Below, one piece after another: positions 1 to 64,000 of a DNA stretch of 64,000 bases. The DNA is taken from contig CAVPCR010000004.1 in assembly GCA_963702435.1 (NCBI GenBank), positions 370,829 through 434,828 on the forward strand, read 5' to 3'. Under the pieces are notes generated by a model. That model was not told where the DNA came from and searched no databases. It saw only the letters and a program-made list of their open reading frames with translations. Within the stretch, counting starts at the first letter, position 1. Each line of letters opens with the position of its first letter. A program made the position numbers and the translations under genes. The stretch comes from Candidatus Eiseniibacteriota bacterium (GTDB lineage: Bacteria > Eisenbacteria > RBG-16-71-46 > CAVPCR01).

Positions 1-198
1 GAGATCACGACCGCCCACGACGCCGACGTCGGGGAGCGGATCTTCGCCCTCGCGGTGGAGAACCGCTGGCCGCTCAGCGAGCTCTCCGCCGAGGCCTCGA
101 CCCTCGAGGACGTCTTCATCCAGCTCACGCAGTCGGATGCGGGAGCGGGCGCAGGCGAAGCGGCGGCATCTCGAGCGCAGCAAGGGCAAAGCAGATGA
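1..198 (+). CDS. ABC transporter ATP-binding protein, C-terminal fragment (5' end outside window)
   Basis: Frame 1 is open from base 1 to TGA at 196-198. The tail (...LSELSAEASTLEDVFIQLT...) is typical of ABC-2/GldA-type ATPases. Its stop overlaps the ATG of the next gene (ATGA at 195-198). Confidence 0.6.
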   Translation, partial: EITTAHDADVGERIFALAVENRWPLSELSAEASTLEDVFIQLTQSDAGAGAGEAAASRAQQGQSR

Positions 199-908
199 AC
201 ACGATCCTCGCCATCTTCAAGCGGGAGTTCAAGAGCTACTTCCGCTCGCCCATCGCCTACATCTTCATCTGCGCCTTCCAGGGCCTGTCGGCCTGGTTCT
301 TCTACCAGACCTTCTTCGTGCTCGATCAGGCGTCGATGCGCAACTACTTCGACATCCTGCCCTGGATCTTCCTCCTCTTCGTGCCCCTCGTCACCATGCG
401 GCTGTGGGCCGAGGAGCGGAAGATGGGGACCATGGAAGTGCTGATGACGCTGCCCGTGCGCGATCACGAGGCAGTCCTCGGCAAGTACCTGGCGAGCATC
501 GCCTTCCTCGCCGTCGCCCTCGCCCTGACCATCCCCATCCCGCTCACGGTGGCCTGGCTCGGGGATCCCGACATCGGGGTGATGGCGGCCGGCTATATCG
601 GGAGCCTGCTCATGGGTGCCGCCTACCTCGCCATCGGGATCTTCATCTCGAGCATGAGCTCGAACCAGATCGTGGCCGCCATCCTCGGCATGCTCCTTTG
701 CTTCATCCTCTTCTTCATCGGCAACGATCTGGTGCTGTTCAGCGCGCCGAAGGCGCTGGTGCCGCTCCTCGATTACCTCGGGCTCGGCAACCACTTCGAC
801 TCGATCGGGCGCGGAGTTCTCGACTCGCGCGACCTGATCTACTACCTGTCGGTGATCGTCTTCTTCCTCTTCCTGAACGTCCGTGTGATCGAGACGCGGA
901 AGGCCTAG
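195..908 (+). CDS. ABC-2 type transporter permease (GldF-like)
   Basis: 237-aa ORF with about 6 hydrophobic segments. The N-terminus MNTILAIFKREFKSYFRSPIAYIF is characteristic of ABC-2/GldF permeases, and the start is coupled to the upstream ATPase. Confidence 0.85.
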   Translation: MNTILAIFKREFKSYFRSPIAYIFICAFQGLSAWFFYQTFFVLDQASMRNYFDILPWIFLLFVPLVTMRLWAEERKMGTMEVLMTLPVRDHEAVLGKYLASIAFLAVALALTIPIPLTVAWLGDPDIGVMAAGYIGSLLMGAAYLAIGIFISSMSSNQIVAAILGMLLCFILFFIGNDLVLFSAPKALVPLLDYLGLGNHFDSIGRGVLDSRDLIYYLSVIVFFLFLNVRVIETRKA

Positions 909-941
909 CGGACCCCTCCGGAACGTTACGAGGTCGAACCC

Positions 942-2609
942 ATGAGCTCGCGCAATGTCAAGGCCGGACGGAACGCGGTGATCGCGTCGCTCCTTTTCCT
1001 GGCCATCCTGGTCATCGTCAACTTCCTCGCCGCCAAGAGCTTCTTCCGCATCGACCTGACCGCGAACAAGGAGTTCACGATCTCGCCCGCGACCAGGGCC
1101 ATCCTCGGACGCATGGACGACATCGTGAACCTGAAGGTCTACTTCTCGAAGGACTTGCCGTCCTACCTGGCGACCCTCGAGGGCGAGGTGGCCGACCTCC
1201 TCGACGAGTTCCGGGCCTACGCCAAGGGCAACCTGGTCGTCGACTTCGAGGATCCGTCCGCCGACACCGCGGTCGAGGAGCGAGTGCGCCGGCTCGGTAT
1301 CCCGCAGATCCAGCTCGACGTGATCCAGAGCGACAGCCGCTCGATCCAGAACGCCTACCTCGGCATGGCGGCCCTCTACGAGGACCGGAGCGAGACCATC
1401 CCGGTCGTCTACTCGACCGAGAACCTCGAGTACGAGCTGGCCTCGTCGATCGTGAAGGTGCTCGAGAAGGAGCAGAAGGTCGTCGGCTTCCTGACCGGGC
1501 ACGGCGAGCCGGGGTTGCAGGAGCAGTACGACGGCGTCCGCCAGACGATCGAGAAGCAGTACCTGGTCCAGCCTGTCGATCTTGAGGGCGGGCGGGCGCC
1601 GGTGCCGGCGAACGTGAAGGTGCTCGTCATCGCCGGCTCCGTGGACATCACCGAGCGCGAGAAGTACCTGATCGACCAGTACCTGATGGGTGGCGGGCGG
1701 CTCGTGGTGCTCGAGGACGCATTCCAGCTCGTCGGCGGCCAGCTCCAGGCCCGACCGATCCGCTCCGGGCTCGAGAACCTGCTCCCCGCCTACGGGGCGC
1801 GCGTCGAAGAGGAGATCGCGCTCGAGATCCCGCCGCGCTCGGCGACAGCCGGCTTCACCTCCGGGTTCATGCGTTTCATGGTGCGCTATCCCCTCTGGCC
1901 GATGATCGCCAAGGAGGGCTTGAGCCAGGAGAACCCGGTGGTGAGCAAGCTCGAGAGCCTGATCCTGCCGTGGGTGAGCCCGATCTCCGAGTCCGACATG
2001 AAGCCCGCCGGGGTCACCTTCCAGAAGCTCGCCTGGACCTCGGATCAGGCCTGGACCATGAGCGGTTTCTACGACCTGAACCCGCAGCAGGAATGGCAGC
2101 GTCCCCCCGAGAAGATCAAGAGCTACACGGTGGCGGCGGCTCTCACCGGCAAGTTCAGGAGCTACTTCGCCGACAGGGAGGTGCCGGCGGCGCCCGCCGA
2201 CACCATGCCCGGCGCCGCGCCGGTCCCGCCCGATGCGCCGAAGCTCACGGAGAGCCCGGATACGCAGATCCTCGTCGTCGGGACCTCGCACTTCATCACC
2301 GCCAACTTCCTGACCCAGTACCCGGGCAACGTCACCTTCTTCCAGAACGCGCTCGACTGGATGGCGCTCGGGAACGATCTCATCGCGATCCGTTCGCGGG
2401 CGGTGAGCGACCGGCCGCTCAAGCCGGAGATCCAGATGGACGAGGCGGCGCGCAAGCGCGACGCCATCAAGTACGCGGGCATCTTCGGCATGCCGATCCT
2501 GCTCACCCTCTTCGGCGTGAGCCAGTGGATGGCGCGGCGGCGCGCGAAGCAGGCATTCGAGACCTCGCTGCGCGGGCCGCGACCGGACGACAGACCAGAA
2601 GGATCGTAG
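942..2609 (+). CDS. GldG-family ABC-transporter auxiliary protein
   Basis: 555-aa ORF with N- and C-terminal TM anchors and a large periplasmic part. The motif ...RIDLTANKEFTISPATRAIL...VYFS... and its position after a GldF-like permease match GldG. Confidence 0.8.
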   Translation: MSSRNVKAGRNAVIASLLFLAILVIVNFLAAKSFFRIDLTANKEFTISPATRAILGRMDDIVNLKVYFSKDLPSYLATLEGEVADLLDEFRAYAKGNLVVDFEDPSADTAVEERVRRLGIPQIQLDVIQSDSRSIQNAYLGMAALYEDRSETIPVVYSTENLEYELASSIVKVLEKEQKVVGFLTGHGEPGLQEQYDGVRQTIEKQYLVQPVDLEGGRAPVPANVKVLVIAGSVDITEREKYLIDQYLMGGGRLVVLEDAFQLVGGQLQARPIRSGLENLLPAYGARVEEEIALEIPPRSATAGFTSGFMRFMVRYPLWPMIAKEGLSQENPVVSKLESLILPWVSPISESDMKPAGVTFQKLAWTSDQAWTMSGFYDLNPQQEWQRPPEKIKSYTVAAALTGKFRSYFADREVPAAPADTMPGAAPVPPDAPKLTESPDTQILVVGTSHFITANFLTQYPGNVTFFQNALDWMALGNDLIAIRSRAVSDRPLKPEIQMDEAARKRDAIKYAGIFGMPILLTLFGVSQWMARRRAKQAFETSLRGPRPDDRPEGS

Positions 2610-2623
2610 GGGAGGCGATCGCC

Positions 2624-3613
2624 ATGGAAGCCAAACACATGCGCAACATGGCCCTCGTGCTCGTTGCCCTGGTCCTCGTCGCCCTCGTTCTCGAGCGGCC
2701 GTGGTCGCGCCGGGGCCCGGGCAACGACGAGCGGCTCTATCCCGACTACAAGGCGGAGAAGATCGATCGCATCCGCATCGTGAACCGCGCCGATACGGTC
2801 GATCTGGTCCGCCGCGACGACGTGTGGCTCGTCGACGGACCGCGTCCTCTCCCCGCCGACACGGCGATGATCAACCGGGCGCTCGAGTCGGTCGTCAAGT
2901 TCGAGACGACGCAGCTCGTCTCGAAGAACACGAGCAAGTTCGAGGTCTTCCAGGTCGATTCGACGAGCGCCGCCCATGTCGAGCTCTATGCCGGCGGCGA
3001 CCGGCCGGTCGTGGGCGTGCTTATCGGCAAGATGACGCCGGACGGCGGCACCTACTTCCGGCCGGCCGGGGAGGACAAGGTCTACTCGGCTCCCGATCGC
3101 GTGCGCGTGTACTTCGCGCGCGGCTCGCGGCAATGGCCCGATCGCAAGATCTTTGCGGCCGATCCGACGACCATCACCAAGCTCACGATCGTGCGTGGCG
3201 ACTCGACCATCGTGTTCGAGAAGGGAACGGACGGGACCTGGGCGCTCAAGCAGCCGCTCGCCTTCCCGGTCAAGACCGAGGAGCTGGACCAGCTCGTGCG
3301 GACTGCGGCCACCCTCACCGCGACGAGCTTCCCGGATTCCGAGGTGACGGTCGCCGCCGCGGGCCTCGACCGGCCGGCGCTGCGCGTCAAGGCGGAGCGC
3401 CTCGACGGCGTCGCGAGCGAGCTCCTGGTCGGAGCCTCGTCCGCGAACAACCTCTACTACGCGAAGGCGGCCGACCGCGACTGGATCTACATGCTCGGCG
3501 CCTACCAGCGCGACCTCTTCTACAAGGACCTCCTGAGTCTCAAGGCGGAGACGCCGCCGCCGGCCGCTCCATCCGATACCACGAGCGCCGGACGGCCCGG
3601 TGATTCCGGCTAG
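2624..3613 (+). CDS. DUF4340-like membrane-anchored protein
   Basis: Internal ATG at 2624 (MEAKHMRNMALVLVALVLV...) gives a signal anchor 15 nt after the GldG stop. GldG plus DUF4340 is the usual gene order. Confidence 0.6.
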   Translation: MEAKHMRNMALVLVALVLVALVLERPWSRRGPGNDERLYPDYKAEKIDRIRIVNRADTVDLVRRDDVWLVDGPRPLPADTAMINRALESVVKFETTQLVSKNTSKFEVFQVDSTSAAHVELYAGGDRPVVGVLIGKMTPDGGTYFRPAGEDKVYSAPDRVRVYFARGSRQWPDRKIFAADPTTITKLTIVRGDSTIVFEKGTDGTWALKQPLAFPVKTEELDQLVRTAATLTATSFPDSEVTVAAAGLDRPALRVKAERLDGVASELLVGASSANNLYYAKAADRDWIYMLGAYQRDLFYKDLLSLKAETPPPAAPSDTTSAGRPGDSG

Positions 3614-4883
3614 CGCGATCGAGCGCCAGCGCTCTCGCCGCCGCGGATCACGCGGCCCGGTGCTCGCCGTCCTCGCGGCGGTGGCGCTCGCGGGAGTCGC
3701 GCTCGGGTTCGCCGCCGCACCGTGCGCGGCGGCCGAGCCGCCGCGGCATGCCGAGCCGCCGCGGCGCGCGGTCGCCGACTCGACGCTCGCGCGGCTCGAC
3801 GCAGAGGCCGGCGCTGCCCTTGCCGCGCGCGATCTCGCGGCGATCTTCCGGGTCGGCGATGAGGCGCGGCTTCTCCCGCCCGGACACGGCACCCCGCGGA
3901 CCGAGCTCGCCGCCGGGATCGCCGACGTGCGCGCGCACGATCTCGCTGGCGCCGTCGCCCGCTTCCGGGCGGTGAGCCCGGCGGGGCTCGTCCTCGTCAT
4001 CCTCGGGCTCGCCGGCCTCGCCGTGCTCCTCGGTGTCACGCTCTACGGCCCGGTCGCGGCCTGCGTGTGGGTGGCGGGCGAGCGCTGGCGGCAGACCGCG
4101 CTCACGCCGTTCGCCGCGGCAGACACTGCCCTCTTACCCATCAGGAACCGCGTCTCGTGGCGCGCGCCGCTCGGTCTCCGGGCGGGACTCCTCCTCACGG
4201 TGGCCGATGATGCGATCGGCCTCCTCGCCGCCTTCGCCCTCGCCTGGCTTGTCTACGGCTCGCCGGGCGCCGTGCTCGCGATCGAGACGGCGACCCGCGC
4301 CGGCGCCATCTCGACCCTCGCCGGCACCGCGGCCGGGAACCTCGGCGCGCTGCTCGTGACCGCGCTGCTCCTTCGTGCGCGCGGCGCGGGTGTCCGCGCC
4401 GCGGGGTTCGTGCCGGTCCCCGTCGCGCGCACCCTCATGATCGCAGCCGGTCTTGCGCTGCCGCTGCTCTTCCTCTCCGCGGCGCACGATCTCCTGTTCG
4501 TGAAGGTCATGGGGCGTGAGCCGCACTCGAACGCGGAGCCGATCCTCGAGTTGCTGCTCGGCCCGACGGGAGGCTGGCTCGGGCTCGCCGCGACCATCCT
4601 GACCGTCGCCGTCAGCGCGCCCATCGTCGAGGAGGTGGTCTACCGCGGGGTCGTTTACCGCGCCTTCCGCGATCGTGCCGGCGTGCCGCTCGCCATCCTC
4701 GCCTCGGGGTTCGTGTTCGCGATCGCCCACCTCGAGGTGGACCACATCCTGCCCCTGTGGTGGATCGGCATGGCGCTTGCAATGGTCGTCGAGCGCACCG
4801 GATCGATCATCCCGGCCATCGCGCTGCACGCGCTCTACAACTCGCTCTCGCTCGGGGTCTACTTGAGCGGGCGAGGCGGGTGA
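3600..4883 (+). CDS. CPBP (CAAX/Abi) family intramembrane protease
   Basis: Polytopic membrane ORF with the CPBP motifs EEVVYRG ... FAIAHL ... HALYN. The GTG start overlaps the upstream stop. Confidence 0.75.
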   Translation: MIPASAIERQRSRRRGSRGPVLAVLAAVALAGVALGFAAAPCAAAEPPRHAEPPRRAVADSTLARLDAEAGAALAARDLAAIFRVGDEARLLPPGHGTPRTELAAGIADVRAHDLAGAVARFRAVSPAGLVLVILGLAGLAVLLGVTLYGPVAACVWVAGERWRQTALTPFAAADTALLPIRNRVSWRAPLGLRAGLLLTVADDAIGLLAAFALAWLVYGSPGAVLAIETATRAGAISTLAGTAAGNLGALLVTALLLRARGAGVRAAGFVPVPVARTLMIAAGLALPLLFLSAAHDLLFVKVMGREPHSNAEPILELLLGPTGGWLGLAATILTVAVSAPIVEEVVYRGVVYRAFRDRAGVPLAILASGFVFAIAHLEVDHILPLWWIGMALAMVVERTGSIIPAIALHALYNSLSLGVYLSGRGG

Positions 4884-4908
4884 GGTCGGTTGCGCCCGTG
4901 CCTGCGGC

Positions 4909-6951
4909 TCAGCGGTCGACGACGACGACGCGCTGGACCGCCGATTCGGTGCCGGCGGTGAGCTGCAAGAAATAGACGCCAGGCGCGAGATCCTGCGCCA
5001 AGGCGAAGCGATGGGTGCCGCTCGCCTGCTCGCCGTCGGCGAGCCGCGCGGCGACGCGGCCGGCGACATCCACCACGCGGAGCGCGACGCGCCCGGAGCG
5101 AGGCAGCGTGTACTCGCCGGCAAAGGGGCCCGGGGCGGGGTTCGGGTGGATCGGCGCGAGACTCAAGGCCAACCCGGGCGCGCCCGGCGCGGCGGGGTCG
5201 GCGGGCCCGATCGCCACCGGCGGCACCTCGACCGCGCCGCGGAGGATCCAGAAGTACGGGTCGAAGAGGAGCGCTACCGGTTCGCCGCCCGCGGGCACCG
5301 TGAAGGTCTGGACCTCGAGGCTGTCGGCGATCACCGACCACGTCGTGTCTCCGCCGGCCGTCACCACCCCGATGTCGATCGGCATCTTGAACGGCGGGGC
5401 ATCGATCTGCTCCTGCTCGACGTTCAACGTCACCGCCCAGGCGCCGCCGCCCAGGTTCACGGGCAGCCACCAGTAGGCGTAGAGGGGCTTCCCCGGGTTG
5501 TACACCCACTCGGCGAAGAACCAGTCGAGGCTCTGCCCGTGGAGGTTCTCGGCGAGGGTTTGGAAGTCGGCGGTCACCGCGTTCCCGTAGGCGTACCGGA
5601 TCGCCCACTCCCGCAGGAGCTGGCTGAAGAGCGCATCGCCCATCACGTGGCGCAGCATGTGCAGCACCCAGGCGCCCTTCTTGTAGACCGTGCTGCTGAA
5701 CAGATAGGTGGGGTCGTACACCGGGCCCTGGAACGAACCGACGTCGAGACTCCGCATGTAGTAAACGTAGGCGGCAAAGCCCTGCTGATCCTCGACCCAC
5801 ACCGCCTCCGAGAAGGTGGCGAAGCCCTCGTTGAGCCAGATGTCCCGCCAGTCGCCGAGCGTGACCAGGTCGCCCCACCACTGGTGGGCGAGCTCGTGCG
5901 CGACCACCCAGTCGTAGGTGTGATCGCCGCGCACGAGCCCCGCCGAGTAGCTCGTGCAGGTCTGATGCTCCATGGCCCCGCCCCACTGGAACATGGCCAT
6001 GCCGTACTTCTCGTCGAGGAACGGGTACTCGCCGAAGCGGGCGGCGAAGGTCTCGATCATGGGAACGGTGACGCTCCAGTCCTCCTGGGCCTGCGCTAGC
6101 CGCTCCGGATACGAGTAGAAGACGACCGGCATCGGGTCGTGGCCGGGGACGACGTACTCGTCCTGGAAGACGACGTAGTTGGTGGCGGTGACGCTCACGA
6201 GGTAGGTCGCGATCGGATAGGACTCGACCCAGTGGAACGTGGTCAGGCCGGGGGCCGACGAGGTCTGCCCGAGGAGCGTGCCGTTCGACGCGACGACCAT
6301 GGTGTCGGGCACCGTGAAGTGGAGCGTGGCGGTGGCCTTGTCGTTGGGCACGTCCTTGCACGGCCACCAGTTCCGGGCGTAGGTGGGCTCGGAGAGCGAG
6401 GCCACGATCTGGGCGCCGGAATGCAGGCCGAAATCGAACGCGAGGAATCCGCCGACCGCCGGCTGGCCGGCGTAGGCCACCCGCACGGTGAACGGCTCGC
6501 CGGGGGCGAACGAGCGGTCGAGCGTGATGGTGAGGAGATCGTTCGCGTGCGTGTAGGCGAGCGGCGTGCCGTTGCGATCGACCTGGCTCACGGTCAACGC
6601 GTTGTGCAGATCGAGCACGACCATGGCGAGCGCCGGCACCGTGCTCTCGCTCGTCATGGTGAGGAGGCCGGACACCGCTTCGGTCGTGAAGTCGATGTCG
6701 AGCGCGAGATCGTAGTGGCGGACGTCGAAGTCCTCCTGGCCTTCCGCCGGCTGAAAGCGGTCCGGATCGCGCAGCAGCTCGAGCGAGTGCTTGGCGTCGA
6801 TGAGCGGATGCGGTTCCTCGGGAATCGCCATCCCGGCCGTGGCTGATCCGCCCGCGGTCACCGGGAGGAGGAGCGCCGTGCACAGCAGCGCGCGAGCGGT
6901 CCCCCCCGAGTGGAAGAGCCGAGGAACCTTCATGGACGGGAGAACCTCCAT
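4909..6951 (-). CDS. M1-family zinc aminopeptidase with C-terminal FlgD-Ig/T9SS-type sorting domain
   Basis: Signal peptide, GAMEH exopeptidase motif and HELAHQWWG...WLNEGFATF (HEXXH-18-E). The C-terminal about 80 aa (...VALRVVDVAGRVAARL...GVYFLQLTAG...VVVVDR) form a CTD. Confidence 0.9.
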   Translation of the reverse strand: MEVLPSMKVPRLFHSGGTARALLCTALLLPVTAGGSATAGMAIPEEPHPLIDAKHSLELLRDPDRFQPAEGQEDFDVRHYDLALDIDFTTEAVSGLLTMTSESTVPALAMVVLDLHNALTVSQVDRNGTPLAYTHANDLLTITLDRSFAPGEPFTVRVAYAGQPAVGGFLAFDFGLHSGAQIVASLSEPTYARNWWPCKDVPNDKATATLHFTVPDTMVVASNGTLLGQTSSAPGLTTFHWVESYPIATYLVSVTATNYVVFQDEYVVPGHDPMPVVFYSYPERLAQAQEDWSVTVPMIETFAARFGEYPFLDEKYGMAMFQWGGAMEHQTCTSYSAGLVRGDHTYDWVVAHELAHQWWGDLVTLGDWRDIWLNEGFATFSEAVWVEDQQGFAAYVYYMRSLDVGSFQGPVYDPTYLFSSTVYKKGAWVLHMLRHVMGDALFSQLLREWAIRYAYGNAVTADFQTLAENLHGQSLDWFFAEWVYNPGKPLYAYWWLPVNLGGGAWAVTLNVEQEQIDAPPFKMPIDIGVVTAGGDTTWSVIADSLEVQTFTVPAGGEPVALLFDPYFWILRGAVEVPPVAIGPADPAAPGAPGLALSLAPIHPNPAPGPFAGEYTLPRSGRVALRVVDVAGRVAARLADGEQASGTHRFALAQDLAPGVYFLQLTAGTESAVQRVVVVDR

Positions 6952-7398
6952 CGGGAGCCGGGGGTGAATCGCGCCGGGACGGATCGCGGGGGCGGGGCGA
7001 TCGCGAGGGCGCGAGCAGGGCGCGGTCCCGTCGCTCGAGCTGCCGGTGCGGAACCCAAGTGCAGCGACGGGATGCCGCGAGACGCACTCGACGCTGATAC
7101 ATTATACACCACGCGCGAACCACGAGACGGACAGGGTGGTTCGGGGGCCGCCGGCCCGGGATCGCAGCGCGCCGCGGGCGGCCGGATGGCCCGGCGCGAG
7201 CGGGGTTTGGGTTGACGCACCCGGGCTTGCGGAGGACAATCGTGGGGTTAAGTCACCTTATCGGCCACCGATGCGCCGCAGCGAGCGGCGGCTCCCGGTG
7301 CCCGTGAGTTCGGCGCCCGGCTCCCCCACGGGTGCGGCCGCGTGCGGGCGCCGGGTCGGCATCGTGGGCGGCCCCGGGCCGCGGCCTCCGTCAAGACC

Positions 7399-8760
7399 AT
7401 GTCCCAATCCTGTCCCCCCAACGCCCGTCGCAGAGCGCGCCTGATCCTCCTCCTGGTGCTCGTCCCGGCTTTCGCCGGGACGGCCTGTGTTCCGGTCTAC
7501 GAGCGGCGACTCGACGCGCTCCGCGACGCGGGCGATCTCGCTTCCGCCGCCGACCTCCTGGCCGATGCTGGGGCCCGCGCTCCCGAGAACCCCGGCATCC
7601 GCCGGGAGACGGGGATTCTCTTCTTCGAGCGCGGCGAGACGGAGGAGGCGATCGCGGAGCTCGAGAAGTCCCTGGCGCTGGACCCGACCGATGCGCGCGC
7701 CGCGGTCTACCTCGGTGCTGCGTACGAAACGGCGGGACGCTTCAGCGAGGCCGCGGCGTGCTACCGGCAGGCGGCTGCTACATCCACGGCAGACGCCGGC
7801 GTCGCGGCGGCCCTCGCCTGCCAGCGGAGTCTCGTCGAGTCGCGCCATCTCGGGGATCTGATCGCCGCACGCCTCGCCGCGGAGAAGGCCGGCACCCTGC
7901 CCGCGGCAGAGCGGATCCTCTTCCTGCCGTTCTCCGTGTACGGCACGAACCCGGAGGCGATGACCCTCCGCCTCGGGCTCGCGGCGGTGGCGAGCGCCGA
8001 CTGGCGGGGGACTCCGCCGGCAGTCCCATTCGCCGAGCTGGATGCCTTGTTCGCGGCGCTCGGTGTGCCGACCGAACGCACGATCGACGCGGAGATGCAG
8101 GAGCGCCTCGCGCGTCTCACCGGCGCGCGCTATGTGATCACCGGTCAGATCTCGGAGCTGCGCGAGCTCGTTTCGGTGGCTCCGGTCCTCATCGATCGCG
8201 GCGCTCCGGCCGGCGCGGATTCGTCGGGGGCGGAATCCGGCGCAGCATCGGCGCAGGAGACGCGTCTCGCCTACCAGCAGGAGCATGTCGGTGCGCTCGT
8301 GGTGCTCGAGGAGGAGCTCCTGCAGAATGTCGCCTCGGCCCTCGCCGTCGAGCTCGCGGCGGCGGATGCCGCTGCCGCCCGCCGCTTCTCGGCGCGCAGC
8401 GGCCAGGCCATCGCCCTCTACGGTGAGGCGCTCTTCCTCGAGCGATCGGGGGATCCGGCCGCCGCCGCCGAGCGACTTGCCGCGGCGACCGCTCTCGATC
8501 CGGAGTTCGATCTCGCGCGTGATGCGAGTCTCCGTCTCTCATCCTGCCCTGGCGCGGCCGGGGACCCGGCCGCTCTCATCAGCTCCTACGAGCGCGCGCG
8601 CCGGGAGATGGCCGGAGACGACCGCGAGCGCGAGCTCCTCGCCGGGACCACGGAGACCGTGGGGCGCGTCGGCGGCGCGGAGGGCGAGAGCGACAACTAC
8701 TCGGTCAACCGGGCGGGTTCCTCGGGGTCGGCGGTGTTCCCGGTGCGGCTGCCGCGATGA
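7399..8760 (+). CDS. TPR-repeat lipoprotein with CsgG/LpoB-like central segment
   Basis: ORF 7342-8760; I prefer the ATG at 7399 (MSQS...LILLLVLVPAFAGTAC lipobox). TPR-like helices (EEAIAELEKSLALDPTDARAAVYLGAAYE). The central ILFLPFSVYG...ARYVITGQISEL resembles CsgG/LpoB-type lipoproteins, but weakly. Confidence 0.6.
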   Translation: MSQSCPPNARRRARLILLLVLVPAFAGTACVPVYERRLDALRDAGDLASAADLLADAGARAPENPGIRRETGILFFERGETEEAIAELEKSLALDPTDARAAVYLGAAYETAGRFSEAAACYRQAAATSTADAGVAAALACQRSLVESRHLGDLIAARLAAEKAGTLPAAERILFLPFSVYGTNPEAMTLRLGLAAVASADWRGTPPAVPFAELDALFAALGVPTERTIDAEMQERLARLTGARYVITGQISELRELVSVAPVLIDRGAPAGADSSGAESGAASAQETRLAYQQEHVGALVVLEEELLQNVASALAVELAAADAAAARRFSARSGQAIALYGEALFLERSGDPAAAAERLAAATALDPEFDLARDASLRLSSCPGAAGDPAALISSYERARREMAGDDRERELLAGTTETVGRVGGAEGESDNYSVNRAGSSGSAVFPVRLPR

Positions 8761-9950
8761 AGCGGATCAGCACATGCTTCGCGCTCGCCGGGCTCGTGCT
8801 GGCGATGCCTGCGGTCGCCGACCAACCCGGACCGGAGCCGCTGGTCATGGCCCCCGCGTCCGAGCTCCTGCCCGGGGATCGCGTGTTCCCGCTGGCGGTG
8901 GCCGCGACCGAGGTCGAGATGGCCCTCGACTACCGGACGTGGTCGGTCGAGGAGGAGAACGGCGAGTCGAGCGTCGACCAACTCGCGTTCCCCGTGGTCG
9001 TGCGAAGCCGGCTCCACGCCAATCTCGATTTCTCCTACCTCTTCACCGTCGCCTCGTCCTCGCTCGACTTCGAGAGCGGGGGCGACGATCTCTCCGGCAT
9101 CACCGACGGCAAGCTCGGCGTGACCTATCTCCTGCCCGATCGCCGCTTCTCGCTCGGCTTCGGCCTGCGCATCCCGTCCGGCGAGAGCGAGCTCGATCCC
9201 GGCGAGGAGACCGTGGCGCAGGTCCTGAACGACCGCATCCTCGGCTTTCGCGTGAAGCGGTACGGCGAGGGTCTCGACGTCGAGATGCGCGGCGGCTACG
9301 CGACGACCCTGGGCAGCCGGACGGCGGTGGCCGCCGCCGTCTCGTACCTGGTGAAGGGGAACTTCCCGATCCTCGACCCCTCGACTGAGGCGGAGTCCAC
9401 CTACGAGCCGGGGAGCGAGTTCTCCGTCGTGGGGCAGATCAGCTCCCGCGCTGCGGCCCGCGACTTGAGCGGCCGGCTCCGCATCGCCGCCTACGGCCGC
9501 GACCGGCGGGACGGGGTGGACGAGATCGAGGAGGCAGCCGAGGTGGAGCTCGACCTCGGCGTGGTCGAGGAGCACCTGGCCGGCGTCGTGGTGCTCGACA
9601 CATCGTTCCTGCTCAAGGGGAACACGCAGATCCTGAGCGCGGACGGGCTCACTCCGGTGCGCGATGTCGGCGGCAACATCTGGCGTCTCGGCGGCGGATT
9701 CTACGGAAAGCTCGATGCACGGAGCGAGCTCGGAGGGCGGGCCGACCTGAGCCTGTACGGAGAAGGCGAGCAAGGGACCGGCGACGGTCTCGTCTTCGCG
9801 ATCGGCCCCCGTTACCGCCGCGACCTGGGCGGCGGTCTTGCCGCGGGTCTCGGCTACACCTTCTCCGTGGGCAACACCGAGGACGGCACGATCGATCTGA
9901 CCGGGCACGATCTGACGGTCACGCTCGGCTACGGCTGGGGGCGGCGATGA
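8757..9950 (+). CDS. Putative outer-membrane beta-barrel protein
   Basis: Signal peptide MKRISTCFALAGLVLAMPAVA followed by alternating hydrophobic beta-strand-like pattern throughout. ATGA overlap with the upstream gene. Confidence 0.5.
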   Translation: MKRISTCFALAGLVLAMPAVADQPGPEPLVMAPASELLPGDRVFPLAVAATEVEMALDYRTWSVEEENGESSVDQLAFPVVVRSRLHANLDFSYLFTVASSSLDFESGGDDLSGITDGKLGVTYLLPDRRFSLGFGLRIPSGESELDPGEETVAQVLNDRILGFRVKRYGEGLDVEMRGGYATTLGSRTAVAAAVSYLVKGNFPILDPSTEAESTYEPGSEFSVVGQISSRAAARDLSGRLRIAAYGRDRRDGVDEIEEAAEVELDLGVVEEHLAGVVVLDTSFLLKGNTQILSADGLTPVRDVGGNIWRLGGGFYGKLDARSELGGRADLSLYGEGEQGTGDGLVFAIGPRYRRDLGGGLAAGLGYTFSVGNTEDGTIDLTGHDLTVTLGYGWGRR

Positions 9951-10897
9951 TCCCGCGCGCGGCGACGGTCCTGCGCGCAGCGATGATCCCGCGCGCGGCG
10001 ATGGTCCTGCGCACGAGGCCCCGGCGCGCGCGTTGCGTTACCGCGCTCGGCCTCCTGGCCGTCCTGCTCCTCGCCGCGCGCTGCGCCGACGATCCCGCCG
10101 TCGCTCCCTTCCTGCCGCCCGGCGAGGCGGCGATCGAGCTCCGGCTCCTGGCCGGCGAGCTGGCGCCTCCTCCCGCGCCCGGCGCCCCGGCGGGGCCGGG
10201 GGTCGCCCCCTGCGAGCCGCCGCTGCCGGGTCTCGGGGACGTGGTCGCGGTCGAGATCGTGCTGCGCGCCGGGAGCGGCGAGGCGCAAACGCACAGCTTC
10301 GAGATCCCGGCCCACACCGAGTCGAGCGAGCTCGTGATCGACGGACTCGCGGCCGGCAACGGCTATCGCGCGACCGTTACCGCGAGCGTGGACAAGGAGC
10401 CGCTGTTCACGGGCGAGAGCGGCGTCTTCGCGGTGCAGCCGGGCAGCCGCGCCACCGTCGCCGTCCCCCTCCTGCCGGTCGGCCGCCGCGCCGTGCTCGC
10501 GGTCGGGAAGCCCGCTCCCTCCGGGGACGACGTGATCCTGCCCATCCTGGCTGCGAACTCGCTCCCGCTCCGCGGGGTCGAGCTCGATCTCTGCTACGAC
10601 CCCGCCGTGCTCCTCCCGATCGGGGCGGCGGCGGCAGGATCGCGCGTCGCCGCCTTTCGCGGCGCCGGCGGCGAGCCCGTGGAGAGCGGTATCTATCGCG
10701 CCGTTCTGTGGTCGGAGGACGGCGCGGCGCGCATCGGTGCCGGGCAGGACCAGGTTCTCGAGCTCCGTTTCCGTTTCCAGGCCGGTGTGCCGGCCGGCAC
10801 CGTGACCGACCTCGTCTTCGTCGCTGCCCTGGTCGCCGATGATGCTGCGGCGCCGCCGTTCGCGACGTACTTCCTCGACGGGCAGGTGACGCGATGA
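9947..10897 (+). CDS. Cohesin-like domain protein
   Basis: The N-terminal hydrophobic segment is followed by a C-terminal half (VILPILAANSLPLRGVELDLCYDPAVLLP...LELRFRFQAG...) that fits the cohesin pattern. ATGA overlaps on both sides. Confidence 0.5.
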   Translation: MIPRAATVLRAAMIPRAAMVLRTRPRRARCVTALGLLAVLLLAARCADDPAVAPFLPPGEAAIELRLLAGELAPPPAPGAPAGPGVAPCEPPLPGLGDVVAVEIVLRAGSGEAQTHSFEIPAHTESSELVIDGLAAGNGYRATVTASVDKEPLFTGESGVFAVQPGSRATVAVPLLPVGRRAVLAVGKPAPSGDDVILPILAANSLPLRGVELDLCYDPAVLLPIGAAAAGSRVAAFRGAGGEPVESGIYRAVLWSEDGAARIGAGQDQVLELRFRFQAGVPAGTVTDLVFVAALVADDAAAPPFATYFLDGQVTR

Positions 10898-13800
10898 ACG
10901 CCTCGTGCGGTCCGCGCCGCGCACTCAGGGCGTTGCCCGTCTGTCTGATGCTCGTGGCCACCGGTCTCGCGGCGGCCGCTGCGCCGGCCCGCGCCCAGAG
11001 CCCGCCCGTCTCGGTGCCCGGCGGACCCTATGCCGGCAACGAGGGCGAACTGATCGCCTTCGACGGCACGGGCTCCTTCGATCCCGACGGCGGCGCGCTG
11101 ACCTACCTCTGGGATTTCGGCGACGGCGGGACCGCCACCGAGGCCGCGCCCACTCACACCTTCACGACCGGCGGCCTTTTCACGGTGACGCTCGTCGTGA
11201 CTGACGGTGAAGACCTCTCCGATACCGGTACGACGTCGGCCGGCGTGAACGGGACGCCGGTGGCGGAGGCGAACGGGCCGTACACGGGAAACGAGGGAGC
11301 GGCCATCAGCTTCTCGTCGGCGGGGTCGAGCGATCCGGACGGGGATGCGCTCACGTACCGGTGGACGTTCGGGGACGGGGCGACCTCGACGGCGGCGAAC
11401 CCGACGCACACCTACGTGACGGGCGGGCCGTTCACGGCGACGCTGCAGGTGACGGATCCGGGCGGGCTGTTCAACGAAGACACGGCGGCGGTTACGGTGA
11501 ACGGGACGCCGGTGGCGGAGGCGAACGGGCCGTACACGGGAAACGAGGGAGCGGCCATCAGCTTCTCGTCGGCGGGGTCGAGCGATCCGGACGGGCAGCC
11601 GCTCACCTATCGGTGGGACTTCGGGGATGGGGGGACATCCACCCAGGCCAATCCGAACCACACGTACACAACCGGTGGGACCTTCGCAGTGACGCTCCGC
11701 GTCACCGATCCCGACGACCTCTTCGACGAAGACACGACGACGGCAACCGTGAATCGGCCGCCGGTGGCGGAGGCGAACGGGCCGTACACGGGGAACCAGG
11801 GCCAGTCGATCGCGTTCTCATCGGCGGGGTCGAGCGATCCCGACGGGGATGCGCTCACGTACCTGTGGACGTTCGGGGACGGGGCGACGTCGACGGCGGC
11901 GAATCCGAGCCACACCTACGCGACGGGCGGGGTATTCAGTGTCGTCCTCCGCGTCACCGACCCTGACAATCTGTTCGATGAGGACACGGCGACGGCGACG
12001 GTGAACCGGCCGCCGGTGGCGGAGGCGAACGGGCCGTACGCGGGGAACGAGGGAGCGTCCATCAGCTTCTCGTCGGCGGGATCGAGCGATCCCGAGGGGC
12101 AGGCGCTCGCCTATCTGTGGACGTTCGGGGACGGGACGACGTCGACGGCGGCCAATCCCAGTCATGCTTACACGCCGGGCGGCGCCTTCAACGTGACGCT
12201 CCGCGTGACCGATCCCGGTGGGCTCTTCAGCGAGGACACGGCGACGGCGACGGTGAACCGGCCGCCGGTGGCGGATGCGAACGGGCCGTACACGGGGAAC
12301 GAGGGAGCGTCCATCAGCTTCTCGTCGGCGGGATCGGGCGACCCGGACGGGGGCGCCGTGACCTATCGCTGGAACTTCGGGGACGGGTCGACCTCGACGG
12401 TGGCGAACCCGAGCCATACCTACGCGACCGGGGGCGTGTACACGGTGACGCTCGTGGTCACCGATCCAGGCGGGTTGACCGCGACGGATCTCACGAGCGC
12501 GACGGTGAGCGGGACGCCGGTAGCGGAGGCGAACGGGCCGTACACAGGGAACCTGGGCCAGGCGATCGCGTTCTCGTCGGCGGGGTCGAGCGATCCCGAC
12601 GGGCAGCCGCTCACGTATCTGTGGACGTTCGGGGACGGGACGACGTCGACGGCGGCGAATCCGAGCCACACCTACGCGACGGGCGGGGTATTCAATGCCA
12701 TCCTTCGCGTGACCGACCCGGGCGGGTTGTTCGATGAGGACACGGCGACGGCGACGGTGAACCGGCCGCCGGTGGCGGAGGCGAACGGGCCGTACGCTGG
12801 GAACCAGGGCGCACCGATCGCGTTCTCGTCGGCGGGATCGAGCGACCCGGAGGGGCAGGCGCTCACGTACCTGTGGACGTTCGGAGACGGGACGACGTCG
12901 ACGGCGGCCAATCCCAGTCACGCTTACACGCCGGGCGGCACCTTCGACGTGACGCTCCGCGTGACGGACCCGGGGGGGCTCTTCAGCGAGGACACGGCGA
13001 CGGCGACGGTGAACCGGCCGCCGGTGGCGGAGGCGAACGGGCCGTACACGGGAAACGAGGGAGCGACCATCAGCTTCTCGTCGGCGGGATCGGGCGACCC
13101 GGACGGGGGCGCCGTGACCTATCGCTGGAACTTCGGGGACGGGTCGACCTCGACGGTGGCGAACCCGAGCCATACGTATGCGACCGGGGGCGTGTACACG
13201 GTGGCGCTCGTGGTCACCGATCCAGGCGGGTTGACCGCGACGGATCTCACGAGCGCGACGGTGAGCGGGACGCCGGTAGCGGAGGCGAACGGTCCTTACG
13301 GAGCGAACCTGGGCCAGGCGATCGCGTTCTCGTCGGCGGGCTCGATCGATCCGGACGGGCAGGCGCTCACGTACCTGTGGACGTTCGGAGATGGGACGAC
13401 CTCGACCGGGGAGAACCCGAGCCACACCTACGCGACGGGCGGGGTATTCAATGTCGTCCTTCGCGTGACCGACCCGGGCGGGTTGTTTGATGAGGACACG
13501 GCGACGGCGACGGTGAACCGGCCGCCGGTGGCGGAGGCGAACGGGCCGTACGCTGGGAACCAGGGCGCGCCGATCGCGTTCTCGTCGGCGGGATCGAGCG
13601 ACCCGGAGGGGCAGGCGCTCGCCTATCTGTGGACGTTCGGGGACGGGACGACGTCGACGGCGGCCAATCCCAGTCACGCTTACACGCCGGGCGGCACCTT
13701 CAACGTGACGCTGCGCGTGACGGACCCGGGCGGGCTCTTCAGCGAGGACACGGCGACGGCGACGGTGAACCGGCCGCCGGTGGCGGAGGCGAACGGGCCG

Positions 13801-16800
13801 TACGCGGGGAACCAGGGTGCACCGATCGCGTTCTCGTCGGCGGGATCGAGCGACCCGGAGGGGCAGGCGCTCGCCTATCTGTGGACGTTCGGGGACGGGA
13901 CGACGTCGACGGCGGCCAATCCCAGTCACGCCTACACGCCGGGCGGGACGTTCACGGTGACGCTGCGCGTCACGGACCCGGGCGGGCTCTTCAGCGAGGA
14001 CACGGCGACGGCGACGGTGAACCGGCCGCCGGTCGCCGATGCGAACGGGCCGTACGCGGGGAACGAGGGCCAGCCGATCGTATTCTCATCGGCGGGATCG
14101 AGCGACCCGGAGGGACAGGCGCTCACGTACCTGTGGACGTTCGGGGACGGAGCGACGTCGACCGCGGCGAATCCGAGCCACACCTACGTGACGGGCGGGA
14201 CGTTCAACGTGACGCTTCGCGTCACCGATCCGGGCGGTCTCTTCACCGAGGACGCGACACAGGCCGCCGTCGGCCGCACCCCCGTCGCCAACGCGAACGG
14301 GCCGTACACGGGGAACGAGGGCCAGCCGATCGCGTTCTCATCGGCGGGTTCGGGCGATCCCGACGGGCAGCAGATCACGTACCTGTGGACGTTCGGGGAC
14401 GGAGCGACCTCGACCGCGGCGAATCCGAGCCACACCTACGTGACGGGCGGGACGTTCACGGTGACCTTGCGCGTCACCGATCCCGACAATCTCTTCGCCG
14501 AGGACACGGCGCAGGCGCGGGTGAACCGGACGCCGGCGGCGGAGGCGAACGGGCCGTACAGCGGCAACCCCGGCGCTCCGATCGCGTTCTCGTCGGCAGG
14601 GTCGAGCGATCCGGACGGCGACGGGCTCACCTACCGCTGGAGCTTCGGGGACGGGGCGACCTCGACGCAGGCGAACCCGAGCCACGCGTACGCGGCGGGC
14701 GGGACGTACACGGTCACGCTCCGCGTGACCGACCCCGGCGGCCTGTTCAACGAGGATACGGCGCAGGCCGTGGTGAACCGCCCGCCGGTGGCCGAGGCGA
14801 ACGGGCCGTACGCGGGGAACCAGGGAGCAGCCATCAGCTTCTCGTCAACGGGGTCGAGCGATCCGGACGGGCAGGCACTCACGTATCTGTGGACCTTCGG
14901 CGACGGCACGACCTCGACCGCGGCGAACCCGACGCACTCCTACACACCGGGCGGCTCGTTCATCGCGACGCTCCGCGTCACCGATGCCGGCGGCCTGTTC
15001 GCCGAGGACACGGCGCCGGTGGCGGTGAATCGCCCGCCCGTCGCCGACGCCGGACCGGCTCTCTACACCACCGATCGCGGCGTCCCGGCGAGCTTCTCGT
15101 CCGCGGGGTCGAGCGATCCGGACGGCGATCCGCTCACCTATCTCTGGGAGTTCGGGGACGGGACGACCTCGACCCAGGCGAACCCGACGCACATCTACAC
15201 CGCGGGCGGGGCCTTCACGGTGAACCTCCGGGTGCGCGATCCGGGAGGTCTCACCGGCACCGACCTGGCAGCCATGTCCGTGAACGACCTCGCGGTCACT
15301 GCACCGGCGACGGGTGCGGTGTGGTCGGAGGGCTCGACCCAGACCATCACCTGGAGCGTCGTCGGCACGGTGGACACCGTCGTCGTCGAGTATCGGACCG
15401 GCGCCGCCCTGCCCTGGATCCCGCTCGGCACGGTGATCCGCGACACCGAGCTAGAGTGGCAGGTGCCCGACATCGGCACCAGCGACGAGACGGGCGTGCG
15501 GGTCCGCGTGCGCCGCCCGAACGGATTGCTCTCCGACCCGAGCGATCCCTTCACCATCCGGAACCGCGTGCTCCTCGTCACCGCGCCCGGGGGCGATGCG
15601 ATCTACGAGACGGAGGGGACCAACATCGCGTGGACGAGCGTCGGTTTCATCGAGCGGGTGAATCTCCAGTACCGTCTCGCGCCGGGGAGCCCGTGGCTCC
15701 CGATCGCGGCCGATGAACCGGATGACGGGAGCTTCGCCTGGACCCTCCCCGAGGTGACGTCGGATCAGGAGCGCGCGCAGGTCCGGGTGCTCGATGCCGC
15801 CGATACGCTCGCCACATCGGACGCGAGCGCGGAGTTCGCGATCCTCGATCGCACGCTCGCCGTCGATTCGCCTGACCTTGGCGTCGTCTGGTCGGAGGGG
15901 ACCACGCAGACGATCGCCTGGACCGTGGACGGGCCGGTGGACTCGGTGGCGATCGAGTTCCGCCGGAGTCCCCTCGACGGCTACGAGCAGATCGCGCGCC
16001 GCCGGGCGAGCGCGGGCAGCTACTCCTGGTCGGTGGCGGGAGTCACGGCCGACGCCCCCGAGGCGCAGGTACGCGTGCGCGAGACCGCAACGCGCATCGA
16101 TCCGGTCGCCGGCGTGTCCCCGGTGTTCACGATCCAGAACCGCACGCTCGCGATCACCGCCCCGGTCGCCGGCGAGGAGATCTCCGAGCGCGCGCCGTAC
16201 ACGATCCGCTGGCAGAGCGCGGGACGTATCGACAACGTGCGCGTCGAGTACCGGCTGCAATCGGCCGCTCCGTGGCAGGAGATCGCGGCGTCGGCGCCGA
16301 ACACGGGTGCCTACCTGTGGGCCGACCCGCCGGAGGTGACGAGCGACGAGAGCGCGGCGGAGATCCGGGTGACCGATGTGGCCACGGTTCCCGATCTCAC
16401 GCAGACCGTGAGTCCGCCGTTCACGCTCGTCGACCGCGTGCTCGCGCCGACCGCGCCCGCGCCCGGAGCCGTCGCCTGCGAGGCGGATACGCTCACGATC
16501 GCCTGGGGCTCGCGCGGGGCGATCCCGAACGTGACGATCGAGTGGCGGCTCGATCAGGGCTCGCCGTGGCAGCCGGTGGCGACGAACATCTCGAACACGG
16601 GATCGGCAGTCTGGTCGACGCCGGATCTCCCGGCGACAGCAGATGCGGTCGAGCTCCGCCTGCGCCATGCGACCGACCCGAGCGTGGTCGCCGCCTGGGG
16701 GCCCGTAACGCTCCGGAACCGCACGCTCGCGTTCCTCCGGCCGCTCGGCGGCGAGGTCTACTCAGAGGGCGACGCGGTGCCGGTGAGCTGGAGCTCCGAT

Positions 16801-19059
16801 TGCATCGATTCGGTGCGCGTCGAGGCCCGCGTCGACGCCGAGTCACCGTGGCAGCTCCAGGGCCCCGGCGTGTGGTCCAACACGGGCCAGATCATCTGGA
16901 GTGTCATCCGCGTCGACACCAACCAGAACGCGGTCCAGCTCCGCATCGCCGACGCCTCCGACCCCGATCTGGTCGTCGCCGTGTCGCAGCCGTTCACCGT
17001 GCTCAACCGGGTGCTCGACGTCGTGCGCCCGACGGTCACCGACAGCCTGTCGGAGACCGCGACCTTCCCGATCGCCTGGGACTGGGTCGGCACGTTGCAG
17101 CGCGTGACGATCGATTACCGTCTCGATCCCGCGCTCGACTGGGTGCCGATCATCAGCAACATCGTGAACACCGGCACCTACACTTGGACCGTGCCGCTCG
17201 TGGATCGCGACCACCGGAGCGCCCAGATCCGGGTCTTCGACACCAACAACCCGAACACGATCGACGAGGGGGACTCCTTCATCATCATCAACCGGGCTCT
17301 TGCGCTGACGCGCCCGGCGCCGGGCGACACCCTGACCGAGGCGACGGCCGACACGATCCGCTGGTCGACGCGCGGCGTCGTGCCGACGGTGAATGTGAGC
17401 TATCGCGAGCAGCCGGTCGGCGCCTGGCAGGTGATCGCGGCGGGCATTTCGAACACCGGCGTTCTGGCCTGGTCGGTGCCCGAGGTGAGCGGCGATGTCG
17501 TGGGCGCCCAGGTGCGGGTCGAGTCCGCCACGGCGCTTGAGGTGTCCGCCGTGAGCCTGCCCTTCGTCATCCTCGATCGCTCCTTCGCCGTGCTCTCGCC
17601 CGCCGGCGGCGAGAGCTGGTCCGAGGCGACGACCCAGACGATCCGCTGGCAGTCGGTGGGCACCATCGAGTCGGTGAAGATCGAGCTCCTGCTCCCGGGC
17701 GGCGGGACGCAGCTCATCGTCGCCTCGACTCCGAACGACGGCGCCGAGACGTGGTTCATTCCCGATGTCCCGGCGGGCATCGCCGGCGCCCGGATCCGCT
17801 TGACCGACACGCGCCCGCCCTCGGCCAGCGCCACCTCGGCCCCGTTCGACATCGTGAACCGCGCGCTGGCCTTCACCGCGCCGCCCCCCGAGCCTGGGGT
17901 CCAGTGGCGGATCGGGTCGGCCCAGGTCATCCGCTGGACCTCGACCGGGGCCATCGATTCGGTGGCGATCGAGCTCGGCCGGAACGGCCCGGGAGGCGCC
18001 TTCGAGACCCTGATGCCGGCGACGATCAATGACGGGGACTTCGCCTGGGAGGTGACCGGTCCCGAGACGTGGAATGCGGTGCTTCGCGTGCGCGACCTGC
18101 GCGTCGCCGATATTCGCACAGAGACGCCGCTTCTTGCGCTCTATGATCTGGTGCCGCCGGATCTGTGCGCCGATTTCGACCACTCGGGCGGCGTATCGCT
18201 CGACGAGATCGTGCGCGTCGAGGGCATCATCGTCGGCGCGCTCGCGGCCAGCGAGGCGGACTCGCTCGCCGCGGACGGGACGCGTGACGCGGCGATCGAT
18301 ATCCGCGACATCCTGTGCGGCGTGGACGAGATGATTGCGGGCGAACGCGCCGGGAAGGGGCGGCCGTTCGTCGATGCGGGAGTGGAGGAGGCGGCCGCGC
18401 GCGGCGTCGTCGTCGGTGTCGGGGCGGTGGCGGAATCCGGGAGCGTGCCGATCACGGTCGAGGCGCGGGTGCTGCTCGCCGGCCTCCTCGTCGCGATCGA
18501 GATCGACGGCGGGAGCGGCGAGCCCGCGCTCGGGGCGGAGGGCGCAGGGCTCGCCCTCGCCTGGACCGCGACCGGACCCGGCCGTTTCACGGCGACCGTG
18601 CGCCGCGAACCCGGCGGCGCGGGGCTTGCGGCCGGGACGAGCACGCCGCTCCGCGTGCTCGTGCCGGCGAGCGGCGGGGGCGGGGCGGTCGTGCGCATCG
18701 TGCGCGCCGAGGCGGTGGCAATGGACGCGACCCTTCTCCCCGTGCACATCGCCGGCGGGGCCGCGGCCGTCGTGCCGCCCCGGGTCGCCCTCGGCCAGAA
18801 CCGGCCGAATCCGTTCAATCCGGTGACCGTGATCCCCTTCGAGCTGCCGGCGGCCGCGCGCGTCACGCTCGCGGTGCACGACGTGAGCGGACGCCTGGTC
18901 TCGCGTCTCGTCGATGGTGCGGTGTTGCCGGCCGGCTACCACGCCGTGCGCTGGGACGGCCACGACGCGCGCGGCGCCGTCGTGCCGAGCGGCATCTACT
19001 TCGCCACGCTCCGCGCCGGCGGCGAGACCATCACCCGCAAGATGACCGTCATCCGCTGA
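10894..19059 (+). CDS. Giant secreted surface protein: 17 PKD repeats, ten 95-aa repeats, dockerin-like and cohesin-like segments, FlgD-Ig/T9SS-type CTD
   Basis: 2,721-aa uninterrupted ORF with a signal peptide (...AAPARA/QS). PKD consensus WDFGDG...TH.Y...G.Y.V.L.V.D is repeated. C-terminal ...NRPNPFNPVTVIPFELP...VHDVSGRLVSRL...WDGHDARGAVVPSGIYFATL...KMTVIR. Confidence 0.9.
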   Translation: MNASCGPRRALRALPVCLMLVATGLAAAAAPARAQSPPVSVPGGPYAGNEGELIAFDGTGSFDPDGGALTYLWDFGDGGTATEAAPTHTFTTGGLFTVTLVVTDGEDLSDTGTTSAGVNGTPVAEANGPYTGNEGAAISFSSAGSSDPDGDALTYRWTFGDGATSTAANPTHTYVTGGPFTATLQVTDPGGLFNEDTAAVTVNGTPVAEANGPYTGNEGAAISFSSAGSSDPDGQPLTYRWDFGDGGTSTQANPNHTYTTGGTFAVTLRVTDPDDLFDEDTTTATVNRPPVAEANGPYTGNQGQSIAFSSAGSSDPDGDALTYLWTFGDGATSTAANPSHTYATGGVFSVVLRVTDPDNLFDEDTATATVNRPPVAEANGPYAGNEGASISFSSAGSSDPEGQALAYLWTFGDGTTSTAANPSHAYTPGGAFNVTLRVTDPGGLFSEDTATATVNRPPVADANGPYTGNEGASISFSSAGSGDPDGGAVTYRWNFGDGSTSTVANPSHTYATGGVYTVTLVVTDPGGLTATDLTSATVSGTPVAEANGPYTGNLGQAIAFSSAGSSDPDGQPLTYLWTFGDGTTSTAANPSHTYATGGVFNAILRVTDPGGLFDEDTATATVNRPPVAEANGPYAGNQGAPIAFSSAGSSDPEGQALTYLWTFGDGTTSTAANPSHAYTPGGTFDVTLRVTDPGGLFSEDTATATVNRPPVAEANGPYTGNEGATISFSSAGSGDPDGGAVTYRWNFGDGSTSTVANPSHTYATGGVYTVALVVTDPGGLTATDLTSATVSGTPVAEANGPYGANLGQAIAFSSAGSIDPDGQALTYLWTFGDGTTSTGENPSHTYATGGVFNVVLRVTDPGGLFDEDTATATVNRPPVAEANGPYAGNQGAPIAFSSAGSSDPEGQALAYLWTFGDGTTSTAANPSHAYTPGGTFNVTLRVTDPGGLFSEDTATATVNRPPVAEANGPYAGNQGAPIAFSSAGSSDPEGQALAYLWTFGDGTTSTAANPSHAYTPGGTFTVTLRVTDPGGLFSEDTATATVNRPPVADANGPYAGNEGQPIVFSSAGSSDPEGQALTYLWTFGDGATSTAANPSHTYVTGGTFNVTLRVTDPGGLFTEDATQAAVGRTPVANANGPYTGNEGQPIAFSSAGSGDPDGQQITYLWTFGDGATSTAANPSHTYVTGGTFTVTLRVTDPDNLFAEDTAQARVNRTPAAEANGPYSGNPGAPIAFSSAGSSDPDGDGLTYRWSFGDGATSTQANPSHAYAAGGTYTVTLRVTDPGGLFNEDTAQAVVNRPPVAEANGPYAGNQGAAISFSSTGSSDPDGQALTYLWTFGDGTTSTAANPTHSYTPGGSFIATLRVTDAGGLFAEDTAPVAVNRPPVADAGPALYTTDRGVPASFSSAGSSDPDGDPLTYLWEFGDGTTSTQANPTHIYTAGGAFTVNLRVRDPGGLTGTDLAAMSVNDLAVTAPATGAVWSEGSTQTITWSVVGTVDTVVVEYRTGAALPWIPLGTVIRDTELEWQVPDIGTSDETGVRVRVRRPNGLLSDPSDPFTIRNRVLLVTAPGGDAIYETEGTNIAWTSVGFIERVNLQYRLAPGSPWLPIAADEPDDGSFAWTLPEVTSDQERAQVRVLDAADTLATSDASAEFAILDRTLAVDSPDLGVVWSEGTTQTIAWTVDGPVDSVAIEFRRSPLDGYEQIARRRASAGSYSWSVAGVTADAPEAQVRVRETATRIDPVAGVSPVFTIQNRTLAITAPVAGEEISERAPYTIRWQSAGRIDNVRVEYRLQSAAPWQEIAASAPNTGAYLWADPPEVTSDESAAEIRVTDVATVPDLTQTVSPPFTLVDRVLAPTAPAPGAVACEADTLTIAWGSRGAIPNVTIEWRLDQGSPWQPVATNISNTGSAVWSTPDLPATADAVELRLRHATDPSVVAAWGPVTLRNRTLAFLRPLGGEVYSEGDAVPVSWSSDCIDSVRVEARVDAESPWQLQGPGVWSNTGQIIWSVIRVDTNQNAVQLRIADASDPDLVVAVSQPFTVLNRVLDVVRPTVTDSLSETATFPIAWDWVGTLQRVTIDYRLDPALDWVPIISNIVNTGTYTWTVPLVDRDHRSAQIRVFDTNNPNTIDEGDSFIIINRALALTRPAPGDTLTEATADTIRWSTRGVVPTVNVSYREQPVGAWQVIAAGISNTGVLAWSVPEVSGDVVGAQVRVESATALEVSAVSLPFVILDRSFAVLSPAGGESWSEATTQTIRWQSVGTIESVKIELLLPGGGTQLIVASTPNDGAETWFIPDVPAGIAGARIRLTDTRPPSASATSAPFDIVNRALAFTAPPPEPGVQWRIGSAQVIRWTSTGAIDSVAIELGRNGPGGAFETLMPATINDGDFAWEVTGPETWNAVLRVRDLRVADIRTETPLLALYDLVPPDLCADFDHSGGVSLDEIVRVEGIIVGALAASEADSLAADGTRDAAIDIRDILCGVDEMIAGERAGKGRPFVDAGVEEAAARGVVVGVGAVAESGSVPITVEARVLLAGLLVAIEIDGGSGEPALGAEGAGLALAWTATGPGRFTATVRREPGGAGLAAGTSTPLRVLVPASGGGGAVVRIVRAEAVAMDATLLPVHIAGGAAAVVPPRVALGQNRPNPFNPVTVIPFELPAAARVTLAVHDVSGRLVSRLVDGAVLPAGYHAVRWDGHDARGAVVPSGIYFATLRAGGETITRKMTVIR
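10999..15291 (+). repeat. Tandem array of 17 PKD-domain coding repeats (252 bp / 84 aa each)
   Basis: I counted 17 units, each starting (A)NGPY.GN.G..I.F and ending ...TV(N/S)(R/G)(P/T)PVAE. The length of 4,293 bp is 17.0 x 252. Confidence 0.9.
12001..14016 (+). repeat. 756-bp higher-order repeat (3 PKD units), 2 full copies plus a partial third
   Basis: Blocks start at 12001, 12757 and 13513 with the same GTGAACCGGCCGCCGGTGGCGGAGGCGAACGGGCCGTACGC. Units 5-6-7 match units 8-9-10 at roughly 90-95% nt identity by eye. Shadow ORFs recur at a 756-bp offset (12117, 12873, 13629). Confidence 0.85.
15292..18147 (+). repeat. Ten divergent about 95-aa repeats of an unassigned Ig-like module
   Basis: Each unit follows the pattern L.(V/I)..P..G..W..G....I.W...G.I..V.IEYR......W..I......G.Y.W.VP.V.S....(V/I)RV.......S..F.I.NR. 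2,856 bp is 10 x 95 aa. Confidence 0.8.
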
Positions 19060-19105
19060 GGGCCACCGCCGAGATCCCGGTCGCGCGTACGACCGCGGTC
19101 AGGGC

Positions 19106-20464
19106 TCAGAACATGAGCGAGTACGCGACCGAGACCGTGCTGCCCGTCTGTCCCGCCGTGTAGTACCCGAACGTGCTCCCCACCGGGGAGCGGTTGACGC
19201 CGATGTACTGGATGTTCAGGCGGGTATCGCGCGTCTTGAACGGGTAGAAGTTGCTGCCGATCAGGTACTCGTTGGAATTGCCGAAACCGGCATCCTCGTC
19301 ACCATAGATCTGGGATGTGGCGACATAGGCTTCCAGCTTCCTGGGCACGGGAAAGCAGGAGGCCTGGACGTAGAAGCCGTGGTCCACGATCTGGTCGATG
19401 GGCAGGGGGGCGTCGGCCTCGAACTGGTCGAGCCAGCGCACGTAATGCTCGAACTGCACGAAGAACCCCTTGTACTTCGCGCCGATGTCGGCGGCCACGA
19501 TTCGGTAGTCGAGGTTGTCGACCGTCGCGCCGGGAGCGAGGGCCCCCGTGTCGAAGACGTTGGTGGCATCGGCCAGCTTGATGGTGGTGTTCTTGGACGT
19601 CCCGGTGCCGTTGAAGCTCTGCTCCGGGCTGTAGCAGGCCGAGACGCCGAAGCGCGTGGCGATCTGCTCGTGCATCTCATAGTCGCCGTAGGCGCCGCGC
19701 GGTCCGAACTCGCCCGTCGGCATGTACCACGCGGAACCGCTGAACGTCGCGTTGCGGTCGAGATCGGAGGCCTTGACTCCGAGGATGCTGTTGCTGTTGC
19801 CGGCCATGGCGCTGTACCAGAAGCCACGGAAGAGCTCGCCGTTGGCATAGATGCCGGCGCCGAAGAAGGGCCGGAAGAACTCGTCGGCCATCACGCGGTC
19901 ATGACCGAGCCAGTAGGGATGCGAGCCGAGGATCGAGCGGGTGCCGGCATTCCCGGCGATGCCACCGTAGAGGTTGAAGTAGCGACTGAACTGGTAGCCG
20001 ACGTTCCCGAAGAGAGCGTCCTGGTCGGTGGTGTTCACGGTCCAGATGGTGAAAGTGTAGATCAGCTTCGGATCGAACATCCAGCCCTTGAGCCAGATGA
20101 TGATGCGGTGCGGGTAGAAGTCCTGGCGAGCATCGACCGGATGCTGGTTGCCCAGATGGTCGGTGTAGGTCTGCTCGCCCGGCATCTGGTTCATGTACCG
20201 CAGGACGGCGTAGGCGCTGATCGCCAGTTCCCCGCTGGACGTACGGGCGACCAGGAATCCCCGGCCGGGGTCATAGGTGCCATATGTCTCATGCTCCGGG
20301 AGAGTGGGAGCATCCTTCCCGCCGGCCGTCGAATCGGACGGTGCGGCGTTCACGGCGGCCGCCGAATCAGGCCTCGCGGATTCGTTTCCGGCGGCGATCG
20401 CGGGGGTCATCCAGAGGACAGTGCAGACCACCATCACCGGCCACAGCTTGGAACCAGCATTCAT
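19106..20464 (-). CDS. Outer-membrane porin (phosphate-selective-porin-like beta-barrel)
   Basis: ORF 19106-20629; I prefer the ATG at 20464 (MNAGSKLWPVMVVCTVLWMTPAIAA signal peptide). It is aromatic- and Gly-rich with beta-strand periodicity and a terminal ...VAYSLMF. Confidence 0.7.
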   Translation of the reverse strand: MNAGSKLWPVMVVCTVLWMTPAIAAGNESARPDSAAAVNAAPSDSTAGGKDAPTLPEHETYGTYDPGRGFLVARTSSGELAISAYAVLRYMNQMPGEQTYTDHLGNQHPVDARQDFYPHRIIIWLKGWMFDPKLIYTFTIWTVNTTDQDALFGNVGYQFSRYFNLYGGIAGNAGTRSILGSHPYWLGHDRVMADEFFRPFFGAGIYANGELFRGFWYSAMAGNSNSILGVKASDLDRNATFSGSAWYMPTGEFGPRGAYGDYEMHEQIATRFGVSACYSPEQSFNGTGTSKNTTIKLADATNVFDTGALAPGATVDNLDYRIVAADIGAKYKGFFVQFEHYVRWLDQFEADAPLPIDQIVDHGFYVQASCFPVPRKLEAYVATSQIYGDEDAGFGNSNEYLIGSNFYPFKTRDTRLNIQYIGVNRSPVGSTFGYYTAGQTGSTVSVAYSLMF

Positions 20465-20988
20465 GACGACGACCCTTTCTGTTGACGGGCGGCGGGGGCC
20501 ATTGGCATCCTCTCTCCGGTTGGTCGCGGCGCGAAGACGGTTGGGGCAACGTTCCGTGCCATGCTTCTTTCTCCGTCGGGGAGGCATTCTAGTCTCGTCC
20601 ACCCTGATCATCAACCGGACAGATGACACGCCGCGGCGGCTCGTGATCCTTGCACACGCGAGCTGCCCCCAGACCTGGTGCGCAGATGGCCGCGGTGTAC
20701 GGTGACCCGGCCCGCCTGCTGCGCCGGGGATTCCTGCGCCGGCGCGCTGGTCGAGCCCGTCATCGGATCGATTCCACTACGCGGCTGGTCTGGGCGGCAC
20801 CATCCGGTCAGCGGCGGGATGGATTCCCCGGCCCTGACGGGCCGGGAGTCCGACAGGCCGAGAACAGGAAGGTTGGCATGTTTGATGCTCATCGCGGGCG
20901 AAGTTTTCCCGCCTCCGCCACGAGGTCTCGTATATCATTGCGCGCCGTCACGAGGGCGGCGATTGCGGCCAACGGCCGAGAGCTCCCT

Positions 20989-22149
20989 ATGAGTCGAGAG
21001 AGGTGTCCATTGGAAACGCGATCCAAGGTCCAGCCGGCAGCGGTCCTGGTTCTTGCGGCCCTGTGTCTACATGTCGCAGCCGGCCAGGCGCGCGCCCAGT
21101 CGAGCGCCGCGGCGGGGGACGGATACCTCTTCCACGACGCGCATTTCCACCTCACGAACTACATCCAGGAAGGGACCGATATCCATGACTTCCTGAAGAT
21201 CATGGGGGACAAGGTAGGGCGGGTGGCGGTGTTCGGGATCCCGCTCCAGCAGCAGTGGGCCTATGAGGTCACCGGCGACTACGCCCCCACCTACTACCTG
21301 CAGACGGACGCGCCGCTCTATTACTACTCGTTCACCGACGCCCACATCGCCATGGCGTACAAGTCGTTGACTCCGGCCGAGCAGGCGCGCTTCGACCCGA
21401 TGATCACGGGTTTCAATCCGACCGACATGTACGCCGCGGATCACATCAAGCGCGTGCTTCGCACTTTCCCGGGCGTGTTCTCGGGCATCGGCGAGTTCAC
21501 GATCCACAAGGAGTTCGTCTCGTCGAAGATCTCGGGTGAGGTGGCGAGCCTCAAGAATCCGGCGCTCGATCGCATCCTCGACTTCGCCGGCGAGTCCGGG
21601 CTTGTCGTGATTCTGCACAACGACATCAACATGCCGTTTCCGAAGCCGAACCAGGATCCGTACATGGTCCTGCAGCTGAAGGAGCTCTTCGAGCGGCACA
21701 GCGGGACCACCATCATCTGGGCGCACCTGGGGCTCGGCCGGATCGTGCGGCCGGTCGAGAATCAAGTCGGGATGATCGAGCGGGCCGTCCAGAACCCGAA
21801 GCTCAACCACGTGTACTTCGACATCTCGTGGGACGAGGTCGCCAAGTATCTGGTGGCGACCCCCGAGTCGATCAAGCGATCGGCCGATCTGATCAACCGC
21901 TACCCCGACCGCTTCCTCTTCGGGACGGACGAGGTGGCGCCCACCGAGCAGGCAAAGTACCTGAAGGTCTACGACATGTACGCGCCGCTCCTGGCGGCCC
22001 TCACGCCGGAGGCGAGGGCGAAGGTCCTCAAGGGGAACTACGAGCGGCTCTTCGACGCGGCGCGGCAGAAGGTGCGGGCCTGGGAGGCGGCGAACGTGGG
22101 GAAGCCGCTGCCGCCGCCGACGCCGACACCCATTTCTGGTTACAAGTAG
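20989..22149 (+). CDS. Secreted amidohydrolase-family protein
   Basis: Internal ATG at 20989 gives a signal peptide (…AAVLVLAALCLHVAAGQARA). FHDAHFHL is a metal-binding HxH motif, with TIM-barrel hydrolase-like remainder. The 113-aa upstream extension looks non-coding. Confidence 0.7.
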   Translation: MSRERCPLETRSKVQPAAVLVLAALCLHVAAGQARAQSSAAAGDGYLFHDAHFHLTNYIQEGTDIHDFLKIMGDKVGRVAVFGIPLQQQWAYEVTGDYAPTYYLQTDAPLYYYSFTDAHIAMAYKSLTPAEQARFDPMITGFNPTDMYAADHIKRVLRTFPGVFSGIGEFTIHKEFVSSKISGEVASLKNPALDRILDFAGESGLVVILHNDINMPFPKPNQDPYMVLQLKELFERHSGTTIIWAHLGLGRIVRPVENQVGMIERAVQNPKLNHVYFDISWDEVAKYLVATPESIKRSADLINRYPDRFLFGTDEVAPTEQAKYLKVYDMYAPLLAALTPEARAKVLKGNYERLFDAARQKVRAWEAANVGKPLPPPTPTPISGYK

Positions 22150-22223
22150 CGAAGGGTGCCCGCCGGGGATGAGATTCCCGGCTCGACGACGCCACGGACG
22201 TGGCGAACACAGGGAGGAAGGCG

Positions 22224-23450
22224 ATGAAGAGACAGAGAGTCGGCGAGCGAATGAGCGCTTGCTGGATGGTCGTTCTGTTCGTGCTCCTGGCCTTGGTGCC
22301 GGCAGCCCGCGCCGAGAGCCCGCGCCTGGACATCTACGGGTTCGCGATGCTCGACATGGGCTACCAGTTCAAGCAGAACGACCCGAGCTGGTTCGACGTC
22401 CTGCGGCCGACCAAGTTGCCGGCCTTCGAGGACCAGTTCGGGCAGGACGGCCGCTTTTTCTCCGGAGTCCGCCAGAGCCGCCTCGGTGTGAAGGGCTACT
22501 TCCCCACCGAACTCGGGGAGATCAAGACGACCTTCGAGTTCGAGCTCTTCGGGGTCGGCGTCGACGCCGGCCAGACCACCTTCCGGCTCCGCCACGCCTA
22601 CGGCGAACTCGGCAAGTTCGGCGCGGGCCAGACCTGGAGCCCGTTCATGGACATCGACGTGTTCCCGAACTCGATCGAGTACTGGGGACCGAACGGCATG
22701 GTCTTCTTCCGTAACGTGCAGTTCCGCTACATGCCGATCCAGGGCGACACCCGCATGACGATCGCCATCGAGCGGCCGGGCGCGAGCGGCGACCTCGGTG
22801 AGTTCCGCTCCGGCCTCGAGGTGGAAGGCGTGCAGGCCCGCTTCCCGGCTCCGGATCTCTCGGCGGAGTACCACCGGGCGTTCGGCATGGGCTATGTCGA
22901 GGTCGCCGGGATCCTCCGCTACATCAAGTGGGACGACAATGTGGACAACCAGTTCGACCTCGAGGGCGACGAGATCGGCTGGGGCGTGAACGTGAGCTCG
23001 AACATCAACATCGACACGGCGGCCGAGGCCAACGACACGATCCGGCTCCAGGTCGTCTACGGCGAGGGGATCCAGAACTACATGAACGACGCGCCGGCCG
23101 ACATCGGCGTCGTCCCGACCGACGATCCGGTGACGCCGGTCGACGGGGAAGCGCTCCCGGTGCTCGGCCTCGTGGCCTTCTACGATCACTACTGGAACAA
23201 CAAGTGGAGCACCTCGGGCGGCTACTCGATGGTCGACATCGAGCCGTCGGAGGGGATGTCCGACGACTCCTTCGCCCGCGGCCACTATGCACTGGCCAAT
23301 CTGCTGTACTATCCGGTGAAGAACGTGATGATGGGCGGCGAGTTCCAGTGGGGTCGCCGCGAGAACCACGACGATGGATGGACCGCGGATGACTACCGCA
23401 TCCAGTTCTCGGCCAAGTACAACTTCTCGCATACGCTCGGAGGCATGTAA
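22224..23450 (+). CDS. Outer-membrane porin (DcaP-like)
   Basis: ATG at 22224 follows GGGAGGAAGG. Signal peptide ...LALVPAARA, then LDIYGFAMLDMGYQF...RQSRLGVKG... typical of this porin family. Confidence 0.7.
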   Translation: MKRQRVGERMSACWMVVLFVLLALVPAARAESPRLDIYGFAMLDMGYQFKQNDPSWFDVLRPTKLPAFEDQFGQDGRFFSGVRQSRLGVKGYFPTELGEIKTTFEFELFGVGVDAGQTTFRLRHAYGELGKFGAGQTWSPFMDIDVFPNSIEYWGPNGMVFFRNVQFRYMPIQGDTRMTIAIERPGASGDLGEFRSGLEVEGVQARFPAPDLSAEYHRAFGMGYVEVAGILRYIKWDDNVDNQFDLEGDEIGWGVNVSSNINIDTAAEANDTIRLQVVYGEGIQNYMNDAPADIGVVPTDDPVTPVDGEALPVLGLVAFYDHYWNNKWSTSGGYSMVDIEPSEGMSDDSFARGHYALANLLYYPVKNVMMGGEFQWGRRENHDDGWTADDYRIQFSAKYNFSHTLGGM

Positions 23451-24479
23451 ATGAAACCGTGCAGGAATCAGGTGATGAAGTCGGGGCTGGTCGGGCTCGC
23501 GGTCGCCGCGATCGCGTTCACGGCGGTCGCGGCCTGCGCGCAGACGCCGGCCGAGATCGAGGCGGCGCTCAAGGCCGCCCAGGACAAGTACAAGGATCTG
23601 AAGGAGGGCGCGAACGCCGACTACATTCCCGCCCTCGCCAAGGTCGACTCGAAGATCTATGGCATCGCGCTCGTGACTGTGGACGGGAAGGCGTACACGT
23701 CCGGAGACATCACCTCGGAGGTCTCGATCCAGTCGATCTCCAAGGTCTTCACCATGGCCAAGGTGATGGAGGAGCAGGGGACGGAAGCGATCGAGAAGAA
23801 CATGGGGGTCGACGCCACCGGGCAGGTGTTCAATTCGATCAACGCGGTCGAGCAGTACAAGGGCGCCGAGATGAATGCCCTGGTCAACCCGGGCGCCATC
23901 ACCGCGACGAGCATGGTCAAGGGCGGTTCGCGGGACGAGATCTGGAACAAGATCCTCGCCTACCACTCGGACTTCGCCGGGCGGCCGCTCAAGGTGAACC
24001 AGGAGGTCTACGAGTCCGAGGCGGCGACCAACCAGCGGAACCAGGCCATCGCGTCTCTCATGTTCGCCTATGGCCACATCAAGGAGAACCCGGCGCAGGC
24101 CTGCGACATCTACACCGAACAGTGCTCGATCAGCGTGAACGCCAAGGACCTGGCGACGATGGCCGCCACGCTCGCCAACGGCGGCAAGAACCCGGTCACC
24201 GGGAAGCAGGTCCTGGATGCGAAGCACGTCCCGGAAGTGCTGGCGGTGATGGCCACGGCCGGGCTCTATGACGACTCGGGCAAGTGGCTCTACAGGACCG
24301 GGCTCCCCGCCAAGAGCGGGGTCGGCGGCGGCATCATCGCCGTCTCCCCCGGCAAGTTCGGGATCGCGGTGATCTCGCCGCCGCTCGACGCGGCGGGCAA
24401 CAGCGTGAAGGCCCAGAAGGCGATCGCCGACATCTCGAACGCGCTCGGCGGCAATCCGTACGCGGCGACGCCGAAGTAG
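23451..24479 (+). CDS. glsA: Glutaminase A with signal peptide
   Basis: YIPALAKVD...IALVTVDG...SIQSISKVFT and ...GLPAKSGVGGGIIAV... are hallmark glutaminase motifs. The gene starts 1 nt after the porin stop. Confidence 0.9.
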   Translation: MKPCRNQVMKSGLVGLAVAAIAFTAVAACAQTPAEIEAALKAAQDKYKDLKEGANADYIPALAKVDSKIYGIALVTVDGKAYTSGDITSEVSIQSISKVFTMAKVMEEQGTEAIEKNMGVDATGQVFNSINAVEQYKGAEMNALVNPGAITATSMVKGGSRDEIWNKILAYHSDFAGRPLKVNQEVYESEAATNQRNQAIASLMFAYGHIKENPAQACDIYTEQCSISVNAKDLATMAATLANGGKNPVTGKQVLDAKHVPEVLAVMATAGLYDDSGKWLYRTGLPAKSGVGGGIIAVSPGKFGIAVISPPLDAAGNSVKAQKAIADISNALGGNPYAATPK

Positions 24480-24599
24480 CGCGCGGCGACGCCGGCGGTC
24501 GGACAGGAACACATTGAGGGCGGGCTCGAGCCCCTGCCCTCCCGGCTCAGACACTCGCCGGCCGACACACTGGTGTGCTCATAGCATCCCGGGTGCCGG

Positions 24600-24616
24600 C
24601 CGGCGAAACTCGCCGG
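24600..24616. terminator. Short GC hairpin between convergent glsA and the IMPase gene
   Basis: CCGGCGA-AAC-TCGCCGG is a perfect 7-bp stem. There is no U-tract, so its function is uncertain. Confidence 0.3.
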
Positions 24617-24658
24617 GGAGGGCAGGGCTCGTCGCCCGCCCTGTTCGTTGCGCCGCGG

Positions 24659-25474
24659 CTACTCGGTGGGGAGAGAGAGTTTGAGGACGGCGAGCATCTC
24701 GTCGTGGATGAGACCGTTTGAGGCGCAGATGCCGGGACACGTGAGGTGGAATGGTGTGCCGTCGATGGCGGTGATGCGGCCGCCTGCCTCCTGGATGAGT
24801 AGGGCGCCGGCGGCGAGATCCCACGGCTTGAGGCGGAGCTCCCAGAAGCCGTCGAAGCGGCCGCAGGCGACATAGGCGAGATCGATGGCGGCGGCGCCGG
24901 CGCGGCGGATGGCGAGGGCGCGGGTCGCGAAGCGGGCAAAGTGATCGAGGTTGTTGTCGGGGTTGGTGCGGATGTCGTAGGGGAAGCCGGTGGCGAGGAA
25001 GCCGCGGTCGAGGTGACCGGTCCCGGAGGCCTGGATGGATCTGCCGTTGAGGGTTGCCCCGGAGCCGAGGGCCGCGGTGAACATCTCCTCGAGCATGGGT
25101 ATGTAGACTGCCCCTGCGACGAGCTGATGATCGCGCTCGACGCCCACCGATACCGCGAACATGGGGAACGAGCGGGCGAAGTTGGTGGTGCCGTCGAGGG
25201 GGTCGATGATCCAGCGGATGCTGGTGGCCGGGTTGCCGTCGGCCCCGCGTTCCTCGGCGAGCACGGAGTCCAGGGGCCGCTCGGCGCGGATGGTCGAGAC
25301 GGCAATCTCCTCCGCCGCGTGATCGGCCTCGGTCACGAGATCGATCGCGCCTTTCTGGTCCACGCGCCCGGCGTCACCGAAGCGCGCCCGGAGGTGGTCG
25401 CCGGCGGCGCGGGCCGCGCGCTCGGCGAGGGTGCGGAGTGGCTGTAAGATGATAGGGTCTCCCGAGTCAGACAC
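24659..25474 (-). CDS. Inositol monophosphatase family protein
   Basis: WIIDPLDGTTNF and the ...WDLAAG... motifs of the IMPase/SuhB family, in a 271-aa ORF. Confidence 0.9.
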   Translation of the reverse strand: MSDSGDPIILQPLRTLAERAARAAGDHLRARFGDAGRVDQKGAIDLVTEADHAAEEIAVSTIRAERPLDSVLAEERGADGNPATSIRWIIDPLDGTTNFARSFPMFAVSVGVERDHQLVAGAVYIPMLEEMFTAALGSGATLNGRSIQASGTGHLDRGFLATGFPYDIRTNPDNNLDHFARFATRALAIRRAGAAAIDLAYVACGRFDGFWELRLKPWDLAAGALLIQEAGGRITAIDGTPFHLTCPGICASNGLIHDEMLAVLKLSLPTE

Positions 25475-25522
25475 GCGCGGAGCCTACGCAGAGGCCGGCC
25501 GCGCTGCAAGGGGGAGGACATC

Positions 25523-26209
25523 GTGCCCGGAGGCGAGTTGCTCCTGCCGCCGTTCACCGTGGAGGGAGAACTGGCGGCACTGGTTGACATCGGTCTCCTC
25601 ACCGCGGGCGGGCTCGAGGTCACGCCGGCGGGTGCAGCCATCGGGGCGGCGATTGCGGCCGAGGCGGCGGCCAAGCGCGCGTTCGCCGGTGACCGCGCGA
25701 TCGGGGACGTCCCGGGCGTCGCGCCGGTCCGGCGGCTCATGAGCGCCCTCGGCACCGATCCCACGAAGACGCGCCCGTCCTCGGAGGCGCTGCTGCGCCG
25801 TGTGCTCAGGGGGCAGGGTCTCTACGCGGTGAACAACGTGGTCGACACGGTGAACCTGGCGTCGCTCCGCTGGCTCCTGCCCATGGGCCTCTACGATCTT
25901 GCGGCATTGCGCGGGAATCTGCGGCTTGCGCGCGGCGGTTCCGGCGACGGCTACTCCGGCATCGGCAAGGAGCACGTGAGCCTCGCGGACCGGCCGGCGC
26001 TCTACGACGACGAGGGGCCGTTCGGGGCTCCGACCTCCGATTCGTTCCGGACGCGGGTCCACGCCGGAACGACGCGCATCCTCCTCGTCGTCTTCGCGCC
26101 CCGCGACATCCACGCCGACATGCTCCCGCGGTGTCTCGCCGATACCAGGGACCTCCTCGTCAATCTCTGCGGGGCGCGCCCGGGCTCCGAGCGACTTCTC
26201 CGCGGCTAG
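25523..26209 (+). CDS. B3/B4 tRNA-binding-domain protein
   Basis: ...TKTRPSSEALLRRVLRGQGLYAVNNVVDTVNLASLRWLLPMGLYD... matches the B3/4 domain pattern. Confidence 0.7.
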   Translation: MPGGELLLPPFTVEGELAALVDIGLLTAGGLEVTPAGAAIGAAIAAEAAAKRAFAGDRAIGDVPGVAPVRRLMSALGTDPTKTRPSSEALLRRVLRGQGLYAVNNVVDTVNLASLRWLLPMGLYDLAALRGNLRLARGGSGDGYSGIGKEHVSLADRPALYDDEGPFGAPTSDSFRTRVHAGTTRILLVVFAPRDIHADMLPRCLADTRDLLVNLCGARPGSERLLRG

Positions 26210-26329
26210 TCCTGGAACGGCCGGCGCCCGCCGCCGAACGCGCCTCGCGGGTCGCCGCGCCGCCGAGCGCGACCCAGTGACCCTCGAAACCGCGCGGACC
26301 GCCCTGGCGACGGGTGCTATCCTCGGCCC

Positions 26330-27742
26330 ATGGTGCGCCTCGATCGCCTCCTCGTCGCCGGCCCGCGGAGCGGCGCCGGCAAGACCACGATCACCCTCGG
26401 GCTCCTCGCCGGCGCGGTCGAGCGCGGACGGAAGGTGCAGCCGTTCAAGGTGGGGCCCGACTTCATCGACACCGGGTTCCACGCGGCGCTCACCCGTCGC
26501 CCCTGCTACAACCTCGACGGCTGGATGATGCCGGGCGAGCGGCTCGCCGACACCTTCCGCCGCGCCATGCGCCGCGGCGCCGATCTCGCCGTGGTCGAGG
26601 GCATGATGGGCCTCTACGACGGCGCGGGCGCGGGTGAGGAGGGCACTGCGAGCGCCGACATCGCCAGGCGGCTCGGGCTCCCGGTGATCCTGGTCCTCGA
26701 CGTATTCGCCATGGCCGGCTCGGCCGGCGCCGCGGCGCTCGGCTACCGGCTCTACGATCCCGACGTCAACGTGGCCGGCGTCATCCTGAACCGGGTCGTC
26801 GGGGAGCGGCATGCGGCGGCCTGCAAGGAATCGCTCGACCGCGCCGGTTTTCGCGTCCTGGGCGTGGTGCCGGCGGACGATGCCCTCGTCCTCCCGGAGC
26901 GGCATCTCGGCCTGGTGCCGGCGTGGGAGCAGGCAGGAGCAGGGAAGGCGCTCGCCTCGATGGCGCGCGCGGTCGCCCAGCACCTCGACATGGACGCGAT
27001 CCTCGCCCTCGCGGCCTCCGCGCCGCCCCTGGGAGATCTTGCCGCCGGCGACTTGCAGGGGAACGGCGGCGCCAAGCCGGCGCCGGTCACGATCGGTCTC
27101 GCTCGCGACGAGGCCTTCGGTTTCTACTACCAGGACACGCTCGATGCGCTTGCCGCCGCCGGGGCATCGCTCGTCCCGTTCGCGCCTTCGCGCGATGAGG
27201 AGCTGCCCGCCACCCTCGGCGGCCTCTATCTCGGCGGCGGCTTTCCCGAGCGCCACCTCGATGCGCTCGAGGCCAATGTGACGCTTCGCTCGGAGATCGC
27301 GCGGCTCGCCCGGGCAGGCCTGCCGATCTACGCCGAGTGCGGCGGGCTCATGTATCTCTGCCGGTCGATCGCGCCCGAGCGGGGCGCGCGCCGGGCGATG
27401 GCCGGGGTGCTCGACGGGCACGTGCGCATGGGCGGCCGGCAGGCGATCGCCTACGTCGGCGTGGAGGTGCGGGAAGACACGCCGCTCGCACCGCAGGGGA
27501 CGCACCTCCGCGGCCATGTCTTCCACAACTCGGTGGTCGAGCGGATCGGACCCGACGCGCGCTTCACCTACCGGCTCGCGCCCGGGCCGGGGATCAGGGA
27601 TCTCGAAGACGGCTGGCTCTCGGGGAACGTGCTGGCGAGCTACACCCACCTGCCGCTCGCCGCCTACCCGGAGCTGGTCGCACGCTGGCTCGCCGCGTGC
27701 CGGCACTTTCGTGACCGGCAAGCTGCAGCTGGTGGTGCATAG
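26330..27742 (+). CDS. cbiA: Cobyrinate a,c-diamide synthase
   Basis: The N-terminal P-loop GPRSGAGKTTITLGL...FKVGPDFID is followed by a C-terminal GATase-like ...YAECGGLMYL... Confidence 0.85.
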   Translation: MVRLDRLLVAGPRSGAGKTTITLGLLAGAVERGRKVQPFKVGPDFIDTGFHAALTRRPCYNLDGWMMPGERLADTFRRAMRRGADLAVVEGMMGLYDGAGAGEEGTASADIARRLGLPVILVLDVFAMAGSAGAAALGYRLYDPDVNVAGVILNRVVGERHAAACKESLDRAGFRVLGVVPADDALVLPERHLGLVPAWEQAGAGKALASMARAVAQHLDMDAILALAASAPPLGDLAAGDLQGNGGAKPAPVTIGLARDEAFGFYYQDTLDALAAAGASLVPFAPSRDEELPATLGGLYLGGGFPERHLDALEANVTLRSEIARLARAGLPIYAECGGLMYLCRSIAPERGARRAMAGVLDGHVRMGGRQAIAYVGVEVREDTPLAPQGTHLRGHVFHNSVVERIGPDARFTYRLAPGPGIRDLEDGWLSGNVLASYTHLPLAAYPELVARWLAACRHFRDRQAAAGGA

Positions 27743-27915
27743 CGAGCCACCCCGTTACCCGCCGCGGGCGGGAAACGGCAGCCAGGAGGCGACTTAGCGC
27801 CGGGACGCGGCTGGCACCGACCTTGCTCTCTCCCGGTCGGGGTGCTCTTGCCCCCGAGTTGATCTGGGCAATTTGGCGCGGAAGAAGGTCCACCGCGGAG
27901 AAGGAGAGGAACGTG

Positions 27916-28845
27916 ATGAGCGCTCGCACCTGCTGGCGCCGGAGGGCGCGTGTATCTATCGCCGGGCTCGTGCTGGCCCTCGTCGCCGGCGGATTCGGCG
28001 GCTGCGATGAGACCGGCACGAGCACGGTGGGTGAGGACGAGCTCGCTCCCCCGCTCGGACTCACCAGCATCACGGGGAATCGGGAAGTGACCCTCATCTG
28101 GTACACGAGCAACTTCGAGTCGGGATTCGAGGGTTACATCGTGTACCAGCGCAACGGCGACTACGAGACGGACCGGTCGTCGCCGCTGCCCACGGGCTTC
28201 GTCGAGGTGGATCGCATGCCGCTCGGCCAGTCCGGCACACAGCAGAGCGTTCTGGTCCAGGATCTCGAGAACGGTACGACCTTCAGCTTCGCGATCTGCG
28301 CCTACCGCGACGGCGGAAACGAGGTGAGCCTCGCGAGCAACATCGTCGCCGACACCCCGCGTCCCGAGATCACGAGCGTCACTCTGACCTCGGCCTCGAC
28401 CGGCGATGTGTCCGGCAACGACGCCACGGCGGGCTTCGACTTCGCGGGCTTCGCCATCGAGAGCGTGCCTCTCGATCTCAGCGGATCCAACTACACCAAC
28501 AACTCGGGGACCGATGTCGTGCACGAGGCCTTCGATCCCGGCCAGGCCAACCTGAACATCCGCTCGTGGCTCGCCGGGATGAACGGCGGCGGGGTGCAGG
28601 ATCTGGGCTGGATGGGGAATCTCGACGGTTCCTCCGAGGCGCCGCCCGAAGGGTATGCCGATTCGGGCGAGTCGGTGCTCCTGACCGTGGGGCATGTCTA
28701 TGCCGTCCGGACCGGCGACGGTCACTACGGCAAGCTGATCGTGACGAGCGTCCAGGGGGCGCCTGCGCACCTCGTGACGTTCAATGCGGCCTACCAGACC
28801 AAGCCCGACGAACCGAACTACTTCCCGGCGCTCGGCATCCACTAG
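27916..28845 (+). CDS. Lipoprotein with fibronectin-III-like domain
   Basis: ATG at 27916 follows AAGGAGAGG. Lipobox ...LVAGGFGGC, then ...LTSITGNREVTLIWYTS...GYIVYQR..., which is FN3-like. Confidence 0.55.
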   Translation: MSARTCWRRRARVSIAGLVLALVAGGFGGCDETGTSTVGEDELAPPLGLTSITGNREVTLIWYTSNFESGFEGYIVYQRNGDYETDRSSPLPTGFVEVDRMPLGQSGTQQSVLVQDLENGTTFSFAICAYRDGGNEVSLASNIVADTPRPEITSVTLTSASTGDVSGNDATAGFDFAGFAIESVPLDLSGSNYTNNSGTDVVHEAFDPGQANLNIRSWLAGMNGGGVQDLGWMGNLDGSSEAPPEGYADSGESVLLTVGHVYAVRTGDGHYGKLIVTSVQGAPAHLVTFNAAYQTKPDEPNYFPALGIH

Positions 28846-28974
28846 AGGCGGCAGCCGGGCGCTCACCAGGCGCCTGCACGCGCTGGCGGCGCGCTCCCGG
28901 AACGGGCGGCGGTGCTCTCGCATCGCCGCCCGTTCCATGTCATCCTTCCGCCGGCAACGGAAGGATGGGGGAGC

Positions 28975-29676
28975 ATGAGACGCCAGCGATCGCCGGCCTT
29001 GTGGTATGGCCTCCTGCTGCTCGCCGCGCTCGCCATCGCGGTGTGGCGTCTCTCCGCAGGGGGCATCTCGCCCTTCCCGGATTCCCTCCTCCAGCCCGCG
29101 CCGCGAGTCGCGCTCGTGGACGCCTTCGCCCGCGCCGGCGTGCGCTACCCGCCGGCCGAGGTCGCCCTGCTCGGGTTCAAGGCGGAGAAGTCCCTCGAGG
29201 TGTGGGCGGCCGACGGCGGACCGTGGCGATTCATCACGAGCTACCCGATCCGCGCCGCGAGCGGCCGGGCCGGCCCCAAGCTCCGCGAGGGCGACCGGCA
29301 GGTTCCGGAGGGTGTCTACCGGATCGTCTGGCTCAATCCCCACTCGAGCTTTCACCTGTCCATGCAGCTCGACTATCCGAATGCCTTCGATCGTCGCCGC
29401 GCCCGCGCCGACGGGCGCACGCAGCCCGGCAGCGACATCTTCATCCACGGCGCTGCGGTGTCGATCGGCTGCCTCGCCATGGGCGACCGGGCGATCGAGG
29501 AGCTCTATGCGCTGGTCGAGAAGACCGGACTCGCCGGCGCCCGCGTCCTCCTCGCTCCGCACGATCCACGGGTGCGGCCGCTCCCGCGCACGCTCGGCGG
29601 GGCGCCGGCGTGGCTGCCGGAACTGTACGACCAGCTCGAGGCGGAGTTCGCTGCCTTCAAGAAGGACGCGGGTTGA
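28975..29676 (+). CDS. L,D-transpeptidase (YkuD-like) family protein
   Basis: A signal anchor is followed by ...SDIFIHGAAVSIGCLAM..., which fits the H-G-x-S-x-GC catalytic motif. Confidence 0.65.
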   Translation: MRRQRSPALWYGLLLLAALAIAVWRLSAGGISPFPDSLLQPAPRVALVDAFARAGVRYPPAEVALLGFKAEKSLEVWAADGGPWRFITSYPIRAASGRAGPKLREGDRQVPEGVYRIVWLNPHSSFHLSMQLDYPNAFDRRRARADGRTQPGSDIFIHGAAVSIGCLAMGDRAIEELYALVEKTGLAGARVLLAPHDPRVRPLPRTLGGAPAWLPELYDQLEAEFAAFKKDAG

Positions 29677-29703
29677 CTTCCACCGGCGGGCGCCGCCGGC
29701 TCT

Positions 29704-30123
29704 CTACTCCCCGATGATCTTGACGAGCACGCGCTTCGGGCGGCGGCCGTCGAACTCCCCGTAGAAGATCTGCTCCCACGGGCCGAAGTCGAGCCTCCCG
29801 CCGGTGATCGCCACCACCACCTCGCGGCCCATCAGCTGCCGCTTGATGTGCGCGTCGGCATTGTCCTCGCCGGTCAGGTGATGGCGGTAGTCGGTTCCGG
29901 GCCGGTAGGGGGCGAACGCCTCGAGCCAGCGCGCGAAGTCGGCATGGAGGCCTGACTCGTCGTCGTTGATGAAGACGCTCGAGGTGATGTGCATCGAGTT
30001 GACGAGGCAGAGCCCCTCCTGGACGCCGCTTGCGCGCACGGCGGCTTCTACCTCCGAAGTGATGTTCACGAACTCGAGCCGCTCGGGCGTGGTGATCCTG
30101 ATCTCGTGGCGATGGGTCTTCAC
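29704..30123 (-). CDS. yjbQ: YjbQ/UPF0047 family protein (secondary thiamine-phosphate synthase)
   Basis: 139 aa. ...FVNITSEV...[20 protein letters not shown]...H...GEDNADAH... is the family signature. Confidence 0.85.
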
Positions 30124-30986
30124 GGGAAAAGCCTCCGGGCCACCGCCGCCCAGCCGGCGGGGCCGGGCGCCGGGGCGAGCGCGGCGCGGGGGACGCCGCG
30201 CCGGAGATCGGGGTCGGGCGCGCCGTCTCGGCGCGGCACGATGACCGGATGATCCACGGCGCCGAGCAGCGCCACGTCGTGCGGGCCGTCGCCGAAGCCG
30301 ATCGTCACCGGAGCCCAGCCGGCACGGCGGAACCAGTCGATGACGATGCGGGTTGCATGCCCCTTGTCGGTGCGACCGTGCAGGTGGTGCATGATCGCCC
30401 CGCGCGTGATCGTGAGGCCGCGGCGGGCGAGGACCCGGCGGATGGCCGCCGCGTGTCCGCGCGGGTGGCGGAGGAAGACGAAGGGCTCGTCGAACTGGCG
30501 GCGGCGGGCGAGGCGGATCGCGGCCGGGGCGAGGCCGGTGAGCGCGCGGAGTTCCGCCTCGCTCATCGCGCCGAGGCCTCGCACGCCGTTCCCGAGGAGG
30601 GTGCCGATCTCGGCGAGGCCGGCCCGCACCTCGTCGATCCCGACTGCGAGCGGGATGAGGAGCCCCTCGCGCGTGCGCCGGCGGGGGATGCCGGGAGGCA
30701 GCGGAACCGGCAGCGAGCCCGCGGGGATCACGACCGCTCCGCCGCTCTCGACGATCGCGGGCAGGCGGAATCCGATCGCGCGCTCGAGCGCGCGCACCTC
30801 GGCCTCCGTCTTGCTGGTGCAGAGGATGACGGGCACGCCAGCGCGGTGGAGGCGCCGGAGCACGGTCCGCGCCGGCCCCAGGCGATAGGTGCGCGCGTCG
30901 AGGAGGCAGCCGTCGACGTCGGTGAAGACGAGGAGTCGGGGTGACATCATCGCGGCGAGCTTAGAGCGGGGTGCGGGGTCCGGCAA
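30120..30986 (-). CDS. HAD-IIB hydrolase, mannosyl-3-phosphoglycerate phosphatase-like
   Basis: Motif I is [11 protein letters not shown], followed by ...[10 protein letters not shown]..., as in MPGP/YedP-type phosphatases. The stop overlaps the yjbQ start. Confidence 0.65.
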
Positions 30987-31088
30987 GCGGGCATCGGCGC
31001 ATCTTCGCGCGTGTCAAGGGGTCGCATCTCGCCTATTCTCTCTTCGCGCGCGGCGCCCGGCCCGGCCGTTGCCGCTCCAGGAACCCGG

Positions 31089-33071
31089 ATGCTGACACCT
31101 TTCCTCCGCGATCTCGCCATCCTCCTCGCGCTCGGCGTCGTGGTGGTCCTCGCCTTCCACCGCCTGCGCCTGCCGGCGATCGTCGGCTTCCTCCTCGCCG
31201 GTGTGATCGCGGGTCCGCACGGGCTCCGGCTGATCGACAACGTGCACGCGGTCGAGAGCCTGGCCGAGGTCGGGGTCATCGTGCTCATGTTCACGATCGG
31301 TCTCGAGTTCTCGGTCGGCGAGCTCAAGCGGATCCGCACGGTCGCGCTGACCGCCGGCACCGTGCAGGTCGCCGGCACGATCGCCGCCGTCGCCGGGCTC
31401 GGCGTCGCGTTCCTCGGTCTCTCGCTCGCCGAGGGCCTCTTCGCCGGCATGCTCGTCGCGCTGAGCTCGACCGTCATCGTCCTGAAGATCCTCGGCGACC
31501 GCGGCGAGCTGACCGCCCCGCACGGGAAGATCGCGGTCGCCGTGCTCATCTTCCAGGACCTCTGCGTCGTGCCGATGATGCTCGTGGCCCCGCTCCTCGC
31601 CGGCGGGGAGACGTCGCTCACCCGCATCGCCCTCGTTCTGGGCCAGGCGCTTCTCGTCGTGGTCCTGACCGTCGTGCTCTCACGGCGGGTGGTGCCGCGA
31701 CTTCTCCATCTCGCCGCCGGGACGCGGAGCCGCGAGGTGTTCATCCTCACCGTCATCCTCGTCTGCATCGGCACCGCCTGGATCTCCCAGCGCATCGGGC
31801 TCTCGCTCGCGCTCGGCGCCTTCATCGCCGGGATCGTGATCTCCGAGTCGGAGTACAGCCACCAGGCGATGAGCGACGTGCTTCCCTTCCGCGACACCCT
31901 GGCCAGCGTCTTCTTCCTCGCGGCGGGCATGCTCCTCGATCTGGGCGCGATCGGGCGCGCGCCGGGCTTCGTCTTCGGGCTCGCCGTCGTCCTCATCGCG
32001 CTCAAGGCGATCGTGGCGGGGATCGCCGTCCTCGTGCTCCTTCGCTATCCGCTCCGGGTCGTCGTCCTCTCCGCGCTCGCGCTGGCCCAGCTCGGCGAGT
32101 TCTCGTTCGTGCTGGCGGCGGTCGGTACCGATCTGGGTCTCACCCCGCCGGCGTTGCGCCAGCCCCTCCTCGCCGCGATCGTGCTCAGCATGGTGGTCAC
32201 TCCCTTCCTGATCGCCGGCGGCCGGCGGCTGGCCGAGCGGATCGCGACCCGCGCTGCCGACTCCGGGGGGCGCGCCGACCAGGGCGTGCTCGCCCAGTCG
32301 CCGTCCCGGCTCCACGATCACACGATCATCATCGGCTTCGGTCTCAACGGGCGGAACGTCGCTCGCGTCCTCGACGAGGCCGACATCCGCTACGTCGCGG
32401 TCGAGATGAACGCGCAGACCGTGGCCGGCGAGCGGCAGCGCGGAGTGCCCATCGTCTACGGGGACGCCTGTCAGGCCAACGTGCTCGAGGGCGTCGGCGC
32501 GCGGGCGGCGCGCGTCATCGTGATCGCGATTTCCGATCCGGCGGCGACCCGCCGCATCACGCAAACCGCGCGCCGCCTGAATCCGGCGGCGGAGATCATC
32601 GTGCGCACGCGCTACGTCGAGGAGGTCGAGGCGCTGGCGCTGGCGGGGGCGAGCGACGTGGTGCCGGAGGAGTTCGAGACCTCGATCGAGATCTTCTCGC
32701 GGGTGCTCCGCACCTACATGGTGCCGGGCGAGGTGATCGAGGACCTGATCCGCGCCATCCGCCAGGACGAGTACGTGATGCTCCGCTATCGCGATCTGCC
32801 CGGGGTGAGTCTCGTCGGGAACCTCGCCGGCCTGAAGACCGAGATCGTCCGCGTCGAGCGCGGCGCGCCGATCGCAGGGCTCACGCTCCAGGAGAGCCAG
32901 ATCCGGTCGACCACCGGGACCGCGGTCGTCGCCATCCGGCGTGGCGAGGAGACCATCTCGAACCCGCCGCCGGAGACGCGCCTCGAGCCGGACGACGTGG
33001 CGCTCCTCCTCGGGAAGGCCGAGCAGGTGCTGGCGGCGGCGGTGCTCTTCCGCGGCGGGCGGGGCGCGTAG
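31089..33071 (+). CDS. CPA2-family cation:proton antiporter with RCK (TrkA-N/TrkA-C) domains
   Basis: ATG at 31089 (MLTPFLRDLAILLALG...), about 12 TM segments, a Rossmann motif IIIGFGLNGRNVA and a C-terminal TrkA-C-like domain. Confidence 0.85.
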   Translation: MLTPFLRDLAILLALGVVVVLAFHRLRLPAIVGFLLAGVIAGPHGLRLIDNVHAVESLAEVGVIVLMFTIGLEFSVGELKRIRTVALTAGTVQVAGTIAAVAGLGVAFLGLSLAEGLFAGMLVALSSTVIVLKILGDRGELTAPHGKIAVAVLIFQDLCVVPMMLVAPLLAGGETSLTRIALVLGQALLVVVLTVVLSRRVVPRLLHLAAGTRSREVFILTVILVCIGTAWISQRIGLSLALGAFIAGIVISESEYSHQAMSDVLPFRDTLASVFFLAAGMLLDLGAIGRAPGFVFGLAVVLIALKAIVAGIAVLVLLRYPLRVVVLSALALAQLGEFSFVLAAVGTDLGLTPPALRQPLLAAIVLSMVVTPFLIAGGRRLAERIATRAADSGGRADQGVLAQSPSRLHDHTIIIGFGLNGRNVARVLDEADIRYVAVEMNAQTVAGERQRGVPIVYGDACQANVLEGVGARAARVIVIAISDPAATRRITQTARRLNPAAEIIVRTRYVEEVEALALAGASDVVPEEFETSIEIFSRVLRTYMVPGEVIEDLIRAIRQDEYVMLRYRDLPGVSLVGNLAGLKTEIVRVERGAPIAGLTLQESQIRSTTGTAVVAIRRGEETISNPPPETRLEPDDVALLLGKAEQVLAAAVLFRGGRGA

Positions 33072-33099
33072 CTCCCTCCGGCGAGCGACCGATCTGATC

Positions 33100-33315
33100 A
33101 TGGTGCTCAGTCAAGCGATGACCGGCGCGAGCCAGCGGGACTTCAACCTGTACAGCGAGCTCGCCTCGGCCTACCATGAACTCGGGATTCCTGATCCTAT
33201 GAAGTTCTCGCCGGGGCCGCTGACCAAGCTGGCAGAGCAGACGAAACCCTTGATCCGGCATGCAGACGGAATCGATGCGATGGCGGGGTGCACAGGTGCC
33301 TTGAGGAGACGCTGA
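33100..33315 (+). CDS. Small hypothetical ORF (71 aa)
   Basis: The ATG at 33100 opens an AT-richer stretch. The stop overlaps the next ATG (TGATG at 33313-33317). No recognisable motif. Confidence 0.25.
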   Translation: MVLSQAMTGASQRDFNLYSELASAYHELGIPDPMKFSPGPLTKLAEQTKPLIRHADGIDAMAGCTGALRRR

Positions 33316-33674
33316 TGCTCATGGGCAGTCGGAGAGCGATGGTCATTGCCGTGTCATGGCTCGGGATTGGCGGGCTGTTGCTGGGGTGCGAGGATGACGG
33401 GGGTGGTCCAGACACGGGCTTCCTGTCGGTCTCAGTGCTGGACCAGGAAGTCGGCCCGGTAAGCGGACAAGCGATCTCGGTTTCGCCGGCAGGCATGGAC
33501 GGGGAGACGAACGCAGAGGGCATCGCGATGTTCGAGCTGGCCGCTGGCGAGTACGTCGTCGATGCCGACGTGTGCTGTGTCGGTCCCGGGTTCATCCAGT
33601 ATCACGTGCCGGTCACCGTGGTGGCCGGGGACACGACAAAGGTCACCCTGGATGCGTGCATGTCATGTGAGTGA
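33315..33674 (+). CDS. Small lipoprotein, carboxypeptidase-regulatory-like fold
   Basis: Lipobox ...GGLLLGC. The pattern ...VLDQEVGPVSGQAISVSP...TNAEGIAMFELAAGEYVV... resembles CarboxypepD_reg domains. Confidence 0.45.
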   Translation: MLMGSRRAMVIAVSWLGIGGLLLGCEDDGGGPDTGFLSVSVLDQEVGPVSGQAISVSPAGMDGETNAEGIAMFELAAGEYVVDADVCCVGPGFIQYHVPVTVVAGDTTKVTLDACMSCE

Positions 33675-34275
33675 GCCACTGCCGGCCAGTGGTGTCCTGC
33701 CGACGGCGCTGCGGTTGTTCCTGGTCGCCGCGCTCTGCCTCGTCGGCGTCACCGCTGCGAATGCGGCAGACAAGAGCGACCAGCCCTGGCAGTCAGTCGT
33801 TCGCGCCGTCCGGGATCCCGACACCGGGGCCAGCTCGATCAAGGTCAACGGTTACCTGCTGCAGAAGGCCGGCGAGCCCAGAACGTTCCACTTTCTCAGC
33901 CTCTGGCAGTACGACGTGACGGCAGGCAGGTGGCGGAGAATCATCATCGTGCGCGCCGGAGAACCCATCACTCTCGAGCCAGAAGCAGGTACGATCTACT
34001 CTGCGCGGCAGGACCGCGAGCTGGTTGTCATGCCGGACCAGAGCGGCCTCTTCTGGTGCGAGTGGGAAGAGGACGGCCGGCAGACAGGCACCCTGGTCCA
34101 TTCCGGTCCCATTCTCTGCAACGATCTGCACATCGGTCCTCCTCCGGAGGGAATGATCGCTGCGTGCGTTCCATCCTCCAGTGGGGCCAGGGCGATGTTT
34201 GTTCCGGATCCGCAGTCGCATTGTCGGGAGCCGGCCCGGTCGAGCCAGGCCGTGATCCTCGAGGTGGCGCCGTGA
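33652..34275 (+). CDS. Hypothetical secreted protein
   Basis: The start is ATG at 33652 or GTG at 33667, overlapping the previous stop. Signal peptide ...LFLVAALCLVGVTAANA. No recognised domain. Confidence 0.4.
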   Translation: MRACHVSEPLPASGVLPTALRLFLVAALCLVGVTAANAADKSDQPWQSVVRAVRDPDTGASSIKVNGYLLQKAGEPRTFHFLSLWQYDVTAGRWRRIIIVRAGEPITLEPEAGTIYSARQDRELVVMPDQSGLFWCEWEEDGRQTGTLVHSGPILCNDLHIGPPPEGMIAACVPSSSGARAMFVPDPQSHCREPARSSQAVILEVAP

Positions 34276-35450
34276 ACGACGAACGGCATGTTCCGGTGAG
34301 GCGAACTGCCGGCGCCGAACGGGCGATCGCGCTCGCCGCAGCCCTGATCGTGGCGATCGCTGCCGCCGGCTGCGATGACGAAGAGACGCCCTATCAGCCG
34401 GTGCCCGTGGACGTCGCCGGCATCTGGCAGCAGGTCGCCGGGGCCCATCTCCTCCATCCCCGGGACGACATCACGGCAACCGGCGACGCGCTCTACCTCC
34501 GGCTCGATGACGGCACCGGCCGGCTCCAGATCCGGGACTGGACCAACGGGATCGTCGACTGCATCCCGGTCCTCTATGCGCTCGCCCCGCCCCGGGCGCT
34601 CATCCTCGAAGCCGCGGAGTGGTCGGACATCTACCGCGTCGACCGCAGTGCCGGCGACACCCTCAAGCTTGCCGATCCGGAGGGGCGCGAGTCGGTCTTC
34701 GCGCTCTGCGCGACACTTCCCGACTCGGTGCGTTGCGGCGAGATCGAGGTGGTGCGGCGCTTCGATCTCCCCGACTCGGTCTCCGCCACCGGCGGACTCG
34801 CCTTCGACGGCACCTTGCTCTGGTTCACCTCATCCGGATGCGAGCAGCTCTACGGCGTCGATCCGGAGAGCGGCGCGATCGCCGCGGTCCGCCCCGTGCT
34901 CGCCTCGCCGGCCACTCTCGTCACGGGCGCCGAGGGCCCTGATCTCTGGCGCCTGTATGGATGCGGCGTGGTGGGCGACAATCCCATGCGCAGCAAGGTC
35001 TGGCGCATCGCGCCCGACGAGTCGATCCGGGACGAGGTGGACACGGCGGATCTCGCGCCCTGGAACGCGGTGGGTTCTGCGGCGCACGATCCGGCGACGG
35101 GCCACCTGTGGACGTTCCGGGCCACATTCCCGGGGCAGGTGGAATTCGTCGTGATCGACACCGCCGCCGAACCGGACCGGCTGGTGCTCACGCGCGATGC
35201 CCGGTTGATCGTCTCCGAGATGTGCTGGCAGGGGGAGCGGCTCCTTGCGCTCACCCGCGGCGAGGAATCGCTGCTCCTGACCGAGATCGACACCGAGACA
35301 TTCATGGTGAGCCGCACCTATGCGTCCCTCGCGGGTCTCTGGCTCGGCGGCGTGGCCGCCGTGGGCGACAGGATCTTCCTGCTCGCGGCTCCGGAGCGGG
35401 AACGCCGGGCCGTCCTGCTCGAGGTGAAGCTCGTATGGCCCGGTCCGTGA
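34272..35450 (+). CDS. Lipoprotein, paralog 1 (beta-propeller-like)
   Basis: GTG at 34272 overlaps the upstream TGA (GTGA). Lipobox ...AIAAAGC. GLAFDGTLLWFTSSG...LYGVDPESG is reminiscent of glutaminyl-cyclase-type propeller blades. Confidence 0.6.
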   Translation: MNDERHVPVRRTAGAERAIALAAALIVAIAAAGCDDEETPYQPVPVDVAGIWQQVAGAHLLHPRDDITATGDALYLRLDDGTGRLQIRDWTNGIVDCIPVLYALAPPRALILEAAEWSDIYRVDRSAGDTLKLADPEGRESVFALCATLPDSVRCGEIEVVRRFDLPDSVSATGGLAFDGTLLWFTSSGCEQLYGVDPESGAIAAVRPVLASPATLVTGAEGPDLWRLYGCGVVGDNPMRSKVWRIAPDESIRDEVDTADLAPWNAVGSAAHDPATGHLWTFRATFPGQVEFVVIDTAAEPDRLVLTRDARLIVSEMCWQGERLLALTRGEESLLLTEIDTETFMVSRTYASLAGLWLGGVAAVGDRIFLLAAPERERRAVLLEVKLVWPGP

Positions 35451-36574
35451 GCGGGTCTCGAGGCCGTCCCGGACGGCGAGTCGGGGCCGGCGCGGCGGCG
35501 CTTCTCCTCGCCGCCCTGGTCGCCTCGTGCGATGAGGACGATCCGGTCCGGCCGCTCCTTCCGGATGTGGCCGGGATCTGGATGCAGGTCGGCGGGCAGT
35601 ATCTCCTGGATCCCGATGTCGCGGCCGAGGCCGCCGGTGTCGCGCTCGTCCTCGAGATCGATGATGACTCCGGCGGGAGCCTCCACCGGAGAGCCCTGGC
35701 GAGCGGGGTCGTCACCTGCATCTCGATCATCTACGGCTTGCCGGCAGCCGATCAGATGCTCGCCTCCCTCGGCCGCGGGACGACCCTCTACGGGGTCGCC
35801 AGACCGCATGCCGACTCGCTCGTGCTCACCGACGCCGCGGGACACCTGACGGTCTTCGCGCGGATCGCGGCTCCTCCCGACTCCATGCTCTGCTCCTCAC
35901 TCCCGATCGTGCGGCGCCACGATCTGAGCCTCGATTGCGACGGGCGCACCGGGCTCGCCTTCGACGGAACGTTTCTCTGGTTCACCGGGATCACCGCCCA
36001 CGATCTTATCCCGGTCGAGCCCGCGAGCGGCGCCGTCGCCGCGCCGCGGCGCATCGACGTCGCCGATGCCAGCGTCGTCGAGAGCGCACAGGGTGCGGAT
36101 CTCTGGCGCACCTGCGGGTGTGATCCCTATGATCCCGGATTCGGGAAGGTGTTCCGGATCACTCCGGAGGAGACGATCGCCGAGAAGGTGAGCAGTCGCG
36201 CCTTCGGCACATGGGATACGCCGCGCTGCGTGGCCTACGATCCCGGCGCCGGTTCGCTGTGGATCCATGGATTCGGGCGGCACGGGCCGTTCACGCTCCT
36301 CGAGATCGATGCCGAGGCCGATCCGGACGAGCTGCTCCGATCCTTCAGCCTGGGGTTTGCGGTCGATGCCATGTGCTGGCGCGGAAGCGAGCTCCTCGCC
36401 TTGATCGGGAACCGCGTGGTGCGGATCGACGGGTCGACGTTCCGCGTGCTCCGGACCTACGACCCGCCCGCCGATCTCGAGCTCTCCGGGATCGCGGTGG
36501 CCGGAGCGCAGGTTTTTGCCCTCGCCACCCCCTGGGCATCGAGTCAGGCCATCATCCTCGAGCTCGGGCTCTGA
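35435..36574 (+). CDS. Lipoprotein, paralog 2 of the preceding gene
   Basis: ATG at 35435 overlaps the upstream gene by 16 nt. Lipobox ...ALVASC. It is colinear with paralog 1 (DVAGIWMQVGG / DVAGIWQQVAG; GLAFDGTFLWFTG / GLAFDGTLLWFTS). Confidence 0.6.
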   Translation: MARSVSGSRGRPGRRVGAGAAALLLAALVASCDEDDPVRPLLPDVAGIWMQVGGQYLLDPDVAAEAAGVALVLEIDDDSGGSLHRRALASGVVTCISIIYGLPAADQMLASLGRGTTLYGVARPHADSLVLTDAAGHLTVFARIAAPPDSMLCSSLPIVRRHDLSLDCDGRTGLAFDGTFLWFTGITAHDLIPVEPASGAVAAPRRIDVADASVVESAQGADLWRTCGCDPYDPGFGKVFRITPEETIAEKVSSRAFGTWDTPRCVAYDPGAGSLWIHGFGRHGPFTLLEIDAEADPDELLRSFSLGFAVDAMCWRGSELLALIGNRVVRIDGSTFRVLRTYDPPADLELSGIAVAGAQVFALATPWASSQAIILELGL

Positions 36575-36596
36575 CCGATGATGCGGCGGCTGCCGC

Positions 36597-36630
36597 GCCG
36601 GCGCCGTATCGGCGCCGTATCGGCGCCGGC
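36597..36630 (+). terminator. GC-rich hairpin after the lipoprotein cluster
   Basis: GCCGGCGCCG-(14 nt)-CGGCGCCGGC is a perfect 10-bp stem 23 nt after the stop. The loop contains a tandem GGCGCCGTATC. No U-tract. Confidence 0.4.
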
Positions 36631-36681
36631 TCCGCGGTGGTAATGTAAGCACGGATCTCCCCGGCGGCGCGGAGTCGAGCC

Positions 36682-37944
36682 ATGCCCTATGCGATCGACA
36701 CGATCGTCCGCGGTCTTCTCCAGGCGCTCGCGATCGGCTTCCTGATCGGCGCCGAGCGCGAGAGCCGCGCCCTCGAGTCGCCGCGCGCGGTGGCGCCCGG
36801 GCTCCGCGACTTCATCCTGATCGCCCTCACCGGTAGCGTGGCCGGTTTTCTCGGCGCGACGCTGTTCACCGCGCTCGCCTTCGCCGCCATCGTCGCGGTC
36901 ATCCTCGTCCGGCGGCTCAAGGATCCCAGCGAGCACGGGATCACGACCGAGATCGCCGCGCTCCTCACCTTCTGGCTCGGGCTCCTCACCCAGCGCCCGC
37001 CCTTCGGCATGCTCGCTCTCGGGAGCGCGGTCGGGGTCACCATCATCCTCATGGTGAAGGACCCGATCACCCGTCTCGTGCGCGAGGTCATTTCGAAGAC
37101 CGAGTTCTACGACACGGTCAAGTTCCTCGCCATCGTCTTCATCGTGTATCCACTCCTCCCGGCCGGCGAGTACGGGCCGTACGGCTTCTTCGCACCGCGC
37201 ACGATCTGGAAGTTCGTGATCCTCGTGTCGTCGGTTTCCTACGTCGGCTATTTCCTCACCCGCTTCATCGGGGGGTCGCGCGGTCTCCTCCTGACCGGCG
37301 TGGTCGGGGCGCTCGCCTCGACCACCGCCACGACCTCGGCCTTCGCCGAGGGGGCCCGCGAGTTTCCCGAGCGCTGGCGGGAATACGCCTGGGCGACCAC
37401 CATCTCGAACGCCATACAGTTTCCGCGGGTCGCCGCCATCATCTACGTGATGAACCCGGGGCTCTCGCTCGCCGCACTGCGGCCGCTGCTCGCCATGTTC
37501 GCAGCCGGGCTCCTCGTCGGCCTCTGGCAGGCGCGAGCCGCCCGCCGCTCGCAGGAGAGCGCGCCGGCCGCGGCGCGGCCGCTCGTCAGGAACCCGTTCT
37601 CCTTGTGGCCGGCGGTCCAGTTCGGCCTCATCTTCACCGTGATCCTCTTCATCGCCAGGTTCGGGGCGATGCGCTTCGGCGCGCGCGGCGCCCTGAGTTC
37701 GAGCCTGGTCGGCGGGCTCATCGATGTCGACGCCATCACGATCTCGCTCGCCAATCTGGTGGCCGCGGGCGAGCTGGCGCCGGCGGTGGGCCTGCTCGCG
37801 GTGCTTCTCGCCCTCCTCGCCAACGCCGCGTTCAAGACGGGGCTCGCGTTCACGGCGGGCGGGCGGCGGTTCGGGTGGGCGCTCGCCCTCGCCTTCGGCG
37901 CGATGTTCGCGATCGGCTTCGCGGTGGCGTTTGCGGTCCGCTGA
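36682..37944 (+). CDS. MgtC/SapB family plus DUF4010 membrane protein
   Basis: The N-terminus ...LLQALAIGFLIGAERE...GLRDF.LIAL.G is MgtC-like, and the rest is a polytopic DUF4010-like C-terminal half. Confidence 0.8.
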   Translation: MPYAIDTIVRGLLQALAIGFLIGAERESRALESPRAVAPGLRDFILIALTGSVAGFLGATLFTALAFAAIVAVILVRRLKDPSEHGITTEIAALLTFWLGLLTQRPPFGMLALGSAVGVTIILMVKDPITRLVREVISKTEFYDTVKFLAIVFIVYPLLPAGEYGPYGFFAPRTIWKFVILVSSVSYVGYFLTRFIGGSRGLLLTGVVGALASTTATTSAFAEGAREFPERWREYAWATTISNAIQFPRVAAIIYVMNPGLSLAALRPLLAMFAAGLLVGLWQARAARRSQESAPAAARPLVRNPFSLWPAVQFGLIFTVILFIARFGAMRFGARGALSSSLVGGLIDVDAITISLANLVAAGELAPAVGLLAVLLALLANAAFKTGLAFTAGGRRFGWALALAFGAMFAIGFAVAFAVR

Positions 37945-37961
37945 CCGACGCGGCGCTGGCG

Positions 37962-38321
37962 ATGGCCGCTTCCTCCCCCTCGTTGGTCGAGCGTCCCCTG
38001 CGCTTTGTCGCTTGGGCTCTTCTCGCTCTGGCGATGAGCCCGAGCCCGACACCGGCAGACCAGGACTCTGTGCTCCTGGTCCCCGGCGTGGAGTACACGA
38101 CCCCGATCCACTTCGGCGTCGCCGGGATCCCGCATTCGCTCGATAGCTTCGCCTACCAATCGGGGACCGTTCCCCCCTATGCCGCCGTCGCGGCCGATCT
38201 CCGGAGCGTGGTCTGGGATGGAAGGGACGGCCGCGGCCTCCCAGTGTCATCCGGAATGTACGTCCTGCGGTTGAGCACCGGCGGGCGCACCTGGACCAGC
38301 CGGCTCATGGTCAATCGCTAG
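37962..38321 (+). pseudogene. Short ORF carrying only the last about 35 aa of a CTD (probable 3' remnant)
   Basis: It ends ...VWDGRDGRGLPVSSGMYVLRLSTGGRTWTSRLMVNR, but the N-terminal strands of the CTD are missing. It lies in a patchwork region. Confidence 0.35.
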
Positions 38322-38394
38322 GACCGGGTCGGCGCCATCACGATCTGGCTCGCCAATCTGGCGGCCGCAGGCGAGGCGCCGGTCGGCGCCAGCG

Positions 38395-38496
38395 GGCCAG
38401 CACCACCTCGGTGGTCCGTTCACCCCCCGGCGTGGTGACCGGCGCGAAGTAGACGCCGGATGACACCGGTGGTCCGGAGTCATCGCGCCCGTCCCA
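38395..38496 (-). pseudogene. CTD remnant on the minus strand
   Basis: The minus strand reads WDGRDDSGPPVSSGVYFAPVTTPGGERTTEVVLA with a stop codon 12 codons upstream and no start, so it is a gene fragment. Confidence 0.4.
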
Positions 38497-38692
38497 GCGG
38501 CCGGGATCCTCCCGTAGCCAGCGAGACGCCCGGCGCTATGTGCCGCCGCCGGCCTGGATCACCGAGCCCGCGAACGAGGAGGCGTCTCGCTGAGACCGCC
38601 TGGATGTCGTTGATCTATCTCTCCACGGCCGACTGGTCCGCATACGTGCCGACCGCGCGGGTTGCGGGCCCTGGCTCCCGTTGCGATCCACG

Positions 38693-40909
38693 CTACTCGT
38701 TGAGGAGCCAGCGGATCGAGGCCGCCATCACGGCGTTCACCTCATCGGGTGGATAGAAGTAGAACGGGAAACCGTACATCATGAGCCGGCCCTGCCCCGG
38801 CCCGGAGTAACGGAGCGCGCATGCCCCGTCGTCCATGTAGGAAGCGCTGGGCGGGCCGATCTGCGCGCGGGCATTCGAAATGTAGAAGTACAGCGTGTCG
38901 AGCTGCCCGCCGAAGAGCCGGAGCCGCGGATTGATGTCGAGCCCGCAGCACACCACCATGGCCTCGCAGTCCGGGATTCCGGTCGATCCGGACCCCGGAG
39001 TTGAATACGGAGGGCGGAAGACGATGAGGTCCGGATACCCCTCCGCCGCTGCCTGCCCATGCGCGTAGGCCCCGTCCATGCCGTTCGTACGCCTGATGCG
39101 AGGGCTTCCCCCGCCACTCCGGAAGCAGCCGTTCACGCACATTGCATCCTCGAAGGCCGACTCGATCTTGAGGAAATCGTAGGCTAGGTCCCCGGGCTTG
39201 AATCCGAATGAACCCAGCCCCACGGCATCGGGTGGGGGGTAGATGCTCCGTGAGAAGGCGCCTGTTCCCATCAGCAGCACCGGCCCGCCAGACTCGAGGA
39301 AGATCCCCAGGAAGTTGTCCTCCCCCACCCGGTACATCCTGGAGAGCTGGGTGGTGCCTTCCGACCTGGTGTTCCAGATGACGAGCTTGTACCGGGCGAG
39401 AACTTCGAGCGTCACCCGACCCGAGTAGACCCAGTAGGAATACGTCGTCGAGTCGATAACGACATCGCTGCGGCTCGTGAGCTGGCCGGTGCGTGGATCC
39501 AGGGGCTCGCAGCGGTCGACACCCCAGTCCGGATGTCCGATCCGGGCCAGCGCATCGGCGATCCGCTCCTGGAGGTACTGGTCATGGCACTGATCATGCG
39601 GTTCGTCGCTGCCCACGCTGATCTCGTCAGCCGGCGGCGGCGGAATGCAGTCGGCCGGAGCACCACCGCGCACATCGGGACCGAAGTCGTCGATGTAGAG
39701 GACGTCCCGCTCTCGGCTCAGCGGCACCACGACGAGATTGAGATCGGCGATGACCGTGGTCCCGACGTCATCCCGAACCCGCACGTACAGAATGTGCTCT
39801 TCGGTACGCCCGCCCGGAGGCAGCTCGAAGCGGAGGACGGCGCGCGTGAGCGTGGCGTTTTCCGGCGTCCAGCCGGGGCCGTCAGCGAACGGGTCGAGAA
39901 GATCGAGGCCGTACGAGTATCCTGTGATGCGGCCGCCATAGCGGGAGGCATCCCCACCCCAGGTGAAGGTCACACTCGAGCCGGCCGGAATCTGAAAGGT
40001 CTTCTTCCGCTCGTCCGCCGTCGGGTAGCAGGTGGTCTTGACCGAGCTCGAGACGCAGAGATCGGGCAGGCCGCCCGCTTCGCGCGCCCGGATGCGAAGC
40101 GTATTGATCGGCCCCGGCGACCCCGCGGTGCGGAGTCGGGGCTCCACCGCTCCGGCCTGGTCGAGCGCCCGCACTCCAAAGACGTAGTCCAAAGGCACGC
40201 CGAGCGGCCCGATGGGAACGGATGTGCGGGCTTCGAATGGGCTCCACGGATCTCCGCGGGAGTCCGGGTCGTAGAGAGCCGCCTCGACCTGCTCGGGAGT
40301 CAGGAACACGACGTCATCGACCGCGACGATACGATAGGAGTAGGCCACGGGGTTCTCTGTGCCGTCGAGGTCGGTACCTTCCCAGCTCACCGTGAACCTG
40401 GGGCCGAGCGCGGCGATGACCGAAGTCGAGGGGATCAGGATCCCAGTCTCGGGGGCGATGGTCTCCGCGGTGAAGGAGATGGACACCGGCGCGGACATGT
40501 CCTCGTCGTCATCGATGGCCCTCAGAAAGAGAGTGTGCGCACCGCGGTAGCGATAGCGCTCGATGGGCACGGTGGAGACACCGACATAGATGGAGTCGAC
40601 CCCGGTCGAGTCGCCGGCCGCGAACAGGAGCGTGATCTCGTAGGCGGTGGTCGCAATCCAGGCGTCCGGACCCAGGGTGTCGTCAATCGCATACTCGAAG
40701 CGTTCGACCCTTCCGTCCGTGTCGGTGGCGTTCCAGTTGAACGTCATGATGAAGACGCTGACCGAATCGCGAATCGGCCCGGCCGAAATGGCGACCGTGG
40801 GTCGCTGATTCGGTATGAGGAAACCCGACGGTGACTCGGCGCAGGAGCCGATGAGCCAGGCGGCAAGGATCGCCGCGACGAGCCCGAGGAGCGGGACATG
40901 CAGGCGCAT
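38693..40909 (-). CDS. Large lipoprotein of unknown function (739 aa)
   Basis: ORF 38693-41617; I prefer the ATG at 40909 (MRLHVPLLGLVAAILAAWLIGSC lipobox). Three Ig-like units carry recurring (F/Y)(E/S)Y.(I/L)D motifs, followed by an about 330-aa C-terminal domain. Confidence 0.7.
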   Translation of the reverse strand: MRLHVPLLGLVAAILAAWLIGSCAESPSGFLIPNQRPTVAISAGPIRDSVSVFIMTFNWNATDTDGRVERFEYAIDDTLGPDAWIATTAYEITLLFAAGDSTGVDSIYVGVSTVPIERYRYRGAHTLFLRAIDDDEDMSAPVSISFTAETIAPETGILIPSTSVIAALGPRFTVSWEGTDLDGTENPVAYSYRIVAVDDVVFLTPEQVEAALYDPDSRGDPWSPFEARTSVPIGPLGVPLDYVFGVRALDQAGAVEPRLRTAGSPGPINTLRIRAREAGGLPDLCVSSSVKTTCYPTADERKKTFQIPAGSSVTFTWGGDASRYGGRITGYSYGLDLLDPFADGPGWTPENATLTRAVLRFELPPGGRTEEHILYVRVRDDVGTTVIADLNLVVVPLSRERDVLYIDDFGPDVRGGAPADCIPPPPADEISVGSDEPHDQCHDQYLQERIADALARIGHPDWGVDRCEPLDPRTGQLTSRSDVVIDSTTYSYWVYSGRVTLEVLARYKLVIWNTRSEGTTQLSRMYRVGEDNFLGIFLESGGPVLLMGTGAFSRSIYPPPDAVGLGSFGFKPGDLAYDFLKIESAFEDAMCVNGCFRSGGGSPRIRRTNGMDGAYAHGQAAAEGYPDLIVFRPPYSTPGSGSTGIPDCEAMVVCCGLDINPRLRLFGGQLDTLYFYISNARAQIGPPSASYMDDGACALRYSGPGQGRLMMYGFPFYFYPPDEVNAVMAASIRWLLNE

Positions 40910-41058
40910 CTTGCTCTTCCTCGGGGGATTCCACCAACCACCAAAGAGACCAAGGACCCGGTGAGCAAGGCCGGTCGCTGTCCGGGATCGGTAACCGCGT
41001 GGTGGATTGTCAGCGTGCCGGTCAGCGTGCCGGCGTGGGCGACTCGGCCCCTCCGCGC

Positions 41059-41178
41059 GGATCGAGCCACCGAGAATCGAGCCGCTGAGATCCGAGCTAT
41101 CGAGATCCGAGCCGCCGAGATCCGAGCCGCCGAGATCCGAGCTATCGAGATCCGAGCCGCCGAGATCCGAGCCGCGGT
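41059..41178. repeat. 15-bp tandem repeat x 8 (GATCCGAGCCGCCGA consensus)
   Basis: Read directly: two degenerate units, then GATCCGAGC(TAT/CGC)CGA units in phase. It lies 150-270 bp upstream of the 40909 start codon. Confidence 0.9.
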
Positions 41179-41538
41179 CCTGGTCGATCGCCGACAACCT
41201 GATCCGAGTGCTCGATCCCGCAACCGGCATGGTGTTGTCGGCCGAGCGCGCGTCGAATCCGGTTCGCCCTCGTCGAGAGGGCAGCCCCCGGCCAGCGACG
41301 CTCCCCGCTACCACCCTTTGTCCAGTCCGGCCCGGCAACCCGGGACATCCGGCCGTGACCGGCCATGAAGGTCGTAACGGAACGAACTCCTGGGTTTCGG
41401 ACCGGGGGGCGCGGTGCTGGTGGCCGTCGCTGGCCCTTACCACGCGGCAACCGTGTCGTTGCGGTGAACGCCTGTGATGGACCGCGGGCTCCTGCATTGA
41501 TACTGATTGGACTACAGCGCCGATGCGGGCGGTGACCG

Positions 41539-41585
41539 CAAGGGATAGGAGTTTCCATTCGTCGCTGCGCCGGGCGGGGGCTTCG
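41539..41585 (-). repeat. Terminal fragment (copy E) of the GACGAAAGGAAATTCCTATCCCT repeat unit
   Basis: The reverse complement reads CCCGGCGCAGCGACGAATGGAAACTCCTATCCCTTG, close to copy C (CCCGGCGCCGCGACGAAAGGAAATTCCTATCCCT). Confidence 0.7.
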
Positions 41586-41669
41586 CCTGAGAAGTGCGCG
41601 GATGGAGAGCGCCACAACCCCGCATGCGCCGCCTGATGGGCGACCGTGCCACCGGCCCAGCGACCGGCT

Positions 41670-41890
41670 CTTTCGGCGATGAGGCTTCGGTGCTGCAGCC
41701 CGTCGCCGATATCTACATCCGCCTGATGCAGATGCCGGTGCTGCCCTATCTCGTGCTGGCCTGATCATCGGGTTCGGCCAGCTCGAGGCGGAGCAGGCAC
41801 GGCGGTTCGCGAAGCGCGCACCAGCGCTCCTGCTCCTGACCTTGGGGCTGACCTTCGCAGTCATCGTTGCCATGCCTGTGTTGAAGGCCG
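41670..41890 (+). pseudogene. Fragment of a dicarboxylate/amino-acid:cation symporter (DAACS) gene
   Basis: ...VLQPVADIYIRLMQMPVLPYLVLA(stop/shift)LIIGFGQL... resembles the conserved TM2-3 region of GltP-type carriers. It is interrupted and lacks both ends. Confidence 0.35.
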
Positions 41891-41984
41891 GGGTCATGGC
41901 AGCCGGCGGGCTGTAGGGAGGCAAGGCGAGCTCCCGAGGCCTCGTGCCTGAGGAGCTGGGCGACAACTGCAGCTGAGTTGGGAG

Positions 41985-42315
41985 GTTTCATCGAGCCGCA
42001 CGGCGTTGTGGACATGGAAGCCGGAGTAGGGCCAGGCGGGCATGGAGGCGGCCACGTCGTCGCTGAACAGTCCGCGCTGGACGAAGGCGCGGAGCACGGC
42101 CCGGCGGAAGGCCTCGGTCAGCACCGCGAGCGCGTGGGTGCCGAGCGGCACAAAGGTGCCGTCGAGGCGAAAGGCGCCGTCGGTAGCGAGCACGAGCAGG
42201 CGGGGGTGCCAGTTGGTGAGCGTGCCATGGGTCTGGATCGAGGAGATGACGCCGGGGACGGCGCCGTCCGCACCGAGAGTGGCCCGCCCGCTGGTGCCGA
42301 TAGCGGGATAGAATG
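41985..42315 (-). pseudogene. IS91-family (HUH/Y2) transposase internal fragment, diverged copy
   Basis: ...GVISSIQTHGTLTNWHPRLLVLATDGAFRLDGTFVPLGTHALAVLTEAFRRAVLRAFVQRGLF... is colinear with the copies at 48049 and 56318. The HUH motif is degraded (HPRLLV versus HPHLHV). Confidence 0.7.
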
Positions 42316-42530
42316 CCGCTCAGGCCCAAGGTGCGCTATCGGACCCCGTGTCGCGAGTGAAAATCGCGTAACCTCCTGGAGAGGCGCCCTGCGGTGAGAA
42401 ACCGCCGTCGCTCATGCCAGTGGTCTATCCCGGCTGAGGCGCCAGGTTGCTGTGACACGCGGCTGCCGCGGAGCCCGGTGCGGGAGCGGGGCGAACGGAG
42501 CGCGAGGTTCTGAGAGGGAGAGCGGAAAGG

Positions 42531-43385
42531 GTGATCGAGATCATGTCGCCGCGGGATGCGATCCAGTCCGAGTTCGCGCTCGGCGCGGCGGAGTCCGATC
42601 CGGGGCCGCCGCCGGCCTGGATCACCGAGCCCGCGAACGAGGAGGCGATCGCGAGCGCGCTCGCCGAGCTCGATCCTGAGCAGCAGGCGGCGGTCACGCA
42701 CGGCGAAGGGCCGCTCCTCATTGTCGCCGGCGCCGGCACCGGGAAGACGCGCGTCATTGCGCATCGCATCGCCTATCTCATCGCCGCCAGGAAGGCCGAG
42801 CCGTCCGAGATCCTCGCGCTCACCTTCACCGAGCGCGCCGCGGCGGAGATGGAGGCGCGGGTCGATCTCCTCGTCCCCTATGGCTACACGGACATGTGGA
42901 TCTCGACCTTCCATGCCTTCGGCGACCGTATCTACCGCGAGTACGCGCTCGAGATGGGGCTCTCCGATGCGGCGGTCGTCCTGAACGAGGCGGAGCGGCT
43001 CGTCTTCTTCCGCGAGCGGCTCTTCCGCCTCCCGCTCCGGCGCTTGCTGCCGCTCGGAAACCCGGTGCGCCACCTGGCGGCGCTCCTGCGCGTCGTCGCG
43101 CGGGCGAAGGACGAGGGGGTGACGCCCGAACGCTACGTCGAGCACGCGCGCATCGAGCTCGATGCAGCGGCGGCGGAGGCGGCGGCCGCCGCCGATGATC
43201 TCGACGCCGGCGCCCGCCTCGCCGCGGCGCGCCGACAGCTCGAGATCGCCGAGACCTACCGGGCCATGGACGAGGAGCTGCACGCGGCCGATCGCATCGA
43301 CTTCGGCGATCAGCTCCTCCTCACGCTCCGCCTCCTCCGCGAGCAGGAGCACGTCCTCGCCCAGGTGCGCCGCCGCTTCCGCTAA
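42531..43385 (+). pseudogene. UvrD/PcrA-like helicase, N-terminal 284 aa only
   Basis: Walker A LLIVAGAGTGKT and motif Ia ILALTFTERAA are present. The ORF stops right after ...VRRRFR, where helicases continue with the DExx box. Repeat copy C follows. Confidence 0.8.
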
Positions 43386-43436
43386 TCGCGGTCGCCGATC
43401 GCGTGCACGCCTTCGTCGATCACCTCGAGCTCCTGG

Positions 43437-43675
43437 TGGATGCCGATCATCCTCGGCAGCGCGAGGGGAGAGGTGCGCCCAGCGGGGACCGGGGGTCGGT
43501 CCGCGGGACCGCCTCGCCGCGCGGCGGCCGTGGCCACCCCGCGCCAACACCACACGCTGACGCGCGGCCGCCGCTCACGCCACCGATTAGATGCGCCGCC
43601 GCCGCCGGTCACGCCGCTTCGCCCCCCGTTCCCCGCCTCCTCCCGGCGCCGCGACGAAAGGAAATTCCTATCCCT
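43437..43675 (+). repeat. Repeat unit copy C (about 240 bp, no adjacent transposase)
   Basis: It shares with copies A, B and B' the hairpin TGCCGA-TCATCC-TCGGCA, GAGGGGAGAGGTGCGCCCAGC, the hairpin GGACCG-GGGGT-CGGTCC, GCGGCGGCCG.GGCCACCCCGCG, and the terminus GACGAAAGGAAATTCCTATCCCT. Confidence 0.85.
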
Positions 43676-43686
43676 ATCCCTTCGAC

Positions 43687-44925
43687 TCACAGCACTCTCC
43701 ACCAGGGTACGGCCAGCACGTCGGGAGCCAGCCACTCGATCGTCCTTCCCGTGTGCAGCACGAGCCCAGCGCGCGCCTTCTTGCCGTACTCTGCACGGAA
43801 GGTTCGCACATGGGCCGCGTCGCCGAGCCGGGGCCGGCCTGTCGCCTTGACCTCGACAGGCAACAAGCGCCCGCCCGCCTCGATCACGAAGTCCACCTCC
43901 TCGCCGACGCTCGTTCGCCAGTAGAAGACATCGGCTCGCTCCAGGCGCGCGTCCCGCCACGCCAGAAGATCGTGAAGGACGATGTTCTCGAGATGGGGGC
44001 CGCCGGGCTCGGCGCCCCCCCCGAGATGCAGCGCCACTCCCGTGTCACCCCAGTAGAGCTTCGGAGACTTGATGAGCCGCTTGGTGCGATTCACCGCGTA
44101 CGCGGGCACCCGCACCAGCAGGTAAGAAGTCTCGAGGAGATTCAAGTAGCGGTGCACGGTCGGCTGGGGCAGCGCGACATCTCGGCCTAGTTCCGTCTGG
44201 TTGACGAGCTGGCCCAGCCGCTGGCCGGCCGCGCGCATGAGGCGGCGGAAGTCCGGCAGTGCCGCGACCGCGGAGAGATCCGGCAAGTCGCGCTCGAGGT
44301 AGGTGCGAACGTAGCCGTCGAACCACACCGCCCGCTGCCGGTCCGTCTTCAGGTGAACGGCCGGCGTCGGAAAGCCGCCGCGGCGCGCCAGGGCACGCCA
44401 GTCCTCCGGCTCGTCGGGCTCTGCCGACATGAGGTCGAGCCATTGCTCGTCACGGGCGGCAAGCAACTCGTCCCAGAGCCCGCAGCGGCCGAGCCCGCGC
44501 TGCTCCCGGCGCGTCATCGGCCACAGGGTGAGATAGCTCGCTCGACCGGCCAGCGACTCGGAAACCCGGCGCATCAGGAGTAGATTGGCCGACCCGGTGA
44601 GCAGAAAATGCCCCGGCCGCCGGCGGCGGTCGATCGCCCGCTTGACGGCGCGCAAGAGATCCGGCTCGCGTTGCACCTCGTCGAGCGTGACCGGCTGCGG
44701 ACCGCCGAGAAGCACCTCGGGATCGCGCCGTGCCGCATCGACCGTATCCAGATCGTCGAGGGAAAGGTAACGCCTCCCCGCCGGGGCGAGATCCTGCACC
44801 AAGGTGCTCTTCCCGGTCTGGCGGGCGCCGGTCACTACGACAGCGGGCATGGTGCTGAGGCATTCGTCGAGACTGCGGCCGACAAGCCGCGGAAGGGTGG
44901 CATCCATGCCGCGAATGATAATCAT
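43687..44925 (-). CDS. AAA-type ATPase with DUF4143 C-terminal domain
   Basis: Walker A VVTGARQTGKST and Walker B-like VTLDEVQ. The overall layout matches the widespread ATPase-DUF4143 family. The ORF is intact (412 aa). Confidence 0.85.
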   Translation of the reverse strand: MIIIRGMDATLPRLVGRSLDECLSTMPAVVVTGARQTGKSTLVQDLAPAGRRYLSLDDLDTVDAARRDPEVLLGGPQPVTLDEVQREPDLLRAVKRAIDRRRRPGHFLLTGSANLLLMRRVSESLAGRASYLTLWPMTRREQRGLGRCGLWDELLAARDEQWLDLMSAEPDEPEDWRALARRGGFPTPAVHLKTDRQRAVWFDGYVRTYLERDLPDLSAVAALPDFRRLMRAAGQRLGQLVNQTELGRDVALPQPTVHRYLNLLETSYLLVRVPAYAVNRTKRLIKSPKLYWGDTGVALHLGGGAEPGGPHLENIVLHDLLAWRDARLERADVFYWRTSVGEEVDFVIEAGGRLLPVEVKATGRPRLGDAAHVRTFRAEYGKKARAGLVLHTGRTIEWLAPDVLAVPWWRVL

Positions 44926-45084
44926 TCACGCTGTGAATAGACAAGGGCCAAGCGGGATCCCGGGCGGGCGGCGTCCGCGGCCGGCCCGCGGGAGCCACGG
45001 GCCGGGGGCTCGCTCCTTCTGTGTCGCCCAGCCATTCCTTCCGCACCGCGGCCTGGATCCCGGCGTGGGCGTCGGAGATGCACA

Positions 45085-45182
45085 AGGGATAGGAATCTCC
45101 TTTCGTCAATAGCCCGGGAGGAGGAGGAGAACGGGGAGCCAAGCCGCGCGCGCGACCGACCGGGAGGCGTCCGCGGCGTGGC
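45085..45182 (-). repeat. Repeat unit copy D (terminal about 98 bp, inverted relative to C)
   Basis: The reverse complement reads ...GCCACGCCGCGGACGCCTCCCGGTCGGTCGCGCGCGCGGCTTGGCTCCCCGTTCTCCTCCTCCTCCCGGGCTATTGACGAAAGGAGATTCCTATCCCTTG, nearly identical to the end of copies A and B'. Confidence 0.85.
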
Positions 45183-45185
45183 GGC

Positions 45186-45471
45186 GGCAGCTCGCTCTCG
45201 CGGTCCTCTGTCTCCGGTCGCGTGCAGAGCGCCGTGACGAAGCGGCTGCCGAACTCGCGCCAATGGCTGAACACCGGCGGAAGGACACCTGCCCCACCTC
45301 GGCGGCTCCGAGCCGGAGGAGGCCATGCCCGGCTCCGCGATGGAACGCCCGTCGGATTCGTTCGCCGAGCACCGGGCCGAGCAAGGGGGCATCGTCCTGC
45401 GGCACGATCACCAGGCGACCGTGGGGCGTGAGAGAAGGGGTCAGTCCAAGCTCGGTCGAGGTGGACGTCAT
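45186..45471 (-). pseudogene. N-terminal fragment of an SNF2-family helicase (SNF2-associated N-domain), frameshifted
   Basis: MTSTSTELGLTPSLTPHGRLVIVPQDDAPLLGPVLGERIRRAFHRGAGHGLLRLGAAEVGQV, then in another frame FSHWREFGSRFVTALCTRPE. This matches my recollection of the conserved N-terminus of bacterial SNF2/HepA-like helicases. It ends at repeat copy D. Confidence 0.5.
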
Positions 45472-45788
45472 CTCTGCGCGCCCTTGCCGAGGTGGCGCAT
45501 GAGATCGTCGATGAACCACGAGGGGGGAGGTGCTCCGGCAGACCGGTACTCGACAGGGACGACGACGTAGAAGCCGCGCTTCGGGACGACCAGGCGGCCC
45601 TTGCCGGCGAGCCGCATCACTGCCTTCTTGAGCATCACGGCGCTCGTCCCGAGCGCGGCCAGCGCCTCGGTGCGATCGAAGGTGTACCGACCTGCGCCCT
45701 GCAGGTCGTTCACAAGATCGGCCAGCGCTCGGTGTCTTGGTTCGTTGTCAGCCACGTCAGCTCCCCCAGGGACCATTGTCGGATGCAC
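45468..45788 (-). pseudogene. AbiEi-like wHTH protein, truncated after about 100 aa
   Basis: ...YTFDRTEALAALGTSAVMLKKAVMRLAGKGRLVVPKRGFYVVVPVEYRSAGAPPPSWFIDDLMRHLG... matches the N-terminal part of AbiEi-family antitoxins, which normally continue for 100 or more further aa. Confidence 0.5.
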
Positions 45789-46578
45789 AAAGCACCTCGG
45801 AGAGGGCCTTTTTGCAATCGTTATCGCGATTCAGCCTTGACCTGCCGGCGGGCGAAATGCGGTGGCTGCGCGGTTGCGCGCCGAGGTCCAAGGGGCTCAA
45901 GCGCCCTGAGTTCGGCGTTCGGCGGCGAGGTTGCCCTTCAAGCGACGGCCGCCTCTCCCACCGGGAGCCGTCAACCCGGCGTCACAAGGAGGTCTCAGTT
46001 CATCGCGTGATTCGAACCTGCAACCGGTGCCGTCGCTTTGGGCAGCAAGCTCAGGGCGGGCACGAAGCCGCAGGTACCTCATGGCCCGAATCGCCGCCGG
46101 TTCGGTGAGGAAGTCCATGTGTGCTCCTCTCTGGCTGAAGAAGCAGGTGGGGACTGGCTCCGGCGGCTGGAACGGGAGAGGCGTCATAGGCCCTGCCGAA
46201 GCTAGTGACCACGACGCCTTTCGCGATGCAGCCGGGACGCCGTCTGGCGGCAGCGCTTCTTCTTTGGCCGTCGTGTCTACCGCTGACGCTGCTGTACGGC
46301 TCCCGTACCCGCCCCGCCTCGCAGACCGGCACATATGGCTCCCCATCTTGGACGGTGTGCGAACGATTCTCGTTCTTCGAGTCCCCCGGGTCATCCGGCC
46401 GGACCATCCGCCTCCCCCCGCGGCCGAGGGCCCCATCCATCCCGAGGCGACCAGGGAGATGGCATGGAGCAGGGCCGATCGGACGTGCTGCGTCCAGCTT
46501 CTCGGCAGCGCGACGCGGTGCGAGACGTGAGAGGACGTCATCCTGCGCTCCCGGTAACTCCGCTGCCGCTCTTCGCAG

Positions 46579-46607
46579 TGGACCCGCCGCCCGTGCCAAG
46601 GTAGAAT
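46579..46607 (+). promoter_or_regulatory. Possible sigma70-like promoter for the nucleotidyltransferase pair
   Basis: TAGAAT at 46602-46607 with TGGACC 17 bp upstream. The ATG at 46617 is only 10 nt downstream, which implies a leaderless or near-leaderless mRNA. Confidence 0.25.
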
Positions 46608-46616
46608 CGGTTCCGC

Positions 46617-47093
46617 ATGGACTTCGGTGAAGCCAAACGAATCCTGGCCGCCTTCGAGCGAGAGGGAGTCCGTTACGTGCTCGTGGGCTCGATGGCCATG
46701 GCCGCGCAGGGGCTCATCCGAGCCACGCGGGACATGGACTTGTTCGTGGCTGCCGACCCGGAGAACATCGCCCGTCTCCGCTGTGCGCTCAAGACGCTCT
46801 TCCCTGAGGATCCCAATGTGGACCTGATCACGGCAGAGGACCTCGGGGGAAGCTATCCCGCGATCGAGTACACACCACCTCATGGCCTCTACTCGCTCGA
46901 CATCCTGACCCGGCTTGGCGAGGCGTTCCGGTTCGAGGACTTGGAGGCGGAGGCGATCGTCGTGGAGGGCATCACGATCCGGGTTGCCACGCCGCGCACG
47001 CTTTACCGCATGAAGAGGGGGACGGCCCGGCCGCAGGACCGCATTGACGCCGCCGCTATCCGTGAACGATTCGATCTCCCGGAGGATGCCTGA
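46617..47093 (+). CDS. Nucleotidyltransferase-fold protein (MNT/DUF6036-like)
   Basis: ...VRYVLVGSMAMAAQGLIRATRDMDLFV... fits the G[SG]-x(9-13)-DxD minimal NTase motif. 158 aa, intact. Confidence 0.7.
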   Translation: MDFGEAKRILAAFEREGVRYVLVGSMAMAAQGLIRATRDMDLFVAADPENIARLRCALKTLFPEDPNVDLITAEDLGGSYPAIEYTPPHGLYSLDILTRLGEAFRFEDLEAEAIVVEGITIRVATPRTLYRMKRGTARPQDRIDAAAIRERFDLPEDA

Positions 47094-47404
47094 TGGGAGT
47101 GCGGCGATACCGATCCGTGGAGGACATGCCCGCGGGCTCTCCCCGCCGCCCGCTGGATCCCGAGAACCTGGTGATTGCTTTCGGGCTCATGGATCTCGCG
47201 CACCGCATCGCCGCATTGTCATTCCCGCCCGGCATCAAGAAGTACCGCTCCCATGACGAAATGCTGCGCGCGCGCGAACGGTGGGCGGCGGCCGGGACCC
47301 ACGGGTCACGCGACGGAGACGATTGCGGACTTCAAGGCCGCGGGGATCCGCACCTACATCCCCGAACCCAAAACCCCCGGGGGCCGTCGCCGCTGGAAGG
47401 GTAA
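47093..47404 (+). CDS. Small partner ORF of the NTase (C-terminus probably altered)
   Basis: The ATG overlaps the NTase stop (TGATG). RRYRSVEDMP...PPGIKKYRSHDEMLRARERW resembles small proteins I recall next to such NTases. The last about 35 aa run into a transposase remnant. Confidence 0.45.
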   Translation: MGVRRYRSVEDMPAGSPRRPLDPENLVIAFGLMDLAHRIAALSFPPGIKKYRSHDEMLRARERWAAAGTHGSRDGDDCGLQGRGDPHLHPRTQNPRGPSPLEG

Positions 47405-47420
47405 ACCACCGGCCCCGTAG
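47290..47420 (+). pseudogene. IS5/IS1182-like DDE transposase fragment
   Basis: An alternate frame reads ...ETIADFKAAGIRTYIPEPKTPGGRRRWKGK..., resembling the conserved ...GI..YI.EP......W.G... block of these transposases. Only about 40 aa. Confidence 0.3.
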
Positions 47421-47604
47421 TATCTGCCTGTGCCTCCCGAAAACTGTCTCTCTGTCCCTCCCGAAAACCCCGTAGCCGCCTGCCCCAATTGAGTATGCGC
47501 CCGCTCGGCCTCGCCGTCCTGCCGTTCTTCCCGTGCCGACCAGCGGAATCGGGTACTCCCTTGCGTCGTGGTAGTCTCCCTGCTCTCCCCGCAGGCCCGA
47601 GCGG

Positions 47605-48048
47605 TTGCCGCGACCCATGACGCCTATCTTCGCCGCCCTCTTCGCGTTCCTCGGCGCCAGCCTTCGTTCCCGGGCCTCGATGCAGCTTGAGATCCTCGCG
47701 CTCCGGCATCAGTTGGCCGTCTGCCAGCGATCTCTGAAGCGACCGCGTCTCCGGCCCGCCGACCGCCTCCTCTGGCCCTGGCTCGCCCGCCTCTGGCCGC
47801 GCTGGCGAGAAGCCCTCATGATCGTTCAGCCGAGAACCGTCATCACCTGGCAACGGCGCCGCTTCCGCGAGCACTGGACCCGTCTCTGCCGCTCGGGGAA
47901 ACCTGGACGGCCGTTGGTAGCGAAAGAAGTGCGTGTTCTCATCCGGCGGCTGTCGGCCGCCAATCCACTCTGGGGAGCACCGAGGATTGTCGGCGAGCTC
48001 GCCAAGATCGGAATCGCCGTGACCAAGGCCACGGTCGAGAAGTACACG
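47605..48048 (+). pseudogene. N-terminal 148 aa of an rve-type integrase/transposase (HTH part only)
   Basis: ...LEILALRHQLAVCQRSLKRPRLRPADRLLW...IVQPRTVITWQRRRFREHW...LIRRLSAANPLWGAPRIVGELAKIGIAVTKATVEKYT is the usual N-terminus of this transposase class. The DDE core is absent. Confidence 0.65.
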
Positions 48049-49193
48049 CTCGCCAACTGGCATCCCCACCTGCACGTGCTCGCCACCGACGGCGCCTTTC
48101 GGCCCGACGGCACGTTCGTGCCGCTCGGTGTTCACTCGCTCGCGGTGCTGACCGAGGCGTTCCGCCGCGCCGTGCTCCGCGCCTTCGTCCAGCGCGGCCT
48201 GTTCAGCGCCGAGGTGGCCGCCTCCATGCGCGCCTGGCCCCACTCCGGCTTCCATGTCCACAACGCCGTGCGGCTCGATGGGGATGACCTCGGCGGCCTC
48301 TTGCCGCTCGCTCGCTACGCAGCCCGCGCCCCCCTCGCCCTCACCCGCATCACCTACGACGCTGCAAAGCCGCAGGTCCTGGTTGCCTCCGACAAGGCCG
48401 AAGGGCCCACCGCCGGGACGCATGCCTTCGCTCCTCTCGACTTCCTTGCCCAGCTCCTCACCCACATCCCGCGCCAGGGCGAACACCTCGTGCGCTACTA
48501 CGGCGCGTATGCGAGCCGCACCCGCGGCACCTGGCGCCGGCAAGGGATCGGCCCCTGGGTCGAGCGGCAGCGCGGCGAGGGGGACCAAGAGGACGAGCCA
48601 CCGGGTGCACCCCGCGATGCCAACGCTGATCCTGGCGGTGACCCGGTGGTGCCACCTCCGGAACCGCTATCCCCATCGCGGGCCGCGCTCAGGAAGCGCT
48701 GGGCGGAACTCCTCCGTCGCCTCTACGAGGTCGATCCGCTGAGTTGCCCGCGGTGCGGGGGCGAGATGCGGATCATCGCCTTCCTCCTCGATCCACCGGT
48801 GATCGACGCCATCCTCCGCCACCTCCGCCGCGCTGCCTACGACGCGCGGGCCGGCCCGTGGGCGGAGGTGGTTGGGAGCAATGCGGTGGCGGGGGACGCC
48901 GGCCCGGCGGGGTGCGGCTAGCCCGGCCGGCCGCGGCCAGCGCGCGGTTTGGGGTGCTGCCGATCACCATCGGCAGCGCAAGGGGAGAGGTGCGCCCAGC
49001 CGCGACCGGGCGTCGGTCGGCGGGGCCGCATCGCGGTGCGGCGGCCGCGGCCACCCCGCGGCAACGTCGGGCCACGACGCGCAGTCGCCGGTCACGCCAC
49101 GCCGCGGACGCCTCCCGGTCGGTCGCGCGCGCGGCTTGGCTCCCCCTTCTCCTCCTCCTCCCAGGCTATTGACGAAAGGAAATTCCTATCCCT
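47939..49193 (+). repeat. Direct repeat copy A (1,255 bp): integrase remnant, IS91 transposase fragment and 272-bp structured tail
   Basis: It matches 56211-57465 at a constant +8272 offset. I found 5 differing bases by eye (48161, 48229, 48586-48588). It ends ...GACGAAAGGAAATTCCTATCCCT followed by TG (CTTG). Confidence 0.9.
48049..48921 (+). pseudogene. IS91-family HUH/Y2 transposase, C-terminal about 290 aa, fused in frame to the integrase fragment
   Basis: HUH motif WHPHLHVLATDG, tyrosine motif HLVRYYGAYASRTRG and C-terminal CPRCGGEM zinc ribbon are present. The N-terminal zinc-binding region is missing. Confidence 0.75.
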
Positions 49194-49195
49194 TG

Positions 49196-49428
49196 ATCGG
49201 CTGTACGACGCTGAGGGCCAGAACGTCGGGTACTTTCGCGGTGATGTCGCGTATTCGCTTCAGGGAGATTACCTCGGCGAGCTATACGACGACGAGCGCA
49301 TCGGGAAGCGCACGACGCGCATGCAGAGCAGAGGAAGCGCGATGATGGGGCACGTCGGGATCGCCCTGATGAGGCAAGTCGGACGCGTCGGCCTGTCGGT
49401 TGCTGGGTGGTCAGACCCGGATTTCTAA
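49196..49428 (+). pseudogene. C-terminal part of a 4-fold-beta-flower-like protein
   Basis: ...LYDAEGQNVGYFRGDVAYSLQGDYLGELYDDERIG...WSDPDF has only about 2 of the expected 4 repeats. It begins directly at the end of repeat A without its own start. Confidence 0.35.
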
Positions 49429-49482
49429 CCTCGAGGCAGCTCTGACGCGGGAGTTGGGGTAATGGAGTTGCGGAGGGACGCT

Positions 49483-49517
49483 AAAAAGGGCCCCAGGTGA
49501 GTGCCTGGAGCCCTTTT
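49483..49517. terminator. Canonical bidirectional intrinsic terminator
   Basis: AAAAA-GGGCCCCAGG-TGAGTG-CCTGGAGCCC-TTTT lies between convergent ORFs. This A/T-flanked form is unusual in this window. Confidence 0.7.
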
Positions 49518-49534
49518 CGAGGCGTGTTCAGTGA

Positions 49535-50269
49535 CTAAGGACCGGATGGTTGACACGTGTCAATGCCGGGGACCTCTACGCCGATGGCTCCTCGCTGATC
49601 TTGTGGAATGGGCGTGGGCATGTTTCCACCGGCGGTTATAACATGGGTCCCGAGGGGGAACTCAGCCTCGGCGATGGTGAGCATCGTTCCTGGATTCCCA
49701 GCTCGGATGAGCAGGCGGCCGATAGGAGCAAGATCTCCACCACGCAGAGGGTTGAAAGCGACGGCATAGTTACCATTGCCAGTACAGGGCGTGACCACCT
49801 CGATGGCTCCTGATCGGCAGCTGCCGATCCATCCGTAGCAAGTCCAGCTTGGATCCCATGAGAGGCGCAGCTGGATGCCGGTCACGGCCTCGTAGTCAAT
49901 GAGGTAGACGTACACGATGACGAGCGCTGCGGAGTCGACCGTGGTGGTCGCGGTCTGCGTGGCGCAGTCGAGTCCCTGGAGCTGCGGCGTCTCACAAGTG
50001 GAGGCCGGATCGTAGGACACAGCGTGGAGGACGATGCGCGTATCTGCGTTGGGTGTGCTTGGTGGCGCCTCGACGGGGGTGGGGGTGACATCGGTGACTC
50101 CAGACGTGTCGATGACGACGCCTACGGAGTCATCTACCTGTAGATGGCCGTCGCCTGGCACCACCGCTGGGGGGTTGATGGCTTTGTTCCCGGGAGGGGC
50201 GCCGGGATCAAGACAGCTCAGTGCGGCCATGAGGCCCAGGAGCACTGAGACCAGAGTAAGGTTTTTCAT
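49535..50269 (-). CDS. Cys-rich lipoprotein of unknown function
   Basis: ATG at 50269 follows GGAG. Lipobox LMAALSC. 244 aa with 8 Cys after the lipobox Cys, 17 nt downstream of the protease pseudogene, in an AT-richer region. Confidence 0.55.
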   Translation of the reverse strand: MKNLTLVSVLLGLMAALSCLDPGAPPGNKAINPPAVVPGDGHLQVDDSVGVVIDTSGVTDVTPTPVEAPPSTPNADTRIVLHAVSYDPASTCETPQLQGLDCATQTATTTVDSAALVIVYVYLIDYEAVTGIQLRLSWDPSWTCYGWIGSCRSGAIEVVTPCTGNGNYAVAFNPLRGGDLAPIGRLLIRAGNPGTMLTIAEAEFPLGTHVITAGGNMPTPIPQDQRGAIGVEVPGIDTCQPSGP

Positions 50270-50285
50270 TTCGGTACTCCTTTGC

Positions 50286-51557
50286 TTACCTGAGGACAAT
50301 GGCCTTATGGGTGAGGTCTCGGCCGGCGGCGTGGATGCGGTAGAAGTAGACGCCGGAGGAGACCGGTTGCCCGCCATCAGTGCGGCCGTCCCAGGTGGCG
50401 GCGTGCTCGCCGGGGTCTTCGAAACGGTCGACGAGCCGGCGGATGAGGCGACCACTGGGCGTGAGGACATCGAGAGTTACGTGCCCGCGAGTCGGGAGCT
50501 GGTAGGTGATGCGGGCAGATCCGGGCGAGGGGTTCGGCGCTATCCCGCGAAGCGCAAACGGTGGGGCCATCGGCACGTGATCCCGGACGGCGTAGACGAG
50601 TCCGAGACAGTTCGTGCCCTTGGGGACGCCGATGTCGAGAAAGATGTTCCCTGGTTCGTTCGCAAAGGGGTACCCGAAGGTGTCCCATCCTTCGCAGAAC
50701 TCAGAGAATTCATAGATGAAGTGCCCGCCGATCATGTAGTTGACCGAGACATCGGCGATCTCAGTTATCCCGGTATAGAAGGTGGTGCTGTTGTCGTCAT
50801 CGTTATAGGCGTCGTGGTCGTTGGGAAGGTCGTAGATGTCCCAGAGGTGGGTGGCGACGGCACGCTCCGCCGATTCCCCGCGCGGGTAAGGGGTGTTTCC
50901 GCCCCATTCGAGGTCGTAGGTCTCGGGCAGCGTGTCGTTGAGGGCACCGTTGTAGACGTAATCTTCGAACAGGAAATCGTTGGTGGCCCCGCACGGGTAG
51001 AACCACGCCCAGCCTTCACTGTACGCGCAGTATGGGTCGGTGACAGCCCCCCAGTGATGGCTGTTGCAGGGGGTGGTCGGCGGTGGGAGGGCCGCAAGGG
51101 TGTTCAACACGTGATGGGCATATTCATGGCCGATGATGTCGAAGTCCCACTCATCGAATCGAATGTCGCTTGGTGGATTGCTGTAGCCATCGAGGTGGAT
51201 GATCGCATCTAGGCGTGTGTAGTAGGAGTATGTTTGTGGTAGCGTGCGGTCCCAAATGCACTGGACTGGCGGGGCAGTGTAACCGGTCGCCGTCTCGGTG
51301 AAGTGGGCGAGGTCGTAAAGGTCGTATGTGATGTTGAAAGCACCGCGCTCGGTGCCGGTATAGGTGAAGGCCCCATAGAGGCCTTCGAGATCGATGAAGT
51401 TGGCGTTGTTGACGTACCGGGCCGCAAGGGGAAGCCAGACGCCATATCCATAGAGGTAGTCGTCTTGATCGACAACGGTCCGGTAGTCGACCAGGTCGGT
51501 GGTCCATGTCGGGATGAAGAGCTGTGAGCGTGGGCGCGGTGTTTGATGGCATTTGAG
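50286..51557 (-). pseudogene. HEXXH zinc metalloprotease with CTD, 5'-truncated
   Basis: The frame is open from 51557 to 50286 and contains IIGHEYAHHV and a complete CTD (...ITYQLPTRGHVTLDVLTPSGRLIRRL...SGVYFYRIHAAG...AIVLR). There is no ATG, GTG or TTG upstream of 51110 and no signal peptide. It abuts the transposon end. Confidence 0.6.
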
Positions 51558-51579
51558 TCACGCATGTCGAGGGGAGTGT

Positions 51580-52419
51580 TTATCGCGCCTTGGCGCGGCC
51601 GCGGTCGGGGACCTTCGGCACGGTGAAGACCTCGAGGTAGAGCTTTTCGTCGAGCTGGCGTGCATCACGCTGAACGGCAGCATCGAGGAGCTCTCCGGCC
51701 ATGGTCATGAGGATGCGGTAGTTGCCGGCGGCGTGCTCGCAGAGCGTGGTCATGAGCTCGGTCGTCATCAAGTGCGGGTTTCCGGTCTGGTTGAGGGCGT
51801 GACGCAAGCATTCGAGCAGTTCCTGTGGAGTGGCGGGCTGGAGGACGAGGCGAACACGCATCCGGCTGCCGAGGGGAAGGAGCTCCTCGCCGCGGAAGTT
51901 CTCGGTCAGGCGAGAGTCACCGCCGAGGACGACGGTGAGGAGCGCGCGGGAGTCGAGCTCGGTGGCGCAGAGCAGGCGGAGCTCGTTGAGCACGGCGGGC
52001 CGCATCTCCTGTGCCTCGTCGACGATGAGCACGGGACGGAGGAGAGCGGCTTCGATGTGCGCTTGCCAGCGTTCGCGGAGCACCCGGGCTCCGGCCCAGC
52101 GGTTGTGGGGTGAGAGCTGAACGCCGAACAGGTCGCCGAGCTCGCGGTAGAAGTCGGGGACGCCGCTCTGGGGACGGGTGAGGATCCCGACCATGAGGTC
52201 ACGATGTCCGGAGAGCTTGTCGACGAGGAGCCGCAGCGCGACCGACTTGCCGAGTCCGGGATCGCCGGTGATCAGGGCGAAGCCTCCTTCGCGGGTCAGG
52301 TTCTCGACGCGCCACGAGAAGTGCTCGAGCTTGGGAGTGAGGAGGAGCGCCTCGATGGGGACCTCGGGCGAGAAGGGGTTCCACTTGAGGCCATGGAGCG
52401 AGAGGAGCTTCGGGTTCAT
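51580..52419 (-). CDS. TniB/ExeA-like AAA+ transposition ATPase
   Basis: Walker A ITGDPGLGKS and Walker B VLIVDEAQ. The ATG overlaps the transposase stop (ATGA at 52416-52419). Confidence 0.85.
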   Translation of the reverse strand: MNPKLLSLHGLKWNPFSPEVPIEALLLTPKLEHFSWRVENLTREGGFALITGDPGLGKSVALRLLVDKLSGHRDLMVGILTRPQSGVPDFYRELGDLFGVQLSPHNRWAGARVLRERWQAHIEAALLRPVLIVDEAQEMRPAVLNELRLLCATELDSRALLTVVLGGDSRLTENFRGEELLPLGSRMRVRLVLQPATPQELLECLRHALNQTGNPHLMTTELMTTLCEHAAGNYRILMTMAGELLDAAVQRDARQLDEKLYLEVFTVPKVPDRGRAKAR

Positions 52420-53936
52420 GGCTGGTCCTCCTGGAGAGTGGTCTGCGGGGGCGGCGCGTGGTGCGCGGCGAGTGGATACGGTGCGGGTTTCGGGAGATAG
52501 GCCGGCGGGAGGCCGGTGGCGGCGTAATCTTTCATCAGCTGGCGCATCAACGGCGCCATGCCGGACTCGGTCGGCGGATCCTGATCGCGGGTGGCGAGGG
52601 GATCTTCAGGCAGTCGACGCCTGAGGCCGTCAGCGTTACGTGCCTTGTCGAGGGGGTAAAGTTGACAGAGTACCGCTCCCGTGCGTTCGTCGACGAGGTG
52701 AACCTGAGAGAGGTCCCAGGTGGCGTAGCGCACGGCGACGCGTTCGAGGGTGCGGTAGTGCGCGGGGATCTCGAAGCGGCATCCCTCGAGCGTCAGGGTG
52801 CCGTCGCTACGGCGCTGAGTGCGCCGCACTTCGATCGTGAAGGCGAGGCGCAGCGGCTGGCTGTCGGGGCTCGATCGGCCGACGTCGGGTCCTTGGAGGT
52901 AGCGTTCGACGGGGGACTGGTGGATCTCGGAGTGCACGGTGCGGTTGTACTCCATCTCGGCCCAAGCCTGGGTGGCCTCGTTGAGAAGCGGCAGCGTCAG
53001 GTCGCGCACTCCTTCGAGCATGGCGATCAGCCGTCCTTCGAGCTGGGCCCAGAAGACTTCTTGTTTGGCGTTCTGGTAGGCGGAGTAGGGCAAGGTCAGG
53101 TGATGGAGGATGCCGAGCCGGGCCAGGCCCTGGGTCACCTCGCCAGCCTTCATGGCGGTGCCGTTGTCGCTCATCAACGACCTCGGCAACGAGCGCTTCT
53201 GAATCGCCTGCGAGAGACCATGCACGAGGTTCTCCGCGTTCTCAGCGTGGTACCATTGCGCGTGACAGACCAATCGTGAGCGATCATCGAGGATCGCCAG
53301 AACCTGCGGGATCACCCACTCGCCGTCGGGCGTGAGCACCTTCTTCGAGCCGGCGTGGAAGTCGAGATGCCAAAGCCCGTGGACGTACTCGGCCTCGAAG
53401 CTACGCACCTCGCGCTCATCGAGCCGTGCTTCGGCGCGTCGCACCCCGGTGGTGTCGGCGCTGGAGACCCGGCGCCGCTTCCACAGCCCGTTGGCCTTCA
53501 TGAACCGACGGACGGTCGAGTACGAGGGTAGCGGCCCGAGGGTCGGATCCGCACCCGCCAGCACTGCGAGGTTGTCGTAGTGCAGCGCGTAGCTCCAACC
53601 GCGGTGGGCCTTGTACAGTTCGTGAATCGCCTGCTTGAGCCCGTCCCCGATCGCGAGCGCCCGGCCGGAGTCCTTGCGGATCTTGCGCCGAAGCACCCTG
53701 ACTGGATCGAACCGCTCCCGCTTCGCCTGGTGATACCAACGTTCGATGGTCGACACCCCGAACTGCATCGGTCGAGCGGTCACGGGGTGGAGCCACTGCT
53801 TCTCGGCCAGCTTCCGGAGCTCGCCCTGAAGCTCGCCACGCGCCGGCGGCGCCGCCAGGAGCGGGCCGATCACCGAGAAGCGCAGATGCGCCCAGCGTTC
53901 GTGGACCGTGAGCTTACGGTTCTCGTCGTCTGCCAT
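52416..53936 (-). CDS. DDE (rve-type, Mu-like) transposase
   Basis: The catalytic blocks are WHLDFH, LMSDNGTAM and YQNAKQEVFW (D, D, 35-E spacing). The N-terminal HTH region is present. 506 aa, intact. Confidence 0.9.
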   Translation of the reverse strand: MADDENRKLTVHERWAHLRFSVIGPLLAAPPARGELQGELRKLAEKQWLHPVTARPMQFGVSTIERWYHQAKRERFDPVRVLRRKIRKDSGRALAIGDGLKQAIHELYKAHRGWSYALHYDNLAVLAGADPTLGPLPSYSTVRRFMKANGLWKRRRVSSADTTGVRRAEARLDEREVRSFEAEYVHGLWHLDFHAGSKKVLTPDGEWVIPQVLAILDDRSRLVCHAQWYHAENAENLVHGLSQAIQKRSLPRSLMSDNGTAMKAGEVTQGLARLGILHHLTLPYSAYQNAKQEVFWAQLEGRLIAMLEGVRDLTLPLLNEATQAWAEMEYNRTVHSEIHQSPVERYLQGPDVGRSSPDSQPLRLAFTIEVRRTQRRSDGTLTLEGCRFEIPAHYRTLERVAVRYATWDLSQVHLVDERTGAVLCQLYPLDKARNADGLRRRLPEDPLATRDQDPPTESGMAPLMRQLMKDYAATGLPPAYLPKPAPYPLAAHHAPPPQTTLQEDQP

Positions 53937-53993
53937 CGCGTTCGCCTCCCTTTCGGGCGGCCGAGCCTGGCCGCCGTGATGTGGGAGCGGACG

Positions 53994-54638
53994 CTAATCG
54001 CGGTCACCCTCGGCCCGCACCGCGCGTCTTCTGCGGGTGGCCCGCGGGGTCACCCGGCGCCGCACATAGCTTGCGCATTCCGGCGCCGACGCGGTGGTGA
54101 TCGGGGAGAGGAATCGCAGGAGGGCGATCAGCCGGGAACGGTCATCGCCAGGGAAGCGACCGAGGAGCACGCGGGGTAGATCCATCGCGAGCAGGCGTCC
54201 GGTGAACCGGCCGCGGGCCACGCTCCAGAACCGGCTACGCGCGAAGGTGGTGCGCCACCACCGGCGCCACCGGGCCAGGGTCCGGGAGCTCACCCCCAGC
54301 CATTGCCGAAGCTGCCGTTGAGCGCGCCCCCGCCCTCGCATCGCCGCCAGGACGACCACCGCCGCGGAGTAAACCCGCCGGCCCAAGAAGCGTACCGAAG
54401 GTGGCGTCAGCCGCCGCCGGCACCCCTCCACGGCGCAGCACAAGCTCAGTCGGAGGTCATACCGGACCGCCAACCGCTCTGGAAGACCCCGCGGCTTACG
54501 GGGGTAGTTCGCCTGGTCGACCCTCCCGCCGCACCACCCGCACCCCCCGCGGCGGGCCGCCCGGGCGAGATCCTGGTCGTACTGAAAAAGGACCTCGTAG
54601 AGCCGCTCGTCCCTGAGCAGATCCTGGTACAATCCCAT
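53994..54638 (-). CDS. Cys-rich (zinc-finger-like) accessory protein of the transposon
   Basis: GGCGWCGGRVDQANYPRKPRG...CCAVEGC... It is the first gene of the element. I recall similar ORFs next to such transposases, but their function is unknown. Confidence 0.5.
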   Translation of the reverse strand: MGLYQDLLRDERLYEVLFQYDQDLARAARRGGCGWCGGRVDQANYPRKPRGLPERLAVRYDLRLSLCCAVEGCRRRLTPPSVRFLGRRVYSAAVVVLAAMRGRGRAQRQLRQWLGVSSRTLARWRRWWRTTFARSRFWSVARGRFTGRLLAMDLPRVLLGRFPGDDRSRLIALLRFLSPITTASAPECASYVRRRVTPRATRRRRAVRAEGDRD

Positions 54639-54795
54639 CCTCCTTCGTCTTTGCTGGACTGAAGGAGGAAACCCCCTCGGGGCGCTTGAATCAAGCTCCT
54701 TGAGGGGGTTCTGCTTGCACTCCCTGATGGCGCCTCGGACGATTCCATCAGTGATCGTGATCCGAAACGCCGTCCCCGACCATCAACTTTCTTGC

Positions 54796-56046
54796 TTACG
54801 CTGACTGATCGACTGATACGTTGTACATGCCCCAACTGCCAGAGCCGTCCGTCTCGGTCGCCTGGTCAAATCGGAAGTAGAATGTGCCGCCGGGGACGGT
54901 AAACTGGTACTGTCCGTTGGGGTGAGTGTAGTAAAGTTCAGTAAGAAGATACTTCATCGCCCTATTGGTCTGTGGCCCTGTCACGTTGTCGTAGTCCTGG
55001 TAGAGATACCTTCCCAAGATGTCGAAGTCGCGGACGACGCGCACGGGATAAGGATCCACGGTGAAGCCGGTTTTGCGGGCGCGGATCTCGCCGGTCATCG
55101 CGGCGGTGCCGGCAGTGAAGCGGGCTTTGTGATCGGGAAGCTCGGTGATGGTGCCTAAAGATGCCGGGACGAGCCACCACTCCTCCATGTCGAGGATCGT
55201 ACCCGGAGGATACTCGTACCAGAAGAGCATGCAGTATCCGCTTGTGACTTGAAAGTATGGGAAGTTAACGGAACGGACAGGACCGGCTGTGCAATCACCC
55301 TGGTAGCGGGGACTCAGGGATCCGTGGTCACGGGCAGGGGGCTGGGAATGCGGGGGATCGATGCAACAAGGGTCAGGGCGCTTGTTGACCTGGGGTGCGA
55401 CGTCTGGTTCGGGGGGAACAGAGACGGTGGGTGGTGGGGGAGTGGTGACGGGGTGGCTTGTGCTATCGCTTCGAGGTGCACCCTCTGGGTATGCCTGGAG
55501 GATGTCGTAGGCAAATGGCGGCGTGGGGGAGGAGGGATCAGGGGCGCGTGGACGGTAACCGTGGATGCAAACAGGAAGGGATGCCGCTGCCAGAGGGGTA
55601 TCGGGAGATGCAGGCCCGTCGGCCGTGCAGGACCACGGACGGATGGGGTTGATGCACTGTGCGCGGATGGTGTCGCTTCCGCAAGTGGTGGCAACGAAAC
55701 GCACAGAGAGTTGGAGGGGCGTATGTGGCTTGAATGAACCACGCCAGTGCTTGCCCTTCCGCGTCAAGAGGACACCGCCCTCACGCGTCCAGACGGTGCG
55801 CGACGTGGTGTCTTGGGGCGCAGCGATAGCTATGCCCGGACAACCGAGTGATGCCAGGGCAAGATCCATTGGCGCATCAGCGGTAAAGCTCGCAGTTACC
55901 GAGACCGTGTCCCCGACGCTAATCTCGGTCTTGGAAGCAGTGAGTTGAACGCGAACGTTCGGAGCAGGCTCTTGGGGCGCTGCGGAGGTCGAGGAGATTG
56001 CCAAAACAAATGCAGCGCAAGCAAGGGCCGGGTTGAGATGCTTCAT
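54796..56046 (-). CDS. Secreted Pro/Cys-rich protein of unknown function
   Basis: ATG at 56046 follows AGGAGG. Signal peptide MKHLNPALACAAFVLAISSTSAA. 416 aa with a Pro-rich linker, in an AT-richer region. Confidence 0.6.
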   Translation of the reverse strand: MKHLNPALACAAFVLAISSTSAAPQEPAPNVRVQLTASKTEISVGDTVSVTASFTADAPMDLALASLGCPGIAIAAPQDTTSRTVWTREGGVLLTRKGKHWRGSFKPHTPLQLSVRFVATTCGSDTIRAQCINPIRPWSCTADGPASPDTPLAAASLPVCIHGYRPRAPDPSSPTPPFAYDILQAYPEGAPRSDSTSHPVTTPPPPTVSVPPEPDVAPQVNKRPDPCCIDPPHSQPPARDHGSLSPRYQGDCTAGPVRSVNFPYFQVTSGYCMLFWYEYPPGTILDMEEWWLVPASLGTITELPDHKARFTAGTAAMTGEIRARKTGFTVDPYPVRVVRDFDILGRYLYQDYDNVTGPQTNRAMKYLLTELYYTHPNGQYQFTVPGGTFYFRFDQATETDGSGSWGMYNVSVDQSA

Positions 56047-56210
56047 ATCGGCCTCCTGCCTGCCGGGATGGGTCCCTGAATGATACTCCTGCGAAGAGCG
56101 GGGCAAGAAGAAATTGTGTATCCGCTAAGACGCTGCAACAACGACGGTTGCAATAGGCAGTGAAACGAGCGGACCACGAGAGAAGAGACCGAAGGGACCG
56201 ACCGATCATT

Positions 56211-57465
56211 TCATCCGGCGGCTGTCGGCCGCCAATCCACTCTGGGGAGCACCGAGGATTGTCGGCGAGCTCGCCAAGATCGGAATCGCCGTGACCAAGG
56301 CCACGGTCGAGAAGTACACGCTCGCCAACTGGCATCCCCACCTGCACGTGCTCGCCACCGACGGCGCCTTTCGGCCCGACGGCACGTTCGTGCCGCTCGG
56401 TGTTCACTCGCTCGCGGTGCTGACCGAGGCTTTCCGCCGCGCCGTGCTCCGCGCCTTCGTCCAGCGCGGCCTGTTCAGCGCCGAGGTGGCCGCCTCCATG
56501 CTCGCCTGGCCCCACTCCGGCTTCCATGTCCACAACGCCGTGCGGCTCGATGGGGATGACCTCGGCGGCCTCTTGCCGCTCGCTCGCTACGCAGCCCGCG
56601 CCCCCCTCGCCCTCACCCGCATCACCTACGACGCTGCAAAGCCGCAGGTCCTGGTTGCCTCCGACAAGGCCGAAGGGCCCACCGCCGGGACGCATGCCTT
56701 CGCTCCTCTCGACTTCCTTGCCCAGCTCCTCACCCACATCCCGCGCCAGGGCGAACACCTCGTGCGCTACTACGGCGCGTATGCGAGCCGCACCCGCGGC
56801 ACCTGGCGCCGGCAAGGGATCGGCCCCTGGGTCGAGCGGCAGCGCGGCGAGGGGGACGCGGAGGACGAGCCACCGGGTGCACCCCGCGATGCCAACGCTG
56901 ATCCTGGCGGTGACCCGGTGGTGCCACCTCCGGAACCGCTATCCCCATCGCGGGCCGCGCTCAGGAAGCGCTGGGCGGAACTCCTCCGTCGCCTCTACGA
57001 GGTCGATCCGCTGAGTTGCCCGCGGTGCGGGGGCGAGATGCGGATCATCGCCTTCCTCCTCGATCCACCGGTGATCGACGCCATCCTCCGCCACCTCCGC
57101 CGCGCTGCCTACGACGCGCGGGCCGGCCCGTGGGCGGAGGTGGTTGGGAGCAATGCGGTGGCGGGGGACGCCGGCCCGGCGGGGTGCGGCTAGCCCGGCC
57201 GGCCGCGGCCAGCGCGCGGTTTGGGGTGCTGCCGATCACCATCGGCAGCGCAAGGGGAGAGGTGCGCCCAGCCGCGACCGGGCGTCGGTCGGCGGGGCCG
57301 CATCGCGGTGCGGCGGCCGCGGCCACCCCGCGGCAACGTCGGGCCACGACGCGCAGTCGCCGGTCACGCCACGCCGCGGACGCCTCCCGGTCGGTCGCGC
57401 GCGCGGCTTGGCTCCCCCTTCTCCTCCTCCTCCCAGGCTATTGACGAAAGGAAATTCCTATCCCT
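56211..57465 (+). repeat. Direct repeat copy B (1,255 bp)
   Basis: See copy A. It starts inside the integrase remnant (TCATCCGGCGGCTGTCGG...) and ends ...TTCCTATCCCT. Confidence 0.9.
56291..57193 (+). pseudogene. IS91-family transposase C-terminal fragment, copy B
   Basis: 300-aa ORF identical to copy A apart from substitutions such as MRAWPH/MLAWPH and GDQED/GDAED. It begins within the residual integrase codons (MTKATVEKYT/LANWHPHLHV). Confidence 0.75.
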
Positions 57466-57896
57466 GAGATGCGGATCATCGCCTTCCTCCTCGATCCACC
57501 GGTGATCGACGCCATCCTCCGCCACCTCCGCCGCGCTGCCTACGACGCGCGGGCCGGCCCGTGGGCGGAGGTGGTTGGGAGCAATGCGGTGGCGGGGGAC
57601 GCCGGCCCGGCGGGGTGCGGCTAGCCCGGCCGGCCGCGGCCAGCGCGCGGTTGGGGGTGCTGCCGATGATGATCGGTTGCGCGAGGGGAGAGGCGCGCCC
57701 TGCGGGGATCGGGTGTCGCTCGGCGGGGCCGCTTCGCGGTGCGGCGGCCGCGGCCACCCCGCGGCAACGTCGGGCCACGACGCGCAGTCGCCGGTCACGC
57801 CACGCCGCGGTCGCCTCCCGGTCGGTCGCGCGCACCACCTCGCTCCCCGTTCTCCTCCTCCTCCCGGGCTATTGACGAAAGGAAATTCCTATCCCT
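57466..57896 (+). repeat. Partial tandem copy B' (last about 150 bp of the transposase gene plus tail), diverged
   Basis: It restarts at GAGATGCGGATCATCGCC (equivalent to 48763 in copy A) and runs to a second ...GACGAAAGGAAATTCCTATCCCT. About 90% identical to B by eye. Confidence 0.85.
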
Positions 57897-57910
57897 TATC
57901 CCTTATCCCT
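57890..57910 (+). repeat. TATCCCT x 3 microrepeat at the repeat terminus
   Basis: Read directly. Copy C has TATCCC x 2 at the equivalent point (43670-43681). Confidence 0.85.
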
Positions 57911-58625
57911 GCGGCCAGAAGGGGCTCGTCGTGATGCCCCAGGTCCTCGCGAACACCTCGGGGAGGACGAGCATCGCCATGTCGCAGCGCACCCCGTCGC
58001 ACTGGTGGGCGATACGGGACAGCTCGCCGAGCATCGCCTCCTGCAAGGCGGGGTTGCCGTAGTTCAACTGGAAGGTGTCGGGCCAGCCGTCAAAGTAAGG
58101 GTCGCGGCCGTACGCGAGGATCCGGTTCCCGGCGCGCGCCCAGTTCTGGGGCTCGGCCGCGAGCTTCGCCTCGGTCCCGGCCACGAAGTACTCGGCGTGC
58201 TCCGCCACCCACCGGTGGTCCGGCGCCATGTGGTTGGGGACGAAATCGAGGATCAGGCGGAGATCGCGGCGCCGGAGCCTCTCGCGCAGGCGGGCGAGAG
58301 CCTGATCACCGCCGAAGTCCTCGTGGACTCGGTAGTCGCGCACCGCGAAGCACGAGCCCGTGACGTCGGCCTCTGAGAAATCGGGCAGCACCCGCCGATA
58401 CTCGGCGAGCCACTCGGGCTTCGACCGGGAGACGCGCCGCGCGGCGTCCCCCGTCTGCCAAACGCCGAGGAACCAGACGAGGTCGAAGCCGTTCTCGGCC
58501 AGTTGGTCGAGCTCCTCATCCGTCACATCGTCGAGCGTCGCCGGGCGGCGGAGCTCCCGCGAGAGCTCCGCCAGCCTGACGCGCGTGTTGATCTGGAAGA
58601 GCGACGGGTACCGTGGTGAGGACAT
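57903..58625 (-). pseudogene. GH13 alpha-amylase-family glycosidase, 3'-truncated
   Basis: ...FDLVWFLGVWQTG...LILDFVPNH...GVRCDMAM... are GH13 regions I, II and III. The ORF runs into the TATCCCT repeats (…PFWPQG-stop) well before the expected end. Confidence 0.7.
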
Positions 58626-58646
58626 CGCCGCCTCCTGGCACCCGGC

Positions 58647-61389
58647 CTAGCCCCCGCCCACTTGCTGGCGGACCAGATCGGTCAGCACCTTCCCCTTCGA
58701 CTCCCGGAGCACGGTCTCGGCGTCAAGGCGTCCGAACATGTCGAGGAGGCGGGCGACGACGCCCGTCCAGCCCGTCTGGTGGCTTGCGCCGAGGCCGGCG
58801 CCGTTGTCGCCGTGGAAGTACTCGTAGAAGAGGATCAGGTCCCGCCAGTGCGGGTCGGTCTGGAACTTCTCCGTTCCTCCGTACAGGGGACGGCGGCCGT
58901 TCTCGTCACGGAGGAAGATCGACGCGAGGCGCCGCGAGATCTCCTTGGCAACCGCGAAGAGCGTCATCCGCTTCCCGGACCCCGTCGGGCACTCGACCGT
59001 GAAGTCATCGCCGTAGAAGGCATAGAGGTTGAGGAGCGCGCGGACTATCAGAGCGTTCACGGGCATCCAGATCGGGCCCCGCCAGTTCGAGTTGCCCCCG
59101 AACATCCCGGTGTCCGACTCCGCCGGCACGTACGTCACGTCGTAGCGCTGCCCCGCCACGTCGAAGACGAACGGATGGTCCTTGTGGTGCCGCGACAACG
59201 ACCGGATGCCGTACGGGCTCAGGAACTCGCGCTCGTCGAGCATGTATCCGAGGACGCGCTCGAGCTTCTTGCGGTTCAGGACGGAGAGGAGACGGCGGTT
59301 CGCGTATCCGATGAACCCCTCCTCCGTCGGGGCCACGTGCGCGAGGACCTCGGGGTGCCGCTGCCGGAAGAGCGCGATCAGATCACGGAGCTTCGGGTAA
59401 CGTTCGAGAAGATCCCCCTCGAAGACCGTGGACGAGCAGAGGGGCAGGAGCCCCACCAGCGAGCGGATCTTGAGCCGCATCGCGCCGCCGTCCGGTAGCC
59501 GCAAGAGGTCGTAGAAGAAGCCGTCCTCTTCGTCCTACATCTCGTCCTTGTGCTTGCCGGGACGGTCCATGGCGTACGAGATCCAGATGAAGTGCTGGAG
59601 GAAGCGGTAGGCGTGCTCCTCGTACACCGGGTCCTCCTCGGCGAGGACAAGGGCGGTCTCGAGCATGTTCTGGCAGTAGAAGGCCATCCAGGCGGTCCCG
59701 TCCGCCTGCTCGAGGGACCCTCCCGTGGGGAGCGGCGCACTCCGATCGAAGATGCCGATGTTGTCGAGGCCGAGGAACCCGCCCGCGAAGACGTTCCGCC
59801 CGTCGGGATCCTTCCGGTTCAACCACCAGTTGAAGTTCATCAGCAACCCCTGGAAGGCGCGCTCGAGAAAGATGACATCGGCGCGCCCGAGGTTCTGCTC
59901 GATCTGGTAGAGGAAGAGCGTCGCCCAGGCGTGAACCGGAGGGTTCACGTCGCTGAAGTTCCACTCGTAGGCGGGGATCTGCCCGTTCGGGTGAGCGTAG
60001 AGGCTCTGGAGCATCAGGAGGAGCTGTTCCTTGGCGAAGTCGAAGTCGACGAGCGCGAGCGACACGGTGTGGAATGCGAGATCCCATGCCGCGTACCACG
60101 GGTACTCCCACTTGTCGGGCATCGAGATCACGTCGCCGTTGAACATGTGGAACCACTCGGAGTTCCGGACTGAGCCCGGCCGGCTCCCGAGGAGCGGGTG
60201 CGCGTCGTGCTCGCCGAGCCACCGATCGACATCATAGAGATAGAACTGCTTCGACCAGAGCATCCCGGCGAGCGCCTGGCGGTGGACCCGCCGCTCGTCC
60301 TCGGTCAGCGTGCGAGGAGTGATCTTCTCGTAGAACTCGTCGGCGTCGGCGATCCGCGCCTCGACCGTCTCGTCGAAGCCCTTCCCGAAGTGGACCGCGG
60401 GGAGCACCGCTGCGAGGCGGAGCCGGACGACCTGGCACCCGCCCGCCGGCACGTCGAGCACGTACCGGGCTGCGGCCTTGGTGCCGGTCCGCGCGGGATT
60501 CACCGCAGCCGTCTCCCCGCCGACGACATAGCGGTGGAACGCGTCCTTCACGAACGGGGACGGATTGGGCTGTCCCCATAGGCGCTCGTTGTTCGTCTCG
60601 TTCTCAGTGAAGAGGAACTCCGGCTCGCCGTCACAGGCCAGCGTGTACGCGCCCAGCTCGGGATGCTCGACGCGGATCTTGACCGGCCCATCGGCCGCAA
60701 GCCGCGGCCGTTGCGCACCGGCGTCCCACGACCACGTGTTGCGGAACCAGAGCGTCGGGAGGAGGTGCAGGCGCGCCGGCTCGGGGCCGCGGTTGTGAAC
60801 GGTGACGCGGATCAGGAGATCCTCCGGACCCTCCTTGGCGTACTCGAGGATGACGTCGAAGTAGCGATCCTCGTGGAACGCCCCGGTGTCGATCAGCTCG
60901 TACTCCATCTCCTGGCGCGAGCGACCGCGGTTGGTCTCGACCAGGTCCCGGTAGGGGAACTCCCGCTGCGGGTACTTGTAGATGGACTTCATGTAGGAGT
61001 GCGTCTGGGGTCGAGTCGACGTAGAAGTAGTACTCCTTGACGTCCTCGCCGTGATTCGCCTCGCTGTTCGTCAGGCCGAAGAACCGCTCCTTGAGAATCG
61101 GGTCCTTCTCGTTCCAGAGAGCGAGGGCGAAGCAGAGGCGCTGCTTGTCGTCCGCGATCCCGCCGATGCCGTCCTCGCCCCACCGGTAGGCGCGCGAGCG
61201 CGACTGGTCGTGGGTGAAGTAGTCCCAGGCGTTGCCGTCCGCGCTGTAGTCCTCGCGGACGGTCCCCCACTGCCTCTCCGAGAGGTACGGCCCCCACTTC
61301 TTCCAGGGGATCCCCTCCTCGCGGGCGTCATTCAGTCGCTTCTGTTCGATGCACTCGGTCAAACCTGCAGGTCGCGGAGAGCGGTTCAT
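58647..61389 (-). pseudogene. GH63/MGH1-like glucosidase with one frameshift and one in-frame stop
   Basis: Three colinear ORF pieces. There is a +1 shift near 61005 (…[22 protein letters not shown]…). An in-frame TAG at 59535-59537 (…KHKDEM*DEEDGFFYDLL…) sits where I expect Trp (TGG). Confidence 0.75.
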
Positions 61390-61763
61390 AGGTCGCTCCT
61401 CATCTCGACGCCGCCATCGGGTCTCGGCGGCGCGACCAGTACTTCGAGCGTCCCCCCGCAGCCGGCGGCCATCGAATAGTCAGGGTACTCCGTTGCGGCC
61501 GCCGCGCAAGCCGTGTTCCCGGTGGCGGCGGTCTTGACCGCGCTCGGGTTCGACGTGCTCGTCGTCGCCCGGCGTGCCCGGGCCGACACGAGCACCTGGT
61601 GTCGAACGTCAGTTAGCGAGTCGATGACACAATCTTTGCCTTCTTGTCCGGCACTTCATCCCGCACCATGCTACGATGCTCGTGTCTTGGGGCGCGTAGT
61701 CATCACTGCGTGCGGGTTCGCGATGCACACTAAATTGGAGTTCCACAGCCTGGGAGAAACACG

Positions 61764-62513
61764 ATGAAGACACTGCCAACTTGCCTCCTCGTTGCGATCT
61801 CCGTGCTCGGCCTGGCCTCGCTGGCGGCAGCCCAGCAGACCCCGCGGCTGAACGAGATAGTAAGGAACGACGTCAGCACCGATGACCGCGAGTTCGTCGA
61901 GATCTGCGCCGAGCCAGGCACGAGCCTCGTCGACTACTGGATCATCGAGATCGAGGGTGAAGGGACCACCGGCAAGGGCCTGATCGACAAGGCGATCCGT
62001 CTTACCGGTACGGTCGGCGCGAGCGGGCTCTACACGATCGGCATGCCTCTGGTGACCTGCGCCGACCAGACGGACGCGCTCACGATCGAGAACGGCGGCG
62101 TCACAATTCTCCTGGTTCAGGGATTCACGGGTGCCGTCGGCACCGACCTCGACACCAACGACGACTGCGTCGCCGATGTTCCGTTCCCCGGGACCATCGT
62201 CGACGGCGTCGGCATGGGCATGCCGAGCGCCGGCGACTGCTACACCTACTACGGAGTACCGGGGTTCGGACCTGACACCGGCTCCGGCGGCACCGGCGAC
62301 TTCGACCCAGCGGGGCTCGCCCGCTGCCAGGACTGCACGGGCAACTGGGGCATGATCTGCCTCGATGGGACCGAGGGCACCCTGTTCTGCTTCGCCAACA
62401 ACCCGCAAGGGCTTTACAGCGTGGATGCGGCCTCGCCCTGCGCCCGCAACCTCTGCGGCGCGGTCCCCGTCGAGAACACGACCTGGGGTGCGATCAAGAA
62501 CACGTACAAGTAG
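61764..62513 (+). CDS. Secreted lamin-tail-domain (LTD) protein
   Basis: A signal peptide is followed by ...PRLNEIVRNDVSTDDREFVEICAEPGTSL..., which is the LTD N-terminal signature. The C-terminal half is Cys-rich. Confidence 0.65.
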   Translation: MKTLPTCLLVAISVLGLASLAAAQQTPRLNEIVRNDVSTDDREFVEICAEPGTSLVDYWIIEIEGEGTTGKGLIDKAIRLTGTVGASGLYTIGMPLVTCADQTDALTIENGGVTILLVQGFTGAVGTDLDTNDDCVADVPFPGTIVDGVGMGMPSAGDCYTYYGVPGFGPDTGSGGTGDFDPAGLARCQDCTGNWGMICLDGTEGTLFCFANNPQGLYSVDAASPCARNLCGAVPVENTTWGAIKNTYK

Positions 62514-62551
62514 GCAAGCAGAGGGCGCTCGATAGAGATGCGCACGAACGC

Positions 62552-62584
62552 GCAGCCCCGGCGGAGACCCTCCGCCGGGGCTGC
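62552..62584 (+). terminator. Strong hairpin after the LTD gene
   Basis: GCAGCCCCGGCGGA-GACCC-TCCGCCGGGGCTGC is a perfect 14-bp stem 39 nt after the stop. The U-tract is weak. Confidence 0.55.
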
Positions 62585-62619
62585 GTGCTGTACGAGGACC
62601 GCACGAGTGTTTCGCCCGA

Positions 62620-62822
62620 GCAACCCGCCGCCATCGATGGCATCGCCACGGACATGTGCCCGCCCTACATCGAGTCGACCAAGGCGTAGGTGCCGGATCC
62701 CGCGAAGAAGAGCGTTCTGGCCATCGCGCGGGTACCGCAACCGGGCTCGGTTCCGCAACGCGATCCTCTTCCATCCCGGAGACCTCGAGCTACATCCACG
62801 CCCCGCGGAAGTCATCCGATGA
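62620..62822 (+). pseudogene. ISL3-like transposase remnants
   Basis: ...IDGIATDMCPPYIESTKA(stop) and, in another frame, ...RGYRNRARFRNAILFHPGDLELHP... resemble two conserved ISL3 blocks. It is heavily deleted. Confidence 0.35.
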
Positions 62823-63018
62823 ACTCACCCGCACGAAAGCTGGAAGAGCCCCATTTAATGTCATCCTCGCATGAGATTCACGCTCCTATCGCACGCCGCC
62901 GCTAGCGTCATTCCCGGCAAGCGGAGGTGCCCCGAGTCCGGATGCTCGCGGCCGCGCGAGGGCCAGGCTCTCGGCTCCGCCTCCATCATGAGCAGGAACG
63001 TGGACAAGGGGGTATGTG

Positions 63019-64000
63019 ATGATGCGGCACTGGTTCGGAACTGGTTGCGTATTCCTGGCCTTCATGCTGTCGTTCACCGGTCTGGCGCAGGCGCAGGTCA
63101 AGAACTTCATCGTCATGATCAGTGACGGGTGGGGAGAATCGCAGATCGACGCCACCGCCTACTGGAACGGCTCCAACCCGGTCTACGAGACCGAGCCCGG
63201 CTGGACCAAGATCGGGATGAGCAACTACATGTACCAGCTGGGTAACGAGAACCCGCCCTACGGCAATCCGGGTTTCATCGGCATCCATGGTTACGATCCC
63301 GACTCGGCGTGGGCCGACTGGATGTACATGCAGAACTACGCTACCGACTCCGCCGCCGCCGCAACGGCCATGTCATGCGGAGAGAAGTCATACAACGGCG
63401 GCATCGGCTACAACTGGAATCATGTCTCGCTGACGCACATGTTCGAGCATGCAGAAGCGGCCGGCCTCTCCACGGGCGTCGTGACGACCGTGCCCCTGAG
63501 CCATGCCACCCCGGCGGCCTTCCGCGCGCACAACATCCACCGCAACAATTACGCCGAGATCGCGCGTGAGCTGTTCGCGTCTCCGCTCAAGGTCGTCATG
63601 GGCGGCGGCCACCCGAACTACGGCGAGAATGGCCAGTGGGAGCCGGGTAATCCCTCCGTTCCCGCCGACTGGCGGTACGTAGGCGGTTACGACCAGTGGA
63701 ACGACCTCGTGGCGGGCGTCGGCGGCTGGACCCTCATCGAGGAGAGGGCCGACTTCGAGGCGCTGGCCAACGGCACTCTGGTCGTCGACCGCGTCGCCGG
63801 CATTCCGCAGGTGGCTCAAACCGTGCAATACAATCGCGCGGGCATGCCGCCCTTCAACAGCACGGAGCCGCCCTACACTGTGCCCTTCATCGCGAACGTG
63901 CCGACTCTCGAGACCATGACCAGGGGCGCCCTCAACGTCCTGGAGCAGAATCCGCTCGGCTTCGCCCTGATGATCGAGGGCGGGGCCATCGACTGGGCCG
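63019..64000 (+). CDS. Alkaline phosphatase (PhoA family), 3' end outside window
   Basis: A signal peptide is followed by ...NFIVMISDGWG..., the nucleophile motif TDSAAAATAMSCGEK and ...VVTTVPLSHATPAAF... The frame is open to the window end. Confidence 0.85.
   Translation, partial: MMRHWFGTGCVFLAFMLSFTGLAQAQVKNFIVMISDGWGESQIDATAYWNGSNPVYETEPGWTKIGMSNYMYQLGNENPPYGNPGFIGIHGYDPDSAWADWMYMQNYATDSAAAATAMSCGEKSYNGGIGYNWNHVSLTHMFEHAEAAGLSTGVVTTVPLSHATPAAFRAHNIHRNNYAEIARELFASPLKVVMGGGHPNYGENGQWEPGNPSVPADWRYVGGYDQWNDLVAGVGGWTLIEERADFEALANGTLVVDRVAGIPQVAQTVQYNRAGMPPFNSTEPPYTVPFIANVPTLETMTRGALNVLEQNPLGFALMIEGGAIDWA

Follow-up and report, generated by a model that had tools for sequence, protein, structure and literature searches.

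A dead chimeric IS91-family element occurs twice as 1,255-bp direct repeats in a 64-kb bacterial DNA window

Introduction

The window analysed here, a stretch of 64,000 nucleotides, contains two nearly identical 1,255-bp direct repeats, and the question was how these repeats arose and what kind of DNA lies between them. The preliminary description had proposed a composite or one-ended rolling-circle transposon bracketing a cargo of five items. The repeats, their termini, the enclosed genes and the related IS91 pieces nearby were analysed by alignment, profile searches, compositional profiles and comparison with relatives in public genomes and metagenomes.

The repeats and their limits

Repeat A (47939-49193, plus strand) and repeat B (56211-57465, plus strand), said in the preliminary description to differ by five bases, were aligned over their 1,255 bp and showed exactly five mismatches (99.6% identity). 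These are at 48159 (G in A, T in B), 48230 (G in A, T in B) and 48586-48588 (CAA in A, GCG in B), the last exchanging one entire codon (Q to A), and identity breaks off sharply at the left and right limits. Repeat A consists of 106 bp of an rve-type transposase remnant, the 3' part of an IS91-family tnpA (48045-48921) and a 272-bp tail terminating in the ori-type terminus GACGAAAGGAAATTCCTATCCCT. The IS91 portion of both repeats is their 3' 1,149 bp, comprising the catalytic Y2/HUH region of tnpA, a zinc ribbon at the C-terminus, the 272-bp tail and the oriIS-type terminus.

The rve-type (IS3/IS481-like, HTH_32/HTH_21) transposase 5' part, ~147 codons (47605-48044, plus strand), was recognized from its translation and from weak HTH_32/HTH_21 and IS3-family matches. 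Its N-terminus is fused in frame at 48044/48045 to the 5'-truncated IS91-family transposase gene; the junction was placed there because native IS91 contigs in public metagenomes part from the window precisely at 48045/56317. The junction peptide ...KATVEKYT/LANWHPHLHV was found in both A and B, and the duplication followed the fusion, as had been proposed. Repeat B starts abruptly in intergenic cargo DNA, its left limit corresponding to codon 112 of the ~147-codon remnant, 106 bp before the fusion point; this bears out the earlier remark that it begins at an arbitrary point. The upstream part of the remnant, from 47605, is exclusive to A, and the fusion ORF in B has no start. A and B also have derived bases in common in their terminal 100 bp relative to copies C, D and E (see below). 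Both repeats represent a single dead, chimeric element of the IS91 family, duplicated after the fusion.

The family assignment was obtained from the Y2_Tnp profile (PF04986; E 3.6e-17 in A, 9.8e-18 in B) and from the motifs HPHLH and RYYGAY, which are readable in the IS91 translation. Full-length relatives, with Zn_Tnp_IS91 and Y2_Tnp, passed the NF033538 profile (182.7 bits, cut-off 125); the window copy scored 61.5 bits and covered only profile positions 149-314 of 356. A and B lack the N-terminal zinc-binding domain (PF14319), ~195 codons, and terIS, which makes the window copies remnants of an IS91-family member and not functional members. The closest database relatives of the window IS91 protein have at most 59% amino-acid identity. 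Membership of ISCR clade Ia was rejected, the score against the clade profile NF052416 being 48.8 bits (cut-off 925; relative L010, 138.8 bits).

Both repeats stop precisely at the conserved oriIS-type terminus of the family (...GAAATTCCTATCCCT), so that their right limit is the conserved terminus GAAATTCCTATCC. Its core TTCCTAT was located 197-290 bp past the tnpA stop in 19 of the 27 relatives checked; in Gemmatimonadota relatives the terminus sits at this distance behind intact transposase genes, and full-length relatives of ~1.78 kb finish exactly at it. The two ends of the latter differ, with (T/C)AACGC..GCTTCTGTTGCGAGCGG on the left and GAAATTCCTATCCC on the right. Window copies A-E retain the ori end alone and have no terIS. 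Target duplications were not seen at the IS91 copies examined. A reading as TATCC/CTTG is possible for A and D, but the CT after TATCC is common to all window copies and the flanks of the relatives varied. Since no conserved target tetranucleotide (CTTG/GTTC type) was found in the relatives' flanks, the GTTC to the left of repeat A (47935-47938), outside the copied segment, may be due to chance.

Other IS91 pieces nearby

Directly behind the ori end of B lies copy C (57466-57897, plus strand), which comprises the terminal 432 bp of another IS91 copy (94.7% identical) and whose own ori end adjoins an alpha-amylase gene that is truncated (57903-58625, minus strand). Sequence comparison also identified copy D, a 101-bp inverted ori-anchored stub (45083-45183, minus strand, 97% identical), copy E, a 235-bp ori-anchored stub (43441-43675, plus strand, 77% identical), and copy F, an internal tnpA fragment (41989-42319, minus strand, 91% identical over 236 bp) that runs natively upstream past the A/B fusion point and has a degenerate HUH motif (HPRLL). 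The ori end was kept in all five terminal fragments (A, B, C, D and E), while their tnpA-side cuts lie at 101, 235, 432, 1,149 and 1,255 bp. With three ori-anchored stubs (C, D and E) and an internal piece (F) close by, the region is an IS91 graveyard, and no intact IS91 tnpA was found within the 64-kb window. Non-chimeric IS91 copies in metagenome runs X4, X33 and X2 showed 1-4 differences per 92-226 aligned bases from the IS91 part of A and B; copies of this type, known from metagenome runs and not assignable to this genome, are a possible source of transposase in trans. The layout of B and C recurs at locus L057 in another Gemmatimonadota MAG, where a copy stops at ori and the terminal 310 bp of a second, diverged one follow, and at L004, L011 and L052 the ori end lies in a short tandem duplication.

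The DNA between the repeats

The interval 49194-56210 had been described as visibly lower in G+C. Its overall GC is 0.636, compared with 0.693 upstream and 0.659 downstream. The claim held for 49194-51524 (0.610) and 54805-56210 (0.600) and failed for the nested transposon between them, which is typical of the window (GC 0.671, tetranucleotide correlation 0.938). The proposed check by windowed GC and tetranucleotide profiles gave no uniform profile: the tetranucleotide correlation of 49194-51524 (0.804) is below the minimum (0.832) of 300 size-matched 2.3-kb window chunks, and that of 54805-56210, a segment shorter than those chunks at 1.4 kb, is lower still (0.623). The compositionally foreign part is the non-transposon 3.7 kb only (GC 0.60-0.61).

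At the left end of the interval, 77 codons remain from the 3' part of a beta-flower-like gene (49195-49428, plus strand), which the ori terminus of copy A truncates on the 5' side. The match reported earlier exists, and is weak (Pfam Bflower, E 8.8e-4, below Pfam's threshold). It is followed by a hairpin with a 10-bp stem (49488-49513) between convergent genes, flanked by an A-tract and a T-tract (A5/T4; -30.7 kcal/mol, z -3.3), which resembles a bidirectional terminator. The unusual A/T-flanked terminator noted at 49483-49517 is thus a real hairpin, and a crude whole-window scan revealed no second one of the A5/T4-flanked form. Next to it is a gene for a 248-aa putative lipoprotein or secreted protein (MKNLTLVSVLLGLMAALSC..., 49535-50281, minus strand, GC3 0.68), for which the profile search gave no family match.

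The segment 50286-51524 (minus strand) encodes the C-terminal half of a protease with an HExxH motif (HEYAH) and a FlgD_ig/T9SS-type C-terminal domain, according to domain matches; its frame is open, yet without a start codon for 447 nt. ORF joining assigned the N-terminal half, with a signal peptide and a Pro/Cys-rich region, to 54805-56046 (minus strand), whose apparent stop at 54796-54798 falls within the transposon end. Joining 51524 to 54805 or 54808 gives a single uninterrupted ORF of 825-826 aa, and the two segments are halves of one 825-aa secreted HExxH protease gene, split by the nested transposon. The truncated CTD metalloprotease and the Pro/Cys-rich secreted protein, listed separately in the preliminary description, are accordingly not separate items, as removing 51525-54804 restores one ORF.

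The intervening transposon (51525-54804, minus strand, 3,280 bp) was characterized with Pfam, NCBIfam and comparison with the pMOL28 copy of Tn6049. It carries a small Cys-rich/HTH gene without a family match (53994-54638), a TniA-like DDE transposase gene (52416-53936; rve and Mu-transpos_C) and a gene for a GspA/TniB-like AAA ATPase (51580-52419; AAA_22), all on the minus strand. The transposase has 54% amino-acid identity to that of the pMOL28 copy, with conserved gene order, and together with the domain matches this substantiates the TniA/TniB-like nature claimed before. Its ends show imperfect 12-bp inverted repeats (TGAGCGTGGGCG and TCAGCGTAAGCA) with CTG on either flank; in a hot-spring metagenome (depth ~160) homology breaks at 51525 and 54806, at most 2 bases off. 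Gene order, inverted repeats, short direct repeats and the ORF restored on removal all point to a Tn6049-like element. Near-identical pieces were found in many metagenomes, and the transposon is mobile independently of the repeats.

A coherent five-item cargo found no support, as two of the items are halves of one gene and the Bflower piece is a fragment truncated by the ori terminus of A. Rather than a designed cargo, the interval contains the Bflower fragment, the lipoprotein gene, the protease gene and a later-inserted Tn6049-like transposon.

Origin of the repeats

The best explanation, to which an even chance is given, is that IS91-type rolling-circle transposition of the one-ended kind copied B from an A-type template and inserted the copy ~7 kb downstream. 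Copy A lies in the ancestral context, because the rve gene continues upstream from it to its start. B has the constant ori terminus plus 106 bp of the rve DNA that flanks IS91 in A, and one fixed ori end combined with one free end is the signature of one-ended transposition; the proposal that an IS91/ISCR-type element without terIS had taken 5'-flanking DNA along fits this geometry, with an exact ori-type right end and an arbitrary left end. Since neither copy retains terIS or the N-terminal zinc-binding domain, the transposase must have acted in trans. An intact IS91 copy would have supplied it and the ori end would have been nicked; the strand would then have been displaced leftwards across the truncated element, with termination, terIS being absent, at an arbitrary site 106 bp past the fusion, and the 1,255-nt unit would have been inserted ~7 kb downstream, in or beside the resident IS91 remnant C. 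The ori end of B directly adjoins the truncated 5' edge of C, so that simple insertion would require a coincidence or a linked deletion of the 5' part of C. Both alleles of the whole-codon difference between A and B occur among native copies, which points to later gene conversion and blurs the direction of copying. For the IS91 family, reported frequencies of one-ended transposition reach 1-14%, and ~50% when Orf121 is missing; supplying TnpA in trans mobilizes a mini-IS that has 82 bp of oriIS, and a single-stranded circle of the bottom strand serves as the functional intermediate (PMC13181058). Duplications bounded by IS91 are also on record, as is an IS91 circle of 11 kb (PMC5737581).

A classical composite transposon, the other form offered initially, was rejected: both copies are 5'-truncated (~195 N-terminal codons and terIS missing), the fusion ORF in B is startless and neither copy has a complete transposase. 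IS91 elements do not use paired ends, and their ends are not interchangeable. Read-through from the ori of B could still carry off the cargo with B (49194-57465, 8,272 bp), and homologous recombination between the repeats could release the 8,272-bp unit as a loop. That this same unit was what arrived, by read-through from the ori of B to an arbitrary point in the beta-flower gene followed by insertion beside A, or by a circle and homologous recombination with A, is considered unlikely. The circle route, which would yield direct repeats, has been put forward to explain ISCR1 complex class 1 integrons. Such an arrival would agree with the foreign composition of the non-transposon cargo, with edges formed on the left by a gene fragment that breaks off exactly at an ori end and on the right by an ori-bearing IS91 remnant, and with documented IS91 circles and co-mobilization of neighbouring DNA up to 40 kb long (PMC13181058, PMC5737581); it takes more steps, however, namely a 1,255-bp copy beside the cargo in a donor, a second one-ended event and then insertion or recombination, and searches beyond the window found the cargo at no other place.

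Two longer copies of the chimera might instead have arisen without transposition, by segmental duplication or recombination among IS91 pieces, with the left part of B lost by deletion or through arrival of the cargo and the coincidence with the IS end marking the limit of homology. The mosaic of truncated genes and IS91 pieces, with many rearrangements evident, the allele pattern suggestive of gene conversion among IS91 copies and the tandem duplications between IS91 copies known elsewhere (PMC5737581) suit this course, but it is judged improbable: the exact IS terminus is the right limit of both copies although the DNA past it is unrelated, and the same end is kept by five of the six window IS91 pieces (A-E, not F), which random breakpoints would hardly yield. 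It is very improbable that only one chimeric copy is real and that the cargo was misthreaded by the assembler between two renderings of a multi-copy metagenomic IS91 repeat. The closest relatives are all Gemmatimonadota MAGs and the window is apparently metagenome-assembled, its coverage in public runs never exceeds ~3-5x, IS91 copies are abundant in such communities, and no contig spanning any outer repeat junction was found among the short Logan contigs (~3x depth). Against an artefact, the five A/B differences match real alleles of other copies, the four outer junctions are each different and specific, the rve-IS91 fusion within B means that B is not merely another native IS91 copy, and run X1 contains pieces of unique cargo and rve sequence that are 100% identical, as well as the chimeric junction.

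Comparison with known systems

The whole structure is ordinary mobile-element wreckage of a known kind and represents no new kind of transposon. With the IS91 family (IS91, IS801 and IS1294) it shares a Y2/HUH transposase with HUH and YxxxY motifs, the absence of inverted repeats, an ori-type end 197-290 bp behind tnpA finishing in TTCCTATCC, and copies with a constant ori end and a variable end that takes in donor-flanking DNA. Unlike family members, the window copies are 5'-truncated, without zinc-binding domain and terIS, and joined to a piece of an unrelated rve-type transposase gene, and therefore cannot be autonomous; moreover, the GTTC/CTTG-type target was not seen conserved in this Gemmatimonadota clade.

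The nested element has the small ORF, TniA-like DDE transposase and GspA-like AAA ATPase of Tn6049 from Cupriavidus metallidurans CH34 in the same order, at 3.3 kb compared with 3.5 kb, and its terminal inverted repeats can be aligned with TGTGCaTaAGCA of Tn6049. It differs in its host, which is Gemmatimonadota-like, in its flanking direct repeat (3 bp, CTG, compared with a published 4 bp for Tn6049 and 5 bp, TATGG, for the pMOL28 copy) and in its first gene, which is without a family match.

Complex class 1 integrons, with ISCR1 between partial 3'-CS duplications, likewise have an IS91-like element without terIS and a direct duplication of 5'-side DNA enclosing captured genes, and their proposed origin is a rolling-circle unit followed by homologous recombination. 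In contrast to them, resistance genes are absent, truncation has affected the transposase gene itself, and the duplicated segment takes in an IS remnant as well as flanking DNA. The sdpA region of Sphingobium herbicidovorans MH (PMC5737581) also has directly repeated IS91 terminal regions around accessory genes, with duplications attributed to IS91 repeats and an ori-to-ori circular form possible, as for the window; there the IS91 copies are intact and an 11-kb circle was observed, whereas in the window both copies are defective.

Repeat pair and fused transposase

Repeat search, self-BLAST and base-by-base comparison concordantly delimited a pair of 1,255-bp direct repeats, copy A (47939-49193, + strand) and copy B (56211-57465, + strand), with five mismatches, as in the preliminary description, which had put their identity above 99%. 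Identity stops sharply at the left and right limits, and the pair cannot be a product of chance. The mismatches are G/T at 48159, G/T at 48230 and CAA/GCG at 48586-48588, the last being the exchange of one whole codon (Q to A). Copy A carries most of an uninterrupted ORF of 438 aa (47605-48921, + strand), in which the 5' part of an rve-type transposase gene (47605-48044, + strand) is fused in frame to a 5'-truncated IS91 tnpA. The N-terminal ~147 residues resemble the HTH region of an rve-type (IS3/IS481-like) transposase, with weak matches to HTH_32, HTH_21 and IS3; from ...VEKYT/LANWHPHLHV on, the product has an IS91-family Y2_Tnp domain (E 3.6e-17) carrying the HUH motif (HPHLH), the tyrosine pair (RYYGAY) and a C-terminal CPRCGG zinc ribbon. 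The rve part in copy B has no start codon.

Native IS91 contigs from three public metagenome runs (X4, X33 and X2), differing from A and B at 1-4 positions per 92-226 aligned bases, match leftwards only to 48045 in A or 56317 in B and then read ...GVISSIQTHG, as does an internal tnpA piece within the window (copy F). The fusion point therefore lies between 48044 and 48045 and is the same in A and B, as had been claimed for the chimeric junction. The right limit of both repeats is exactly an ori-type terminus (...GGAAATTCCTATCCCT), and ~195 N-terminal codons and the ter end are missing; since the zinc domain and the ter end are absent, A and B are a remnant of an IS91-family member, no longer autonomous, and not a functional member.

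Ancestry of the copies

The rest of the rve gene, from 47605, precedes A only, and B starts 106 bp ahead of the fusion, right after an intergenic stretch of the cargo (49194-56210, the DNA between the repeats). Derived bases in the last 100 bp are common to A and B and absent from the shorter ori-anchored stubs C, D and E. B, or the template it came from, thus arose by copying an A-type element after the fusion, which agrees with the earlier proposal that duplication followed fusion. At 48159 and 48230 copy B has T, as do native IS91 copies, and the CAA and GCG versions (48586-48588 versus 57858-57860) each occur in native metagenome IS91 copies. Because three of the five mismatches swap exactly one codon and both versions are native, the alleles suggest gene conversion with other IS91 copies and not point mutation.

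Full-length relatives and IS91 remnants in the window

IS91 relatives were collected from 80 loci, nearly all in Gemmatimonadota MAGs, at amino-acid identities of at most 59%. Full-length examples measure ~1.78 kb and encode a transposase of ~460 aa with Zn_Tnp_IS91 and Y2_Tnp, which passes the NCBIfam IS91 model (182.7 bits, cut-off 125). Their right end reads ...GAT(T/C)GAAATTCCTATCCC, with the core TTCCTAT 197-290 bp behind the stop codon in 19 of the 27 relatives checked; the left end, (T/C)AACGC..GCTTCTGTTGCGAGCGG, is unlike the right, a difference that by sequence corresponds to the ori/ter asymmetry of the IS91 family. No conserved target tetranucleotide was seen among the flanks of the relatives.

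The neighbourhood of A and B is an IS91 graveyard, holding four further pieces: C (57466-57897), the last 432 bp at 94.7% identity, immediately behind B; D (45083-45183), inverted, 101 bp at 97%; E (43441-43675), 235 bp at 77%; and F (41989-42319), the internal fragment. The ori end is kept in A, B, C, D and E, with cuts on the transposase side at differing distances, and the ori ends each adjoin a truncated host gene (beta-flower, alpha-amylase and helicase fragments) whose other half is missing across the IS91 piece. Short tandem duplications of the ori end are present at the ends of C and E, and others of 13-36 bp in three of the loci with relatives (L004, L011 and L052). A further locus (L057:258-2271, Gemmatimonadota MAG JANMLN010000040.1) repeats the arrangement of B and C: immediately behind the ori terminus of one IS91 copy stand the final 310 bp of another, diverged copy, which has an ori end too. 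That an unrelated MAG shows the 3' stub of one copy behind the ori end of another suggests a possible family-specific habit.

Several other features were recorded in the window. An exact 43-bp direct repeat (38542-38584 and 42605-42647) flanks ~4 kb with a large lipoprotein gene and fragment F. Just upstream of the rve remnant lies an intact pair (46617-47404) of a small nucleotidyltransferase gene and a 103-aa partner gene, amid defence-gene debris comprising a UvrD fragment (42456-43385) and an intact AAA_14/DUF4143 ATPase gene (43687-44925). At 58647-60992 (- strand) two adjacent ORFs match the N- and C-terminal parts of an MGH1-like glycoside hydrolase domain; they share one frame and are parted only by an in-frame TAG at 59535-59537 (...KHKDEM*DEEDG...), either a nonsense pseudogene or a base error. 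Self-BLAST also showed a long tandem array at 11022-15256, with ~252-bp units (offsets 252, 504, 756...) at 69-83% identity, presumably encoding a protein with ~17 repeats of 84 aa. Look-ups of the window's genes by exact protein returned no record.

DNA between the repeats

The TniA/TniB-like transposon described within the cargo was confirmed by its domains at 51525-54804 (3,280 bp): it carries a small Cys-rich/HTH gene, a TniA-like DDE transposase (rve and Mu-transpos_C) and a GspA/TniB-like AAA ATPase. Its gene order is that of an element on C. metallidurans pMOL28, with transposases 54% identical, and its terminal repeats (TGAGCGTGGGCG and TCAGCGTAAGCA) can be aligned with the published Tn6049 repeats; the pMOL28 element is Tn6049, of 3.5 kb and present in 12 copies (C. 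metallidurans genome paper). CTG stands on each flank; a 4- or 5-bp target duplication was rejected, the match being limited to CTG/CTG. Near-identical pieces (0-5% different; runs X1-X4) were found in freshwater-sediment, sediment, soil, cave and hot-spring metagenomes, and in one hot-spring run a relative differing at ~3-5% of bases reached a depth of ~160, its homology to the window breaking at 51525 and 54806. On these grounds the Tn6049-like element appears to be widespread and active.

Removal of the transposon joins 56046->54805 to 51524->50286 in a single uninterrupted ORF of 825-826 aa, which begins with a signal peptide, continues with a Pro/Cys-rich region and a HEYAH motif and ends in a FlgD_ig/T9SS-type C-terminal domain. 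The frame is restored only by taking out 3,280 or 3,283 bp. The stop codon of the upstream half falls within the transposon end, and the downstream half has 447 nt of open frame lacking a start codon. What had been described as two cargo genes, a Pro/Cys-rich secreted protein and a truncated CTD metalloprotease, is thus best read as one transposon-split gene. This reading is drawn from the restored frame, since residues 270-720 had no homologue among 5.8 billion proteins and the joined protease gave nothing in the metagenome scan, so homology cannot confirm the union.

The 7-kb cargo had been called AT-richer. This holds for its non-transposon parts, which are compositionally foreign, and not for the nested transposon, whose composition is not atypical. 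The stretch 49194-51524 has a GC of 0.610 and 54805-56210 one of 0.600. In tetranucleotide correlation the first (0.804) falls short of the lowest value (0.832) among 300 control chunks, matched in size to that stretch only, and the second (1.4 kb) gives a still lower figure, 0.623. The A/T-flanked hairpin at 49488-49513, missed by a simple terminator scan and confirmed by folding, is real and, as had been stated, the only one of its form in the window, by a crude scan of the whole. At the extreme right edge of the cargo (56187-56203, - strand) another hairpin resembles a terminator, its tail being rich in T, and looks like the end of a lost upstream gene, replaced by copy B.

Origin of copy B

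IS91-family transposition begins at oriIS, the end behind tnpA, proceeds through the element and often misses the stop at terIS, the end in front of tnpA (one-ended events are 1-14% of the total, and around 50% when Orf121 is missing); transposase in trans can mobilise a mini-element that has 82 bp of oriIS, the intermediates are bottom-strand single-stranded circles, and up to 40 kb of adjacent DNA can travel along (PMC13181058; PMC5737581). The geometry of the repeats fits this behaviour. From an element lacking terIS, like A, one would expect copies that all share the ori end but stop anywhere in the 5'-flanking DNA. Copy B has a fixed ori end and an arbitrary left end and is therefore taken as a one-ended copy made in trans, to which we give roughly an even chance. 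The anatomy, the family, the lost autonomy and the agreement of the right limit with the IS terminus are shown; which way copying ran, where the transposase came from and how B came to adjoin C are what we infer. The model has its weak points: the 64-kb window contains no intact transposase gene, the ori end of B touches the truncated start of C, which needs a linked deletion or coincidence, and the relatives share no target tetranucleotide. GTTC at 47935-47938, left of A, was not adopted as a termination signal because it is outside the copied segment and the relatives have no conserved flank. Folding of the ori-proximal 120-146 nt was not significantly stabler than that of shuffled sequence (z +0.64 and -1.79).

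It is most improbable that the 438-aa fusion, with its rve HTH N-terminus, complete Y2/HUH domain and zinc ribbon, is a working domain-swapped transposase. If it were active, the fusion itself would have produced the ori-anchored copy B, and the ori-to-ori segment of cargo and B (8.3 kb) would still be translocatable, as a live unit with which a foreign secreted protease moves among Gemmatimonadota.

The foreign composition of the cargo and the gene fragment cut at the ori end of A would also suit movement of cargo and B as a single 8,272-bp unit, which would have come to rest next to A or, as a circle, recombined with it, the latter a route proposed for ISCR1 complex integrons. We regard this as rather unlikely, as it requires more steps and as the cargo, searched for with its protease, was found nowhere else in the metagenome scan or among the 5.8 billion proteins. 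Duplication by a non-transpositional route, with later truncation of B, would poorly explain why the repeat ends exactly at the IS terminus and why five of the six IS91 pieces keep the ori end, and is judged quite unlikely. That the repeats are an assembly artefact is very unlikely: the A/B differences are allele-like, the four outer junctions are distinct, and the chimeric junction and unique cargo pieces occur at 100% identity in X1, the best public run for the window (share 0.39 for cargo and 0.10 for flank; none at high share). As an exact 32-mer the chimeric junction had no match in metagenome contigs, and the outer junctions were spanned by none of the short Logan contigs (about 3-5x). 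Contig depth, 3.76 in the repeat and 2.6-3.5 in unique parts, is uninformative on copy number.

Comparison with known systems

The repeats and the nested element belong to known kinds, and the locus leaves the current understanding of transposition unchanged. Judged by its proteins and ends, the nested element is a Tn6049-like transposon, a widespread one thereby recognised outside Proteobacteria. For annotation, two 'genes' are united as a single orphan protease gene of 825 aa that the transposon has split. Of the two options first suggested for A and B, a composite or a one-ended rolling-circle transposon, the composite transposon was not borne out; they show an IS91-family one-ended pattern, behaving like a product of one-ended transposition and differing from family members in lacking the zinc domain and the ter end. 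Their layout is like that of ISCR elements and complex integrons, and ISCR identity was rejected with the NCBIfam ISCR model. Such processes are the ones by which ISCR elements in clinical bacteria have been proposed to capture genes; here they are met in an environmental lineage, and no resistance genes are involved. Among the little-studied Gemmatimonadota, the locus gives a clear natural example of the traces left by IS91-family elements: partial copies anchored at ori, a copy that took along part of an adjacent gene, and ori ends stacked one behind another. Its value lies in being a clean environmental example, in correcting a gene model and in showing that ori stacking recurs.
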